64,000 bases of DNA from Azolla caroliniana. Taxonomy: Eukaryota; Plantae; Polypodiophyta. The translations under genes and the position numbers were made by a program. The stretch spans positions 14,818,001 through 14,882,000 of the forward strand of contig JBHGNT010000013.1 in assembly GCA_043228905.1 (NCBI GenBank). The letters run 5' to 3'. Below the pieces are notes generated by a model that saw only the letters and a program-made list of their open reading frames with translations, had not been told where the DNA came from and did not search any database. Below are positions 1 to 64,000 of the stretch, piece after piece (positions within the stretch are counted from its first letter, which is position 1; the number at the start of each line of letters is the position of its first letter).

Positions 1-1170
1 ACATCGATCAATGAAGTGAGCGGCTTTATCTGGTCTATGCTTTAACGAGAATAACAAGTAAGCCCTCTCCACTTCTGTCCTTGAGCACCCTCTTGAAAGA
101 CCGAGAACTCTATAGTGATCAACAGTATCATGGCCATTGCATCTATCACGTATCCCAATGGCTTTACTACTTATGAAATCAATGCAGCCTTGGAAATCAT
201 TATCAATGCCATTAGATGAATGAATTTTACTTATCTCTCGTTGTAAGCTGTGGTTTTGGAGCAAAGCCTCATATAACAATTTCAGCTGCTCAAGGTCATG
301 AAGACAATCAGCAAAGCATCCAATAGTCTCATAAAGCGTGGCTCGGGTACTCAGAGCTTCAGCACAAGCTGGGTTTAATGCAAGGGTCCTGTTACAATCG
401 GCAATTGCATCAATTAGCCGATTAGCTGCATGGTATGCCTCGGCTCGGTGCATATAACACTCTGCGATGAATCCTTGAGGTGTACCTCTGCGTCCATCGA
501 TTATCTTGGAAAAGTGTCTTGCTGCTTCATTGTATAATCCTGCCTCAAGTGCAGCTAATGCAGTTGTCCTTCTTCGAAGAAGGAATTTAATGTTGCCAAG
601 AAGATAGCTAACAAGATTAGAATCTCCTCCACCTCCTGTCTCTGCAATAAAGCTATCCTCTCTCATGCTATTGCTCTGCTTTCTAATGGCCGCAGATGCA
701 GCTCTCTTGCCAGTCGACAGCAAGACCATCGCATCCTCCATCATTCCGAGATGGCAACAAGCTTGGCCTAGAACTATATACCTCCACTGTTCCTTTTCTC
801 CCTTCCTTGTAAAGCTGATCCACAGCTTAGGGTTTTTGAATGGGAAAAATGAGAAGCAATGGAAGAGCGAGACCTTCTTGCCTTTAAATTGGACAGGATG
901 GCCTTCAAGAAGCCTGACCTTCTCCTTGTCCTCAGGGTCAACCACAGCAATACGTTGGTTTCTGAAGCTTGGGATGAAGTCGTGGAGAAGACTAGCAACA
1001 TCTTTAAATCTTCTCAAGTAGAGAAGAGCTCTTGCTTTCAATTCGATGGCTTTGTCCCACTGTGGAGAGAGCTTGAGGGCAGTGTCAAGGAGACTCAGGG
1101 CTAACTGGATATCTGCAGGATCTTGACTTGAGAGTAACTGTCTAGCCTTTGAAACATGCCTTTCAGCCAG
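1..1170 (-). CDS. Exon 2 (runs off window) of TPR-repeat protein with C-terminal degenerate DnaJ-like domain (family of Arabidopsis At2g47440/At3g62570)
   Basis: 390 stop-free codons after the acceptor ...cttcacAG (1172-1171): LAERHVSKARQLL...ELKARALLYLRRFKDVA...QWRYIVLGQACCHLGMMEDAMVLLSTGKR...ADCNRTLAL...VDHYRVLGLSRGCSRTEVERAYLLFSLKHRPDKA. Missed by the ORF track because it has no stop in the window. Confidence 0.9.
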   Translation of the reverse strand, partial: MAERHVSKARQLLSSQDPADIQLALSLLDTALKLSPQWDKAIELKARALLYLRRFKDVASLLHDFIPSFRNQRIAVVDPEDKEKVRLLEGHPVQFKGKKVSLFHCFSFFPFKNPKLWISFTRKGEKEQWRYIVLGQACCHLGMMEDAMVLLSTGKRAASAAIRKQSNSMREDSFIAETGGGGDSNLVSYLLGNIKFLLRRRTTALAALEAGLYNEAARHFSKIIDGRRGTPQGFIAECYMHRAEAYHAANRLIDAIADCNRTLALNPACAEALSTRATLYETIGCFADCLHDLEQLKLLYEALLQNHSLQREISKIHSSNGIDNDFQGCIDFISSKAIGIRDRCNGHDTVDHYRVLGLSRGCSRTEVERAYLLFSLKHRPDKAAHFIDRC

Positions 1171-1581
1171 CTGTGAAGTTCATAAGAAACAAACTAAATG
1201 TAAGGTTCATGAAGAGCAGAGAGGAAATCCACGGTTCCGTGGACCAATTGTTCAAATCTATAGTAGAGAGAGCTACAATTTTGAACAGAAAACTTCAGAT
1301 CAGGCATATACGAAAATAGAAACAGCGATGCAGTCTTGGTGCACTAATAATTATCCAAACCTATAGGAAGAAAAGAACTAGAATTTTGAACGCAAACTTC
1401 TGGACAGGCATATAATAAAGGAAATCGAAAACCATGAAACAGTTCTATGCACTAACTATTCATATTTATGGAAGAAAAAAGGCTACAATTTTGGCAGAAA
1501 GGACTTCTGAAACGTATTATATTGGAAAGATACAACTCTGCAAGAGGGTGAGAGAAAGATATATGTATGTGAGATACATAC

Positions 1582-1635
1582 CTTTCTGCTGTTAAGCCAC
1601 TTTCGATGGAGAAGGAAGGTCAGGGCACCAGGCAT
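1582..1635 (-). CDS. Exon 1 of the TPR/J-like gene (MPGALTFLLHRKWLNSRK)
   Basis: 54 nt ending AAG|GTATGT. Phase-0 join to exon 2 restores the family N-terminal W-L-x-x-x-K motif. Start codon could lie further upstream. Confidence 0.75.
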
Positions 1636-1861
1636 GGCATTCACTTTCTTTCTCGTTGTGCACACCTCTCATCCGCTTACCTTCTGAACAGTTTGCAAAT
1701 CCATGATCTACGGACAGAAATTTTTGAATGCAGATCGCCGGATTAGACACCAAAGAGAGGAGGCCATAACGAAAGAAACAATGCAGTACTCTGCGTTGAT
1801 ACCACTGGAAGGATGTATAAATGCATACCCTTTCTGCTTTTAACCCGTACATAGCTGGCGA

Positions 1862-1961
1862 NNNNNNNNNNNNNNNNNNNNNNNNNNNNNNNNNNNNNNN
1901 NNNNNNNNNNNNNNNNNNNNNNNNNNNNNNNNNNNNNNNNNNNNNNNNNNNNNNNNNNNNN
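1862..1961. other. Assembly gap (100 N)
   Basis: Run of exactly 100 N. Confidence 1.
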
Positions 1962-2068
1962 AAGGAGGGAAGATGCATACCTTTCCTTTTGCTAGTAAGC
2001 CATGTCTGGCAATGAAGAGGCGGAAACATTCAATGATTTTTCATGCTCCTGGTACAGACGTTTTGGTT

Positions 2069-2195
2069 CCTTCTTCTTCCTTTCTTCTTCTTCTTCCTTC
2101 TTTCTTCTTCTTCTTCTTCTTCTTCTTCTTCTTCTTCCTAATCTTTCTTCTTCCTTTCTTCTTCTTCTTCTTCTGCTTCTGCTTTCCTCTTCTTC
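2069..2195. repeat. (CTT)n microsatellite
   Basis: Imperfect CTT run. Confidence 0.95.
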
Positions 2196-2233
2196 TGCGT
2201 CTAGGTACTGATTTGGCAAAGGCAGCCTGACAC

Positions 2234-2266
<33 letters not shown>

Positions 2267-2330
2267 CGAAGGAAGAGAAGGTAAAGGGATGGATAATAAA
2301 AAGGATAAAATGGTAAATAATTATCGTGAA

Positions 2331-2369
<39 letters not shown>

Positions 2370-2574
2370 GGGGGTGTATATGTCCACCACCATCCTGGAC
2401 AAACTCTCTCTGGCAACCCCCCCCCCCCCCCCCCCCCCCCCCGTCCATCGGGTATGTCCGCTCACCCAACCTCGTTGTCTCCTCCGTGTTTTTGGAACCC
2501 TAACCCTAACCCTACAAGCCACTATTATGTCTTCCTCTTCTTCTGCGTCTAGGTACTGATTTGGCAAAGGCAGC

Positions 2575-2623
<49 letters not shown>

Positions 2624-2865
2624 GAAGGAAGAGAAGGTAAAGGGATGGATAATAAAAAGGATAAAATGGTAAATAATTATCGTGAATTCTGTGTGTGTGT
2701 GTGTGTGTGTGTTTGGGGGGGTGTATATGTCCACCACCATCCTGGACAAACTCTCTCCGGCAAACCCCCCCCCCGTCCATCAGGTATGTCCACTCACCCA
2801 ACCTTGTTGTCTCCTCCGTGTTTTTGGAACCCTAACCCTAACCCTACAAGCCACTATTATGTCTT
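2190..2865. repeat. Tandem duplication, 2 x ~340 bp, each unit with (GA)n, (TG)n, poly-C and AACCCT x3
   Basis: Units start TTCTTCTGCGTCTAGGTACTG at ~2190 and ~2538 and end GCCACTATTATGTCTT; differences are mainly repeat lengths. Confidence 0.9.
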
Positions 2866-2961
2866 GGGTTCGAAACCCAATTTTTCTCTCCTCCCTATTA
2901 TATATATACATACTCCATACATACATACATCTCTTAATTCATTAGATGTTGCCACTGTGGA

Positions 2962-3028
2962 ATGTAGGGGGTTGAACCCCATGACCACCTCGTCTCCCTC
3001 CATTGGGCAACCTTACCAACTCAGGTAC
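2962..3028 (-). other. Degenerate tRNA-like cassette
   Basis: Minus strand GAGTTGGTAAGGTTGCCCAATGGAG...GGTCATGGGGTTCAACCCC; shares a core with 8296-8360. Confidence 0.5.
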
Positions 3029-3039
3029 ATCCATATGGT

Positions 3040-3472
3040 CTCTCTCGCTCTCTCTCTCTCGCTCTCTCTCATGTAACATTTTATACATGCGGCTTAAGGT
3101 TGGATTCATATAAATGCAAAAAAATGGATCCTTTTGTGAGAAGTCTGCATATATACCCCTCATGTTTCATGTTCTCTCATGTTCGCTACACCCCTTTTGT
3201 TTGTTCAGTTTCCTCTTTCTCTCCATTCGAACAACTTAATGGAAGATGGAAAAGGGCTCTCTCTCTCTCTCTCTCTCTCATAGCATCCCCCTTATGCACA
3301 AAAAATGGAAGTCTAAAGAAGAAGAACATACAAAATCCTCCAACCCCTCGCCCCCACCCCCACAATTAATGTGAGAAACTTCTCTCAATCACAAGACTTC
3401 TCACAAAAGGATCCATTTTTTGCATTTATATGAATCCAACCTTCAGCCACATGTATAAAATGTTACATGAGA

Positions 3473-3503
<31 letters not shown>
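3040..3503. mobile_element. Fold-back / MITE-like element with ~75-bp inverted repeats extended by (CT)n and (GA)n
   Basis: 3071-3146 is the near-perfect reverse complement of 3394-3468. Confidence 0.7.
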
Positions 3504-3507
<4 letters not shown>

Positions 3508-6218
3508 GAATGTATTTCTTCCTTTTCTTCTCTTTGCTCTCTTCAAATGTACATTTCTTTTTTTGCATACCTCAGTGGTTTCTTTCTTAGCTATTTCCTT
3601 TCATTTTTCATATATCATCCGAGTAGTTTGCAATACCTTTGTAAGAAATATCTACCATTGTAGGTAGTCAATTGAAGTAGAACATCCATGGGTGGGGAGG
3701 GTTTGGGGGGACATTGTTGTACATATTGATGAATTGGGATTGACGTACTGATTTGTCTATAAATCATGAGGCATTGAGACCTTTCACAAATACTTTTACT
3801 TTCTTATTGAATAAAAGAATGTTTACGAAGTCATTTTGTAAATATTAGAATGTTTGCGTATCTTATATTAAAATGCAAGTAAACCAAAGTGTCACATTGG
3901 ACAATGAATTTTGTTGAATTGCTTTGGTGTCCAATGGTAAAGTTGAAGTAAGCCATGTTTCACAACAAACATCAAACTTATATCATAAGGATTTGCTATT
4001 GATTAAACTAATTACATGCAAGTAAACTAGGTCGTGGCATGAGAATGTTTGATATAAGGCTCTTTGCCCAACTGAAAACCATATCCAAATGGCATGATGT
4101 CTTCCCATGTCTCGCTCTCTGAATACACATCTTTATGTTTGCTCTACAAATCGAGAAACCAATGGTTTGATCACAATTGAAGAAGTGCATGACATCCATG
4201 AAGATCACTATATCTATAAATACAACACCAATATGGATGTTGAGGTTTATAACCTTGACAATCACATGGCTGAATAAGATGGGCATCCGCATGGAATTCA
4301 TATGTGATTGCAAGTTTATTCATATGGGTGATTAGCTAAAATGCCTTGCAAAATGCCTTATATAGCCACGTGGACGAATAAGATGGGGCATCCACGCTCT
4401 TTAAAACTAGTCACAATAACATAATAGTCAAGAACATGATCAACTAAGTCAATGCTTTCATAAAGTTTGCATTATTTTCCCAACATTCCTACAATATGTC
4501 ATCTCATTGTTTTTGTTTTGACTTGTTGCATTAACTTTGATGGGCCATGTTGAACTAAATGATCTACATGAAGTTCTCCAACTATCAATTTATCTCAACA
4601 TCTCTGTCATACATTTCAATATTAAACCCCAGATAGGAGGACGTATCGACATCATGCCCATAATGAAGTTGTTCATAGATGGAATTGATATTTGAAGTTT
4701 CATATAACCAAAGATGCACAAGAAAAAAACAAACTTTTATCCTATCTTCCCCATTAGAGTACAAAGCCACTATATTGAGCGCAAAATAGTTTCACCTATG
4801 ATATGAACCCATATAGGTGTATTCATAATGTATTAAAAATATTTTGTCAGTATACATTTAATGGGCGTGTTTGTAATAAATCAAATTCTAAAAATCGTAA
4901 AAACATATCACATGCCACTTTGAAATGCAAATGTTTTGGGAGTGTCCTCTACAACCATTATTGAATGATGAGGAAATATATCTCATTGCATAAACTTAGA
5001 GGCTATTTGGAATCCCCAATAGTTCTAGTTGAATACGAAAAGGTTCTTCCCTTACAAAATTGATTGTCATGCCTAACGACATGCAATTTGGGTTTCAAAT
5101 TTCTCATGACATCCATATACCATCATCATCTCATGGTGAGACCAAGCTTAAATATACTTAGTGTCATAATGAGACGATGATATAAGTGGATATAGTAATC
5201 AAGTACTTGCATTCCAAGTCAATATTGTATTGCTTTTGAGGATATATATATATAGCCTCAAAGATAGTACTAATTTGTAACCTCTATATTTAGCTCGGTG
5301 GTTTATAACTACTTGTTGACTCTTAGCTATAGAAAAATGTGAACAACTTAATGCCATGAAACAATCTCATGACATCATTTGCCATGGTGGCTTGTAAGTT
5401 ACACATGTGTGTGGCTTAATAAGGACATCCACGTTAACTTATCAAATATATATAAAAAGAAAACATTTTCTCAAATTTAAATAATTAAGAAGATGTGCAA
5501 AATTTGAAAGCTTGTTGATGTCGTGGAGCATCTGATGATGTCAAATGATGTTAGTTAGGGTGAACTTCCAATTGTAGAAATTTCATATTGCACCACCAAT
5601 GTTGTTGGATGCAATATAATTGTATTTCACTAAAAATCCTCACGTCTAAAGGAACAAAAGACACGAGGCAATTAAAGTTTTAATAAAAAGCATCAAAAAA
5701 TAATGAATAATATAAACATGCATAGAAAAGAAGAGTTGCTCTTTCATTTGTAGATTTCATTTTCAAAAAACTTTTATACATGATTTACATTGCAAGGGTT
5801 GGGATTCAATAACAACTAATAATCCAATTGTTTTGGGTGCTTTCACTTTTGCACGCCCCAATCATAATTCTCGATAGTACTTTTTCTGGAGATGTCATCT
5901 TTTATCTATTTCATGGAATATCTATTGCAATACCCTATTCATATATGTTGTTTATTGTTTGGCCTATACTTGTAACGAGTTAATTGAGTAAATTGCGAAC
6001 AACAATGCAAAGCCTTGATACATTTAGCTACGAAAGGCAAGCTCATAATAAAGAGCATTGCACAAACTCAATGTGGTCTACCATACAACTAAGCTACATA
6101 CTATTGGGGCTCTTAGAAGATATAATGCATCACACAACTAAAAACCTAATTTGTTTTGGTGTTACGGGAAGACATGATTCATCATATAACTAAAAGTACA
6201 CAAATTTCGTATCGTAGG

Positions 6219-6661
6219 TGTTAGAGTTAGATCCTAATGTAAGCATGAGATAATGAAATACATTATAAGAAAATAGACAGGAGAGAGAAAGATGGGTACA
6301 GATCCACCCCCAAGCGAAGGGATCGAGATGGACTCAAGCCTCGATCGGCATCCCATACCACCGATGTGGCGTCGAGTCGTACTAGGTACTAGCGTGCTCA
6401 CTACAAGAGTTGACCATCACAAGGGTAGAGTCTCGACGTAGTCGATAATGTGTTAATGAGGGTAGTTAGGCCTCATATTTATAGCCAGACCTAAGGCCCC
6501 CAAGCAAGTTCACACTTGGCCTTAATGAGTTGTCTCAATCCCAGGATTAAAAGTAATCCTTCCCTTCTTTACACTCTTGGTTAACCCTCACATGTTATCC
6601 TTGTGTGTAAAATACTACAATATAACTTACCACAGGATATTATATGGTCATGCCCGTAACA
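6219..6661 (-). mobile_element. Solo LTR of the chromovirus family at 30486-34100
   Basis: TG..CA; colinear with LTR 30486-30941; flanks GTAGG/CTAGG (TSD with 1 mismatch). Confidence 0.85.
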
Positions 6662-7002
6662 CTAGGGATATGAAATTCATCACACGACGAAAAGCAACAA
6701 AAAAACTTTAAACTACCATACTCTTTCAACAAATAAACACTACACAATTTTTTTTCTTATTTGTTTATATTACATTAGTATTTTTATCTTTGGCTCGTCC
6801 GAAGGCTACAACTCACACGAAGTCATGTTTTATTAGCAGTACATAGTCCATCAGGGGGTGTACCGAGTGGTACGAGTGAGATACATATGGTACGAGTGAG
6901 ATACATGCACAGGATGACCTCTAGGATATGATGAGACTCGCACCACGTTCCATCATGCAACTTGTAGACAGGCTACATTTTACCTTCTTCATCGTCGAAA
7001 CC

Positions 7003-7347
7003 GTCACCATTTTCGTCGTCGTCACTTACGAGCACAAACCGCCCTTCATTGTCACCATTTTTGCGTCATCGCCACTTACGGGCACAAACCGCCCTTCACT
7101 GTCACCATTTTTGCGTCATCGCCACTTATGGGCACAAACCGCCCTTCACTGTCACCATTTGCATCGTTGCCATTATCTTTGTCGCCGTCACTTACGGGCA
7201 CAAACCGCCCTTCACTGTCACCATTTGCATCGTTGCCATTATCTTTGTCGTCGTCACTTACGGGCACAAACCGCCCTTCACTGTCACCATTTTGCATCGT
7301 TGCCACTATCTTCGTCGTCGTCGTCACTTACGGGCACAAATCGCCCT
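7003..7347. repeat. Minisatellite, ~6 units of about 50 and 66 bp
   Basis: Repeated core CACTTACGGGCACAAACCGCCCTTCACTGTCACCATTT. Confidence 0.9.
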
Positions 7348-7365
7348 TTTTAGGTACTACATGTA

Positions 7366-7432
7366 TGTTGGTGCGAGGAGACTCGAACCTCCAACCTAGC
7401 GGTTGGAGTGTCCCCCCATTACCATTACAACA
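7366..7432 (-). other. tRNA-like A/B-box cassette
   Basis: Minus strand TGTTGTAATGGTAA...AGGTTGGAGGTTCGAGTCTCC at tRNA spacing; no intact cloverleaf. Confidence 0.6.
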
Positions 7433-8295
7433 AATAAATACTACACAATTAGGATACACTAGGAATAATATGATTCCTCTTTTGACTAACAATGATAATC
7501 AGGTGCAATTGTGACTTCAATGGTACAACAACACATCCATAGGGGCCAAACTTGTTGAAAGCACTAGAAAGTTGCGACTCTATATGGCGCAACAAGATCT
7601 TAACAATCGTCAATATTGATGGAATTACATCTTCTCCTTTGTGGTGACATTGCGTGTAGATATGTGAGTCCAAATGGCATGACAATCTCTCTCTTTTTGT
7701 GAGCACACAAGAACAACTCGACACCTCCAAAATACAAAAGAGTTGACATAGGGAAGAGAGCTCACACCATTCAAATGAAAAGACAAGCAAAATTGAAGAT
7801 AAAAGAGTATTGCGCATAAATAGTGAGTGGGCACACATGATTTTGCACGTCATGAGCATGGATTTCTATTCGACTCCCCACAATGAGGCCTTGGGAAACT
7901 CCAAGGGTTTATGGCTAGACAAAAAGTATTTCCACATAAGGCCTAATTCACAAAGAGGCCACTTCTTCAAAGGTACACATAAAGACCGTGAACCACAAAT
8001 TGCATTTGGAGAAGTTCCCAAAGTTTTCCCATATATCTGGTGAGTTGTTTGCAACATGTGAGCATTGACATTCTTTCATGATGGTCAAAGAATCACATGA
8101 TGATGCAAAAATATATGCATGAAAATTGACCAAAATACCCATAAATACTCCAAGAGATTTGCCAAAACATTTGCGAAGATGGATGTAGCACAATTGATAA
8201 GGCTATACGACATTCAACCCCTCATTGCACAACAACACATAGTAAATTACAAAAGAAAAATACTACAAGGATAAGTTAATCATGATGATATATGG

Positions 8296-8360
8296 ATGTA
8301 GCTCAATTGGTTAGTTGGTAAGGTTACCCAATGGAGACTAGAAGATCGTGGATTCAAGAA
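8296..8360 (+). other. Degenerate tRNA-like cassette
   Basis: TAGCTCAATTGG A box; AGTTGGTAAGGTTACCCAATGGAG shared with 2962-3028; decayed B box. Confidence 0.5.
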
Positions 8361-8685
8361 ATATGTATGGAGTAATAAACATGTGAGGAAATTGGGTTTC
8401 AAATCCAAGACGTAGTGCTAATTACGATAAAAATGAGATAAATAGATATGGCAAGTAAAACACTTTTGATGGTCAATAAGAGTTCAACTGAAAAAATAGT
8501 TGCACAACAATGGAGATATATATCGATGAACGTACGAGGAGGAACACCTGCTTGAAGTGCAAGCTCAGTTGCCATAAGTGTTGTCAGAGATTTAAGTTTA
8601 GAAGGCTTCACTCATTAATGCCCTACATCAACCTTGTGTGTAAATATTGGGATGCTATTTTCGTAAATTTCCAAAACATGTATTT

Positions 8686-8752
<67 letters not shown>

Positions 8753-8849
8753 AACAGGTTAGAATACATCGTCCAAGACAATATGTGGAGGATGTTAATT
8801 GTCAATCACATAAATATTTCCATGACCTTCACGAATCACATACACGACA

Positions 8850-10740
8850 TAATGTGGTAAGGTTAAGGGACGATGTTATGATGTGTTTTGATCCTCAAGA
8901 AAATGCAATTGTGAAGAAATGTGTAGAATATTATACACAATTGTTAGATGTGCAAGTGTGTATTCATGATAATGTTAAAAATGATGTAGATATTTTTGAA
9001 TGGAATGAAAAATCATGTATCATATGATGTGGCACAATTGCTAGATATTGGTATTTTAGAGGATGAGTTGGAACACATCATGTCACATCTTGTTAATGAT
9101 AAGAGTCATGAGTGGGATAGATTAATAAATGAACTTTTTAAGAAAATATAATTAAGTTAATGGGGCCTTTTAGGGTCCAATTTTAGAAGGTTCGGACATA
9201 AGGGGAAATGCCTTATTCTTGGAAGATTGGTTTGATAAAGCTTTATATTGAAGGCACCTTCTCCATCTTCCTTTGTTCAATGGAGGTCTATTTCATTGAT
9301 GGGGGGAATGTACAAGATTTCTACAAAAGTGATGACCAATAGATTACATAAGGTTTTACCTTCTATTTTCATAATGCTCAATATGGTTTCTCCTAAAAAG
9401 AGATATTTTACATAATGTTTCAAATGATGAAATGGAAATTGATTATGCAAACGAGTCTAAACAAGAATTAGTGTTGTTACAATTGGATATTGAGAAGACA
9501 TATAATAATGTGGGTTTGTCATTTATAAATCAGTTGATGTCTCACAAGGGTTTTGGTGATAGTATGTCTAAGTTTATACATACATTAGGGGAGGGTTTTA
9601 TTTCTATTCAAAGATCAGTTAGTTAGTTAGATAGATTTTATTATCGTTTTCGAAGGTCAAATATGACCTATAAGACCAAAAATATTACATTTCATGTGAT
9701 ACATGTGAAAGTGATTTCAATGTTCAAGAACTTTACCAATGAATATTGCAATCAAGAGTGCACATTGTGGTTGTGCGAGGAATTCGTGCAAGGATTGGGT
9801 CTGGTCGAAGATGTGTGGAAAAAAAGGTCGAATATGATCAAAAGCTGAGCATTGTATCAAAGTGTGATTCTTAGACTCTCGAACTTAAATACAGGGATGC
9901 CAGGTCAGTCCTTTTGCTATTCACTATTGTGACACATCCTATTCTTGTTATTACACAATATGGTTGTAGAGGAAGATTTTCTTGGCATTAAGCCATTGAT
10001 GTATTGTTCAAGCTCTCATAGATGACCAAATCATGTTTTGGCACCTAATCGAGAAAGTATTAGTATGACAAGAGATGTATGGGAAATGTTTTCAAATGAT
10101 TCAAGGTTGGGGGGTCAAGAAAGATAGTACATCTTGGTATGATTTGTTGTCACCTTGGATATCCAATTGGGGTGGAAGTTTCTCTTGTGAAATTTATGGA
10201 GTGAGTATTTGAAAAATTGGAGGATAAGTTTATGTATTGGAGGTCTCAATTCAAGCCTTTTCATTGATGACGTAAGGTGGTCCACCCGATTATGGTCTCC
10301 TGGTATCTTATTATTTTCCTTTGCTACTATGGTCAAAGAAAACTCTTGAAATGATGGCATACTCAATGTGGATGTTGTTATGGAAGAGAAAATGGAAAAA
10401 CACCAGGTCGTGTTGTCACGGGATCATACTTGTTCTCTGTAGCATTTAGGTGAGGCATCAATATTGACTTTATATGGGCATATGATGGCTCGTGGGTTTA
10501 CCTTCATTCAATTTATGTTTGAGGGTGTACAACCTTTGATGAAATGGTGACATAATTTATAGAGACATGAATTCAAATTGGAAACATGATGGTTGAAGTT
10601 AATTGGTGGAATGCCATTAATTCTAAAAGGGTTGTCAAATGAGCGATAGTTAATCGTTTGTTGACGTCTTGGCAAAGTATGTTGGATTTTGTGCAATGGC
10701 ATCCACCACAAGAAAGGGGATATGCCAATTCATTACCAAT
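8850..10740 (+). pseudogene. Highly degenerate L1-type LINE ORF2 relic
   Basis: Broken RT motifs: RSISLMGGMYKISTKVMTNRLHKVLP, AQYGF, IDYANESKQELVLLQLDIEKTYNNV; many stops; limits approximate. Confidence 0.65.
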
Positions 10741-11096
10741 GTAGGTGCTGAGATATCACGCTCAACTAAGTTTAGTCATTTAGTCAACCATGTAACTTAG
10801 TAGTTACATAAATAGAATCTAGTTAGAGTGTTGCCTATAAAGTCTTAAATAGGATTTTGTTCCTTGTACTTAAGTGGGATATATTTTAGATCTTCCATTA
10901 CCAAGTTCATTTAATATAGGACTTATACCCTTGTACCTATGTTCTCTTCACACATGTGCACCTTTGCACATGAGATCTATATATACCTCATTACGAGTAT
11001 TTTTGTAACTTGATGATTCTTATTAATATAGAGAAAGGTATTCTAGCTACACTCTTGTTAATCATCCCCCATTGTGTTTATTCATAAGTGAAATTT

Positions 11097-11154
<58 letters not shown>
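10740..11154 (+). mobile_element. Probable LTR fragment, interrupted at 11155
   Basis: TG start, CTATATATA box, TGTAA/AATATA signals, then (TC)n(AC)n; no partner or TSD found. Confidence 0.35.
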
Positions 11155-13245
11155 TGTCGTAAATGACGCCGACCACAACCGGTTCACAAGTACAAATGAG
11201 AGAAAACAATAGACAAAACAACAAACAAAAAACAGACAAGGCACATACAACAAGACAAGATATTATCGTGGAAAACCCGAAAGGGGAAAAAACCACGAGA
11301 GCCCACAAGACTCCAAACAGAATCACTATATGAAGATAGTACAAGAAACTCAAAGGCAACGACTGTGAGCTTGACTTCGACTTACAGATGGCTGCAACAC
11401 TCACACACTTAATCGACTCTATGCATGCATATGATTATCCACTGATAATCTCACATCATTCATTATCACTTTTGCCTTAGCTATATTTATACCCATATAC
11501 ATATATGACTATTTACAAATATAGCCCACAATAAGCACATTAAGGCTATTTACAAATATAGCCCTGAGTAAGCTTTGACTGATTCAACTATTAGTCAAGT
11601 TGGGTATTGGTCGATTGTCGGCCTTGGCCGAGTTTGCTATTTGACTAATTCGGCTTATCTCTCCCTAGTCAATGCTTAGTTGGCTCCTAACGATCCGACT
11701 CGTTACACAATATCCAAATTCGGATTCGGACAAGCCGGCTATCATCCGACTCTTTAGTCGATTGGCTTCAGGCCGATCTGGCTGGCTCTCCATCCCATTC
11801 GGAGGAACTGGATTCTCAACAAACTCCCCCTTCACTCTAAGAGGGGGCAATTCAGCAATCCCACTTTTTGTCGACATGCACTTAACTTGTTCATTGACAA
11901 CACCTTTGTCAGCTTGTCTGATCCGTTGTTGTACGTGTGGACCTTCACCAGAGTAAAGTCCCTTTCTTCTACCCTCTCTCTCAACTAGTGATATCTTTGT
12001 TGGAAATGCTCCTACCTTATTCTTAGTTCCTTGATGAAGTCTCTCATCTAGATGATTTCCTTGCCGGCTTTGACCGTAACCATGTATTCGGCTTTTGTGG
12101 TCGATAGAGCCACAACCTTTTGCAACCTCAACTGCCACGAAACAACTCCCCCTTCAAACATAATCACGTATCCAAATGTTGATCAGTTGGTATCTGCATT
12201 AGCTGACATGTCGGAATCCGTGAACCCACGGGATTACCTAACCTGAATTGGAGACACACATTGGAGGTACCTTTCAGGTGCTCAAATATCCATTTTACTG
12301 CAACCCAATGCTCTTTTCCGGGATTACTCATAAATCGACTGATGAATCTGACTGCATATGCAATGTCCGGCCTGGTGCAAACCATCGCATACATCAGGCT
12401 TCCGATTGTTGAGGCATAGGGAATCTTATTTATCTTAGCTTTCTCCACTTTCATCTTCGGACATTGATTTGCATTCAGCTTGTAGTTTGTCGACAGTGTC
12501 GAGTCGATTGGCTTCGCGTCCTGCATGTTGAATCTCTGGAGAACCTTTGTCACATATTTTTCTTGTGACAACCATAACAACTTCTTTGTCCAGTCGTGGA
12601 CAATGTGCATACCTAAAATTTGTTTAGCTAGACCCATATCCTTCATTGCAAAGGACTTTCCCAAAGCCTTCTTCAGGCTTACTATCTTTTTCTTGTCTTG
12701 TACGACTATCAACATGCCATTAACATACAATAGGAGGATGAGTAAGTCTCCTCCATCATACTTCTTCACGAAGACATAATGATCGACTTGTGTTTTGTGG
12801 AATGCATGTTCTGTCATGCAGTATTCAAATTTCCGGTACCATTGCCGGGGTGCTTGCTTCAATCCGTATAAACTCTTCCTCAACTAACATACCGGGTTTT
12901 CTTTACCTTTCTTTTCAAATCCTTCTGGTTACTGCATATAGATTTCTTCCTCCAAATCTCCATGCAGGAAAACCATTTTCTGTTCGACTTCTAAGTCCAT
13001 GTTGGCCGCAATGCTTAGCATCGTCCATATGGATGTCATCTTCACCACCGGGGCATATATTTTGGTGAAATCCACACCCTTCTTCTGCTGAAAACCATTC
13101 ACCATGATTCAGGCCTTGTATCTGGGTGGATTTCTACCTTCTCCCGGCTTCAATTTGTATAACCACTTGTTCCAGACTACCTTCTTCCATTTCGTCAACT
13201 CAGTCAATTCATACGTGCAGTTCTCATGCAAGGAATCCATCGCGT
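11155..13245 (-). mobile_element. Ty1/Copia (Tnt1/Tork-like) 3' relic: RT-RNase H plus 3' LTR 11155-11821
   Basis: KSLYGLKQAPRQWY, YAMVCTRPDIAYAV (12164-12883); PPT AGGGGGAGTT abutting TGTTGAGA at 11821; frameshifts; cut at 13246. Confidence 0.9.
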
Positions 13246-13781
13246 TGTCGTGAAGATTTCCGGCTATAGTGTGAAACCGGGGTGGAATGGGCAAGTCGGC
13301 GATGTGCAACATGTGCACATGTATACTAGGAAATGGTGTATAGAAATAAGAGGGGAAATTTTATCCCACATTGTAAGGTCCCTCCTTCCTTGGGCTATAA
13401 AAGGAAGGGAGGGGGTCACTTATGAAGGGGTTGCCTATTTTATGTATGAAAGGCATACCACTTAGTCTAGAGTTCTTACCGTTTTAGGGTTAGGGTTTCG
13501 TTTATGGTTTTCCTTATTCATCTTCGGTTAGGGTTTTCTCATAGTTGTTTGGTGCGGCCCATGCGGCCACCATTGTTGTAATCATTCGTTTGTTTTAATA
13601 TATCTTGTTGAGCATATTGTCTCCGCCGATCTCTCCTTCTATGTCGTGATCTTATTCTTTCTTCTTCTCCTCTTGAGCTAAGCTTCCAAAACATATCTTA
13701 TTCTTTCTCCTCTACTCCCTAGTCCAAGACCCCCGTGGTCCCGCCCCTTCTACATGCACACACGTAATAACGCGACATATT

Positions 13782-13799
13782 TGGTGAACCCGACGTGAA
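13782..13799 (+). promoter_or_regulatory. Primer-binding site complementary to the 3' end of plant tRNA-Trp
   Basis: TGGTGAACCCGACGTGAA 4 nt after the LTR; identical copy at 55311. Confidence 0.9.
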
Positions 13800-13817
13800 G
13801 GGCGGCAAGGGAGCATG

Positions 13818-16052
13818 GAGATGGAAGAAGACTTCGACTTCGAGGAGATGATAGCAAAGATCATGATGGAAGCCGGACGGAAGATGGCGAAGCGAGATGC
13901 GGCTCAACAAGCCGTCGAAAGAGTGGTTGATCGAGTCGGCCGATTCAATGGGAATGAGGTCCCAAAATTTTTGGGAGCCTACAAGGCCGAGATGGCGAAA
14001 GGGGGCGTGGACGAGGTGATGCGGCTAGAGTATTTTCCTCGAGTGGCGGTTGTATCGGTGCACAAGGAGGTCAAGGAGCTACGAGAAGCTCACGAGTCGT
14101 GGGTGTCCTTGGAGGGAGCCCTATTGGACGCATACGGACACGCGAAACCGGAGTAGGTATGCTGACAACCCGATGGGGAGCGGTCGACAACAACGTGGCC
14201 CGCGAGCGGCGGAGAAGAGGGAGCAACGAGTGACTACACACTACCGCCGGAAGAGAGCTCAACGCAAAACGGCTCGGAGGAGCTCGACCTAGAAGCGCTA
14301 ATACGGGAGGCATGCGAACTTTTGAAGGGGAAAATCAAAGCCGAAGAAGGGCTTATTATGGAGTCGGGCCGGAGGCGATCGGAGTATGTGGAGGAGGAAG
14401 CCTCCCTATGCGTGGACGATGGGGCCTATACGGAGTCCGGAAGAGCGTGCAACGGTGATGACATGGGAGAGGATGCGGAGCAAGCGACCCTCTTGCCTTG
14501 CGGTGAAGGGACAACCATGGAAGCCGGTAACTACGGATTCGGGACATGGCGGCCCGAAACATCGAGTGGGGAGGAGACAAGCGGCGGTGCCACGACCTTA
14601 CCCACACCGATTCTAGAGACTCCGGCATCCGGCCCGAGAGTCGGTGTGAGACCTAGAGTGATGAATGGTGGTGGTGGCAAGGCGGGCAACCAAGACGATG
14701 GCAAGGAGATCGAGGAAGAGGAGGCGGCAAGCGTAATCGAGGCTTCTGCGATCGGAGACGGGGTAGCCACGGACAACGACGTCCGGATGGAAGCGGCTAC
14801 GGACACAACGAGTGGGGGTGCCGGGTCCTTACCCTCACTAGCCCTAGAGGCTCCGGCGGTCGGCCCGAGTGCCGACGTGAGACCTAGAGCGACGGGCGGT
14901 GGCGGCGGCAAGGCGGGCAACCGAGACGACGACATGGAAGAGACGACGGCAAACATAATCGAGGCATGCGCGATCGGAGGCGGGGTAGCCACGGACAACG
15001 ACGTCCGAACGGAGGCGGCTACGGGCACAACGAGCGGTGGTGCCGGGTCCTTACCCACATCAGTCCTAGAGGCTCCGACGGTTGGCCCGAGTGCCGACGT
15101 GAGTCCTAGAGTGACGGGCGGTGGCGACGTCAAGGCGGGCAACCGAGACGAGGATGAGGACAAGGAGGTAGCAAGCATAACCGAGGCTTGCGTAACCAGG
15201 GACGAGATAACCACGAAACACGGCGTTCGAACGAAGGTGGCTACAAACATGACATCGGCGAGTGATGGTACCGAGACTTTTCCCACACCTATTCTAAAGA
15301 CTTCGGCGGTCGGCCCCGAGAGCCCACGTGAGATCGGAGAGACGGGTGGTGGCGACGGCAAGGCGGGCAACCGAGACAATGACGAGGATTGTAGCGGATG
15401 GAGGCAAGACCCCTCGACACCGGGGCCAGAGACTACGGTGGTTGCGCTCGAATACCAACATAAGACCGGAGAGAAGGATGGTGGCCGTGAGGAGGCGTGG
15501 CCTGGAGCGAACATGTACGAAGATGAGGATGCGAGGCCCGAAACGGGCACATGCAAGAGGACCGACGGAGAGGTCGGGAACGGCAAAGAGGAGAGAGTCG
15601 GGGACTGACTCGACCGGAAGACGAAGTGGAAGAAGAGTGAAGTGGGGGCCGGTCAAGCGGGCCCAAACTGAAAGAAGCCGGCAAGACCGGGGTTGTTTGA
15701 TCGACTCCTTACCGGCTGGTTACGGTTACGATGGGAGCCGGTAAGAGCGAGAAGGAGGCTAACCGGGCACGACGAGTACGGATCGGTGAGAGGCCAAGAG
15801 CAAGAGGAACCCTCCCCGCCTATTCTAGAGACTTCGGTGGTTGCGGATCAACATAAGACCGGAGAGACGACGAGTGGCGGCGAGGAGTCGGAGACCGGAA
15901 CGGGTATCCGGTGCGTGAAGATGGACGAGCACGGCCAAGACGGCAAGCCGGAGTCGGAAGGGGCTACGACAACGAAGGACGAAGAGACCGACGCGGAGGT
16001 TGGGTCTACGGCGGATGAGGCACGTAATACGAAGTATGCACTACGGCATTAA
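13818..16052 (+). pseudogene. Broken gag-like ORF followed by ~80-aa Gly/Thr/acidic repeats
   Basis: VGRFNGNEVPKFLGAYKAEM (13815-14156); repeats TTSGGAGSLP..LEAPAVGP..GGGGKAGNRDD (14322-15608). Confidence 0.7.
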
Positions 16053-17159
16053 ACGGAGCATGCTCTACAGCCGCTCGAGGGCCAAGAAGCGCGCATGTAT
16101 TCGGAAGAACCACAACGAGTGACCGGTGATAGCGGTCCAGTCGACCCTTTGAGAGGCAAAAGCGTGGCGAGAGACGAAGCGGCGAGATGCCGAGATCAGC
16201 GGATGGGCGGCGAGAGCGAAGGATGGTGCGCAGAGAACAACGGGGTACACACCGGGAAGAGAAAACACGGCGACTTCCCGGAGGGCATGCAAGGCCAAGC
16301 GGGCCAAGCGGGCGCAAGTCGAGGCGAGGCGGTAACGAGAGCCTCGAGGGACACCGACACGGAGGTCGGGATGACAGTGCGCTCTACGGCGAGAGAGCAC
16401 AGCGGGCAAAGGAGAAGCAAGGAACGCTGAATGGGGTCGCCTAAGGGCCAAAGAATGAGCGCATATTCGGGGGACAACATCGGCGCATGGGAAGAGCCTA
16501 CGGAAGGCAAGCGTGGAGCGGGAAGAGTCGACACGCCGAGGTGTTCAGCATGCGGAGACGATAAACCCAAAGGAGGAACATATGCGGCACGCAAAGGGCA
16601 GAATCCGGAGTGCGATCGGAGAGATCGGGAGCGCATCCAGAGGACATACGAGGCAGACAAAGGAAGAGCAATTGGGTCAGCATAGGCGTTTGGGAGGTCC
16701 GGTCGAAGAAGAAGGCGTGAACGTCAGATATGGCCGATCGGATGGAGGCGCCGGTTCGGGGGCACACGATGGATGTGGTGGAGCCGGCGGGTTGGGGCCG
16801 ATAAGGAGCTGGCAAGACAGGTCGGCGTTGGCAAGGGATCGACAAGACGGTTGGGTGCCGGTAAGGCGGAGGACCCGGTTGATCACCATCGCCGAAATCT
16901 CTCACCCTTTTCCCTTCTTGGCACATATCGGTGGATGTGCGGTTTGGTGGGGGTGGATGTCGTGAAGATTTCCGGCTATAGTGTGAAACCGGGGTGGAAT
17001 GGGCAAGTCGGCGGTGTGCAACATGTGCACATGTATACTAGGAAATGGTGTATAGAAATAAGAGGGGAAATTTTATCCCACATTGTAAGGTCCCTCCCTC
17101 CTTGGGCTATAAAAGGAAGGGAGGGGGTTACTTATGAAGGGGTTGCCTATTTTGCGTAT

Positions 17160-17900
17160 TGTTGCCGTTTAGGAACACGGTCCGCAGTCAGTCCTTCGAC
17201 CTAGACCTCAAAGTGGGTGTGGAACAACGAACAGGTGTTTAAGCGTAATGCATAAGGGAAGAACCCCTGTAACCTATCAGCGTATAATGAAAGATGGCTA
17301 CACCCGAATCCCTATTAAGGGTTACACTTACATACTATAACGCTTAAGTATTCAAGATACCCACACTGAACTAGCCGTAGCTATACACAAAAAATCAGAG
17401 AAGATAGAATTCTATTATCAGGTGTTTCTTTAAATTCCCCAAAATTACACGCACCTCCATCAGAGGTTTTCTGCCCTTTATATATGCAGGGTCTAATTAG
17501 CCGTTCATGCTTCCTGCGTGAACCGTTACATGCGTTATGCTCTTATATAATTTCTTATTCCTACGCTTTTGTCCGTTGGTTACTATTCCGGTGAACAACA
17601 CTTGGCACGCATGTGGGACAATGCCTTTGCACGTCGGACCCATCCCTTAATCTTCTTCCAAAATGGCCCGGATGTTCGGCTCTGCTGTGGTGTCCTTGTC
17701 CGGAGGTGATGTAGGGCCCGTAGGTGCATCGTGGTGTGGCTCCTCTGTTTGGTCAGGCTGGTTTCTCCCGGAGTCGTCGTCGCCGTGTGTGGGTGGTCCG
17801 GTTACGGTGGGCTCTTCTTGAGTTAGTGGGTTGGGCTCCGCCATTGTTGTGCTTGCAGTTCGCTGCGGCTCTGCCTCCATTGTTACGTCCTCCGTGGTGT
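17160..17900. mobile_element. LTR (17160-17600), tRNA-Arg-like site (17603-17619) and C-terminal tail of a minus-strand ORF; relative of the element at 51457
   Basis: TG..CA; TGGCACGCATGTGGGAC 2 nt after the LTR; ORF end ..NIRAILEED* mirrors ..SILDILVEE* at 51939. Confidence 0.75.
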
Positions 17901-19976
17901 TTCTTCCAATTCATCAATGCATAGACCAAATAGTGTTGGTGAGAGTGGGCATCCTTGCTTAACACCAATAGTGCTTTTGAAAAAATTTGAAAGTTTATCT
18001 CTCATGCGCACACAACATATAACCTTCTCATAAATTCGGGAAATTGCAAGCATATATTCACTTGGCACCTCAAGTTCTTTCATTCGCCTCCAAAGATGCT
18101 CACGAGGTACTATATCAAAAGCTTTCTTGAAGTCTACAAAGCAACAATATAAACCTTTACCTCTAAGGCGACTTTCCTCCATTAATACTCGAAGGGTGAT
18201 AAGGTGATCAATGGTGCTATGGTGTTTCCGAAAGCCAGCTTGTCCATAAGCTCTCTTACCACTTTTTTCAGCCCATGCACTTATCTTTGATTCCATTATA
18301 CATCGAAATAGTTTTGCCATTAATGAGCCAACCATGATGGTTCGATAGTTGTTTACATTATTTATATCTCCACCTTTATGTAAAGGTTTGATCCAATTTG
18401 TAGTCCAATCGTACGACATACCATGTTGCAATGCATCATTAAACATATCGCTTATCCATATATGTGCTTCCTTTCCCGTCCATTTGAGCCTTTCAACCTT
18501 TATACATTGAAGATCGCTTGCCTTTCGAGAGGCCAATTTCTTAAGTCCTATGCATATATCTTTAATTGTAAAGAAGGGAGGCATATGTGAAAGAGAACCA
18601 TAACACATCATCTTTCCGGCAAGAGATAACTCATATAAATTCTTACAATGCATAGACAAGTCGTGAAGAGTTAAGTCACCATAACTCTCAACACGTTTTC
18701 CCTTTAGATTTCCCCAAAATTTAGCACATGCATGTGCTTTCTCTTGCGTTTGGATAAATTGTTGAGTAACTTCCCATATTCTTCTCTTTCTTTGAATAAG
18801 CCTTTTATACTCATGCAAATGCTTTTGGTAATTCTCTTTATCCTTAACTACATCCAAAACCATAAGGCACTTTCGAGCTTCACGGCATTCTTTATCAAAC
18901 CATTTTTTCCTAAGTTTCTTGGTGCATTTCCAAGATGTGCGGTTGGTCGAAAAACATTTGTTTGTACATGAGAGAATGACTTTCTTGAAAGCTTCCCATT
19001 TGCATTCTAGTGTGGCACCATGTTGTATCTTTGTCATTTGTAACATATCCTCAACCATCTTGGAATACATAGGTGCTCGCTTAAGGTTCATGCTCAAGTG
19101 CGGTTGTTTATTATCTTCAATAGCCTTCTCACAATCAAACCTATGCATACATTTGAGATCAATACATAAAGGCCTATGATCGGATTCCGGTGTCCATTCA
19201 CGAAGTGAGAATTTATGTATACGATCCAAAATACCTTTGGAAAGTAGCATATAGTCAATCACACTATTTCTGTTGCGTTTTCTACATGTAAAACCATTAG
19301 TGTTGGGCCATAAGGAAATACTATTTGCAATAAGCAATCCGGTACTATTGCACATTTGTAGGAGTAACTTCCCAAATTGGTCCGGATCTTTTTCATCGCT
19401 AGAAGAGCGATTATACATTTGCATATCCTCTTGCATCCTTGAGATATGTGGCATGAAAGATTCTTGTGAATCAAGTTGGAAACTTCTTGTACGAGCATTC
19501 ATGTCACCAAAGACAATAACTTCCCCTTTGGATTTGAAATAAGCAATATCATCTTCTAGATTGGCAAACGGTTGATCTTTATCTAAACAAGCATAAAAGT
19601 TAGAATCTTGATGAGGAATGTAACATCCAACTACAAAAGTGGGCAAATCATTAGGTGTTTCTATTTTGAGCCATATGTAGCATTTATTTTCATCATTTTT
19701 TATGATTGACACATATTTCTCTATTTCCTTCTTAATCAAACATGCCACCCCTCCTTGTCCTCTTCTTTGTCTTGGATTTTTCTTCCATATCAAAGAGTGT
19801 ACATTATAGTTTCCTAAACCTTGAATCCTTTGAGTATCATGCTCCCATGTTTCAACAAGAAGTGTGATATCCGAGTCATCGGCAAACTCCTCTATGCCAA
19901 ATCCCGCATTCCATGGGTATCCATTGCAATTCCAAAAGCATAGTCGTAAAAGGCGTGGGTTAGTCTCATAGATCAC
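17883..19976 (-). CDS. LINE ORF2: APE endonuclease + N-terminal half of RT (truncated)
   Basis: FWNCNG, LVETW, FGDMNART, SVIDY, SDHRPL; NYRTI, QAGFR, FVDFKKAFD, GVKQGCPLSP. Confidence 0.9.
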   Translation of the reverse strand: MIYETNPRLLRLCFWNCNGYPWNAGFGIEEFADDSDITLLVETWEHDTQRIQGLGNYNVHSLIWKKNPRQRRGQGGVACLIKKEIEKYVSIIKNDENKCYIWLKIETPNDLPTFVVGCYIPHQDSNFYACLDKDQPFANLEDDIAYFKSKGEVIVFGDMNARTRSFQLDSQESFMPHISRMQEDMQMYNRSSSDEKDPDQFGKLLLQMCNSTGLLIANSISLWPNTNGFTCRKRNRNSVIDYMLLSKGILDRIHKFSLREWTPESDHRPLCIDLKCMHRFDCEKAIEDNKQPHLSMNLKRAPMYSKMVEDMLQMTKIQHGATLECKWEAFKKVILSCTNKCFSTNRTSWKCTKKLRKKWFDKECREARKCLMVLDVVKDKENYQKHLHEYKRLIQRKRRIWEVTQQFIQTQEKAHACAKFWGNLKGKRVESYGDLTLHDLSMHCKNLYELSLAGKMMCYGSLSHMPPFFTIKDICIGLKKLASRKASDLQCIKVERLKWTGKEAHIWISDMFNDALQHGMSYDWTTNWIKPLHKGGDINNVNNYRTIMVGSLMAKLFRCIMESKISAWAEKSGKRAYGQAGFRKHHSTIDHLITLRVLMEESRLRGKGLYCCFVDFKKAFDIVPREHLWRRMKELEVPSEYMLAISRIYEKVICCVRMRDKLSNFFKSTIGVKQGCPLSPTLFGLCIDELEETPRRT

Positions 19977-21114
19977 GTGTCCCTATTTGCCTACATTTCC
20001 ATCTTTAGGCACATCCTTAACCTTGTTTTTCAATCTTTCTTCAAATGCTTTACGACGAGCATTTTGTTGTGAGATAGTACGATCTTCACTCACAAAGCAT
20101 TGTGTACCTTTGAGGTATACCCAACTATTTTCGAGTATGATCCGCCGCTTTGTATCATCTGTCATTGTGCATACAATAGGCCTTTCTTCGGAGCGAGTAA
20201 CACCATGTTTCCCAACTCGGTGTGCCCCATATACATTCACATCTGACATCCCATAATGCATGCTAAAAAATTCACCAATGGCCTTTCCAAGGGATGCGGG
20301 TGTTTCAATACTCTCTTCTTTAATCCCACGTACGACAATGTTCTTTGATCGTCGTTCACGTTCTTTCAATTCTCGGACATCTATGCTTTCTATATTCTTC
20401 TCTTGATGCATCACATGCATATTAGATGAGTTTGATAGCACATCCCCACCACATACATCGGCCCATGACTTCGTTGTACATACATTTTTCATCTCACTTA
20501 CATCCCGCCTCATCGTGTCCAATTTTTCTTCTTTTAATGCTTCCTTTAACTCAATCTTGTTAAGGTGCTCATTTGTTTCAAAAGAAGCTCTTTTATATTC
20601 TTGAATCTCTTCTTGAAGTTTTGCAACCACTTGTTTAAGACTTTCATTCTCAATGACAACACTTTGGAGCTTAGTATTCTCTTTCATTAACGTCCTAATC
20701 TCTTCACCTTGCTTGTTTATGGTTTCTTGAAGAGAAATCAAGTGACTCATAAGCATTTTGTCCATTGCATTAGAATCGAGATTTGTTGGTGATCTCGGCT
20801 CATTATCAATCATACCCCCGAACTTTGCGGCGGTTTTACGAGTATTAGCCATTGTAGGGACAAACCCTACGGGAAAAGAGAGACAGAGAGGGAAGGAGAG
20901 AGAATGTACCTTTCACTTGATTTAGGGCTTCAAAATCTACCTTCCGTTTGAGGAACCGTGGGGCAAAGATGTCTGCGGATGAAAATGCTCATAACTTCTC
21001 GCCACGATAACGGAATTCAGTAAATGAACATTCTTTAGAAAGCTCTCTCAAAGAGCTTTCCAACGAGCTATAGAACGTAGAAAACGATGGCCGGAGTGAA
21101 CTTACAGAGAGCTT

Positions 21115-21117
<3 letters not shown>
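17900..21117 (-). mobile_element. RTEX-like non-LTR retrotransposon, 5'-complete and 3'-truncated
   Basis: 5' UTR, ORF1 and ORF2 in tandem; RT ends after GVKQGCPLSPTLFGL, before the YADD motif. Confidence 0.8.
19983..20852 (-). CDS. LINE ORF1: coiled coil + RRM-like/C-terminal domain
   Basis: RRSKNIVVRGIKE..AHRVGK..RPIVC..LKGTQCFVSEDRT; 289 aa intact, ends 6 nt before ORF2. Confidence 0.8.
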   Translation of the reverse strand: MANTRKTAAKFGGMIDNEPRSPTNLDSNAMDKMLMSHLISLQETINKQGEEIRTLMKENTKLQSVVIENESLKQVVAKLQEEIQEYKRASFETNEHLNKIELKEALKEEKLDTMRRDVSEMKNVCTTKSWADVCGGDVLSNSSNMHVMHQEKNIESIDVRELKERERRSKNIVVRGIKEESIETPASLGKAIGEFFSMHYGMSDVNVYGAHRVGKHGVTRSEERPIVCTMTDDTKRRIILENSWVYLKGTQCFVSEDRTISQQNARRKAFEERLKNKVKDVPKDGNVGK

Positions 21118-21172
<55 letters not shown>

Positions 21173-21382
21173 ATTATATTATAAGAAGAAAGATACAAGA
21201 ACAACTAAGAGGCTTAAGACTGGCGTTGAACCAATTTGGTTCTTGATAATGCCATGTGCCTCTTTTTATAGTGGCTTAGGAATACTCTTGACATTTCTAG
21301 AATGTTCCAGAGAAATCTAGAATATACATGGATTTCCTATATGAAATAATAAATGGGAAAAATATTTTTTGTATTACAACTG

Positions 21383-21447
21383 ATAGCTTAATGGTAAACC
21401 TTCTGTCCATGTGCCACAAGGTCATGGTTTCAAATCCTTTTGACGCC
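21383..21447 (+). promoter_or_regulatory. tRNA-like A/B-box cassette antisense in chromovirus U3
   Basis: TAGCTTAATGGTAA...AGGTCATGGTTTCAAATCC. Confidence 0.6.
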
Positions 21448-21479
21448 ATACCATGCTATATCATGCAATATCATGACAC

Positions 21480-24425
21480 TACCCCCCCTTTAAGACGAAG
21501 AATGCTACGAGTCATCTTACATGGAAGACCTGGCTTGTTGGGATATCGTCGATGAAAGACCTCAACAAGAGCTCGAGCATTTACCACATTCTCGACTTGT
21601 TCCCAAGTATGCTCACATGGACTATAGCCTAGCCAATCAACCAAATAGTAGAACTTGTTGCGAACAATCTTGGAATCAAGGATGGCAGCTACTTCGTACT
21701 CCAGTCTTGCTTCAAGCTCGATCAAGGGTGGAGGTGGTATAATACGATTTAGAATAGTGTTGTTGTGATACGGTTCGAGAAGAGAACTATGAAAAACCGG
21801 ATGTATCCGTACTTGCAAAGGTAGATTGAGACGAAAAGTGACATCATTAATTTTTCCGATAATATGGAAAGGACCTAATCGCCGATAGTCCAATTTATCG
21901 CATGGTCGAGTAATCTTGATGTGTCGTCATAATAGCCATACCCGATCTCCAATGTTAAAATAGGATGGAAGCTGATGACGATCCGCGTAATCCTTCTGTG
22001 TTTGTTGGGCTTGTTGTAAATGAGTAGATAACTCTGCATGTATCTTGCGTAGCCGCTCCAAACGATCCACTACAGAAGGATTTATGGGTAACTCCGGAGT
22101 TTCAAATACACACCACCGGGGATGATAGCCCATATAAGCATAAAATGATGTAACCCTAGTCGATGAGTGGACAAAGTTATTATACACAAATTCTGCAAAG
22201 TGGAGAATATTTGCCCAATCATCTTGTTGATAGCTTAGAAAACACTGAAGATATTGTTCCAATGTTTGATTCATTCGTTCTACTTGTCCGTCTATTTGTG
22301 GGTGATTGCCGGAGGAGAGATTACAAGTGACATTGAGCATTTTGAAGAGATGCTTCCAGAATTTCGAGACAAATTGGGGTCTATGGTCACTGATGGTGCT
22401 ATCCGGGAGGTGATGATGCCGACATACCTCTCGTATGACAGTTTCAACGGTTTCTTCACTAGTGTTTTCCTTAGTACAAAGCAGAAAATGTGCCATCTTT
22501 GTATATTGATATACTACTGTTAAGATCACATTGAATCCCTTTGAAACTGGAAGATCTATGATGAAATTTAGAGAAATGGATTGCCACGGCTTACTTGGAA
22601 TTGGTAATGGTTCCAATAAACCATCTGGATGATGTCTTGGCATATTTGCCCTGCAACATGTATCACTTGTCTGAACATAGTCTTCGACAGATCGTCGCAT
22701 ATGAGGCCACCACAATGATTGTTGTACTAAATCCAACATTTTAGTACTACTGAAATGCCCAGTTGTATGTGTCATGATAGTTTTGGACTACTCGAAGGCG
22801 ACCAGAACCATTAGGAACATACAAGAGTTTCTTAAACAATAGTAATCCATCCTGACATTCGAATTGTCGATAGTCCGTACCTGGTTGTTGCGATTGCGAA
22901 CAAGATGCCCGAGAGTGATCAATTTGTGCTAGAATGGCTTGAGCGAAAGCATCTCTCTTCAAGTCCTCATGTACGATATTGATAATGTGGGAATCCAATG
23001 GCATATCGAAAACCCGCGTTGCTTGCAATCGTGCCGGTCCCAGGATTACTTGCTTTTAGTCATCGAATGTTGGCTCATCGGGATGCGGTGCTAGATACGA
23101 GCGCCGCGATAACGCATCTGCCTTCCCTTGCTATTTGTAATTTTGAAGTCGAAACGAGTGAGGAATTGGGCCCACCGAGCTTGACGTCGATGTAATACAC
23201 GAGCATTCTACTTGATGAGAAGATCCCTCTAGAAAATGCCTCCATTGCGTAAAAGAGTCCACTATTGCTAATAGCTCCTTATCATTAATTTCATAGTTGA
23301 TTTCAGTGGCGTCAACCTTGCACGAGTGGAAATCCACAAGATGTAGCTTTTCATCGTTGCCTTGTAGTGACAGAATGCTACCCAAGGCGAAATTTGACGC
23401 GTTTGCTTCAATGATGAACGGTTTTTTCGGATCAACATGGGCTAGGATAGGAGCTAATGTAAATGCCTTCTTAAGATCTCAAAAGCCATGTTCGCTTCTT
23501 TTGACCAAACAAACAACTACCCCTTCTTGGTAAGCTGTGTCAGAGGCAGAATAAGCTTTGCGTAATCTTGTATAAACCTGCGGTAAAAATTGGCAAATCC
23601 TGAAAAGCATTGCACATCTTGCAACGAATGTGGAGTCTGCCACTCTACAACAGCTTTGACCTTAGCTGGATCCATAGAGATGCCTTCCGAGGAGATGACA
23701 TAGCTCAGAAATTCCACTTGGTTGCACTCGAAACTACATTTTTCTAGTTTTGCATAAAGACCATATTCTCGAAGCTATTTTAGTACTAATAGTACATGAG
23801 AATCATGCTCTTCTTGGGTCTTCGAATAAACTAGTAGATCATCCAAAAAGATGATCAAACAAACATCCAAGAGATCTTGGAATATATCATTTGCCATGTG
23901 CTAGAAGATTGTTGGCGCATTAGTGAGACCGAATGGCATGACCGTATACTCGAAGTGCCCAAATCTAGTGCGGAACGCGGTCTTCCATTCATCTCCTGGT
24001 CGGATACGTACGAGGTTATATGCTATTCGTAAGTTGATCTTTGTGAAGAAACTTGCACCATTGATCCGTTCTAAAAGACTTGAGATAAGGGGGAGTGCAT
24101 ACCTATTCATGATGATGACCTTATTCAAGCCACGATAAACTATGATGAGACGAAGTGATCCATCCTTTTTCTTGACAAAGAAAATGGGTGGACCGGCTGG
24201 AGATTTCGAATGTCGAATGAAACCGTTTGCCAGATTCTCCTCTATATAGGCTTGAAGTACTTCTAGCTCGGTTGGTGACAAGTTGTAGATCGGTCCCCAC
24301 GGTGGATCTTTTCCCGGTTGTAAATCAATGGGGCAATCATACAGTTGGAGGTTAGGAAGCGTTGTCGCGTTGTTACGCGCGTGCGTGTAGAAGGGGCGGG
24401 ACCACTGGGGCCTTGGACCGAGGAG

Positions 24426-24522
<97 letters not shown>

Positions 24523-25372
24523 ACGCAACACTTAATTACAATGACAAAAGATTACAAACTCCGATGGTTACAACCGTCAAGGCAGCGATGGGCCCGACAC
24601 GGGGACCCTACTCACGCACACAGGCGGAAAACACTGGACCCAGAGAAACGCAGAAGGAAAGGCCTCTGCTGGCAGCGCACGGGCTACCCACGAAGCAGAG
24701 GCGTCGAACTCGCAAGCACCCAGAAAGAATGATGGTCGGAGGAGGAGAGAGAGATCGGCCCTCGGTCCTGCAACACTTCCCTTCTTAACGCGCGATCCCC
24801 CCTCTCTTCCTTCCCTCCCCTCCTTAAATAGTTCTCCCAAAAAAGGGGTGCCCCTTTCCCTATCAAATCGCTTTATTCCTTGTCCCTTATAACAGAGATA
24901 CGCACAATCCCTCCTGATCAATGTGCACTACTTAGTATTTACATCAGTTGATCCATTAATGAATCAACATCAAAATATCAAGTCAGGCGTCCATCCGTGT
25001 AAGAGCCGGTTCATGCGCCTTTTCGCCTGAATCCGCCTATGGCCGGTTTTCTTCACGACAGCGTATTGGCTTGTACCTAATCGAACACATCGTCATAATG
25101 ACGATACTTCTCTGGAAGTTGAACTGTGAATTCCTCTTTAGTGGTGTTGGAAGGTTTTACTTATATCGTGAAGATGAACTTTGCTTCCTTGCGTCCTTCC
25201 TCATGCAATTGATGTAGCAAAATGGTTGCAATCCTATGAGTAGATCCTTGGGTTTGTCGATACTAGATTTCTCTTGTTCTCCAATCTATGTCCGGGTTAT
25301 GTAATTCAAACCATGGTACCCAAAACAATGGGATGTTCTGGGCTATTAATTATATTAAATGATACTGCACAC
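21480..25372 (-). pseudogene. Chromovirus pol relic: RT, RNase H, integrase, chromodomain
   Basis: [25 protein letters not shown]; NYEINDKELLAIV; PQIDGQVERMNQTLEQYL; YEVAAILDS..YYLVDWLGY..TWE. Confidence 0.9.
24363..25060 (-). mobile_element. Solo LTR, Trp-primed Gypsy family
   Basis: Minus-strand termini TGTCGTGAAGAAAA..CAACGCGACA; 4-bp TSD GCGT; internal ~90-bp (GA)n. Confidence 0.92.
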
Positions 25373-26712
25373 TATTGTGAAGATTTTCGGCAATGGTGTG
25401 AAAATTGCATAAAACATACGAAATCGAGTATTAATTATATAAAACAATAATAGTGAAAATACTATTTTAAATATGTTTAATATCTTAGTACAAAAAGATG
25501 GAGGTATGCAAGAGCTTTCGAATGCACCTTACTACATAAGAAACAAACATCTAAGTCTCAAGTTATGTGGGTATGAAGTTTGCAAAGGAAAAGAGAAAAA
25601 TAAAACTGTGAAATATCCCACATAAAAAGGAAACGTTTAGGCCAAGTTATATAAGCAGATTGAGATCCATCATAATTCATCTATGTGTTAAGAGCACATA
25701 AGAAATAGTTGGACTTGAGCCACTTTTGTCTAGATGGACATATGTGGCTAAATCGCCGGATGTGGCTAAGTGCCCGAACCGGTTGGTGAAGAAACTCAAA
25801 GCGGCTGACGATAGAACCGGAAACTGGATGGAGCCGGCAATCGGTGACCGGACGCATTCGACAACTGACGACAGAACCGATGACCGACGATCCGGCGACC
25901 GACGGTAACCGGCGGCACTCGACGACCGGATAGATATATAAATAGATAAATAAATATATGTATACACATATGTAAAGAATCAAGAGATAGATTCTTGTGA
26001 AGCGGAAGAGATGTGAGTTATGTGTGTGAGTAAGAGAGAGAGAAAGAGAGTCTAGTGAAACACAGAGAATACACAAGGTAAAAGTATATTGACAAAGGAG
26101 AAAGACTCAACATTATACAAGGTGGGAGGAGGGTGCTTTATATAGTCACCCTCTCTCTTCATTAACTACAAGACTCATGGAGCATGGGGAATGTGAAAGC
26201 TCATAAGTTATGTGTCATAGAATATGATTCTATGACTCATACTAAATGCTAGAATACAAAGAGGAGACATAATGGTGACTCTTGACCATTGTAGTGTCTG
26301 TTCACTCTCAAGGTGAGTTCACACACTAAACCAAATTCAGCTTGATTCTCAACACACCCCCTCAAGCTCAAGTCGGATTGGTTTCAGACGGTATCCGAAA
26401 TCCGCTTCGACTCGCGTTCCGGAGTCTGCGTCGACTCGCATTTATGCGGAGTTGCGGAATCCGTGCTCCATCTTGCGTTGTGCATAGTTGTGAAGTATGT
26501 GCTTCGGCTTGCGTCTTTCTTCGCGGCTTTGCGCAGTAGATCGGCTCTTCGCGGTTTTGTTGCGTGGTTGTGTAATCCACGCATTCTTGCGTAGTGTGCG
26601 CAGGTTGCGGAATCCACGCGTTATTGCATAATGTCTTCAGTACTCCCCCTCAAGCTTGGCAGGTCAAGGATTGTCAATCTGAGATCGGTCATGAATTGCC
26701 ATAGCTTGTCGG

Positions 26713-27374
26713 TGATAAGAATACGCCTCCCTAAGCTATGCTCGGTCACAACCGAGACGTCGGATCAATCACAGAAAATAGGGATGTGGAGAGATGTATC
26801 TAAACACGAAACAGTAAAGAAGAGAGTGCACTGGATGTTAACGTGGAAAACCCATATATGGGAAAAACCACGGCAGCTCTCAGATTGCAAAATATCACTA
26901 TATCAAGATTACAACAATGGGGCACAGAGGCAACGACCTCTTGCTCCCTCGCTTCGCCACCAGGCGGTTATAACAGAGGCACAATCTCGGTATGTCGCTC
27001 TCTCTCTCTCTCTCTCTCACTTACACACTGTACAGAAGTTACACCAATAACTCTGTCATCATCTTATTAAGATTGCCCTAGGTCATATTTATACTAATAT
27101 GATTTTCGGGCTATTTACAAATGTAGCCCCAGTGGGCTCCCTGGAACATATTTACATATATGTCCCTTCCATCCGATGAGAGGTTCTCACCGGGCCTGCA
27201 ACATCCGGTTCTCACCGGGTCTTCCTTGCCGGGTACTCGTCATCCGGTTCTCACCGGGTCTTCCGTTGCTGGGTACTACACATCCGGTTCTCACCGAGTC
27301 CTATCAACCTCAGCCGAGTTGCTCAACAACACTGTTCTTCTCACTTCCCATCTAGAGGGACCTGTTTCCTAACA
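26713..27374 (-). mobile_element. Solo LTR (TGTT..GGTCCCTC..GATGGG family)
   Basis: TSD GTCGG; interrupts host RNase H end ALGAD|KLWQF. Confidence 0.92.
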
Positions 27375-29201
27375 GTCGGCTCCTAAGGCTTTAGTGAAGA
27401 TGTCTTCTGTTTGAAGATTGGTGCTTATGTGTTGTAGGTCGACATCGCCAGCTAGAACTTGCTCTCGGATGAAGTGGTACTGCACTTCGATGTGCTTTGT
27501 TCGCACGTGGAACACCGGGTTCCGAGCTAGATAGATACTGCTCATGTTGTCGCAGTAAAGGGAAGTCAGATCCTTGATGGGTACGCCCAGATCCTTGAGT
27601 ATCCTTTTGAGCCATACGGATTCACACACAACTACGACTGTGCCCCTGTATTCCGCCTCCGTACTCGAAAGAGCGACGATAAGCTGCTTCTTGCTACTCC
27701 AGGATATTGCTCCGCTGCCGAGGGAGAAAACAAATCCGGAGGTTGATCTTCTATCGGCTTTGTAGCTGGCCCAATCGGCGTCTGTGTACCCCTCGAGTTG
27801 TATTGGCATCGTAGTCTTGTAGAGGATGCCGCAATCCATTGTGCCGCTCACGTAGCGTAGAACTCGCTTAGCGCAATCCAAGTGAGTATCACGCGGTGTT
27901 TGCATGAATTGGTTAAGGAGACCGACCGGATAACTGAGATCGGGTCGTGTGATCGTGAGGTAGATGAGACTCCCGATGAGTTGCCGATACTGAGTCGGCT
28001 CACACGCTTTGGTGCCGGAGTTCGCATCCAGTTTGAGATTGTGATTGAGTGGGGTTGTCGCGGATTTGCACTCAGCCATCCCGAACTTGTATAACAAGTT
28101 CAGGATGTAGTGCCGTTGAGAGATCATGATTCCGGCTGGAGTCCGAATTACCTCGATGCCGAGGAAGTAGTGGAGCTCCTTCATGTCTGTCATCTCGAAG
28201 TTGTCGGAAAGGAGGGATTTGACCTTATTGATCTCGACGAGATGCTCACCTCCAATGACTAGGTCATTCACATACAAGATGATGACGATCGGACTTGCGG
28301 AATCGCTTCGTATGTAGAGGGAGTTGTCCGATTTTGACATACGGAAGCCGAGTTGATGAAGATATTGCGTTATCTTCGAATGCCAAGCACGCGGTGCTTG
28401 CTTGAGGCCGTATAGTGGCTTCTTGAGTCGACATACAGCTTTCGGATGGGTGCTTGAGTTGAAACCGGGTGGTTGTATCATGTACACCTCCTCTTCTAAT
28501 TCGCCTTGTAGAAAGGCGTTCTTGACGTCCATTTGATGGAGGTGCCACCCTTTCGCCGCGGCAAGCGCAATTATGGTCCGTACCGTAGTCATCTTTGCCA
28601 CCGGGGCAAAGGTCTCTTCGTAGTCAACTCCACACGTTTGCGCGTAGCCTTTCACTACGAGTCGCGCTTTGTAGCGGTTTACGGAACCGCCACCGTTGTA
28701 CTTCACCTTGTAGATCCATCTGCATCCGATCGCCTTTTTGTGTGGTGAGGTGGGAACGAGATCCCACGTCTCGTTCTTCCGTAGTGCTTGCATCTCCTCA
28801 TTCATTGCTTCGATCCTTCGCGGCTTCCGAAAAGGTTTCCGGCTCCCGTACTGTCGCTACCTTCATCATAAAGGCGTAATGGTACGCCATATAATCATTG
28901 TAGCCGAATCGGCTTACGGGGTTCTTTTCACGGGTGGATCGGCGGAGCTTTTCATTTGCAGAGATGAGGGATTTCTTACCTCCGATTGGTACCTCGAAAC
29001 CGCCGAACTCACTATCGAGTGAGTGAGTCGACTCATCGTCGTGGAAGCAATCGTCTTCGTATTCCGACATTTTCGCCTTGCCTTTGTCCATCTTCGGGCT
29101 AGGCCGTGATGTGCTTTGATCGCTCAAAGGCTCTTGTGGTCCGCTCAATCGGGTCGTGATCGGACTTTCTTCGAATATGCGCATAAGGATATCTTCATCC
29201 T
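27375..29201 (-). pseudogene. Copia RT-RNase H
   Basis: QMDVKNAFLQG, YGLKQAPRAW, YVND (dead YVDD), RTKHIEV. Confidence 0.92.
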
Positions 29202-30073
29202 TGTTGGGAGACAGGTCCCTCCGGATGGGAAGGGAGAAGAATAGTGCCGACGAACAAACTCGGTCGAGGCCGATAGGCCGAGGCCGAAACGATGTGAGGA
29301 GAACCCGGCTACGGAGAGCCGGATGATACAGACCCGGTGAAGACCGGATGAGGATTACCCGGCTACGGAGAGCCGTATGGTGCAGGCCCGGTGAAGACCG
29401 GATGAGGAGTACCCGGCTACGGAGAGCCGGATGGTGCAGGCCCGGTGAAGACCGGATGAGGAGTACCCGGCTACGGAGAGCCGGATGGTGCAGGCCCGGT
29501 GAAGACTGAATGAGGAGTACCCGGCTACGGAGAGCCAGATGGTGCAAGCCCGGTGTGAACCGGATGAGGAGTACCTGGCTACGGAGAGCCGGATGGTACA
29601 GAACCGGTGAGAACCGGAGGAGGAGACATATTCGTAATTATATTTCTGAGAGCCCATCGAGGCTATATTTATAAATAGCCGAAAAGTCATATTAGTATAA
29701 ATATGACTTAGGGCAAACTTTGTTGTGATTATCTTGTTGGTGCAAGAAGTAGAGAGAGCACGGAAAAAGTGTACAGAGAGAGAGAGAGAGAAAGAGGTCG
29801 CTGCCTCTGTTGTAACCGCCGCCTGTGGCGAAGATCGTGAGCACGAGGTCGTTGCCTTTGTGAACTCACTGTTTTGTACATTCTTACATAGTGATAGTTT
29901 GCAGCCTGTGGGCTGCCGTGGTTTTTCCCTCTTTGGGTTTTTCCACGTAAACATTCTGTGTACCCTTTTTTTCTCTCCTTTGTGTCGCGTGTTTTCGTTT
30001 CCTGTTTCCTGTGTATGAAAAGAAACTCGGTTGCAGCCGAGCGTTGTGTATAAGGAGCGTTGAGTTCCCGTCA
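29202..30073 (+). mobile_element. Solo LTR, same family, with ~6 x 54-bp tandem repeat (29296-29620)
   Basis: TSD ATCCT; unit GAGGAGTACCCGGCTACGGAGAGCCGGATGGTGCAGGCCCGGTGAAGACCGGAT. Confidence 0.92.
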
Positions 30074-30485
30074 ATCCTCGATCTCTTGTTCGGCGAATTC
30101 CGGGTCGAGCGGAGTTGGAGTTGGAGTTGTCTCTGGTGCGTACCAGGATGCGGACTCGTCAAAAACGACGTCTCGACTTACTCGAGATTTTCGAGTTGAG
30201 GGGTTGTAACACTTGTACCCCTTTTGCTCCAATGAGTATCCTACGAGGATACATTTCTCCGACTTCGGGTCAAGCTTTTGACGCTTCTCATCGGGGATGT
30301 GCACGTACGCTGTCGCACCGAATATCCGGATGTGCGATAAGTCCGGCTTCTTTCCGAAGTATTTTTTGTGCGGAGTGACCTTGTGCACGCCGGATGTTGT
30401 GCACCGGTTCATTAGGTAGACGGCCGTATTTGCAGCTTCGGCCCAATATGACTTGGGCATATGCTTCTCGTTCATCATGGCCCGC
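30074..30485 (-). pseudogene. Copia integrase C-terminal part
   Basis: WAEAANTAVYLMNR..KLDPKSEKCILVGY..SRDVVFDE. Confidence 0.9.
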
Positions 30486-33400
30486 TATTATAGATCTAAG
30501 TACTAACGTAAGCTTAAGATAAGGATAAAGAAATGATAGATAGTAAGGAGAAAGAGAAAGAAGGGTGCCGATCCACCCGACCACCCTCGAGCGAAGGGAT
30601 CGAGACGGACTCGAGCCTCGATCGGCGTCCCATACCACCGCCGTGGCGTTGAGTCGTACCTGGTGCTGGCGCGCTCGCTACAAGAGTTGACCCACCACAA
30701 GAGCAGAGTCTCGATGTAGTCAAAAGATGATCAAATGAGGGTAGCTAGGCCTCTTATTTATAGCGATACCCAAGTCCCCCAGGCAAGTTCACACTTGACC
30801 TAATGGGTTGTCTCAATCCCTAGGATTAAAAGTAATCCTCCCCTTCTTTACACTCTCGTTTAACCCTCACACTTATCCACATGTATAGAATACTACGGTA
30901 AATTCTTACCACGGGATATTATATGGTCATGCCCGTAACATACTCCCCCTCTTTAAAACATTGCACTCTTGCAATGGAAAGTTAGGGAAGTTAGTTCTAA
31001 GAGTATTTTCGCGTTCCCATGTGGCATCTTTTATTGATTTATCCATCCATTTTATTTTAAATTCTCGGATTTCTTTAGTACGTAATTTTTTTGTTTTAAC
31101 ATCGAGAATTCTTTTTGGTACATGTGGTTTAGAAGATAATTCTTCAAAAGTAACCAGAGTTTCAGTCGTAACTGTATTGTCGCCAGAACCTAGAAGTTCT
31201 TTTAGACGACTCACATGAAAGACTGGATGAATTCCGACACCATCGGGAAGAGCGAGACGATAGGCTGATGACCCAATGCGTTTGAGGACTGTAAAAGGTC
31301 CACAAAACCGTGGGGCTAACTTAGCGCACTTACCCGTAGACAATGTCTTAGAATCGTGAGGTACACGTAAAAATACCTTCTGTCTAGGGTTGAATACACG
31401 AGGTTGCCTATGATGATCGGCATAAAAACGCGCTCTATCTTGAGCTGTTTTTATATTATCTTGTGCAATATGCAACATATCTTGCATATCCCGAAGAAAG
31501 TTTTGCGTACTTCGCAACTCATCATGATGTATATTAACATCAATCGGGGCTCGTGGCTGAAAACCATACATCAACATAAAAGGACTATATCCCGTCGACG
31601 TATGCTTGGAGCTGTTATAAGAAAACTCCAAAATTGGGAGATAACGTTCCCATTTTGTTGGTTTTGCACCAACGTATGCTCGAAGCATGTCCTCAATAAT
31701 TTGATTTACTCGTTCTGTCTGTCCATCGGATTGAGGATGATCCGTGGAGCTCATGCTCAACGTAGTTTCTAACTTCTTAAGGACTTGCGTCCAGAAGTCA
31801 CTAGTAAACTTTGGATCTCGATCACTCACGATATCCATCGGTAACCCATAAAAACGAAACAATTCGTCCACGAATTGGTAAGCCAATTCAGGAGCTGTTA
31901 CCGTGGTTTTAGTAGCAATAAATTTGGCCATTTTAGTTAGTCGATCAACGACAACCCAGATGGTATCATGACCTTTTTGGGTGCGAGGAAGGTTGACAAT
32001 AAAATCCATGGATATACTTTCCCACTTATTATTGGGAATGTCCAAGGGATGTAAAAGTCCTGCGGCTTTAAGTCGCTCGGCTTTGTTAACCTGACACTGG
32101 TGACATTTAGTCACATAGCTATGTATGTCAGGACGCATCTTAGGCCAATAAAATTGAGTGGAGATGAGAACGAGTGTACGATGTATTCCAGGGTGCCCTG
32201 CTGAGGGCGCATCATGGCATTAAAAAAGAATCCTCTTTTTGACCTCGGGTAAATCTGGAACACAAACCTTCCCATTACGGTAGAGCAAACCGTTAGCAAT
32301 GTGGAAGTATTCATTCGAGGATGTGGTGGTGTCTGTTCCAGACTCAACTCTTGCCCAGTATTTTGCGAAATAATTGTCATCAGGATACTTTCCTCGAAGG
32401 TGATCATAAAGATCTGATCATATTTCAGTGAAGCTAAGCGTGTTAACTTCACGGATGCGACTTAGTGCATCAGCGACAGTGTTCATGGAACCTTTACGAT
32501 ATCGTATGGAAAAATCAAAGTCCTGGATGAGATCAGCCCATCGTGCCTTACGACCTTTAAGGTCTTGTTGGTCACAAAAATATTTCAAGGACTCGTGGTC
32601 CGTAGTTACCACAAAGCGATTTCCATAAAGATAATGGCGCCATGTTTTGAGCGCATGTATAACTGCAAATAATTCCTTTTCTTGAACGGTATACCGACAT
32701 TGAGCAGAATCAAGTTTCTTACTCTCGAACGCTATTGGTTTACCATCTTGATATAAGACAACACCTATAGCATAATCGCTCGCATCAGTTTCAACCTCAA
32801 AAGGTTTTGAAGGATCAGGTAAAAGAAGTGAAGGAGCCTTGCAAACCAGGTCCTTGAGTTCCTTAAAAGCGAGGTCTAGTGTACCATTCCACACAATAGG
32901 TTTTGTAGACTTATGTGTTTGACCTTTTAAAAGATCAGTAAACGTCGTCGTCAATTGGGAGTAATTATGAAGAGACTTTCGCAAAAACCCGACAAAACCA
33001 AGGAATGATCGAACTTCTCGAATATTCCGAAGAGTGGGCCAAAGCTTGATTTTCTCAATGCGAGAAGGATCAATTTCAACTCCTCGTTCAGTTATGAGAT
33101 GTCCAAGATAAGTAATTGATTTCTTGAAGAACTCACATTTTGAGATCTTTGCATAAAACTGTTTGTCACGCAATGTTTGTAAAACAAAGCGGACATGTCT
33201 AGCATGTTCTTGTAATGTACGGCTATAAATTAAAATATCATCCAAGAAAATAACGACAAATTTTCCAAGTTGTTCTCGGAAAATGTCATTCATTTCTTGT
33301 TGAAAAGTAGCCGGAGCATTGGTCAAACCAAAAGTAATAACCAAAAACTCGTAATGGCCATAGCGCGTACGAAATGCCGTTTTAGGAACATCGTCCTCAC

Positions 33401-34100
33401 TTATTCGTATTTGATGGTAGCCAGTACGGAGATCAAGTTTCGTAAAATACCGAGCTCCTTGGAGACGGTCAATTAGATCGTCAGCCCGGGGCAATGGGTA
33501 CGAATTCTTGATCGTCACTTTATTCAAGCGTCGGTAATTAATACACATACGCCATGTGCCCTCTTTCTTTTTAACCAAGAGAACTGGTGCACCCCATGGA
33601 GATTTACTATAACGTATATAACCCATTCGTAAATAGTCCTTGAGTTGCTTAGATACCTCATCTTCTTCGGATCGACTTAAGCGATACGGAGGTATACTTA
33701 TTGGTGCAACACCAGGTACAATATCTATACGATGGTCTATATTACGTTTAGGAGGTAACCCATCAGGTAGTTCACTTGGAAAAACATCACGAAAATCATT
33801 TAAGATTTCATCAAGTTGTTGTTCAAAATATGATAATTGAACCGGGACATTATCGATATTGTAAACGTGAATGTCCGGATCAAGTACACAATAAAATAAC
33901 GTAGAACAAGACAACTCGGATATTGATGGACACGAGGAAACAATCGAGAGGGATTGTTTTTTTACACATTGAATAAAATGCGTACAATCGTTTAGTACAA
34001 AAGAAATGGAATGGCGAACACAATCAATAAATAAAGAAGAGTTTTTATTATAAAACCAGGGATAACCCAGTATTACATCGGTGGTACAAAGATTCATTAC
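30486..34100 (-). mobile_element. Chromovirus 3' half: protease end, RT, RNase H, integrase, chromodomain, 3' LTR 30486-30941
   Basis: ORFs 32418-34097 (FLDD) and 30927-32138 (HPQSDGQTER, FCGPF, FKIKW..ATWE); PPT AGAGGGGGAG. Confidence 0.93.
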
Positions 34101-37100
34101 ATGGAAGTCTACTTCCTCTATATAAGTATCAATAGAAATTTAGAGAGGGCTATCAAGGCGTGGGGCCGCGATAGTCCAGACACTCCGGGAAAACCCCACA
34201 AGTGTACGATAGCGAAGAAGACCTGTACTAAAAGTAGGAAATTTTGGTTCTCCGACAATGGAGGGTGTACAATAGTCGACGTCGTTGGCTGGAAGAAGAA
34301 AAGGGCGGAGGAGCGACTTCAGGCATGTCGTATCCTCGGCCCTGGGGTCTCTTTCGACAATACCTTGGGGGAGCTGCGAGAGGTAGATGGAGGAGTCCTT
34401 AAAGAGGACCGGACGGTCCCGGTATGTTTGGAAAGGATGTACGAAGTCATCGCAAACTTCAGTAGAGGGCTTGAGTCGGATCAGACAGCCCGGGTGGACA
34501 CGAGGTACAAGACTGTGGACCGGAAGGTGAGGCCAGTCGCGGCTCCCTTGTCGGAGGGCAGCGAGTTGCGAATAAAGGGGGTTGCGTCGGACCCGAGTTT
34601 ACGAAATCCGGCCCGCATAGGACACACGTTCACCGACATAACGCTACGGTTTCGGGGAATGCTCGGAAGGCACGGGAAGGCTTTCACATTCTCACCGGAG
34701 GAGATCGGGTGCGTGGACCTGACAATCGTAGAACCGATGGTAATATTCACGGTACCGCATGTGCCGTGGAGTCTCAAACCGATTCCAGTGCCCAGAGCTC
34801 ACATCCCGAAGCTGATGGAGATGTTAAAGCAGAAGGTCGAGATGGGCATCCTCGAACCATCGAGTGCTCCATACTCGAATTGGTGGTTTACCGTACCGAA
34901 GAAGGACGGCACGCTACGCTTTATTCAAGACTTGCAGCCGGTCAACAAGTTGACCATTCGAAACGCAGGAATTGGACCGACAATAGACGAGTTCGCGGAG
35001 GCCTTCGCCGGAAGGTCGATTTACTCGGTCAGTGATCTCTACTCGGGGTACGATCAGTTCCAGCTAGCCATAGAGAGCAGAGACATCACGACAATGCGAA
35101 CTCCTCTCGGCCTAGTACGGATGTGTACCGTACCGCAAGGAGGGACGAACTCGGTGGCTCACATGGTGAACGCAAAGAACAAGGTGCTGAGGGATTGTAT
35201 CCCGAACATCACCATGCCGTTTTTGGATGACGTCCCGATCAAGGGATGCCCGGTGGAGGAAAAGGACGAGACGATCGGACCGGACGGGTGCCGGAAATTC
35301 GTGGCGACGCACATCGATGACTGTGAGAAGGTGCTGCAGAGGTTAGAGGGCGCAAGGCTCACCTTCTCCGGGGGAAAATCAGCCTTCGGACAATCAGAGA
35401 TCATGGTCATTGGACACCTATGCGGTTCGTACGGCCGGAAACCGTCTCCGGCTAAGGTAGAAGCCATCTCCGCGATGAAGCACGACTGTAGGTCGGTCAC
35501 GGAGGTTCAGAGGTTCTTGGGATCATGCGCGTTCTACCACATATGGATCCCGCATTACGCCCACGTCGTGGAGCCGTTATACGGGTTGCTGAAAAAGGGG
35601 CGAAAATTCGAGTGGAGAGATGAGCATACGGAGTCTGTCCGAAAGATGAAGGAAGCACTTGCCGCAACTCCGGCGCTCCGGAAGGCTGTCTACGGAAAGG
35701 ACACTCCAATTTACGTAACGGTAGACACGAGTCCGACCGGGATCGGATGGGTCGTCAACCAAGAGGATGAGGACGGCATGCGTTTCCCGATCCGGTTCGG
35801 TGCGAAGGTCCTCAGCGAGCGACAACGAGGATACGCCCAGGTTAAACACGAGCTCTAGGGTATCGTTTCAGCGGTAAAGGCCGATAAAGACTACCTGATC
35901 GGGACAGAGGTAATTATCGAGATGGACTGCCTGCCAATTCTTGGCATCGTTTCCGGATGCGCAACGCCGGACCTGGCAATGCTCAGGTGGATAGCGTACA
36001 TCAAGTCCCTGAATCCGGAAGTACGACACATTTCCGGGAAAGACAATACCATGGTCGACATGCTTTCAAGGGCGAGGTTCGAAAACGAGGGCGGCATGGT
36101 TTCGGAGGACGAGGAAGTCGGCGTGGACTTCTTCGAGGTGGCCTACGTAACAACCGGCAGGGAATGCTCTCCAACGCTTAACGATTTCGACGAGAGCAAA
36201 TACAACGGGGAATGGCTACAGATTGGAGGGTTCCTGAAAACAATGACACCGGACACGGCATGGACAAAGGATGAGGCCAACCGGATCCGGAAGAAAGCGT
36301 ACCGATTCTTTCTCCGGGACGGGTACATATGGAAGCACCCGAAGAAGAGGAACGGCATCCCGCTCCGAGTGGTGGCGAAGAAGGAGGAACAGGAGGATTT
36401 GCTGGCGGCGTACCACGATAGTCCTTGGGCTGGACACCGTGGAACGTGGGCCACGTTCGAAAAGCTAAAGGGGAAGTACTGGTGGCCGGGACTATACCGG
36501 GACGTGCATCGGTTCATGACGACTTGTGAAAGCTGTCAGGTGCACTCCATGATTCGACACCGGGACGAGCTTCACCCGACCTACCCTCCGACCGTCCACT
36601 TCAAGTGGATTGAGGATTTGGTGACGATGCCAATGGGGGTAGGACAGATGCGGTATCTAGTGCTAGCTCGGGAGGATCTTGTTGGGATTACGGTCCCTCC
36701 GGATGGGATGGTCGGATGTCCGGGAATCGGGAATGAAGACCCGAATGAGGAGTACCCGGTATTGGAGCCGGATGATGAAGACCCGGTTCCGGATCCGGAT
36801 GATGAAGACCCCGGCTACGGAGCCGAATGACGAATGTACCCGGAGAGAGATCCGGATGCGGGGACATATTTGTGAATATGTTTTCCAAGAGCCCTTTGAG
36901 GCTATATTTGTAAATAGCCCGAAAGTCATATGTGTATAAATATGACTTAGGGCAAACTGTTTTGTGGTTGTTGGTTTTTTTTGTTGTTGCTGTATGTTGT
37001 TGCCTAGTGTGTATTGCCACTCTTATGCGTGTGCAAGAGTGAAGAGAGCAGCCGAGAGAGAGAAAGTGAGAGAGAGAGACGAAGAGGTCGTTGCCTCTGT

Positions 37101-38978
37101 GTATTACCGCCGCCTGTGGCGAAGACATTGAGCTCAAGGTTGTTGCCTTGTTGCTTCACCATTGTACATCTCTGTTTGTAGTGATAGTTGGAGTCTGAGG
37201 ACTCCCGTGGTTTTTCCCATTTAGGGTTTTCCACGTAAAACATCCTGTGTACTCTTCTCTCTATTGTCTTCGTGCATTGGTATTTCCCGTTTTCTGTGAG
37301 TTGATCCTATTCCTCGGTTGTGGCCGAGCACCGAGTTTGACAGATCTAACAAACCAGGTTGAAGGCCGAGCCCTGCAGAATAAGACGACTGCAGCCGTAT
37401 GCCGGTTTTTGATTGAGGACGTGGTATGTCGATACGGGTGCGTAGGGAAGATCGTGGCTGACCGTGGTGAGTTGGACGCAGAAGAGGCCGAAGAGCTATT
37501 CGACCGGCTAGGAGTCAAACTTTCGCTCACCACAACGTACAATCCGGAGGTGAGCGGGAAGGTGGAGCGCGGACACGGGCCAATTGTCAAAGCGCTAGTA
37601 CGGGCGTGTGGAGGCCAAGTCGGGAATTGGCCACGGCTGCTACCTTATGCCTTGTGGGCGGACCGGACTTCGCATAGTTCGGTAACCGGGTTCATGCCGG
37701 CTGAGCTTATGTTCGGATAGAAGCCGATCATGCCAACAGAGCGAACGATCTCCTCGTGGGCCACGGTTGACTGGAGGGATGAGATGAGCCGGGAGGAACT
37801 GTTGGCGGCTTGGATTCGACAGCTCGAGCGGAGGTCGGAGGACGTAGAGCGAGCCGCGGAGAAACTTCGGGTAGCGAGGATACGGAACAAAGCCCGGTTC
37901 GACCGAACACACCGGCTCCGGCCAAGGAAGATCGAGGAAGGCGACTGGGTGCTAGTCTACGACAGCAGCCTCGACAATCAGCACAGGGCCACGCGGAAGT
38001 TTGCGAGGAGGTGGTTCGGGCCTTACATAGTAACAGGCGCCAACGACAATGGGACGTACCATCTCGCGGAGCTCGACGGTACGAGAATGGCGATACCGGT
38101 AGCGGGGAAGAGGATCAAAGCGTTCAAGAAACGACATGACGGTGAGCCAGAGCAAGGGGGCATGGACAGCAACGACGAGCAGCGCGAGGCGGAGGACGGA
38201 CCGGTAAACGTGGAATAAAAGCAAGGACCGGTTTTCTCCAGTAGGAACCCAATTTTTGCGCATACCGGTGGATGCGCGGTTAGGTGGGGGCGGATGTCGT
38301 GAAGAAAACCGTCCCCAGGCGCAAACCGTGTATAGTGTGTGTGAACCGGCCCTTACACGTGTATAGTGTGTATAGTAGATAGGTAGGCACAAAAGTCAAA
38401 TCCTAGGTAGCAATATTCTATAGGGGGAATCGAGGAGTATCTCTGTCCGAAAGGACAGAGAATTAATGTGATGTAAACGGGTGAAACGACCTCCCTCCTT
38501 GAGCTATAAAAGAGAGGGAGACGGGGAGAGATGGGGATCACGCGCTAGAGGGGACGAAGTGCTGTCGGACTGGGACCGAGCTCTTCTCCTCTGTCATTCT
38601 CCATAGCTTTCTTTGCGTAGGTTCTCGAGAGGCTGATTCTGCTCCGTGGAACGCCCGTGTGCTTCCGGTAGAATCTCCATCTTGCTCCCCTGTGTGCGTG
38701 GGTGATCAGGCGTCGGCACCCGTCTTGCCGACCTGATCGGCTGTAACCGTTCGAGTCATCTGCATACATATATTTATATACGCGTTCTTATACTCTATCT
38801 CCTGCCCAACTTGTGTCTCTTGTGTTGTTGGGCTGCGTTCCCACGCGCTTCTTTGTCTATCCGTGTGTGAGCGTGTGTGTGTCTCTCTCTCCTTTCGCTT
38901 CCTCACCTCACCTATTCCTCGGTCCAAGACCCCAGTGGTCCTGCCTTGTTCTCCACCTACGCGCGTAGCAACGTGACA
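34101..38978 (+). mobile_element. Non-chromovirus (Phygy-like) Gypsy 3' half: pol relic + 3' LTR 38295-38978; autonomous-type member of the Trp-primed family
   Basis: RT PFLDD, RNase H VDTSP, integrase GHRG..CESCQ..GKVERGH, WFGPY; LTR termini and pre-PPT motif shared with elements A and B; right flank ACGT. Confidence 0.88.
36680..37342 (+). mobile_element. Solo LTR, same family as 26713 and 29202
   Basis: TSD GATCT; splits integrase AREDL|TNQVEGRAL. Confidence 0.93.
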
Positions 38979-40675
38979 ACGTCGGAATGGACTACGTCGA
39001 GTAGACCTTTGCTCACGTTCCGCTCTTTCGGGAATGGGTGTCGGTGTTGCTTGCCGAATTGGCACGCTTCGCATACACCTTCAATCTCCTTTTCTTTGAA
39101 TGTCGGGAGTCTGATGACGACTCCTTTCGATTTCATTGCTTTGAGTTTGTTGAGATTGATGTGGCCAATTCTCTTGTGCCATAGCTCTATGTTGGAGTCG
39201 GCTTTCGTGTTTTTCGCGAACATGGCGGATTTCATCTCGCGTGAATCGAGAATGAACATCCGGCCCTCTCTTCGTCTGCGTGCGATGAGTCGACCCTCTT
39301 TTTCTATGAAGCAACCGCCTTGATTAAATCGAACTTGCATCCCTTGCTCTACAATTTGGCCAACGGAGACCAAATTCTTCGTAATGGTCGTTACATGAAA
39401 GACATTTTTAATGTAATTTTGCTTAGTACCTCCTTTTCCGAACGGAACATTGCCAATGTGCCAAATCGGGTGCGTAGTGTCGTCTCCGATTTCAACATAG
39501 CCGGGTCGGTCCGGCTCTCGAAGTTCTCGGAACCATTCTTGATGCGATGTCATATGGTTCGAGGCACCGGAATCGACGAACCATACGTCTTCCGGACCGG
39601 AGGCACTAGTTGAGGTAGCGGCCGACATAGAGTTTGCTCTATGTTTCATCATGAACATTCCGTCACGGTCGGAGTTGTGCGCATACATTCCGCCACGATC
39701 TTCATAGTCAGAGTTGTGCCTGTACATTTCGCCACGGTCGGAGTTGTGTGCATACATTCCGCCACGATCTTTGTAGTTGGAGTTGTGTGCGTAATTCGTG
39801 AGTTATCGGCTTGTGGAAGTCGATTCACGCATCTTCTTTCGACACTCTTCTTTGTGGTGGCCGAGCTTTCCGCAATATTTGCATTCGGTTGCGTTTTGAT
39901 GGCTCAGGCCGGAGTGGAAGCTCCCCCTTCTTGCGAAGGTTCCTCGTTGGCCTCCGTTTTGCGGCCGAAATTGGGAGTTGTTGTCGTAGGTCGGACCTCG
40001 TCCGCCTTGTCCTTGGCCGAATCGGCCTCTTGCTCGTCCGCGTCCTCTTCCTCCATTAGAGTGCGTGTAGAGCATGTGGCCTTCGGACTCATTGCTCCTT
40101 GTACGCACGTGGTTTTCTTTGACCAATAGTATTGATTGGAGCTCGAAGAAGGAGGGAGATTTCTCCCGTGCTAGAACGGCGGTTCGCATCACGCCGAACG
40201 GTGGTGCGAGGCCGCCAAGGCATATTTGCACCATCTCATCATCATCTATACTTACGCTTATTGAGCTGAGCGAGTTGCAAAGCTCCTTGATCTTCAAGGT
40301 GTATGTCGTGATGGACATGTCCTTTTGTTGTATGTTGTTCAACTCTTGGTGGAGTTGAAGCTTCCTCGTGGTCGTGTTGGCGGCGGAAATCTTTTGTAGA
40401 TTTTCCCACGCTTCCTTCGGCGTCTTGGCTTCTCGAATGTAACCGAGCATGTGGTCGTGACCACATGTTGCCAAACAATACATCACATGGCTTGCGGCTT
40501 GCTCCCATGTCGCGTATCCGGGAGTCGCTTCGGCGGGTCGGTCTTCATGCGCTCCTTTGATGTAGCTCCAATAGCCTTGTCCGACAAGGTATTGGTGCAT
40601 CTTGTACTCCCATGATGCGAAGTTGTTTCGATCCAACTTCTCAATAGGGAGAGCGCTCCCCATTTGAGTATTCAT
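38979..40675 (-). pseudogene. Copia gag, zinc knuckle, protease and integrase N-terminus
   Basis: EKLDRNNFASW, CKYCGKLGH, WFVDSGASNHM, WHKRIGH..CEAC; premature stop at 39803. Confidence 0.92.
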
Positions 40676-41225
40676 TATGTCGATTGTCGATTCTTCTTCT
40701 TCTCTCTTCGAATGCGAGCTATGTAGCGAAGCTACGATAGCTATGAGCCGGTTTTGGTCGTCGGCGTAGATCACAACACACGATCACGATGAGGCGAATG
40801 GGATAGATCGAGCTACCAAATCGCTCTGATACCATGTAAAGAATCAAGAGATGGATTCTTGTGAAGCGGAAGAGATGTGAGTTATGTGTGTGAGTGAGAG
40901 AGAGAGAGTGTGTGAAACACATTGAATACGCACGGTAAAAGTATATTGACAAAGGAGAAAGACTCAACATTATACAAGGTGGGAGGAGGGTGCTTTATAT
41001 AGTCACCCTCTCTCTTCATTAACTACAAGACTCATGGAGCATGGGGAATGTGAAAGCTCATAAGTTATGTGTCATAGAATATGATTCTATGACTCATACT
41101 AAATGCTAGAATACAAAGAAGAGATATAATGGTGACTCTTGACCGTTGGAGTGTCTGTTCACTCTCAAGGTGAGTTCACACACTAGACCAAATTGAGCTT
41201 GATTCTCAACAACATATATATATAC

Positions 41226-41299
41226 ACAAGGAGTGCAATTGTGGATTTGAACCTTGCACCTCCAAGTTGAGAGTCTATAGGCTTACCACTAAGCCAAGA
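41226..41299 (-). promoter_or_regulatory. tRNA-like A/B-box cassette antisense in LTR
   Basis: TGGCTTAGTGGTAAGCC (paired D-arm)...GGAGGTGCAAGGTTCAAATCC. Confidence 0.7.
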
Positions 41300-41877
41300 C
41301 ATTTTCTTGAAATAATATTTTTATCATTGTAACTTTACATGTAAATTCTCATACATGAGAGCTAAAAGGAGTGACGTGGTTATCATGCACCACATGTAAT
41401 ACATGAGCACCAAATGGCAAACATGCATTTTATGCATGTCTTGAACCCTCAAATGCATGAGGGCATCTATAAAAGAGGGGATGAAAAAGATGAAAGGGGG
41501 ATTTTGGAATGTAAAATTCTTATCAAAGAAGCTTTGTACTTTATATCAAAATTAATATTAAGAAGAAAAATCGTTATCCAATTGATGTATTAATCTTGTT
41601 CTTCAAATCTAAAGTCAAGAATTCAATCTTAATCTCTCTCTCAATCTAAATCAAGCGTTCTATCTTATCTCAATCTCTCTCTCTCTCTTTCAATCTATCT
41701 TAAATACTTTCTCGCTAAAGCTTGTGTGAACTTCGAATCCTTCCGGTCCAGAACCCCGGCGGTTCCGCCTCACGATCTCCACATAGTGACGGATCTTCAC
41801 GACAACACGCTAAATTATCTAGGATAATTTTAACTGGCTCTGACTCTTTATGATATTTCCGAAAGCAATGGGACGAC

Positions 41878-44800
41878 TGTTACACTTGCGTGTTCCTCTA
41901 GTAGCTTTGATGTGAACCATTTTCCCTATACATGGGCACTTTTTACTCTAGTGCTGGCTAGAGGTTTTTTCCCCATGTTACCACATACATGAGTCACTCA
42001 TATGTGGTGGTACTTTGTACTTAGGGATATATATTTCAGCTCCTATTTTTTTTAGGAACATTCATCAATAGAGAGCTATTCCAGCCATTGCCTTCCTTGT
42101 GTGAGTGCTTCTTTCTTTGAGCTTCTTGTGTGTTTCCCACTCTTCCTCACATACCCAACAGTGGTATCAAAGCCAAGTTCTTCATCCTCTCCATCTTCGG
42201 TTGTCCGCATCGCAGTGTCGCGGCGCGCGTGCACTTTTCATTGTGCAAATCAACTTCCGAATATAGAGAAGTGTATTTCAGCACTTGGAGCGCATTTTCA
42301 GCAGGTACCCTGCTGTTTTACCCCCATTTCGAAGCCGTTCGTGTAGTCGAAATCGTCATCCGAGTGATAGTTTGTGAGCTGCATTTTCAGCACTCATTTC
42401 CGATTTGTTGAGGTAATATTTTACCACTTTCTTGTTCTTTGGTAAAATGGCAAACAATGGTGATTTGTTTGGCATGCTTCAAGCTGAAGATAAGCTTGAT
42501 GGGACAAACTATCCAATGTGGTCCTACATGATGAAACACGTTCTTGTTGCCAAACAACTATGGAACATAGTGGTAGATGTAGATCGACGCCCCGCCGGTC
42601 CTACTACTTCACAGTCTACTATCACAGATACAGGTTCATCTTCGAGCACAGTGACTTCATCTACTCCACCAACACAAGAGCAACTTAGATGGGATGGAAA
42701 AGATGCTCAAGCTCATGCATTGATTGCACTTTCTGTGAAGCGTCATATAGTTCCACATATTCGGTCATGCTCTACGTCCAAACAAGCATGGGACACTCTT
42801 GCTTCGTTGTATGCCGTGCGTAACGAAGCACGTGTTGCATATTTGAGAAAGCAACTTGAGGATGTATATATGGCTGAAAATGAGTCGGTAGATGTGTATG
42901 TGACACGCATTAAAGATTTGAAAGAGCAATTGGCAAACATTGATGAGATCATTTCGAATACATCACTTGTCTCTACGTTGTTGAAAGGATTACCCGAATC
43001 TTTTCAAAGCTTTGCTACTACTATTCGTTTGGTTGCAAAAGGGAATACGTATATGTACGCATTTGATGAGGTTGTGTCTCTTCTTTTGCAAGAAGAACAA
43101 TCTAGAGTGAATAGAAGTGGTTTGATAGAGGGAACACAAGCACTTGCTATCTCACAAAAAGGAAAAGGCAAGCATGGTTCAGCTTTTGGTTCTTCAAAAC
43201 CAAAGCCTCAACCTCCCTCTTTCACTTATTCCTCTAATGATGGTGATTTGCAAAAGAAGAAAAGATGCAAATATTGTCGAAAGGTTGGCCATACGATTGA
43301 AGAATGTAGAAAGCTTGTTAAGCGCAATGAGAAGAAGAAGGAATCCGGCATGACCATTTCTGAAAATGTTTCAAGTGCAAAGAGTGATGAGGCCAACATG
43401 GCTCAAGATTATTGGGCATGTGTTGTTACATATCATTATGATGCATCATTGCACTCTAAATGTATGGTTGTAAGTGAGATTGATTCGGATTGGTTCTTTG
43501 ATAGTGGTGCTTCAAAGCACATTACTTCATGCAAAAGTTTTTTTGCATCCTTGAAAGATGCACCCAAAGGTGGACATGTGGTGTGTGCAAACAATGCCTC
43601 TTATCCTATCATTGGAGTAGGAGAAATTGAGCTTTCGGCTGCAAATGGAGGTGTTGTCATCTTAAAGAATGTATTGTATGTGCCCGGTATCAAGAAGAAC
43701 TTAATTTCGGTTCCTTTGATTGCCAAAGCCGGACTTCATGTACATTTTGTTGATGATAAGTGCATGGTTCACGATTATAGCAATGGTGATGTTATCGTGA
43801 TGTCCGGTACATTATGCAATGGCTTGTACCGTTTAGATACATACAAGAGGGCTTCTCTAAATGCCTTGGCTGTACATACTTCTTCCATGGCTGAAATGGA
43901 GCTTTGGCATGCTCGTTTTGGTCACTTGAACTTCAATAGTTTGCTTCACTTGCAAAAGAAGGATATGGTTATTGGGTTGCCTACACTTGAGTTCATTGAA
44001 AAACATGCATGTGAAGGTTGCATTCTTGGAAAAATGCATCGTGCTTCTTTTCCAAAAGATAGTCATACACACACTACAAGAAAATTACAACTTGTTCATA
44101 GTGATGTGTGTGGTCCTGTAAAGACTCCATCTTTTGGAAAGCATGTATATTTTGTTACCTTCATTGATGATGCTACTCGTCATACATGGGTGTATCCTAT
44201 GAAAGCAAAGAATGAAGTCTTTTCTTGCTTCAAATCATTTTTAGCTATGGCTGAAAATTTTTCCGCAAATAAGCTCTTGACTCTACGCACGGATCGTGGT
44301 GGCGAATATATGTCACATGAGTTTAATGCTTTTCTTTGTGAAAGAGGTATTTTACATCAATGTACGGTGCCATATACACCTCAACAAAATGGTGTTGCAG
44401 AACGCAAAAATAGAACACTCTTAGAGATGGCACGATGTATGGTTAAAGGAAAGCATCTTCCTAACAAGTTTTGGATGGAAGCGGTTATGTGTGCAAATTA
44501 TGTGTTGAATCGTTGCCCTACAAAAGCGTTGAGAGTCATTACGCCATATGAGGCTTGGAATGGACATAAACCTATGGTTAGTCATATGCGTGTGTTCGGT
44601 TGTTTGGCATATGCTCTTGTGCCATCACAACAACGTCACAAACTTGATGACAAGGCAAAGAAATGCATATTTGTTGGTTATAGTGCGGAAAGTAAGGGAT
44701 ATCGTTTGTATCATCCATTGACGGACACAATTATTGTGAGTCGAGATGTGGTATTTGCTGAAAATTCAGCTTTCCCTTTTCTTGAATGCAAAAAACAACC

Positions 44801-47047
44801 AACAGTTAGCTCACAAGATGTGTTTGATACACTCATGCCTTTGTTCCAAAGTGCTGCGCTTGACCATGGACATGTAGACCAGCCAAGTGAGTCTCAAAGG
44901 GATAAAAATTTCCAGCAAATAAGTGTTGAAAATGCACGAAATGTCCAACCAAATGTGGCTGAAAATGAGCATGAAATTCAGCCCACGCATGATGTACATA
45001 TTGAAGATGTATTACATAATGAACGTATGGCTATCGAGAGGTCACAAACTATGCCGAGGTGGCTGAAACAAACTTTGCAAGATAGCAAATTGAGTGCACC
45101 TTTACTTGGTAAAACAAGATCAAGCTCTCGCCATGCATCAGGTAATTTTGTGGATTATTCTATTGTTGCAATAGCATGTAATGAGGAGCCACTTACTTTT
45201 GAAGATGCATGTGATGATCCACATTGGATGAGTGCTATGCAATCAGAAATGGATTCCATTCATAAAAATGGTACTTGGGAGTTATGTGAATTGCCAAAAG
45301 GAAAGAATGTGATTGGTACTAGGTGGGTTTACAAGATTAAACGAAAGCCCGATGGTAGTATTGATCGCTACAAAGCTAGATTGGTTGCCAAAGGATATGC
45401 CCAACAATATGGCATTGATTATGAGGAAACTTTTGCACCTACTTCACGCATGACTACCATTCGTACCGTGGTTGCATTGGTTGCCCAAAGAGGTTGGAAA
45501 ATGCATCAATTGGACATAAAAACAGCCTTTTTAAATGGTGATTTGCAAGAAGAGGTTTATGTGAAGCAACCTCCTGGATTTGCTACGAAAGAGAAAGAGC
45601 ATATGGTTTGTCGCTTGCATAAGGCCTTGTATGGTCTCAAGCAAGCTCCGCGTGCATGGTATGAAAAAATCCATAAGCACTTGATTTCTCTTGGCTTCAC
45701 ATGTAGTCCGATTGAAAGCACACTTTATGTACGCAAAGATGGGGCTGATCTTCTAGTGCTCGTTCTTTATGTTGATGACATACTCTTGACTGGGTCATGT
45801 GATGCAAAACTCGATTTTCTTATGGCTGATTTGCAGCATACTTTTGAAGTCACTTATCTTGGTCTTTTGAGCTACTATCTTGGCATCCAGTTTGTATCCG
45901 TTGAGGGGGGAATGTTTATCCATCAAGGAAAGTATGTTGAAAAACTACTTCAGCGTTTTGACTTTGAGGATTGCAAGCCGGTTTATACACCTGTGGAGAC
46001 AGGATTTAGGTTCTCTGTTGAGGATTCTAGTGATGCGTTTGATACTTCTCTTTATCAACAAGCTGTGGGATGTCTTATATATGCATGCAATACAAGGCCG
46101 GATATACAGTATGCAGTCTCCCAATTGAGTCGATTCATGCATAGCCCTGGCACTAAGCATTGGCAAGCAGTGAAACGTGTGTTCAGATATCTTAGAGGCA
46201 CTTTGAGCTTGGGTCTCTTTTATGGCAGAGATACTCAGCCATGCTTGCATGCTTTTACAGATAGTGATTGGGCTGGTTGTTATGATACTCGCGTGTCCAC
46301 TAGTGGTAATTGCTTTTTCTTTGGAAACTCATGTATATCTTGGTTGAGTAAAAAGCAACCTACAGTGGCGACATCAAGTTGTGAAGCTGAGTATAGGGCA
46401 GTTTTCACAACTACAGTGGAGTGTATATGGCTAAGACGCCTTTTGATGGATCTTTGCATGGAGATTGAAGTTGCTACACGTATTCTCACAGATAGTCAGA
46501 GTGCATTGGCTGTTGCACGAAATCCTGTATTTCATGCACGGACCAAACACATTGAGGTGCATTATCACTATGTGAGAGAGCGCTTTCATGCAGGAGATAT
46601 TGATTTGGTATATGTGCCTACACAAGATAACGTGGCAGACATATTCACCAAAGCTCTTCCACGAGAAAAGTTTGAAGCTTTTCGCAAAGCTTTAGGCTTA
46701 TTGCCTTGTGGGGGCTGATCTGTCACTCCTTATACATGTTCACATCATTCGCTCCAGGGGGGTTTGTTACACTTGCGTGTTCCTCTAGTAGCTTTGATGT
46801 GAACCATTTTCCCTATACATGGGCACTTTTTACTCTAGTGCTGGCTAGAGGTTTTTTCCCCATGTTACCACATACATGAGTCACTCATATGTGGTGGTAC
46901 TTAGTACTTAGGGATATATATTTCAGCTCCTATTTTTTTTAGGAACATTCATCAATAGAGAGCTATTCCAGCCATTGCCTTCCTTGTGTGAGTGCTTCTT
47001 TCTTTGAGCTTCTTGTGTGTTTCCCACTCTTCCTCACATACCCAACA
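41878..47047 (+). mobile_element. Intact young Ty1/Copia element
   Basis: 283-bp LTRs 41878-42160 and 46765-47047 (one difference seen by eye); TSD ACGAC; PBS TGGTATCAAAGCC; PPT AGGGGGG. Confidence 0.97.
42447..46718 (+). CDS. Copia gag-pol polyprotein (uninterrupted)
   Basis: CKYCRKVGH, FDSGAS, HSDV..TDRGGEY..GVAER, YVDD, TDSDW..ADIFTK. Confidence 0.97.
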   Translation: MANNGDLFGMLQAEDKLDGTNYPMWSYMMKHVLVAKQLWNIVVDVDRRPAGPTTSQSTITDTGSSSSTVTSSTPPTQEQLRWDGKDAQAHALIALSVKRHIVPHIRSCSTSKQAWDTLASLYAVRNEARVAYLRKQLEDVYMAENESVDVYVTRIKDLKEQLANIDEIISNTSLVSTLLKGLPESFQSFATTIRLVAKGNTYMYAFDEVVSLLLQEEQSRVNRSGLIEGTQALAISQKGKGKHGSAFGSSKPKPQPPSFTYSSNDGDLQKKKRCKYCRKVGHTIEECRKLVKRNEKKKESGMTISENVSSAKSDEANMAQDYWACVVTYHYDASLHSKCMVVSEIDSDWFFDSGASKHITSCKSFFASLKDAPKGGHVVCANNASYPIIGVGEIELSAANGGVVILKNVLYVPGIKKNLISVPLIAKAGLHVHFVDDKCMVHDYSNGDVIVMSGTLCNGLYRLDTYKRASLNALAVHTSSMAEMELWHARFGHLNFNSLLHLQKKDMVIGLPTLEFIEKHACEGCILGKMHRASFPKDSHTHTTRKLQLVHSDVCGPVKTPSFGKHVYFVTFIDDATRHTWVYPMKAKNEVFSCFKSFLAMAENFSANKLLTLRTDRGGEYMSHEFNAFLCERGILHQCTVPYTPQQNGVAERKNRTLLEMARCMVKGKHLPNKFWMEAVMCANYVLNRCPTKALRVITPYEAWNGHKPMVSHMRVFGCLAYALVPSQQRHKLDDKAKKCIFVGYSAESKGYRLYHPLTDTIIVSRDVVFAENSAFPFLECKKQPTVSSQDVFDTLMPLFQSAALDHGHVDQPSESQRDKNFQQISVENARNVQPNVAENEHEIQPTHDVHIEDVLHNERMAIERSQTMPRWLKQTLQDSKLSAPLLGKTRSSSRHASGNFVDYSIVAIACNEEPLTFEDACDDPHWMSAMQSEMDSIHKNGTWELCELPKGKNVIGTRWVYKIKRKPDGSIDRYKARLVAKGYAQQYGIDYEETFAPTSRMTTIRTVVALVAQRGWKMHQLDIKTAFLNGDLQEEVYVKQPPGFATKEKEHMVCRLHKALYGLKQAPRAWYEKIHKHLISLGFTCSPIESTLYVRKDGADLLVLVLYVDDILLTGSCDAKLDFLMADLQHTFEVTYLGLLSYYLGIQFVSVEGGMFIHQGKYVEKLLQRFDFEDCKPVYTPVETGFRFSVEDSSDAFDTSLYQQAVGCLIYACNTRPDIQYAVSQLSRFMHSPGTKHWQAVKRVFRYLRGTLSLGLFYGRDTQPCLHAFTDSDWAGCYDTRVSTSGNCFFFGNSCISWLSKKQPTVATSSCEAEYRAVFTTTVECIWLRRLLMDLCMEIEVATRILTDSQSALAVARNPVFHARTKHIEVHYHYVRERFHAGDIDLVYVPTQDNVADIFTKALPREKFEAFRKALGLLPCGG

Positions 47048-47052
47048 ACGAC

Positions 47053-48453
47053 CATCAATGACTACTATGGAGGCTGGACAAGGGAGTTTTCTTAGGGATA
47101 TCTAATGAGCTTGGGCAAAACTTCTATCCATGAAGTAAGAATTAGTTTTCAAACTTTAGGAGTGCTAAGACATGTACTGGAGGGGTACATTTAGTACTAA
47201 TTGTTACTTGAGCTAAGAACACATTGCTAACTTGCTTAGAGGGAATGGAACCACTAATGGGTTGCACAGATCTAGGGCTGTCTAGCCAAATGACTCCTAT
47301 TTTGGCTGGATTTAGTTGTTTAACTCTTCTTCTAACTAACTAAGGACATCAAATTTGTTTGATAGACTTGGGCCATTAGTACTATTTGGACTCTTAGATA
47401 CTCCTACCGAAATAGACTCGGGTTTAGTACAAGCAACTATTTGATTTACCTGTCTTCTTGGCCTATCTGAACAGTTTATTGCGATATGCTTGGTCCTCCA
47501 CAGTAAAGACATAATCAATTTACTCGACATTGTTGCTTTTCTTCTTCCGACAATGGTCCACGATAACGTTTGTTGTCGATTTCCATCGGTGTTGGAGTAT
47601 TTGCCGGAGATGCATGATATGACTCCCTTGCAAATGGTTTTGCTACAACCGAGGCGTATGTGGGCTCCGACCTGGTCCTTGGCATTTGTAACTGGCGTTT
47701 CGAACGTCGTTCGAAAAGCCGATTATCGCATTGTACCGCTCAACTGATTGCCTCTATGAGCGATTTTGGTTCTTCAGAGAAAGTCAGTAGTAAGTCTTTG
47801 ACATCATTTCGTAGGCCCTATCGAAGTTGCTCCATCAATGCTTGGTCATCCCAGGGGATATCAGAAGCGAGTAGACGGAAATCTGCAATGTAAGCGGAGG
47901 CTAGATGATCACCTTGACGTAATCGTCGGATTTTGTTGATTGCCATCCTTATGCTATCAGTATCTCCAAACCAAGCTTTAAACTCGCTTATAAACTCTTC
48001 AAAAGTATTTAGTAAGGGAGAATTGTTTTCCAACAACGGAGTGAACCATGCTAAAGTTTAGCCACTCAGTAACGTGACTACTAGACCCACTCGTGAAGCA
48101 TCGATGGGATATCGGGAAGGATGCATTTGAATGACTAATCGTACCTGATTAAGGAATCCTCTGAACTGTGATCGCGTTCCATAGAATTTCATAGGAAGGC
48201 CGATCTTGGGCTCTTTATGAATCCCTTGAGTACTTGATCCTTGTTGTTGCAACACTACAATGGTTGCTTCAAATTGTTGCACGCGTAACGCTAACTCCCC
48301 ATGTTGTCGTTGCGCTTGCTGCTTTTCTAAAGAGATTTGTTGAAGATCCCCCAACAACCGTTGATTTTCTTGTTCCAGTGCAACAAACCTTTCTTTCAAG
48401 CACTGCAACTTTACGAAAATAGATTGGTATTCTTGAGCGCTAACAATTTCCAT
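47053..48453 (-). pseudogene. Chromovirus gag relic
   Basis: EPKIGLPMKFYGTRSQFRGFLNQ, LRQG..YIADFRLLA..WDDQAL, LCLYCG. Confidence 0.85.
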
Positions 48454-48520
48454 AGTATTGGAGGAAGGAAGGATAAGAAGATTAGTATGAAGGGAAGGAG
48501 GGATATGAAGCTGAAGAGCG

Positions 48521-48532
48521 AAATCGGTTCAA
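48521..48532 (-). promoter_or_regulatory. Self-priming PBS
   Basis: TTGAACCGATTT 2 nt after the 5' LTR, complementary to AAATCGGTTCAA (48721-48710), 33 nt downstream of the TATA start. Confidence 0.85.
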
Positions 48533-48873
48533 ACTGTTAGGGATAGTACTAGAGGCAAGGAGAATTAGTACTAAAGGTAGAGGAGAAGAATGAGGATTAG
48601 TAGTAAGAAAGGAAAGAGTGTGTGTGAACCACGTGAGAGGAGAGAGAGAGAAATATATTATATTATAATAAGAAAGAAACAAGAACAACTAGGAGGCTTA
48701 AGACTGGTGTTGAACCGATTTGGTTCTTGATAATGCCATGTGCCTCTTTTTATAGTGGGTTTAGGAATACTCTTGACATTTCTAGAATGTTCCAGAGAAA
48801 TCTAGAATATATATGGATTTCCTAAGTGAAATAATAAATGGAAATAATATTTTTTGTATTACAACTTATAGCT

Positions 48874-51456
48874 TGTTGAGCGGCAAGCTCAACCGGATCC
48901 GGATCGGCATCCAGAAGGATGAGCCGGATCAGTGAGCTGGGGAGCTGGTTAGCTGGATCAAGCAGTAACCAGAAGCCAAGTAGCAGCTAGTCTACTAGGG
49001 AGTTAATATCTCGTAGTTAGTGTTAGATGCTCGTGTGAGCGTTGAAGTACACCGTACTTCTGTCAGTCCGGATGGACTTGTATAAAAGTGTTCACTGAAC
49101 ACATACGATGTACAGACTGAGTAGTATTTTTTGAATTACGTTTTTGTGTGCTCTCTCTCTCTCTGTCTCTCCCGCGTACTGTTAAGCTCTCCATTAAACC
49201 TGTTTTTCTGTTTTCTATTGCTTCCACACGCTATTTGTTTCTACATGGTATCAGAGCATGAGCGTTGAAGACCTCTGCAGCCGACATTCGATTTCACAAG
49301 ACAAACCCTAAAGGTTGTGAGAACAGAACAGTAGAAAAAATAAAAATAAAAATGGATAGAGGAATGGCAAGCTCGCTCCCGGTGGAGAAGCTCGACAGAA
49401 CCAACTACGCATCTTGGTCTTACAAGATGCACCAGTACCTGCTTGGGCATGGGTACTGGAGCTATGTCGACGGAGCTAACGACATAGCACCTGATGTGGC
49501 ACACATGGACTTCCCAGTGTGGGAACAAGCGACAAGTAGGGTGATGTACTGCTTCGCATCTAGTGTCGGAGACCAACTGCTAAGCCATATCCGAGATGCC
49601 AAGACGCCAAAGGAAGCTTGGGGAAACCTGAAGAAGGTTTTCGCCACAAGCACAATGGCCAAGAAGCTGCAACTTAGACAAGAGCTAAGTAATGTCCGAC
49701 AGAAAAATCTGTCTGTGGCCGATTACAGGGCCCGAATCAAGGAAATTTGTGACTCACTCGGCTCCGTCAATGTAAACATTGAGGAGGACGAGATGGTGCA
49801 AGTGTGCCTTGGTGGGCTAGCGTCCAGGTTCGGAGCTTTCCGAACGGCGGTCTGTACGAGGGAGAATACGTCGTCATTTTTCGACTTACAATCGATGCTC
49901 CTTGTAGAGGAGAACCACGCCGGTGCGTCAACAAGTGCACCCACCGACAGCCAGATGTTGCACACAGAGGTGGATTGGCCCCATGGGCATGGTGGACGAA
50001 GCGGGTCGGTTCGCAATGGTAGCGGTCGGCAAGAGCAAGACCGACAGCACAGAGACCGTGCTGACAGCAGTTCCGGGACCTCCACAACCAAGGGGATTCA
50101 AGGTAGCGCCGGAGGCCGGCAAGACAAATCTGCCATGGAATGTTGGTACTGTGGCAAAAAAGGGCCACAGAGAAAGCAAGTGCTGGAAGAAACGCGCCGA
50201 TTCAGATAGATCTGGATCCGGAAAACCGGTCGGGAGAACCGGCAAAGCTCGCACTACGCGCAAGGATCGAAAGGATCTGGAACTGGGAAGACCGGTAAGG
50301 GGCCAGCCTTGGTGATGAAGCACAAGGCAAATTTGATGAAGAAGACCACTTCCAAATCGGAGGAAGTGTGGTGCATTGATTCCGGTGCATCAAATCACAT
50401 GACGAACCACAAAGAGTGGTTTTCCTTCCTGGAGAAACCGGAACAACCGGGAGTTGTCGAAACCAGAGACGACACTCCTCACCCAATCATGCATGTCGGT
50501 GAAGTCCCTTTGAGCCACGCCGAATAGAGGGGGAAGATGATGAACGTATTACACGTTCCGACTATCACGAAGAACCTGGTGTCGGTCGGACAAATCGTCG
50601 ACCAGGGAATGCAGGTGCGGTTTACGCACCTCGGGTGCTTCATCGAGGAGGAGGGCCAGATTATTGCACAAGGGCACAGAGACAGGAGGATGTTCATCCT
50701 CGACACCAATGACGTTGGCACCGCTTTGTTCGCCAAAGGACAGAAGATTGAATCGTACATCGATCTCTGGCACAAGCAGATCGGCCACGTCAATTACCAG
50801 AGGTTTCAAGACCTACAAACGAAACAAGTTGTTTTCGTTTTGTCGAAGTTCATTGGCCGGAAGGCCCAAGTATGTGAAGCCTGCCAACTCGGGAAGCAAC
50901 ACCAGCTTCCATTCCCCACCGAACGAAACCGTAGCCGTTACAAGCTCGACCTTATTCATTCGGATGTATGGGGACCGGCACAGAACGTGAGTCTTGGCGG
51001 GAGTCCATACTTCGTCTCCTTCATCGACAACTATAGCCGACACACATTGATCTACCTCATTGAGCGAAAGAGCGAAGTCTTCGACTGTTTCTGGAACCTC
51101 CAAAGCATAGTGGAATGGGAATTGGAGAGGAAGATCAAGTGCCTGCGGTCAGATGGCGGAAAAAAATATTTTTCCAGCCAATTCAACAGTTATTTGCAGC
51201 AAACAGGAATTTGGAGAGAGTTAAGCTACAGATACACACCGGAGCAAAACGGTGTGGCCGAAAGGAAGAACCGGTCGCTTGTCGACGCGGCAAGGGAAAT
51301 GCTAGAAGAGAAGAGCATGCCCCATTTCTACAGGGCGGTCGTCTACATCCAAAACCGGATCGGTGACAAGGTGTCCGCGCATGAGCTGTATTTTGTGCGC
51401 AAGCCGAATTTGAGACACCTTCGGATTTTCGGCAACATAGCATATGTGCATGTGCC
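48874..51456 (+). mobile_element. Decayed Ty1/Copia 5' half (LTR 48874-49245, gag, protease, integrase)
   Basis: PBS TGGTATCAGAGC at 49246; EKLDRTNYASW, IDSGASNHM, GVAERKNR; cut at YVHVP|. Confidence 0.92.
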
Positions 51457-54400
51457 TGGTAACTCTTAGGGCCGGACAATGGCCTAACACAGGGTGTCTA
51501 CGGAAGACACTTCACCAAAGGGGTGTTACGGCAAGAGGAGTAGGCTCAACGATTAATCCGACTTAATTAGGTTACTTAGCAAGATCGTCCTTAATAATCA
51601 CACGCGTAAGATATAACAATGAATGCAGAACGGCAATTAACACAGAGAGATAAAAAACACTAAGCTTCATTAATTATCCGCCTCTCATTTCATTGTATCC
51701 GGGCCTTTAAATAGGTTTCCGGTCTGTAGTACAAAACCCGCACCTGTTCGGGATCGGTCCGGATCCGGAACGGCATACCGATTCCGGTCCGTCCGTCCAC
51801 ACTCATAGCTTACTTACAACCATTCCTAATAATTAATTAACTCCTCCGTTTCACACTCTGGACTCCTTTGTTGGCCGGTAACACATGGCACGCCCGTGGG
51901 ACAGTACCTTGTACGTCGAATCCACCATCCGACCCTTGCTATTCTTCAACCAAAATATCCAGAATGCTTTGTTCGAGAGTCTCCAATGGTTCATCTGGAA
52001 TTGGTTGTTGTTGTTGTTGTGGTTGTTGCTGCTGTTGTTGCTGCTCTGTTGATGGCTGCTGCGACTGGTCCTTTGATGGCTGCTGTGGTTGCTCCTCCGT
52101 TTGTTGCTCTGACACCGGCATAGTGGTCTCCGGTTGACTGGTTCCGGCCTGGCCCTCGGCCGGCGACGGTTCCTCATCACTAAGGTTAACCATTGTCGCT
52201 TCCCGTGCTTTTTCTTCCCGAACCCGGGACCGGTCGTAGCTTTCAAACTGGATTTGAGCGTCCAGCCTATCATCGTCTAGCTGAGCTACGAGTTGCCGGA
52301 CCTGCGCCAGCTGTTCATCCGCCAGGACTTCGAAGTCTTTGGCCAGCTCGTCCCGTATGGCGGTGAAGTCCTCGGAAGTCAACGTATAACAATCATCTCC
52401 TTCCTTCCACCGGTTTGCCACGTCTGCCCGTAGCAATTGGAGTTCCGCCGTATTTTGTGCCCACTTTGTCCACCATCTTATGGAGCTTTCGTCAATCAAG
52501 CGTTTTGTCTGATTCAACCATGCCCGGAGGATGCACTGAATCCGGCCCGTTCCCAATTGCGATTTGATCTCCGCCGCTTGCCGTTCCTCCTTCAATTGCT
52601 TGATGATTTTGACATTGTCTTCCGCCTGCTCCTTGTAATGCGTCAATTGCCTTTGATATGTGCTTTGTAATTTTTGCAATACCGTTGACGCTCTCTCCTT
52701 TTCTTCCTGCTGTTGCCTCTGGAGCTCCATCCGGACCTTCTCCGCCTCGTCCAACCGTCTTGTATTTTCCGCTCGTTCGTCGGCAAGCGCCGTCGCCGCC
52801 TGATCAACTTCCTGATAGAGCTCGGCCACCCGTTCCTTATGCTCCGTTTCCAGCCGTTTGTAGTCCCGGTGCAGGTGCTCAAAATCATCTGTCTTTTGTT
52901 TGAGCCGTGCGTTGATCTGTCGACGGGCCCAGTCCTCGTGGTCCTTCTGCTGGCGGAACTCTTCCTTTAGCCGTTCAATTTCCGTTTCCGCCGTCTTCTG
53001 CAGCTTGTCCTTTTCCTGCAGCACTTTGTCTTTTTCCTGCCTTAGCCGGCCGTACACTTGATGGCCTTTCCGGAGGCTCTCCTCTGCCCGGCGGAGGTTC
53101 TCAGCAGTCTTCTTTAATTCTGCTTCGGGCGCTGTCTTCAATTCCCATTCCCGGCTCCTTAGCACTTCTTGTGTGGCAAGTTCATCTCTCAATTCCGCAA
53201 GCTCCTGGGCTTGCGCCGCATCTCTCTCTGGAACGGTTTCTGTTGCCGGGGTCTTATTAGTATGTACAGGTTGGTCGGGTTCTTTATACTGTACACTTAC
53301 CGGAGTCATCGGTGATTGGATCTGTGTTGCCGTTAAGGCCATTTTGGCCATTTCTGTCGTGACCTGATCCAAGTCTTTTTCAAGGCACCAGATTCTGGAC
53401 CGGGCCGTCTCTAGTTGTTCGGTTGTGACGAGCAACCGTTCGTTGTGCGCTCTTTCTTCCGCTTCAATATACCCCACTGCTCCGGCAATCTGTTCGCCTA
53501 TCCACCGGAGCCACAGGCTACTGGTGCCTTGTTGTAGCGTTTGCACAGAGGTTTGACGGATGGGCTCGCTTGTAGATGGGTGGTCCTGCCTGATTGTGCC
53601 GAGTTGCAATTCCGTTTCTGCCCGTGGACCACCCTACTGTCCTGGTTCCCCTTGCGCTTCTTCTTGGTTGGCCGAGGGAGGCTGTATTGACCTTTCCGGC
53701 TCTGGCGGAATGGGACTTGCCGGTGCTGCCGGTGGTGCAAGGGCTTCTGATTCCGGTGCCATGCGCTCCGGTTCCGGTTCCTCCCTTGGCGTGGGAGTCT
53801 CAGATGGGGAGCCGGTGTTCCCTCCGTCTGAGGGTCCAATTGTTTCCCGGCTGCCTCAACGGTCCTTGCCGACGATCGTCGTTGGAGGTGCTCCGTAGGC
53901 TCCTCCTCTATTTCCTCTTCCTGAGTCCCGGCATTGAGTTTTGCCGCCAAGGGGTCCGCTTCTCTATTCACCGGTCGGCGGAGTGTAACATTTACGAGCC
54001 GTACCAGTGGTTCCTCCTGCGCATTTGTTGGCCGCTTCCGGCTAGCGCTCTCCTTTCCCGCCTGTTCTGCGTCCGCCGCCTTCCCCTTAGTGGCCTTAGA
54101 GGCCAACAACTGTTGTCTTTTGGAAGCAGTCTTTGGGGTGTCGTCCGCCACTCTTCCCCGCTTCTTGGGCTGAACGGGCTCGACGTGTGGCACAAGCAAG
54201 GTGAGCCACTGCGTTACTGCGTGCCATATCCTCCGTCCTTCTCGGCCTTCTTTGCCGTCTTTTCCTTTGACGATCTCGATCGCCGCACACAAACCGTCTG
54301 CGATCAATATTGGCCAATCCACCTTGATCCCTTCATAGGTGGCGATGATCATCCCTGCCCGGTTCTGTGGCATGACAGGGGGTCTAGGGTACACATGGTC

Positions 54401-54681
54401 CTATTCGTGGAGCACACGGGCAATCTCGCGGAACAACATATCTCCGCCGCCCTGTGTCCGGTAGCCCTTGCTGGCTAGGGAGTACTCACCAAAATACTTG
54501 ATGAGTTGCTCCGAGGTCGGATTGTCGATCGTGAATATGCCTCCCTCCGGAAGGTCTGTTAACGCACGGATCGCCTCATCCGTTGTCGTAGTGTATTTCG
54601 TACACTACGTGAAAAAGTAAAAATAATATAACCGATTTAATTACATATAAATAAATAAAATAAGAATATCAAGATATTTAT

Positions 54682-54752
54682 CACGTGCATAGGGCAAGAT
54701 TCGAACCTTGTACCTCCACGTAGCCAAACCTCAACTTTACCATTATGCTACC
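54682..54752 (-). promoter_or_regulatory. tRNA-like A/B-box cassette antisense in 5' LTR U3 (copy at 62931-63002)
   Basis: TAGCATAATGGTAA...GGAGGTACAAGGTTCGAATC. Confidence 0.75.
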
Positions 54753-55344
54753 TTATCTTTAGTGTTCTATAAATAGATTTAATAATTATAAGTGCTTTAT
54801 TTGCGCCTACCTTTATTAAAAGGTAAATCATGTATTTTTAGAGTGCGTGAATATTTTATAGAAAAACGCAAGCAACTAAAAAGTGACTCATGCACATCTA
54901 GCGTGCATGAGCACTATATTTAGCAAATAAAAGCAAGGATTAAAAAAGCATTACATGCACATTTAGTGTGCATGAACGTATTAGAAAAAGCATGTAGCTA
55001 TGCTTAGTCTCTCCCATCACTATATAAGGATGGGGAGCACATTGTAGTTTTTGTTGATTATTTTTCTATAATGATCAATCAATCTAAAATATTTGTGGGA
55101 TTCACGAATTTGCTAAAAATAATTCTCTCTTACTACCTAAATATTGACTAAATATACTAAACTCGTGGGATTCACGAGATTCTTATCTTATAACTCTTTA
55201 TACCTGTTCTTTACTAGTCTTATTTGTATTTTTCTTTCTCCTAGTCCAAAACCTCGGCGGTTCCCACCCGACTCACGCAAACGATCCGGAGCCGAAAGGC
55301 ACGACACAGTTGGTGAACCCGACGTGAAGGCGGGTGGCAAGGAG

Positions 55345-58300
55345 ATGGAGAATCAAGAAGAGGCAATGAGTATAACGATGATGATGATGTTCGAGCGGAT
55401 GCTACAAGAACAACGAGTGATGTCGGAGATCACGGGGGCAGTAAAGCGTGTTGAGAAGCAAGCTCAACATGGTATGTGATGCTTATGAGAAATAAGCTAT
55501 AGTAGCTATTTAGCTACTAGTGAACAAAAAGGTAAAACAGCTATTTAGCTATGGACAGCTAATTAGCGACTGAACAGCTATTTAGCTAGTGACAGCTAAT
55601 TAGCTAGTGAACAGCTATTTAGCGACTGATAGCTAATTAGCTACTGGCAGCTAATTAGCTGCATGTGTAATAACTTATGACTTAGGTAAAAGTAAGTGAG
55701 AGTGAATAGAAAAGAAGCAGTAAGAAAAAACAGAGAATAGTGAGTAGAGAACTCTGAGCGAGAGTGAGAGACCAGAAGACTGACGAGAGCAAGTTGAGCT
55801 CTACATGTAATAGAAGAAAACCATTTTGCTACTACAGAGGTAAGTCCCCTTTCCTTTCTCTGTCTGTTTAGAGCACCCTAACGATCCAGCACACTACGAT
55901 CCGCCGCGCGCACAAAAGAAGAGCCCGAGTGCCTTCTTCACGTTTTCTTAACATGGTATCAGAGCAGAGTAGCTCGTAAGGAAGAGTATAGCAGTGCCTT
56001 AATCTGAGAAAGTTATTTCTCTGGTTGCTGATCAGAAATCAGAAAGTTACTTGTTGAAGTAACTAAAGCAAAACCCTGGTTTTTGGAAGGAAAAAAATGG
56101 TTGCAAAGAATGTAGGCCAAATGGTCACAGAGAAATTAGATAAAAACAATTTCCCGGCGTGGAAATTCAGAATGACAAACTTTCTGATGGGGAAAGGATA
56201 CGGGGATTACATTGAAGGAGACCTAGAAGAGGCTCCAGAGATCCCAGAACAGAATGCAACAGCTGCACATATTAAGGCATTTAAAGATTGGAATCAAGGG
56301 GCAAGGAAAGTAATGCATTGGCTATCACTCAGCATCTCAGATTCAATGCTTGGGCATATACAAGATGCTATGCTCCCAAAAGAAGCTTGGGACAACTTGG
56401 TAAAACTGTTTGCTGTGAACACAAAGGCTAGAAAGCTCCAGTTAAAGACTGAGCTAAATACCTTGGAGAAAGGTAAGATGTCAATAAATGAATATGCCCT
56501 AAAAATCAAGAGTATATGTGAATCACTTGCTTCTATCAATGTGAAGATAGAAGATGATGACAAAGTGGAAATATGCTTAAGAGGCTTAGGACCTCAATAC
56601 AAGAGTTTTAAAACTTCTATGCTCACAAGGGATAGTATCCCAAGTTTTTCAGATCTGGTCTCAATGCTTGTGGTAGAGGAAAGGAATCAGATGGATGATG
56701 CAAATAAAGGAAACTCAGAGAACGAGGGGCAAGCCCTCTATAATAATGCCGGAAGAGGCCGAGGAAGAGGCCATGGAAGATTTGGCTCAGGAAGAACCAA
56801 TAATAATGGCTTTCAAGGAAGAGGACAACAAGCTCATAGAGGAGGAAACAACAACAGAGGCAAGGGGAGCAACCGAGGTAGAGGTAAGCAAACTTATGTA
56901 AATGATGATGGCTGCTGGTATTGTGGTAAACCAGGCCATACACAGGCTGAATGTTACAAGAAACAAAATGATGAGAAAAGAGGAAAAGGACAACAGAGTA
57001 ACTATGCCTCTACTAGTGAAGATTGTGAAAAGGAAGGTGTTTTTGTAGTGCAACATGAGATAGCAGTAGTGGCTGAAAGCTCACAGAAATGTAATGAAGA
57101 GTTTACGTGGTATGTAGACTCGGGGGCATCTAACCATATGACTGGACATGCAAATTGGTTTGAGAGTTTAAGAGAACCAGAGGTTCCTGGTTATGTACAA
57201 ACAGGTGATGACACAACTCACCAAATAAAACATGTTGGAGATATCCCATTGTGGGAAGAAAGAGGAAAAACCAAGTATATGTTGAATGTGATGCATGTTC
57301 CAAACCTTGCTAAGAATCTGATTTCTGTTGGACAGATTGTAGAGCAAGGTATGCAAGTGAAGTTTAAGCAAAGTGGATGCTATATAGAAAAGAATGGGAA
57401 GCTCATTGCAAAAGGGAAGAGACAAGGAAGAATGTTTATCTTGGATGTAGAAATGCCCAAACAGTTTTCAGCCATGTTTGCAAATGGAACGAGTGTAATC
57501 TCAGATGTGGAAATGTGGCATAAAAGGATTGGCCATATAAGTATGCAAACATTAAAGAATATGTTGAGAAAAGATGCAGTGGCTGGACTGCCAAACTTGA
57601 AAAAGTGTGAAATGGGAAAAGTATGTGAAGCATGTCAATATGGTAAGCAAAACAGGTTGCCATTCCCTCATGAGAGACATGTAAGCAAAAATCTGTTGGA
57701 TTTGGTACATACAGATGTATGGGGACCAACAAAGAATGCATCTATTGATGGATGCAGATTTTATGTTACATTTATTGATGATTGTTCACGGAAGACATGG
57801 GTGTACTTCATGAAGGAGAAAAGTGAAGTATTTGACTGTTTTCGTAAGTTTAAATGCATGGTAGAAAAGCAGGCTGGTACAAGGATAAAATGTTTGAGAT
57901 CTGATGGAGGAGGAGAGTATTTCTCCAATGAATTTTCTGATTTTTTGTGTAATCAGGGAATAAGAAGACAGTTCACATGCCGATATACTCCACAACAAAA
58001 TGGAGTTGCTGAGAGGAAAAACAGAACTTTGGTGAACATAGCAAGGGCAATGATGACTGAGAAGAACATGCCATTATACTATTGGGCAGAAGCTGTAAAT
58101 ACAGCAAATTACATTTTAAATAGATGTATTACATCAGGAGTACATGAGGCAACTCCTGAAGAGTGTTTTTATGGCAGGAAGCCTAGCTTACAACACTTGA
58201 AAGTGTTTGGATGCCTTGCATATGTACATGTGCCTGCAGAAGTAAGAAGTAAGTTGGATCCAAAGGCAGAAAAATGTATTTTTGTTGGCTATTCAGAAGA

Positions 58301-61300
58301 ACAAAAAGGCTATAGATGCTATAACCCTGTAACAAAGAAGATTGTGACAAGTAGGGATGTAATCTTTGATGAGTTAGCCAGCTGGTATAGTCCAAAACAG
58401 AATCCAGAGACTGATGAAGACAATGAGATTGAAGACAAAGACAAATCTAAAAATGTAGAAGACTGCCACAGAGATGGCAGCAAGGTTGGACAGCAAAGTC
58501 CAACATCAACAGAATGTTCTGGACCATCAAAAAGCTCAGATGGTAAATCTGATTCAAATTCATGGAGTGGAAAAACTGGACAGAAAAAATCTGATGACAA
58601 AAAAGGAAAACAGAAAATGCCAGAGTATGAAATCCCGGATGACCTATCAAAAAACATGGAAGATGAAGATTCAGATATGTCTTTGGATGATTTCCTTGGA
58701 ATACAGGAAATGAAAATCCCTGGTATGGAAAAGGCAATAAAGAATGCAAATCAGAAACTGAGAAGATCAGATAGAGAGAAAAAGACTGTGGAAAGATTTG
58801 GGTATGATACATATATGGCTATGCACTATGCATATATGTCTAAGGTGGTACAGATCCCTGACCCAAACAGCTTTGAAGAAGCAAAATCTGAGAAGAAATG
58901 GATGGATGCAATGCAAGAAGAGATTGATGCATTGGCTGAGAACAAAACGTGGGATTTAGTGAAGTTACCAAAAGAGAAAAATGTGGTAGGCTGCAAATGG
59001 GTCTACAAGACAAAGCATGACTTCAATGGGAATGTAAGTAGACATAAAGCAAGATTGGTTGCAAAAGGATATGCTCAGATGCAAGGGATTGATTATGATG
59101 AGACTTTTGCACCGGTTGCAAAGATGGCAACCTTGAGAACACTACTTGCTGTAGGAGCAGCCAGAAAATGGATTTTGCATCACATGGATGTAAAAAATGC
59201 TTTTTTACATGGTAACTTGGAAGAAGAAGTGTATATGAGTCAACCACCAGGTTTTGAAGATAAGAAACATCCTGATTATGTATGTAAGCTGAAAAAAGCT
59301 CTCTATGGACTGAAACAGGCACCAAGAGCATGGCACAGAGAACTTTCAGATTCTCTGAAAAATCTTGGTTTCAAAATGTCAAAAGTTGATCCTTCTTTGT
59401 ATGTAAAAAGTGAAAATGATTGCATTGTTATTATTCTGATTTATGTAGATGATTTGATTATTGGAGGAGATTCCGTGGATGAAATAAGAAAGTTGAAAAA
59501 AAATCTGGAAATGCAGTTTCATATGAAAGATTTGGGAGATCTGAGATATTTTCTTGGTATTGAAATCATCAGATCTGAGAGTGGTATATGTATGTTGCAA
59601 AAACAGTATGCAACAATTATGTTGAAAAAGTATGGTATGCTTGGATGCAAACCTATTGCTGTACCACTTGATAAAAACTGCAAGTTGAGGGTTGATTTGG
59701 GAGCCAAGATAGAAGATGTAAACATGTACAGGTCCATGGTGGGCAACCTTATTTATTTGACTATAACAAGACCTGATTTGAGCTATGCTGTTGGATTAGT
59801 CAGCCAGTTTATGCAACAGCCAACAAAGCCACATTTGGACTGCATCAGAAGGACTCTGAGGTATGTAAAAGCAACTCAGAACTTTGGACTATTTTACAGG
59901 GCTGATCTAGACATAAATCTGGAAGGATATACAGATGCTGATTGGGCTGGAAGCCAAACAGACAGGAGATCCACAAGTGGATACATGTTTACCTTGGGAA
60001 GTGCAGGAATTTCATGGAGTAGCACGAAACAGGCTACTGTTGCATTGTCTAGTACAGAAGCTGAGTATAGAGGGGTTGCAATAGCCACATGTGAAGAAGT
60101 ATGGATCAGAAGACTGCTTGCTGATCTGGGAGTATATATAGATGGTGTTGTCACAATCTGGTGTGACAATATGAGCAGCATTCATCTTGCAAAGAACCCA
60201 GTGTTCCATGCAAGAACAAAGCACATTGAGGTGCATTATCACTTTGTTAGAGAAAAAGTGATGGAAGGTGAAGTTGATCTGGTGTATGTGAATACAAATC
60301 AGCAGGTTGCTGATATCCTTACGAAGGGATTGAGTGTGGAAAAACATACACAGTTTCGGAACATGATGGGAGTTGTAAACATTGATGAGATGGCTAAAAA
60401 GCAAAATGGAAAAGAAGATTGAAGAGAACCTCAAGCAAGAATAAGTTGAGCTTGAGGGGGAGTGTTGAGAAGCAAGCTCAACATGGTATGTGATGCTTAT
60501 GAGAAATAAGCTATAGTAGCTATTTAGCTACTAGTGAACAAAAAGGTAAAACAGCTATTTAGCTATGGACAGCTAATTAGCGACTGAACAGCTATTTAGC
60601 TAGTGACAGCTAATTAGCTAGTGAACAGCTATTTAGCGACTGACAGCTAATTAGCTACTGGCAGCTAATTAGCTGCATGTGTAATAACTTATGACTTAGG
60701 TAAAAGTAAGTGAGAGTGAATAGAAAAGAAGCAGTAAGAAAAAACAGAGAATAGTGAGTAGAGAACTCTGAGAGAGAGTGAGAGACCAGAAGACTGACGA
60801 GAGCAAGTTGAGCTCTACATGTAATAGAAGAAAACCATTTTGCTACTACAGAGGTAAGTCCCCTTTCCTTTCTCTGTCTGTTTAGAGCACCCTAACGATC
60901 CAGCACACTACGATCCGCCGCGCGCACAAAAGAAGAGCCCGAGTGCCTTCTTCACGTTTTCTTAACAAAGCGGCTCGTACAACGAAACAGACAATTCAAC
61001 GGAAACGATGTGTCACGCTATCTACGTGACTACAAGGCGGAGATGATACGATGTGGGATACCGGAAGGATTGCAAGTGACATCCTTCAGTCGGGTGGCCA
61101 TGGATGAGCTACAAGAGAGAATCCACAAGATACGGCAACAAAACTCGACATGGGGGTCATTCGAAGAAGCTTTACGAGAGGCATATGATTACAAGAGATC
61201 AAAGGGACAAGATCGGCGAAAATTCGACGAATGGGTGGCATCGGAGAAGACCCACCGAAGTGCAACACAAGCATTCCTAGAGTTCGAGCATCGTTTTGCT

Positions 61301-62881
61301 CGACTCTCGGAGCGGGAACAACGATTGGTGGGAGAGGATAAAGTCCTAATGTTCGTAAAATCGATCGATCGAAAAGAAAGGATGGACATCGGGATCGAAC
61401 TCGAAGACGATGAAGGTACGAATGGTCTTACCGAAGATTGGGCCGAAGTCCAAAGGGTATGCCGGAGACATGATGAGAGGAAGATGAGAATCTTGTCAAC
61501 GACATGGCCAATGAAGGATGGTCGATTGAAGACAAACGATGGAGCCGATATGAAGGCTGAAATACAACATGATGGTGCGACGGAAGAGGGTGTAAAACAA
61601 GCTACCCTCTTGTCTTGCGAAAGAACAACGACGAAGGATAAGGCCGATAACCCAAGTGTAGAAGAAGATTTCAGAATACAAGTGTCCGAAACATCGGGTG
61701 AAAAAGGGGTAAGCATAATTGATGCAGTGAAAGAGAGCAAAGAGGACTTGATTGAGGAGGTCACCAAGAAAGATGACATCGAATCGAAGGTGGCTATGGA
61801 CGAATCAATGGCGGATGGCCACATCGAGATTTCTTCACCGCTGATTCTAGAGACTCCGGCGGTTGCGTTCGAAAGGCAACGTGAGACCGAAGAGACGGAA
61901 GGTGGTGGAGAGAAAACAAAGGTCGAAGCCGATGCATACGAAGGAGAGATAGCCAAGGAGGTGGCTATGGGTGAAACAACGGAGGATGATAATACCGAGG
62001 ATTCCTGCCCACTAATCCTAGAGACTTCGGCGGTTGTGTCTGAGAAGCAACGTGAGACCGGAGAGACGGGAGGTGGCGGCAAGAAAGGTAAAGTCGGAAG
62101 CTGGTTCGGATGGAAGGTGATTCGGACGGGATTCCGATCCGAAAGAAAGCCGAACCGGGTAAAAGAGAATTCGGCCGAAAGACGAACCGAAAGAAAGCCG
62201 AACCGAAAGGAAGAGAATTCGACCGAAAGACGACACAAACGAAAGCCAACCCGAAAAGGGGTCGACTCGGTCAAAACCGATCGACTAAGTCTGACTTGGC
62301 CGAACGCGAATATGGATGGAGGCCGACCTAGCCGAAAGCCGATCGGACGAGACCGATCCGGAAAGAAGCTAATCCGACTCAACCGGAGGTTGGACCGGTC
62401 GAGGCTGGTGAAAACGAGGAAAAGAAAGCCAACCGAAACCGAAACCGATAGATCGAAACCGGGCCGGAAGGAGACTGACTCAAGCGAAACCGAACAACCG
62501 ATTCCGATTCGGCCGAATACGAATCCGATCGGAAGCCGATCAAACCGAAAGTCGATCGGACGAGAGCGATCCGGAAAAAAGTCAAGGTTGATGAAGACAA
62601 GAAAGAGGCCAGTAAAAGACACTACCACAAATGACAAGGGCCAAGAATATGACGAGAGAGAACAAAGAATATGGTGGATCGGATGGCGACAATGGTTCGG
62701 GTGGAAAGAATGGGTCTACTCAAAATGGAGAGACAAAGTTGACATAGCGGGACAAACGGAGGATGAAGGGGAGACAACGAGCATCGGCAACTTCGGCACA
62801 TACCGGAGGATGTGCGGGTTCGGAGGGGGCGAGTGTCGTAGTGTATTTCGTACACTACGTGAAAAAGTAAAAATAATATAA
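55345..62881 (+). CDS. Gag-like protein with repetitive acidic then basic tail, ~670 aa once the Copia insert is removed
   Basis: MENQEE..AVKR (55345-55448) joins in frame to LVQRNRQFNGNDVSRYLRDYKAEM and the 623-aa ORF 61010-62881. Confidence 0.8.
55495..55662. repeat. Array of palindromic AGCTAWTTAGC(T) units in Copia U3 (copy at ~60509-60676)
   Basis: About 9 alternating CAGCTAATTAGC / CAGCTATTTAGC units. Confidence 0.9.
56097..60422 (+). CDS. Copia gag-pol polyprotein (uninterrupted, 1441 aa)
   Basis: CWYCGKPGH, VDSGASNHM, HTDVWGP..SDGGGEY..GVAER, YVDD, TDADW..ADILTK. Confidence 0.97.
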   Translation: MVAKNVGQMVTEKLDKNNFPAWKFRMTNFLMGKGYGDYIEGDLEEAPEIPEQNATAAHIKAFKDWNQGARKVMHWLSLSISDSMLGHIQDAMLPKEAWDNLVKLFAVNTKARKLQLKTELNTLEKGKMSINEYALKIKSICESLASINVKIEDDDKVEICLRGLGPQYKSFKTSMLTRDSIPSFSDLVSMLVVEERNQMDDANKGNSENEGQALYNNAGRGRGRGHGRFGSGRTNNNGFQGRGQQAHRGGNNNRGKGSNRGRGKQTYVNDDGCWYCGKPGHTQAECYKKQNDEKRGKGQQSNYASTSEDCEKEGVFVVQHEIAVVAESSQKCNEEFTWYVDSGASNHMTGHANWFESLREPEVPGYVQTGDDTTHQIKHVGDIPLWEERGKTKYMLNVMHVPNLAKNLISVGQIVEQGMQVKFKQSGCYIEKNGKLIAKGKRQGRMFILDVEMPKQFSAMFANGTSVISDVEMWHKRIGHISMQTLKNMLRKDAVAGLPNLKKCEMGKVCEACQYGKQNRLPFPHERHVSKNLLDLVHTDVWGPTKNASIDGCRFYVTFIDDCSRKTWVYFMKEKSEVFDCFRKFKCMVEKQAGTRIKCLRSDGGGEYFSNEFSDFLCNQGIRRQFTCRYTPQQNGVAERKNRTLVNIARAMMTEKNMPLYYWAEAVNTANYILNRCITSGVHEATPEECFYGRKPSLQHLKVFGCLAYVHVPAEVRSKLDPKAEKCIFVGYSEEQKGYRCYNPVTKKIVTSRDVIFDELASWYSPKQNPETDEDNEIEDKDKSKNVEDCHRDGSKVGQQSPTSTECSGPSKSSDGKSDSNSWSGKTGQKKSDDKKGKQKMPEYEIPDDLSKNMEDEDSDMSLDDFLGIQEMKIPGMEKAIKNANQKLRRSDREKKTVERFGYDTYMAMHYAYMSKVVQIPDPNSFEEAKSEKKWMDAMQEEIDALAENKTWDLVKLPKEKNVVGCKWVYKTKHDFNGNVSRHKARLVAKGYAQMQGIDYDETFAPVAKMATLRTLLAVGAARKWILHHMDVKNAFLHGNLEEEVYMSQPPGFEDKKHPDYVCKLKKALYGLKQAPRAWHRELSDSLKNLGFKMSKVDPSLYVKSENDCIVIILIYVDDLIIGGDSVDEIRKLKKNLEMQFHMKDLGDLRYFLGIEIIRSESGICMLQKQYATIMLKKYGMLGCKPIAVPLDKNCKLRVDLGAKIEDVNMYRSMVGNLIYLTITRPDLSYAVGLVSQFMQQPTKPHLDCIRRTLRYVKATQNFGLFYRADLDINLEGYTDADWAGSQTDRRSTSGYMFTLGSAGISWSSTKQATVALSSTEAEYRGVAIATCEEVWIRRLLADLGVYIDGVVTIWCDNMSSIHLAKNPVFHARTKHIEVHYHFVREKVMEGEVDLVYVNTNQQVADILTKGLSVEKHTQFRNMMGVVNIDEMAKKQNGKED

Positions 62882-64000
62882 CCGATTTAATTACATATAA
62901 ATAAAAAAATAAGAATATCAAGATATTTATCACGTGCATAGGGCAAGATTCGAACCTTGTACCTCCATGTAGCCAAACCTCAACTTTACCATTATGCTAC
63001 CTTATCTTTGGTGTTCTATAAATAGATTTAATAACTATAAGTGCTTTACTTGCGCCTACCTTTATTAAAAGGTAAATCATGTATTTTTAGAGTGCGTGAA
63101 TATTTTATAGAAAAACGCAAGCAACTAAAAAGTGACTCATGCACATCTAGTGTGCATGAGCACTATATTTAGCAAATAAAAGCAAGGATTAGAAAAGCAT
63201 TACATGCACATTTAGTGTGCATGAACGTATTAGAAAAAGCATGTAGCTATGCTTAGTCTCTCCCATCACTATATAAGGATGGGGAGCACATTGTAGTTTT
63301 TGTTGATTATTTTTCTATAATGATCAATCAATCTAAAATATTCGTGGGATTCACGAATTTGCTAAAAATAATTCTCTCTTACTACCTAAATATTGACTAA
63401 ATATACTAAACTCGTGGGATTCACGAGATTCTTATCTTATAACTCTTTATACCTGTTCTTTACTAGTCTTATTTGTATTTTTCTTTCTCCTAGTCCAAAA
63501 CCTCGGCGGTTCCCACCCGACTCACGCAAACGATCCGGAGCTGAAAGGCACGACACCGTTATGACCTCTGTGTCGATTTCTTTGATCACCTTGTCGGCTT
63601 CTTTGTGTGGCGGTACCTCCATAATCGTCAAGAAGCCCTCGAGCCCGTGTTGCTTTAGCCATTTCTTGGCGGCTTCCGACAACGTTTGCGGGTCCATGTC
63701 TGTGTCGAGGTCAGATTGTGGTGGCGAGGTTGGCTGGTAATGAGAGTGAGATTGAGAGAGAGAGAGTTCAGAAAGTGGGGGTTCTCTGTGCGTAGGTTCT
63801 CGTCTGATGATCTTCCAGCGCCTTGGTGCTTCTGTGCTCCTAGGTTCGCGAAAGTAGAGGGTCTCCACGCGCAGTGGTTTTTCTCTGTGCATTCTGGCGC
63901 CTTTTTCGAGTGTGTGCACGTCGTGTACTAAAATAGCATTATGTCCTGTGGTGGCGCTTAAATGCCCACTACGTACCTTTTCGCTCCTCGCTCTTTCGTC

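Follow-up and report, generated by a model that had tools for sequence, protein, structure and literature searches.

A tRNA-like site in place of the polypurine tract in an Athila-like Ty3/gypsy element of Azolla caroliniana, with a possible role in plus-strand priming

The retroelement locus and its polarity

In the window (the whole stretch of 64,000 nucleotides that was analysed), plant retroelements lie nested in one another; they are of copia, chromovirus, LINE and non-autonomous LTR type. The subject of this work is an LTR that has a copia integrase gene as its insertion target, together with the border beside it and a long additional reading frame (the extra ORF). A second LTR with a similar border is present near position 17,600. 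The relevant features are as follows:

51457–51883, minus strand: 3' LTR of a Ty3/gypsy element, assigned from its relatives (427 bp, TG...CA)
51706–51715, minus strand: TATA-like box, reading CCTATTTAAA, 169 nt into the LTR and in the sense that gag-pol has in the relatives
51884–51885, minus strand: 2-nt spacer from CCA to the TG of the LTR (the usual primer-to-LTR geometry)
51886–51895, minus strand: tail, equal to tRNA nt 67–76 and ending in CCA (10 nt); the minus-strand DNA reads as a candidate 10-nt primer-binding site
51896–51900, minus strand: block equal to tRNA nt 61–65 (3' strand of the T stem), with nt 66 missing from the copy
51900–51917, minus strand: hairpin of 7 bp with a 1-nt bulge and a loop of 3–4 nt, at the place of tRNA nt 58–60
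51917–51925, minus strand: block equal to tRNA nt 49–57 (5' strand of the T stem plus TTCG), with a 1-nt insertion allowed in three aligned rows
51939–54583, minus strand: 3' part of the extra ORF, in sense orientation, with coiled coil and acidic end; broken
54584–63560, plus strand: nested, unrelated LTR element that splits the extra ORF (728-bp LTRs 98.6% alike, 4-bp target duplication)
55448–60967: copia inside the nested element
63561–63994, minus strand: 5' part of the extra ORF (ATG at 63697, N-terminal helical domain, conserved open frame upstream)
17160–17600, minus strand: 3' LTR of a second family with a like border (left end approximate)
17603–17642, minus strand: second tail, hairpin and T-arm block; an ORF with a like acidic end stops directly before them

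The minus strand enters the LTR as GTCCCACGGGCGTGCCA-TG-TGTT, and the 10-mer occurs once in the 64 kb with both strands counted. All signals from which the first-pass annotation had read the LTR as minus-oriented, including CCTATTTAAA at 51715–51706, are present in the sequence; a similar TATA-like box lies 193 nt into the LTR of three relatives (L004–L006). The annotation had also described a minus-strand frame of ~930 codons running toward the LTR. We recovered it as a frame of about 927 codons, from the ATG at 63697 to a stop at 51939, once the nested insertion at 54584–63560 was removed. In the window copy the frame is broken by this insertion, by stops at 54403 and 53636 and by a frame change near 53770–53810. 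Contigs bridge both halves of the ORF across the insertion, and loose ends at 54574 were seen in 3 of the 4 runs shown.

Relatives were collected by scanning metagenome contigs with the extra ORF, and the best 80 of 103 were retained as loci; the same scan of viral contigs gave no relative. A gag/pol match (at least 40% identity) was present upstream of the ORF in 29 of the 80 loci, and in 28 of these 29 it was on the same strand as the ORF. In L002, a single frame of 1937 aa that immediately precedes the extra ORF, in the same orientation, contains gag, zinc knuckle, RT, RNase H and integrase domains; a protease domain was called in L023, and the two loci together give the order gag-PR-RT-RH-INT. 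Locus L004 carries pol, ORF, motif, LTR, primer-binding site (PBS) and gag on one strand throughout. The order ORF-motif-LTR-PBS is the same in L005–L007, L031 and L044, with gag found after the PBS in L004, L006 and L031; contigs in which the LTR is followed by gag were probably collapsed in assembly (both LTRs merged), and they belong to one accession series. The LTRs of L004–L007 and L015, which are positioned between the extra ORF and PBS plus gag, are 77–80% identical to the window LTR over about 350 nt. Loose ends of eight contigs at the left edge of the window LTR resemble a PBS-side border and not a purine tract (agreement 0.64; one of four DNA runs). The check in related copies that the first-pass annotation had proposed thus gave gag-pol on the ORF strand and a separate PBS at the other LTR border. 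From the same-strand gag-pol and the LTR-PBS order of the relatives it follows that 51457–51883 is the 3' LTR of a minus-strand element; its polarity is taken from these relatives, the gag-pol and 5' LTR of the window copy lying beyond the window.

Some loci show other arrangements. At 1852–3419 of the L003 contig, the motif, LTR, PBS and gag of a related element are on the minus strand and adjoin the 5' part of the present family's extra ORF in back-to-back orientation. This contig is the closest match to window positions 63561–64000 (90%), and its ORF 5' part lies opposite the gag of another element; it may represent a flipped antisense-ORF subfamily, as in Retand, or a chimeric contig. In L007 (1–2357) the extra ORF is preceded by a pol from a distant lineage, similar to the one at window 34035–36830, and in L061 a gag-protease segment is joined straight to the extra ORF; both are read as nested, chimeric or deleted forms. 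The pol pieces of the window at 21471–24551, 30927–34139 and 34035–36830 were considered as the element's own and rejected, as they are of chromovirus type or of a distant lineage.

No Pfam family was found for the extra ORF. Its N-terminal domain gave weak atlas leads to Transposase_32 and ATHILA clusters (0.87 and 0.86). The predicted structure of this domain from the relative P0013, which corresponds to window 63697–63561 plus 54583–54040 on the minus strand, had a pLDDT of 83.6. Its best fold match was 9lnk_A (VANC21; Z 6.6, rmsd 3.8, 172 residues aligned) at 9% identity and a Z under 8, the next structural match having a Z of 3.0; Foldseek against the PDB returned nothing at E 0.001 or below. 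VANC21 of VANDAL21 is described as a transposon anti-silencing protein (PMC5735166, available text), and the 9lnk structure is the DNA-bound form. A role of the extra ORF product as a DNA-binding anti-silencing factor would, on this predicted fold, be a lead only. None of four relatives has a membrane helix in the extra ORF, which is therefore not env-like. A hydrophobic-acidic ORF end (like ILEED-stop) stands just before the motif in the window (51939–51965 and 17647–17670) and in P0007 and P0011, and such an end is kept across families whose ORFs are otherwise distant.

Other parts of the window are recorded here for completeness. The elements at 54584–63560 and 13246–17159 are related LTR elements in which no pol was found; they have a common PBS, which we take to be of Trp type. 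The former is flanked by a 4-bp target duplication, CCGT, of the kind given for Phygy. Both its LTRs carry box-A-like and box-B-like motifs with tRNA-like spacing (54684–54752, minus strand, repeated at about 62934–63002); ARAGORN and Rfam made no call there, and the motifs are like Helenus or like a SINE caught in an LTR. The copia elements at 55448–60967 and 41878–47047 are young: their LTRs are 99.6% alike, and their frames of 1451 and 1433 aa are open. Positions 1–1179 (minus strand) are part of a host TPR plus DnaJ gene, and 1862–1961 is a 100-base assembly gap.

The inner border of the LTR

As the first-pass annotation had pointed out, no purine tract precedes the TG of the LTR at 51457–51883: purines make up 9 of the 20 preceding nucleotides (45%), and the longest purine run within 300 nt of the TG is 7 nt long and 208 nt away. 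The 20 nt before the LTR of two control elements in the window are 70% and 75% purine; a third control, the copia at 46765, is 45% purine, yet has a run of six G at its end. A polypurine tract (PPT) was likewise absent from 10 of 10 related loci, where the 20 nt before TG are 40–55% purine with a longest run of 3 nt. An A-rich tract is present between pol and the extra ORF.

What occupies the border is a three-block copy of the 3' half of a tRNA (nt 49–57, 61–65 and 67–76). It had been described as the 3' end of tRNA-Arg, 17 nt long and one base short. The missing base is accounted for by nt 66, which is absent from all 15 aligned sites (14 distinct, about six lineages). The length has to be revised, since the tRNA-like part, with T-arm block and hairpin, occupies 51886–51925, about 40 nt. 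Identities were calculated against a phage tRNA-Arg(TCT), found by a tRNA-pattern scan of viral contigs and standing in for the tRNA of the host; over the 15 sites the mean was 95% for nt 49–57, 73% for nt 58–60, 99% for nt 61–65 and 95% for nt 67–76. The last 28 nt of this phage tRNA equal the motif, hairpin and nt 66 excepted. The same scan yielded one further phage tRNA, called Glu(TTC), and one chance match. The isoacceptor is therefore not fixed: the earlier Arg(UCU) label is putative and agrees with the phage tRNA-Arg(TCT). Plant tRNA-Arg(UCU) presumably ends like the tail, and tRNA-Arg(UCG) like the 5' PBS.

The motif was kept in 12 of 12 testable loci (those with the ORF end and at least 60 nt beyond it, a rule that excluded 9 more loci as too short), in families whose LTRs are unlike and whose ORFs range from 58% down to 25% identity to the query. 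The spacer is 2 nt in 14 of the 15 aligned sites, the exception being one decayed row. The LTR at 17160–17600 is unlike that at 51457–51883, similarity being confined to about 45 nt around the tRNA-like site, and the observation that the copy at 17603 has the same length holds for its geometry as well. Positions 51878–51925 were matched by many contigs that diverge on both flanks (four DNA runs, four organism labels), and the sole variant at a frequency of at least 2% was C to T at 51895 (four DNA runs); the depth peak over the motif was not taken as a count because of edge effects on so short a stretch. Judged by these comparisons, the motif is conserved beyond chance. Searches for it elsewhere returned little: ARAGORN reported no tRNA for the window or for the relatives' loci, an Rfam scan of 51400–52100 gave nothing meaningful, a border-pattern scan of viral contigs gave one unrelated match only, a pattern scan of prokaryote genomes gave 0 matches, and a sequence-based literature search gave marker primers only, without a tRNA label.

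Over the 15 sites, 99% of the hairpin cells are paired, with two-sided changes in 4 of the 7 pairs; slid registers are only 33–48% paired, and RNAalifold independently predicts the same hairpin. The covariation score of the whole structure was reached by 0 of 500 shuffles, a control that is inflated by kinship, and two further covariation measures did not exceed the shuffles (223/500 and 384/500). Of the four non-Watson-Crick hairpin cells, three would be G.U pairs when read as RNA. In RNA the two T-stem blocks could also pair with each other (86% of cells), and this outer pairing shows no two-sided changes. The minimum-energy RNA fold predicted for the window copy differs from the hairpin. 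The region of nt 58–60 changes in step with the hairpin, while the tRNA-pairing blocks are 95–99% conserved. The commonest change in the tail is G to A at nt 67 or 69, which leaves a T.G wobble against the tRNA; the tails of the 17603 copy and of L003 contain changes that would mismatch the phage tRNA-Arg(TCT).

At the other end of the element, the 5' PBS of the relatives is about 10 nt long, lies 7–11 nt from the CA of the LTR and leads into gag. A conserved CTGCA is found 5–8 nt 3' of the PBS in L002, L004–L007, L031 and L044, and is possibly a second contact for the minus-strand primer. The 5' PBS is of two types among the families, the tail being constant. In L044 and L003 the tail can pair with the PBS at 9 of 10 positions; in L004 and L031 there are 5 Watson-Crick pairs plus one wobble out of 10, and the minus-strand primer of these two families has only its last 4 nt in common with the tail.

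Possible routes of plus-strand priming

The copy of a tRNA 3' end at the place of the PPT makes it likely that a host tRNA initiates not only the first DNA strand but the second one too. The site has the place and spacing at which the plus strand must start, and the motif, being tRNA-sense in the element RNA, is complementary to tRNA only in minus-strand DNA. On balance we therefore favour a model in which a host tRNA binds the conserved site in minus-strand DNA and primes the plus strand. A first tRNA would start minus-strand synthesis from the 10-nt 5' PBS. Once the RNA has been cleared by RNase H, a second tRNA, likely Arg-UCU, would pair with the DNA through nt 67–76, 61–65 and 49–57, with its nt 66 bulged and the DNA hairpin looped out opposite nt 58–60. 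The RT would then extend the CCA end, adding 2 nt and then the TG of the LTR, and RNase H would subsequently remove the tRNA.

Methylation of A58 blocks Watson-Crick pairing. This modification is widespread in eukaryotic tRNA, according to the available text of PMC10275265. The hairpin thus stands opposite the place (nt 58–60) where a methylated A58 could not pair anyway, and the combination of 95–99% conserved blocks with a free nt 58–60 region fits pairing with an unchanging outside molecule. With RNA energies as a proxy and the phage tRNA as partner, a tRNA-DNA duplex with a three-way junction was predicted to form for 4 of 4 sites tried. The second proposal of the first-pass annotation, a minus-strand element whose plus strand is primed by a tRNA or tRNA mimic, stands in its anatomy (minus-strand element, PBS at the far LTR, tRNA-like site at the place of the PPT), and the priming itself is what we infer. 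Overall, the anatomy of the element is well supported, and the primer's identity is deduced from it; the complete picture, a gypsy lineage of seed-free plants that has no PPT, uses host tRNAs to prime both strands and has a DNA site that skips the unpairable A58, we consider about evenly poised between right and wrong.

Other explanations of the motif have to be weighed against priming by a host tRNA. The main rival, a possible though less likely route, is that the element RNA itself, structured by hairpin and CCA, survives RNase H, is cut 2 nt after the CCA by a specificity like that of tRNA-primer removal, and primes the plus strand as a PPT substitute derived from a captured tRNA end. Its position and geometry would be those of a PPT, it needs no extra host molecule, and the T-stem blocks can pair in RNA; the G.U in RNA sense in 3 of the 4 wobble-type cells is a weak hint that the hairpin folds in RNA. 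Such a primer leaves unexplained the 95% tRNA identity of the unpaired blocks and the break at nt 58–60. Moreover, the outer stem shows no two-sided change, the minimum-energy fold of the window copy is another one, and the sharing of only the last 4 nt with the minus-strand primer in L004 and L031 would be odd for one cleavage specificity. The two routes may hold in part together, for example if RNA folding frees the DNA site. Pairing of the tRNA-like 3' piece with the 5' PBS, for minus-strand self-priming or RNA circularisation, is the least probable of the readings, being scarcely credible: the 9 of 10 pairs in L044 and L003 speak for it, but the pairing is weak in L004 and L031, the families closest to the window copy, and the plus strand would be left without a primer. 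Since the PBS type varies while the tail stays, the tail is not maintained by pairing to the PBS.

It is improbable that the motif has another job (a packaging or dimer signal, a TFIIIC box-B site or a small-RNA decoy) with the plus strand starting otherwise. The GTTCG block resembles box B, and the A-rich tract between pol and the extra ORF could prime internally; against this, 4 of 15 sites do not keep the box-B-like A, the U3 end cannot be made from an internal tract, and the CCA is fixed 2 nt from a TG whose LTR end must be defined somehow. The remaining proposal, also from the first-pass annotation, took the element to be Tat-like and on the plus strand, with the site as its Arg PBS and an antisense gene at its 5' end. 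On the plus strand the site is indeed a textbook PBS after a TG...CA repeat, an antisense position of the ORF relative to a gag does occur in L003, and the far end of the window copy is past 64000. This proposal is refuted for the family by the relatives and is very improbable overall: their gag-pol is upstream of the ORF and in its sense (28 of 29 loci on the same strand), the border across the LTR is a PBS followed by gag with no PPT, in agreement with the loose contig ends at the left edge, no extra RNase H was detected, and the TATA-like box has the sense of gag.

PPT priming is treated as general for LTR retrotransposons and retroviruses, and a high-copy lineage without a PPT shows that the step is replaceable. 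Either of the two leading models, with a tRNA or with element RNA as primer, would be a priming route of which we found no description; if priming of both strands by host tRNAs is true, the RNase H of this LTR retroelement would have ceased to produce the plus-strand primer. In practice, annotation tools will take the site for a PBS and place the elements on the wrong strand, or will reject them because they lack a PPT.

Classification and comparison with known systems

The relatives have the gag-PR-RT-RH-INT order of Ty3/gypsy elements (L002 and L023; the pol of the window copy is outside the window), a TG...CA LTR and an inner-edge PBS that leads into gag. The PPT, which is a general feature of Ty3/gypsy elements and not a classification criterion, is absent. 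No extra RNase H was found in the L002 polyprotein and its three spacers (no RNase H family match at E up to 1), nor a chromodomain in the polyprotein. In RT trees, made by a quick method without REXdb-labelled references, the element falls on the OTA side, together with rows of Riccia, Adiantum and Marchantia that stand beside or around seed-plant rows without extra RNase H; the only row with an extra RNase H falls outside (support 92, long branch), and row P0261 is in the second tree only. The nearest named relatives of the RT are liverwort and fern proteins of about 50% identity. By these sequence characters the element is Athila-like Ty3/gypsy, and we do not file it as Athila, Tat or Phygy.

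Both primer sites of the element look to be of Arg type. For Athila, the primers listed are tRNA-Asp, tRNA-Asn and tRNA-Ala (Neumann et al. 2019, PMC6317226, available text). In that account Athila, a non-chromovirus OTA lineage, resembles the element in lacking an extra RNase H and a chromodomain, and in having a single gag-pol frame and a long extra ORF 3' of pol; the element differs by the absent PPT. A target duplication of 5 bp is a further character of Athila. TatIII, Ogre and Retand also have extra ORFs, and Arg primers are common in them, but the Tat clades are there defined by the extra RNase H that the element is without (PMC6317226). Extra ORFs of the Retand type are given as antisense in the accessible part of PMC7264820, whereas that of the element is sense in 28 of 29 loci. 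Phygy is described as having no extra ORF, a Trp primer and a 4-bp NCGN target (PMC6317226), in contrast to the extra ORF of 900–1100 codons here.

Yeast Ty3 is alike in its LTRs, the tRNA-type PBS at the 5' LTR, the gag-PR-RT-RH-INT order and a plus-strand origin beside the 3' LTR (PMC5371799, PMC7264820). In the available text of these reviews the plus-strand primer is an RNase H-resistant purine tract, and exceptions in priming are given for the minus strand only; Ty3 has the purine tract where the element has a tRNA-derived site. Within the text accessible to us, most subscription journals and Repbase Reports being outside its scope, no precedent for such plus-strand priming was found. The bipartite PBS of Ty1 and Ty3 is similar in combining a short acceptor-end match with a separate T-arm match, the halves being split by a loop in Ty1 and by distance in Ty3 (PMC5371799, available text). 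The Ty1 and Ty3 sites have their complementarity to tRNA at the RNA level and function in minus-strand synthesis, whereas the site of the element is tRNA-sense in its RNA and lies at the plus-strand origin. The Helenus TRIMs (Kojima 2024, PMC10886601, as far as its text is available) are likewise LTR elements with tRNA-derived sequence. Helenus carries its tRNA-like part within the LTR and has a PBS as well as a PPT, and the author excludes a priming role; Helenus is non-coding and under 1 kb, whereas the element described here codes for gag-pol and has its tRNA-like part outside the LTR, replacing the PPT.
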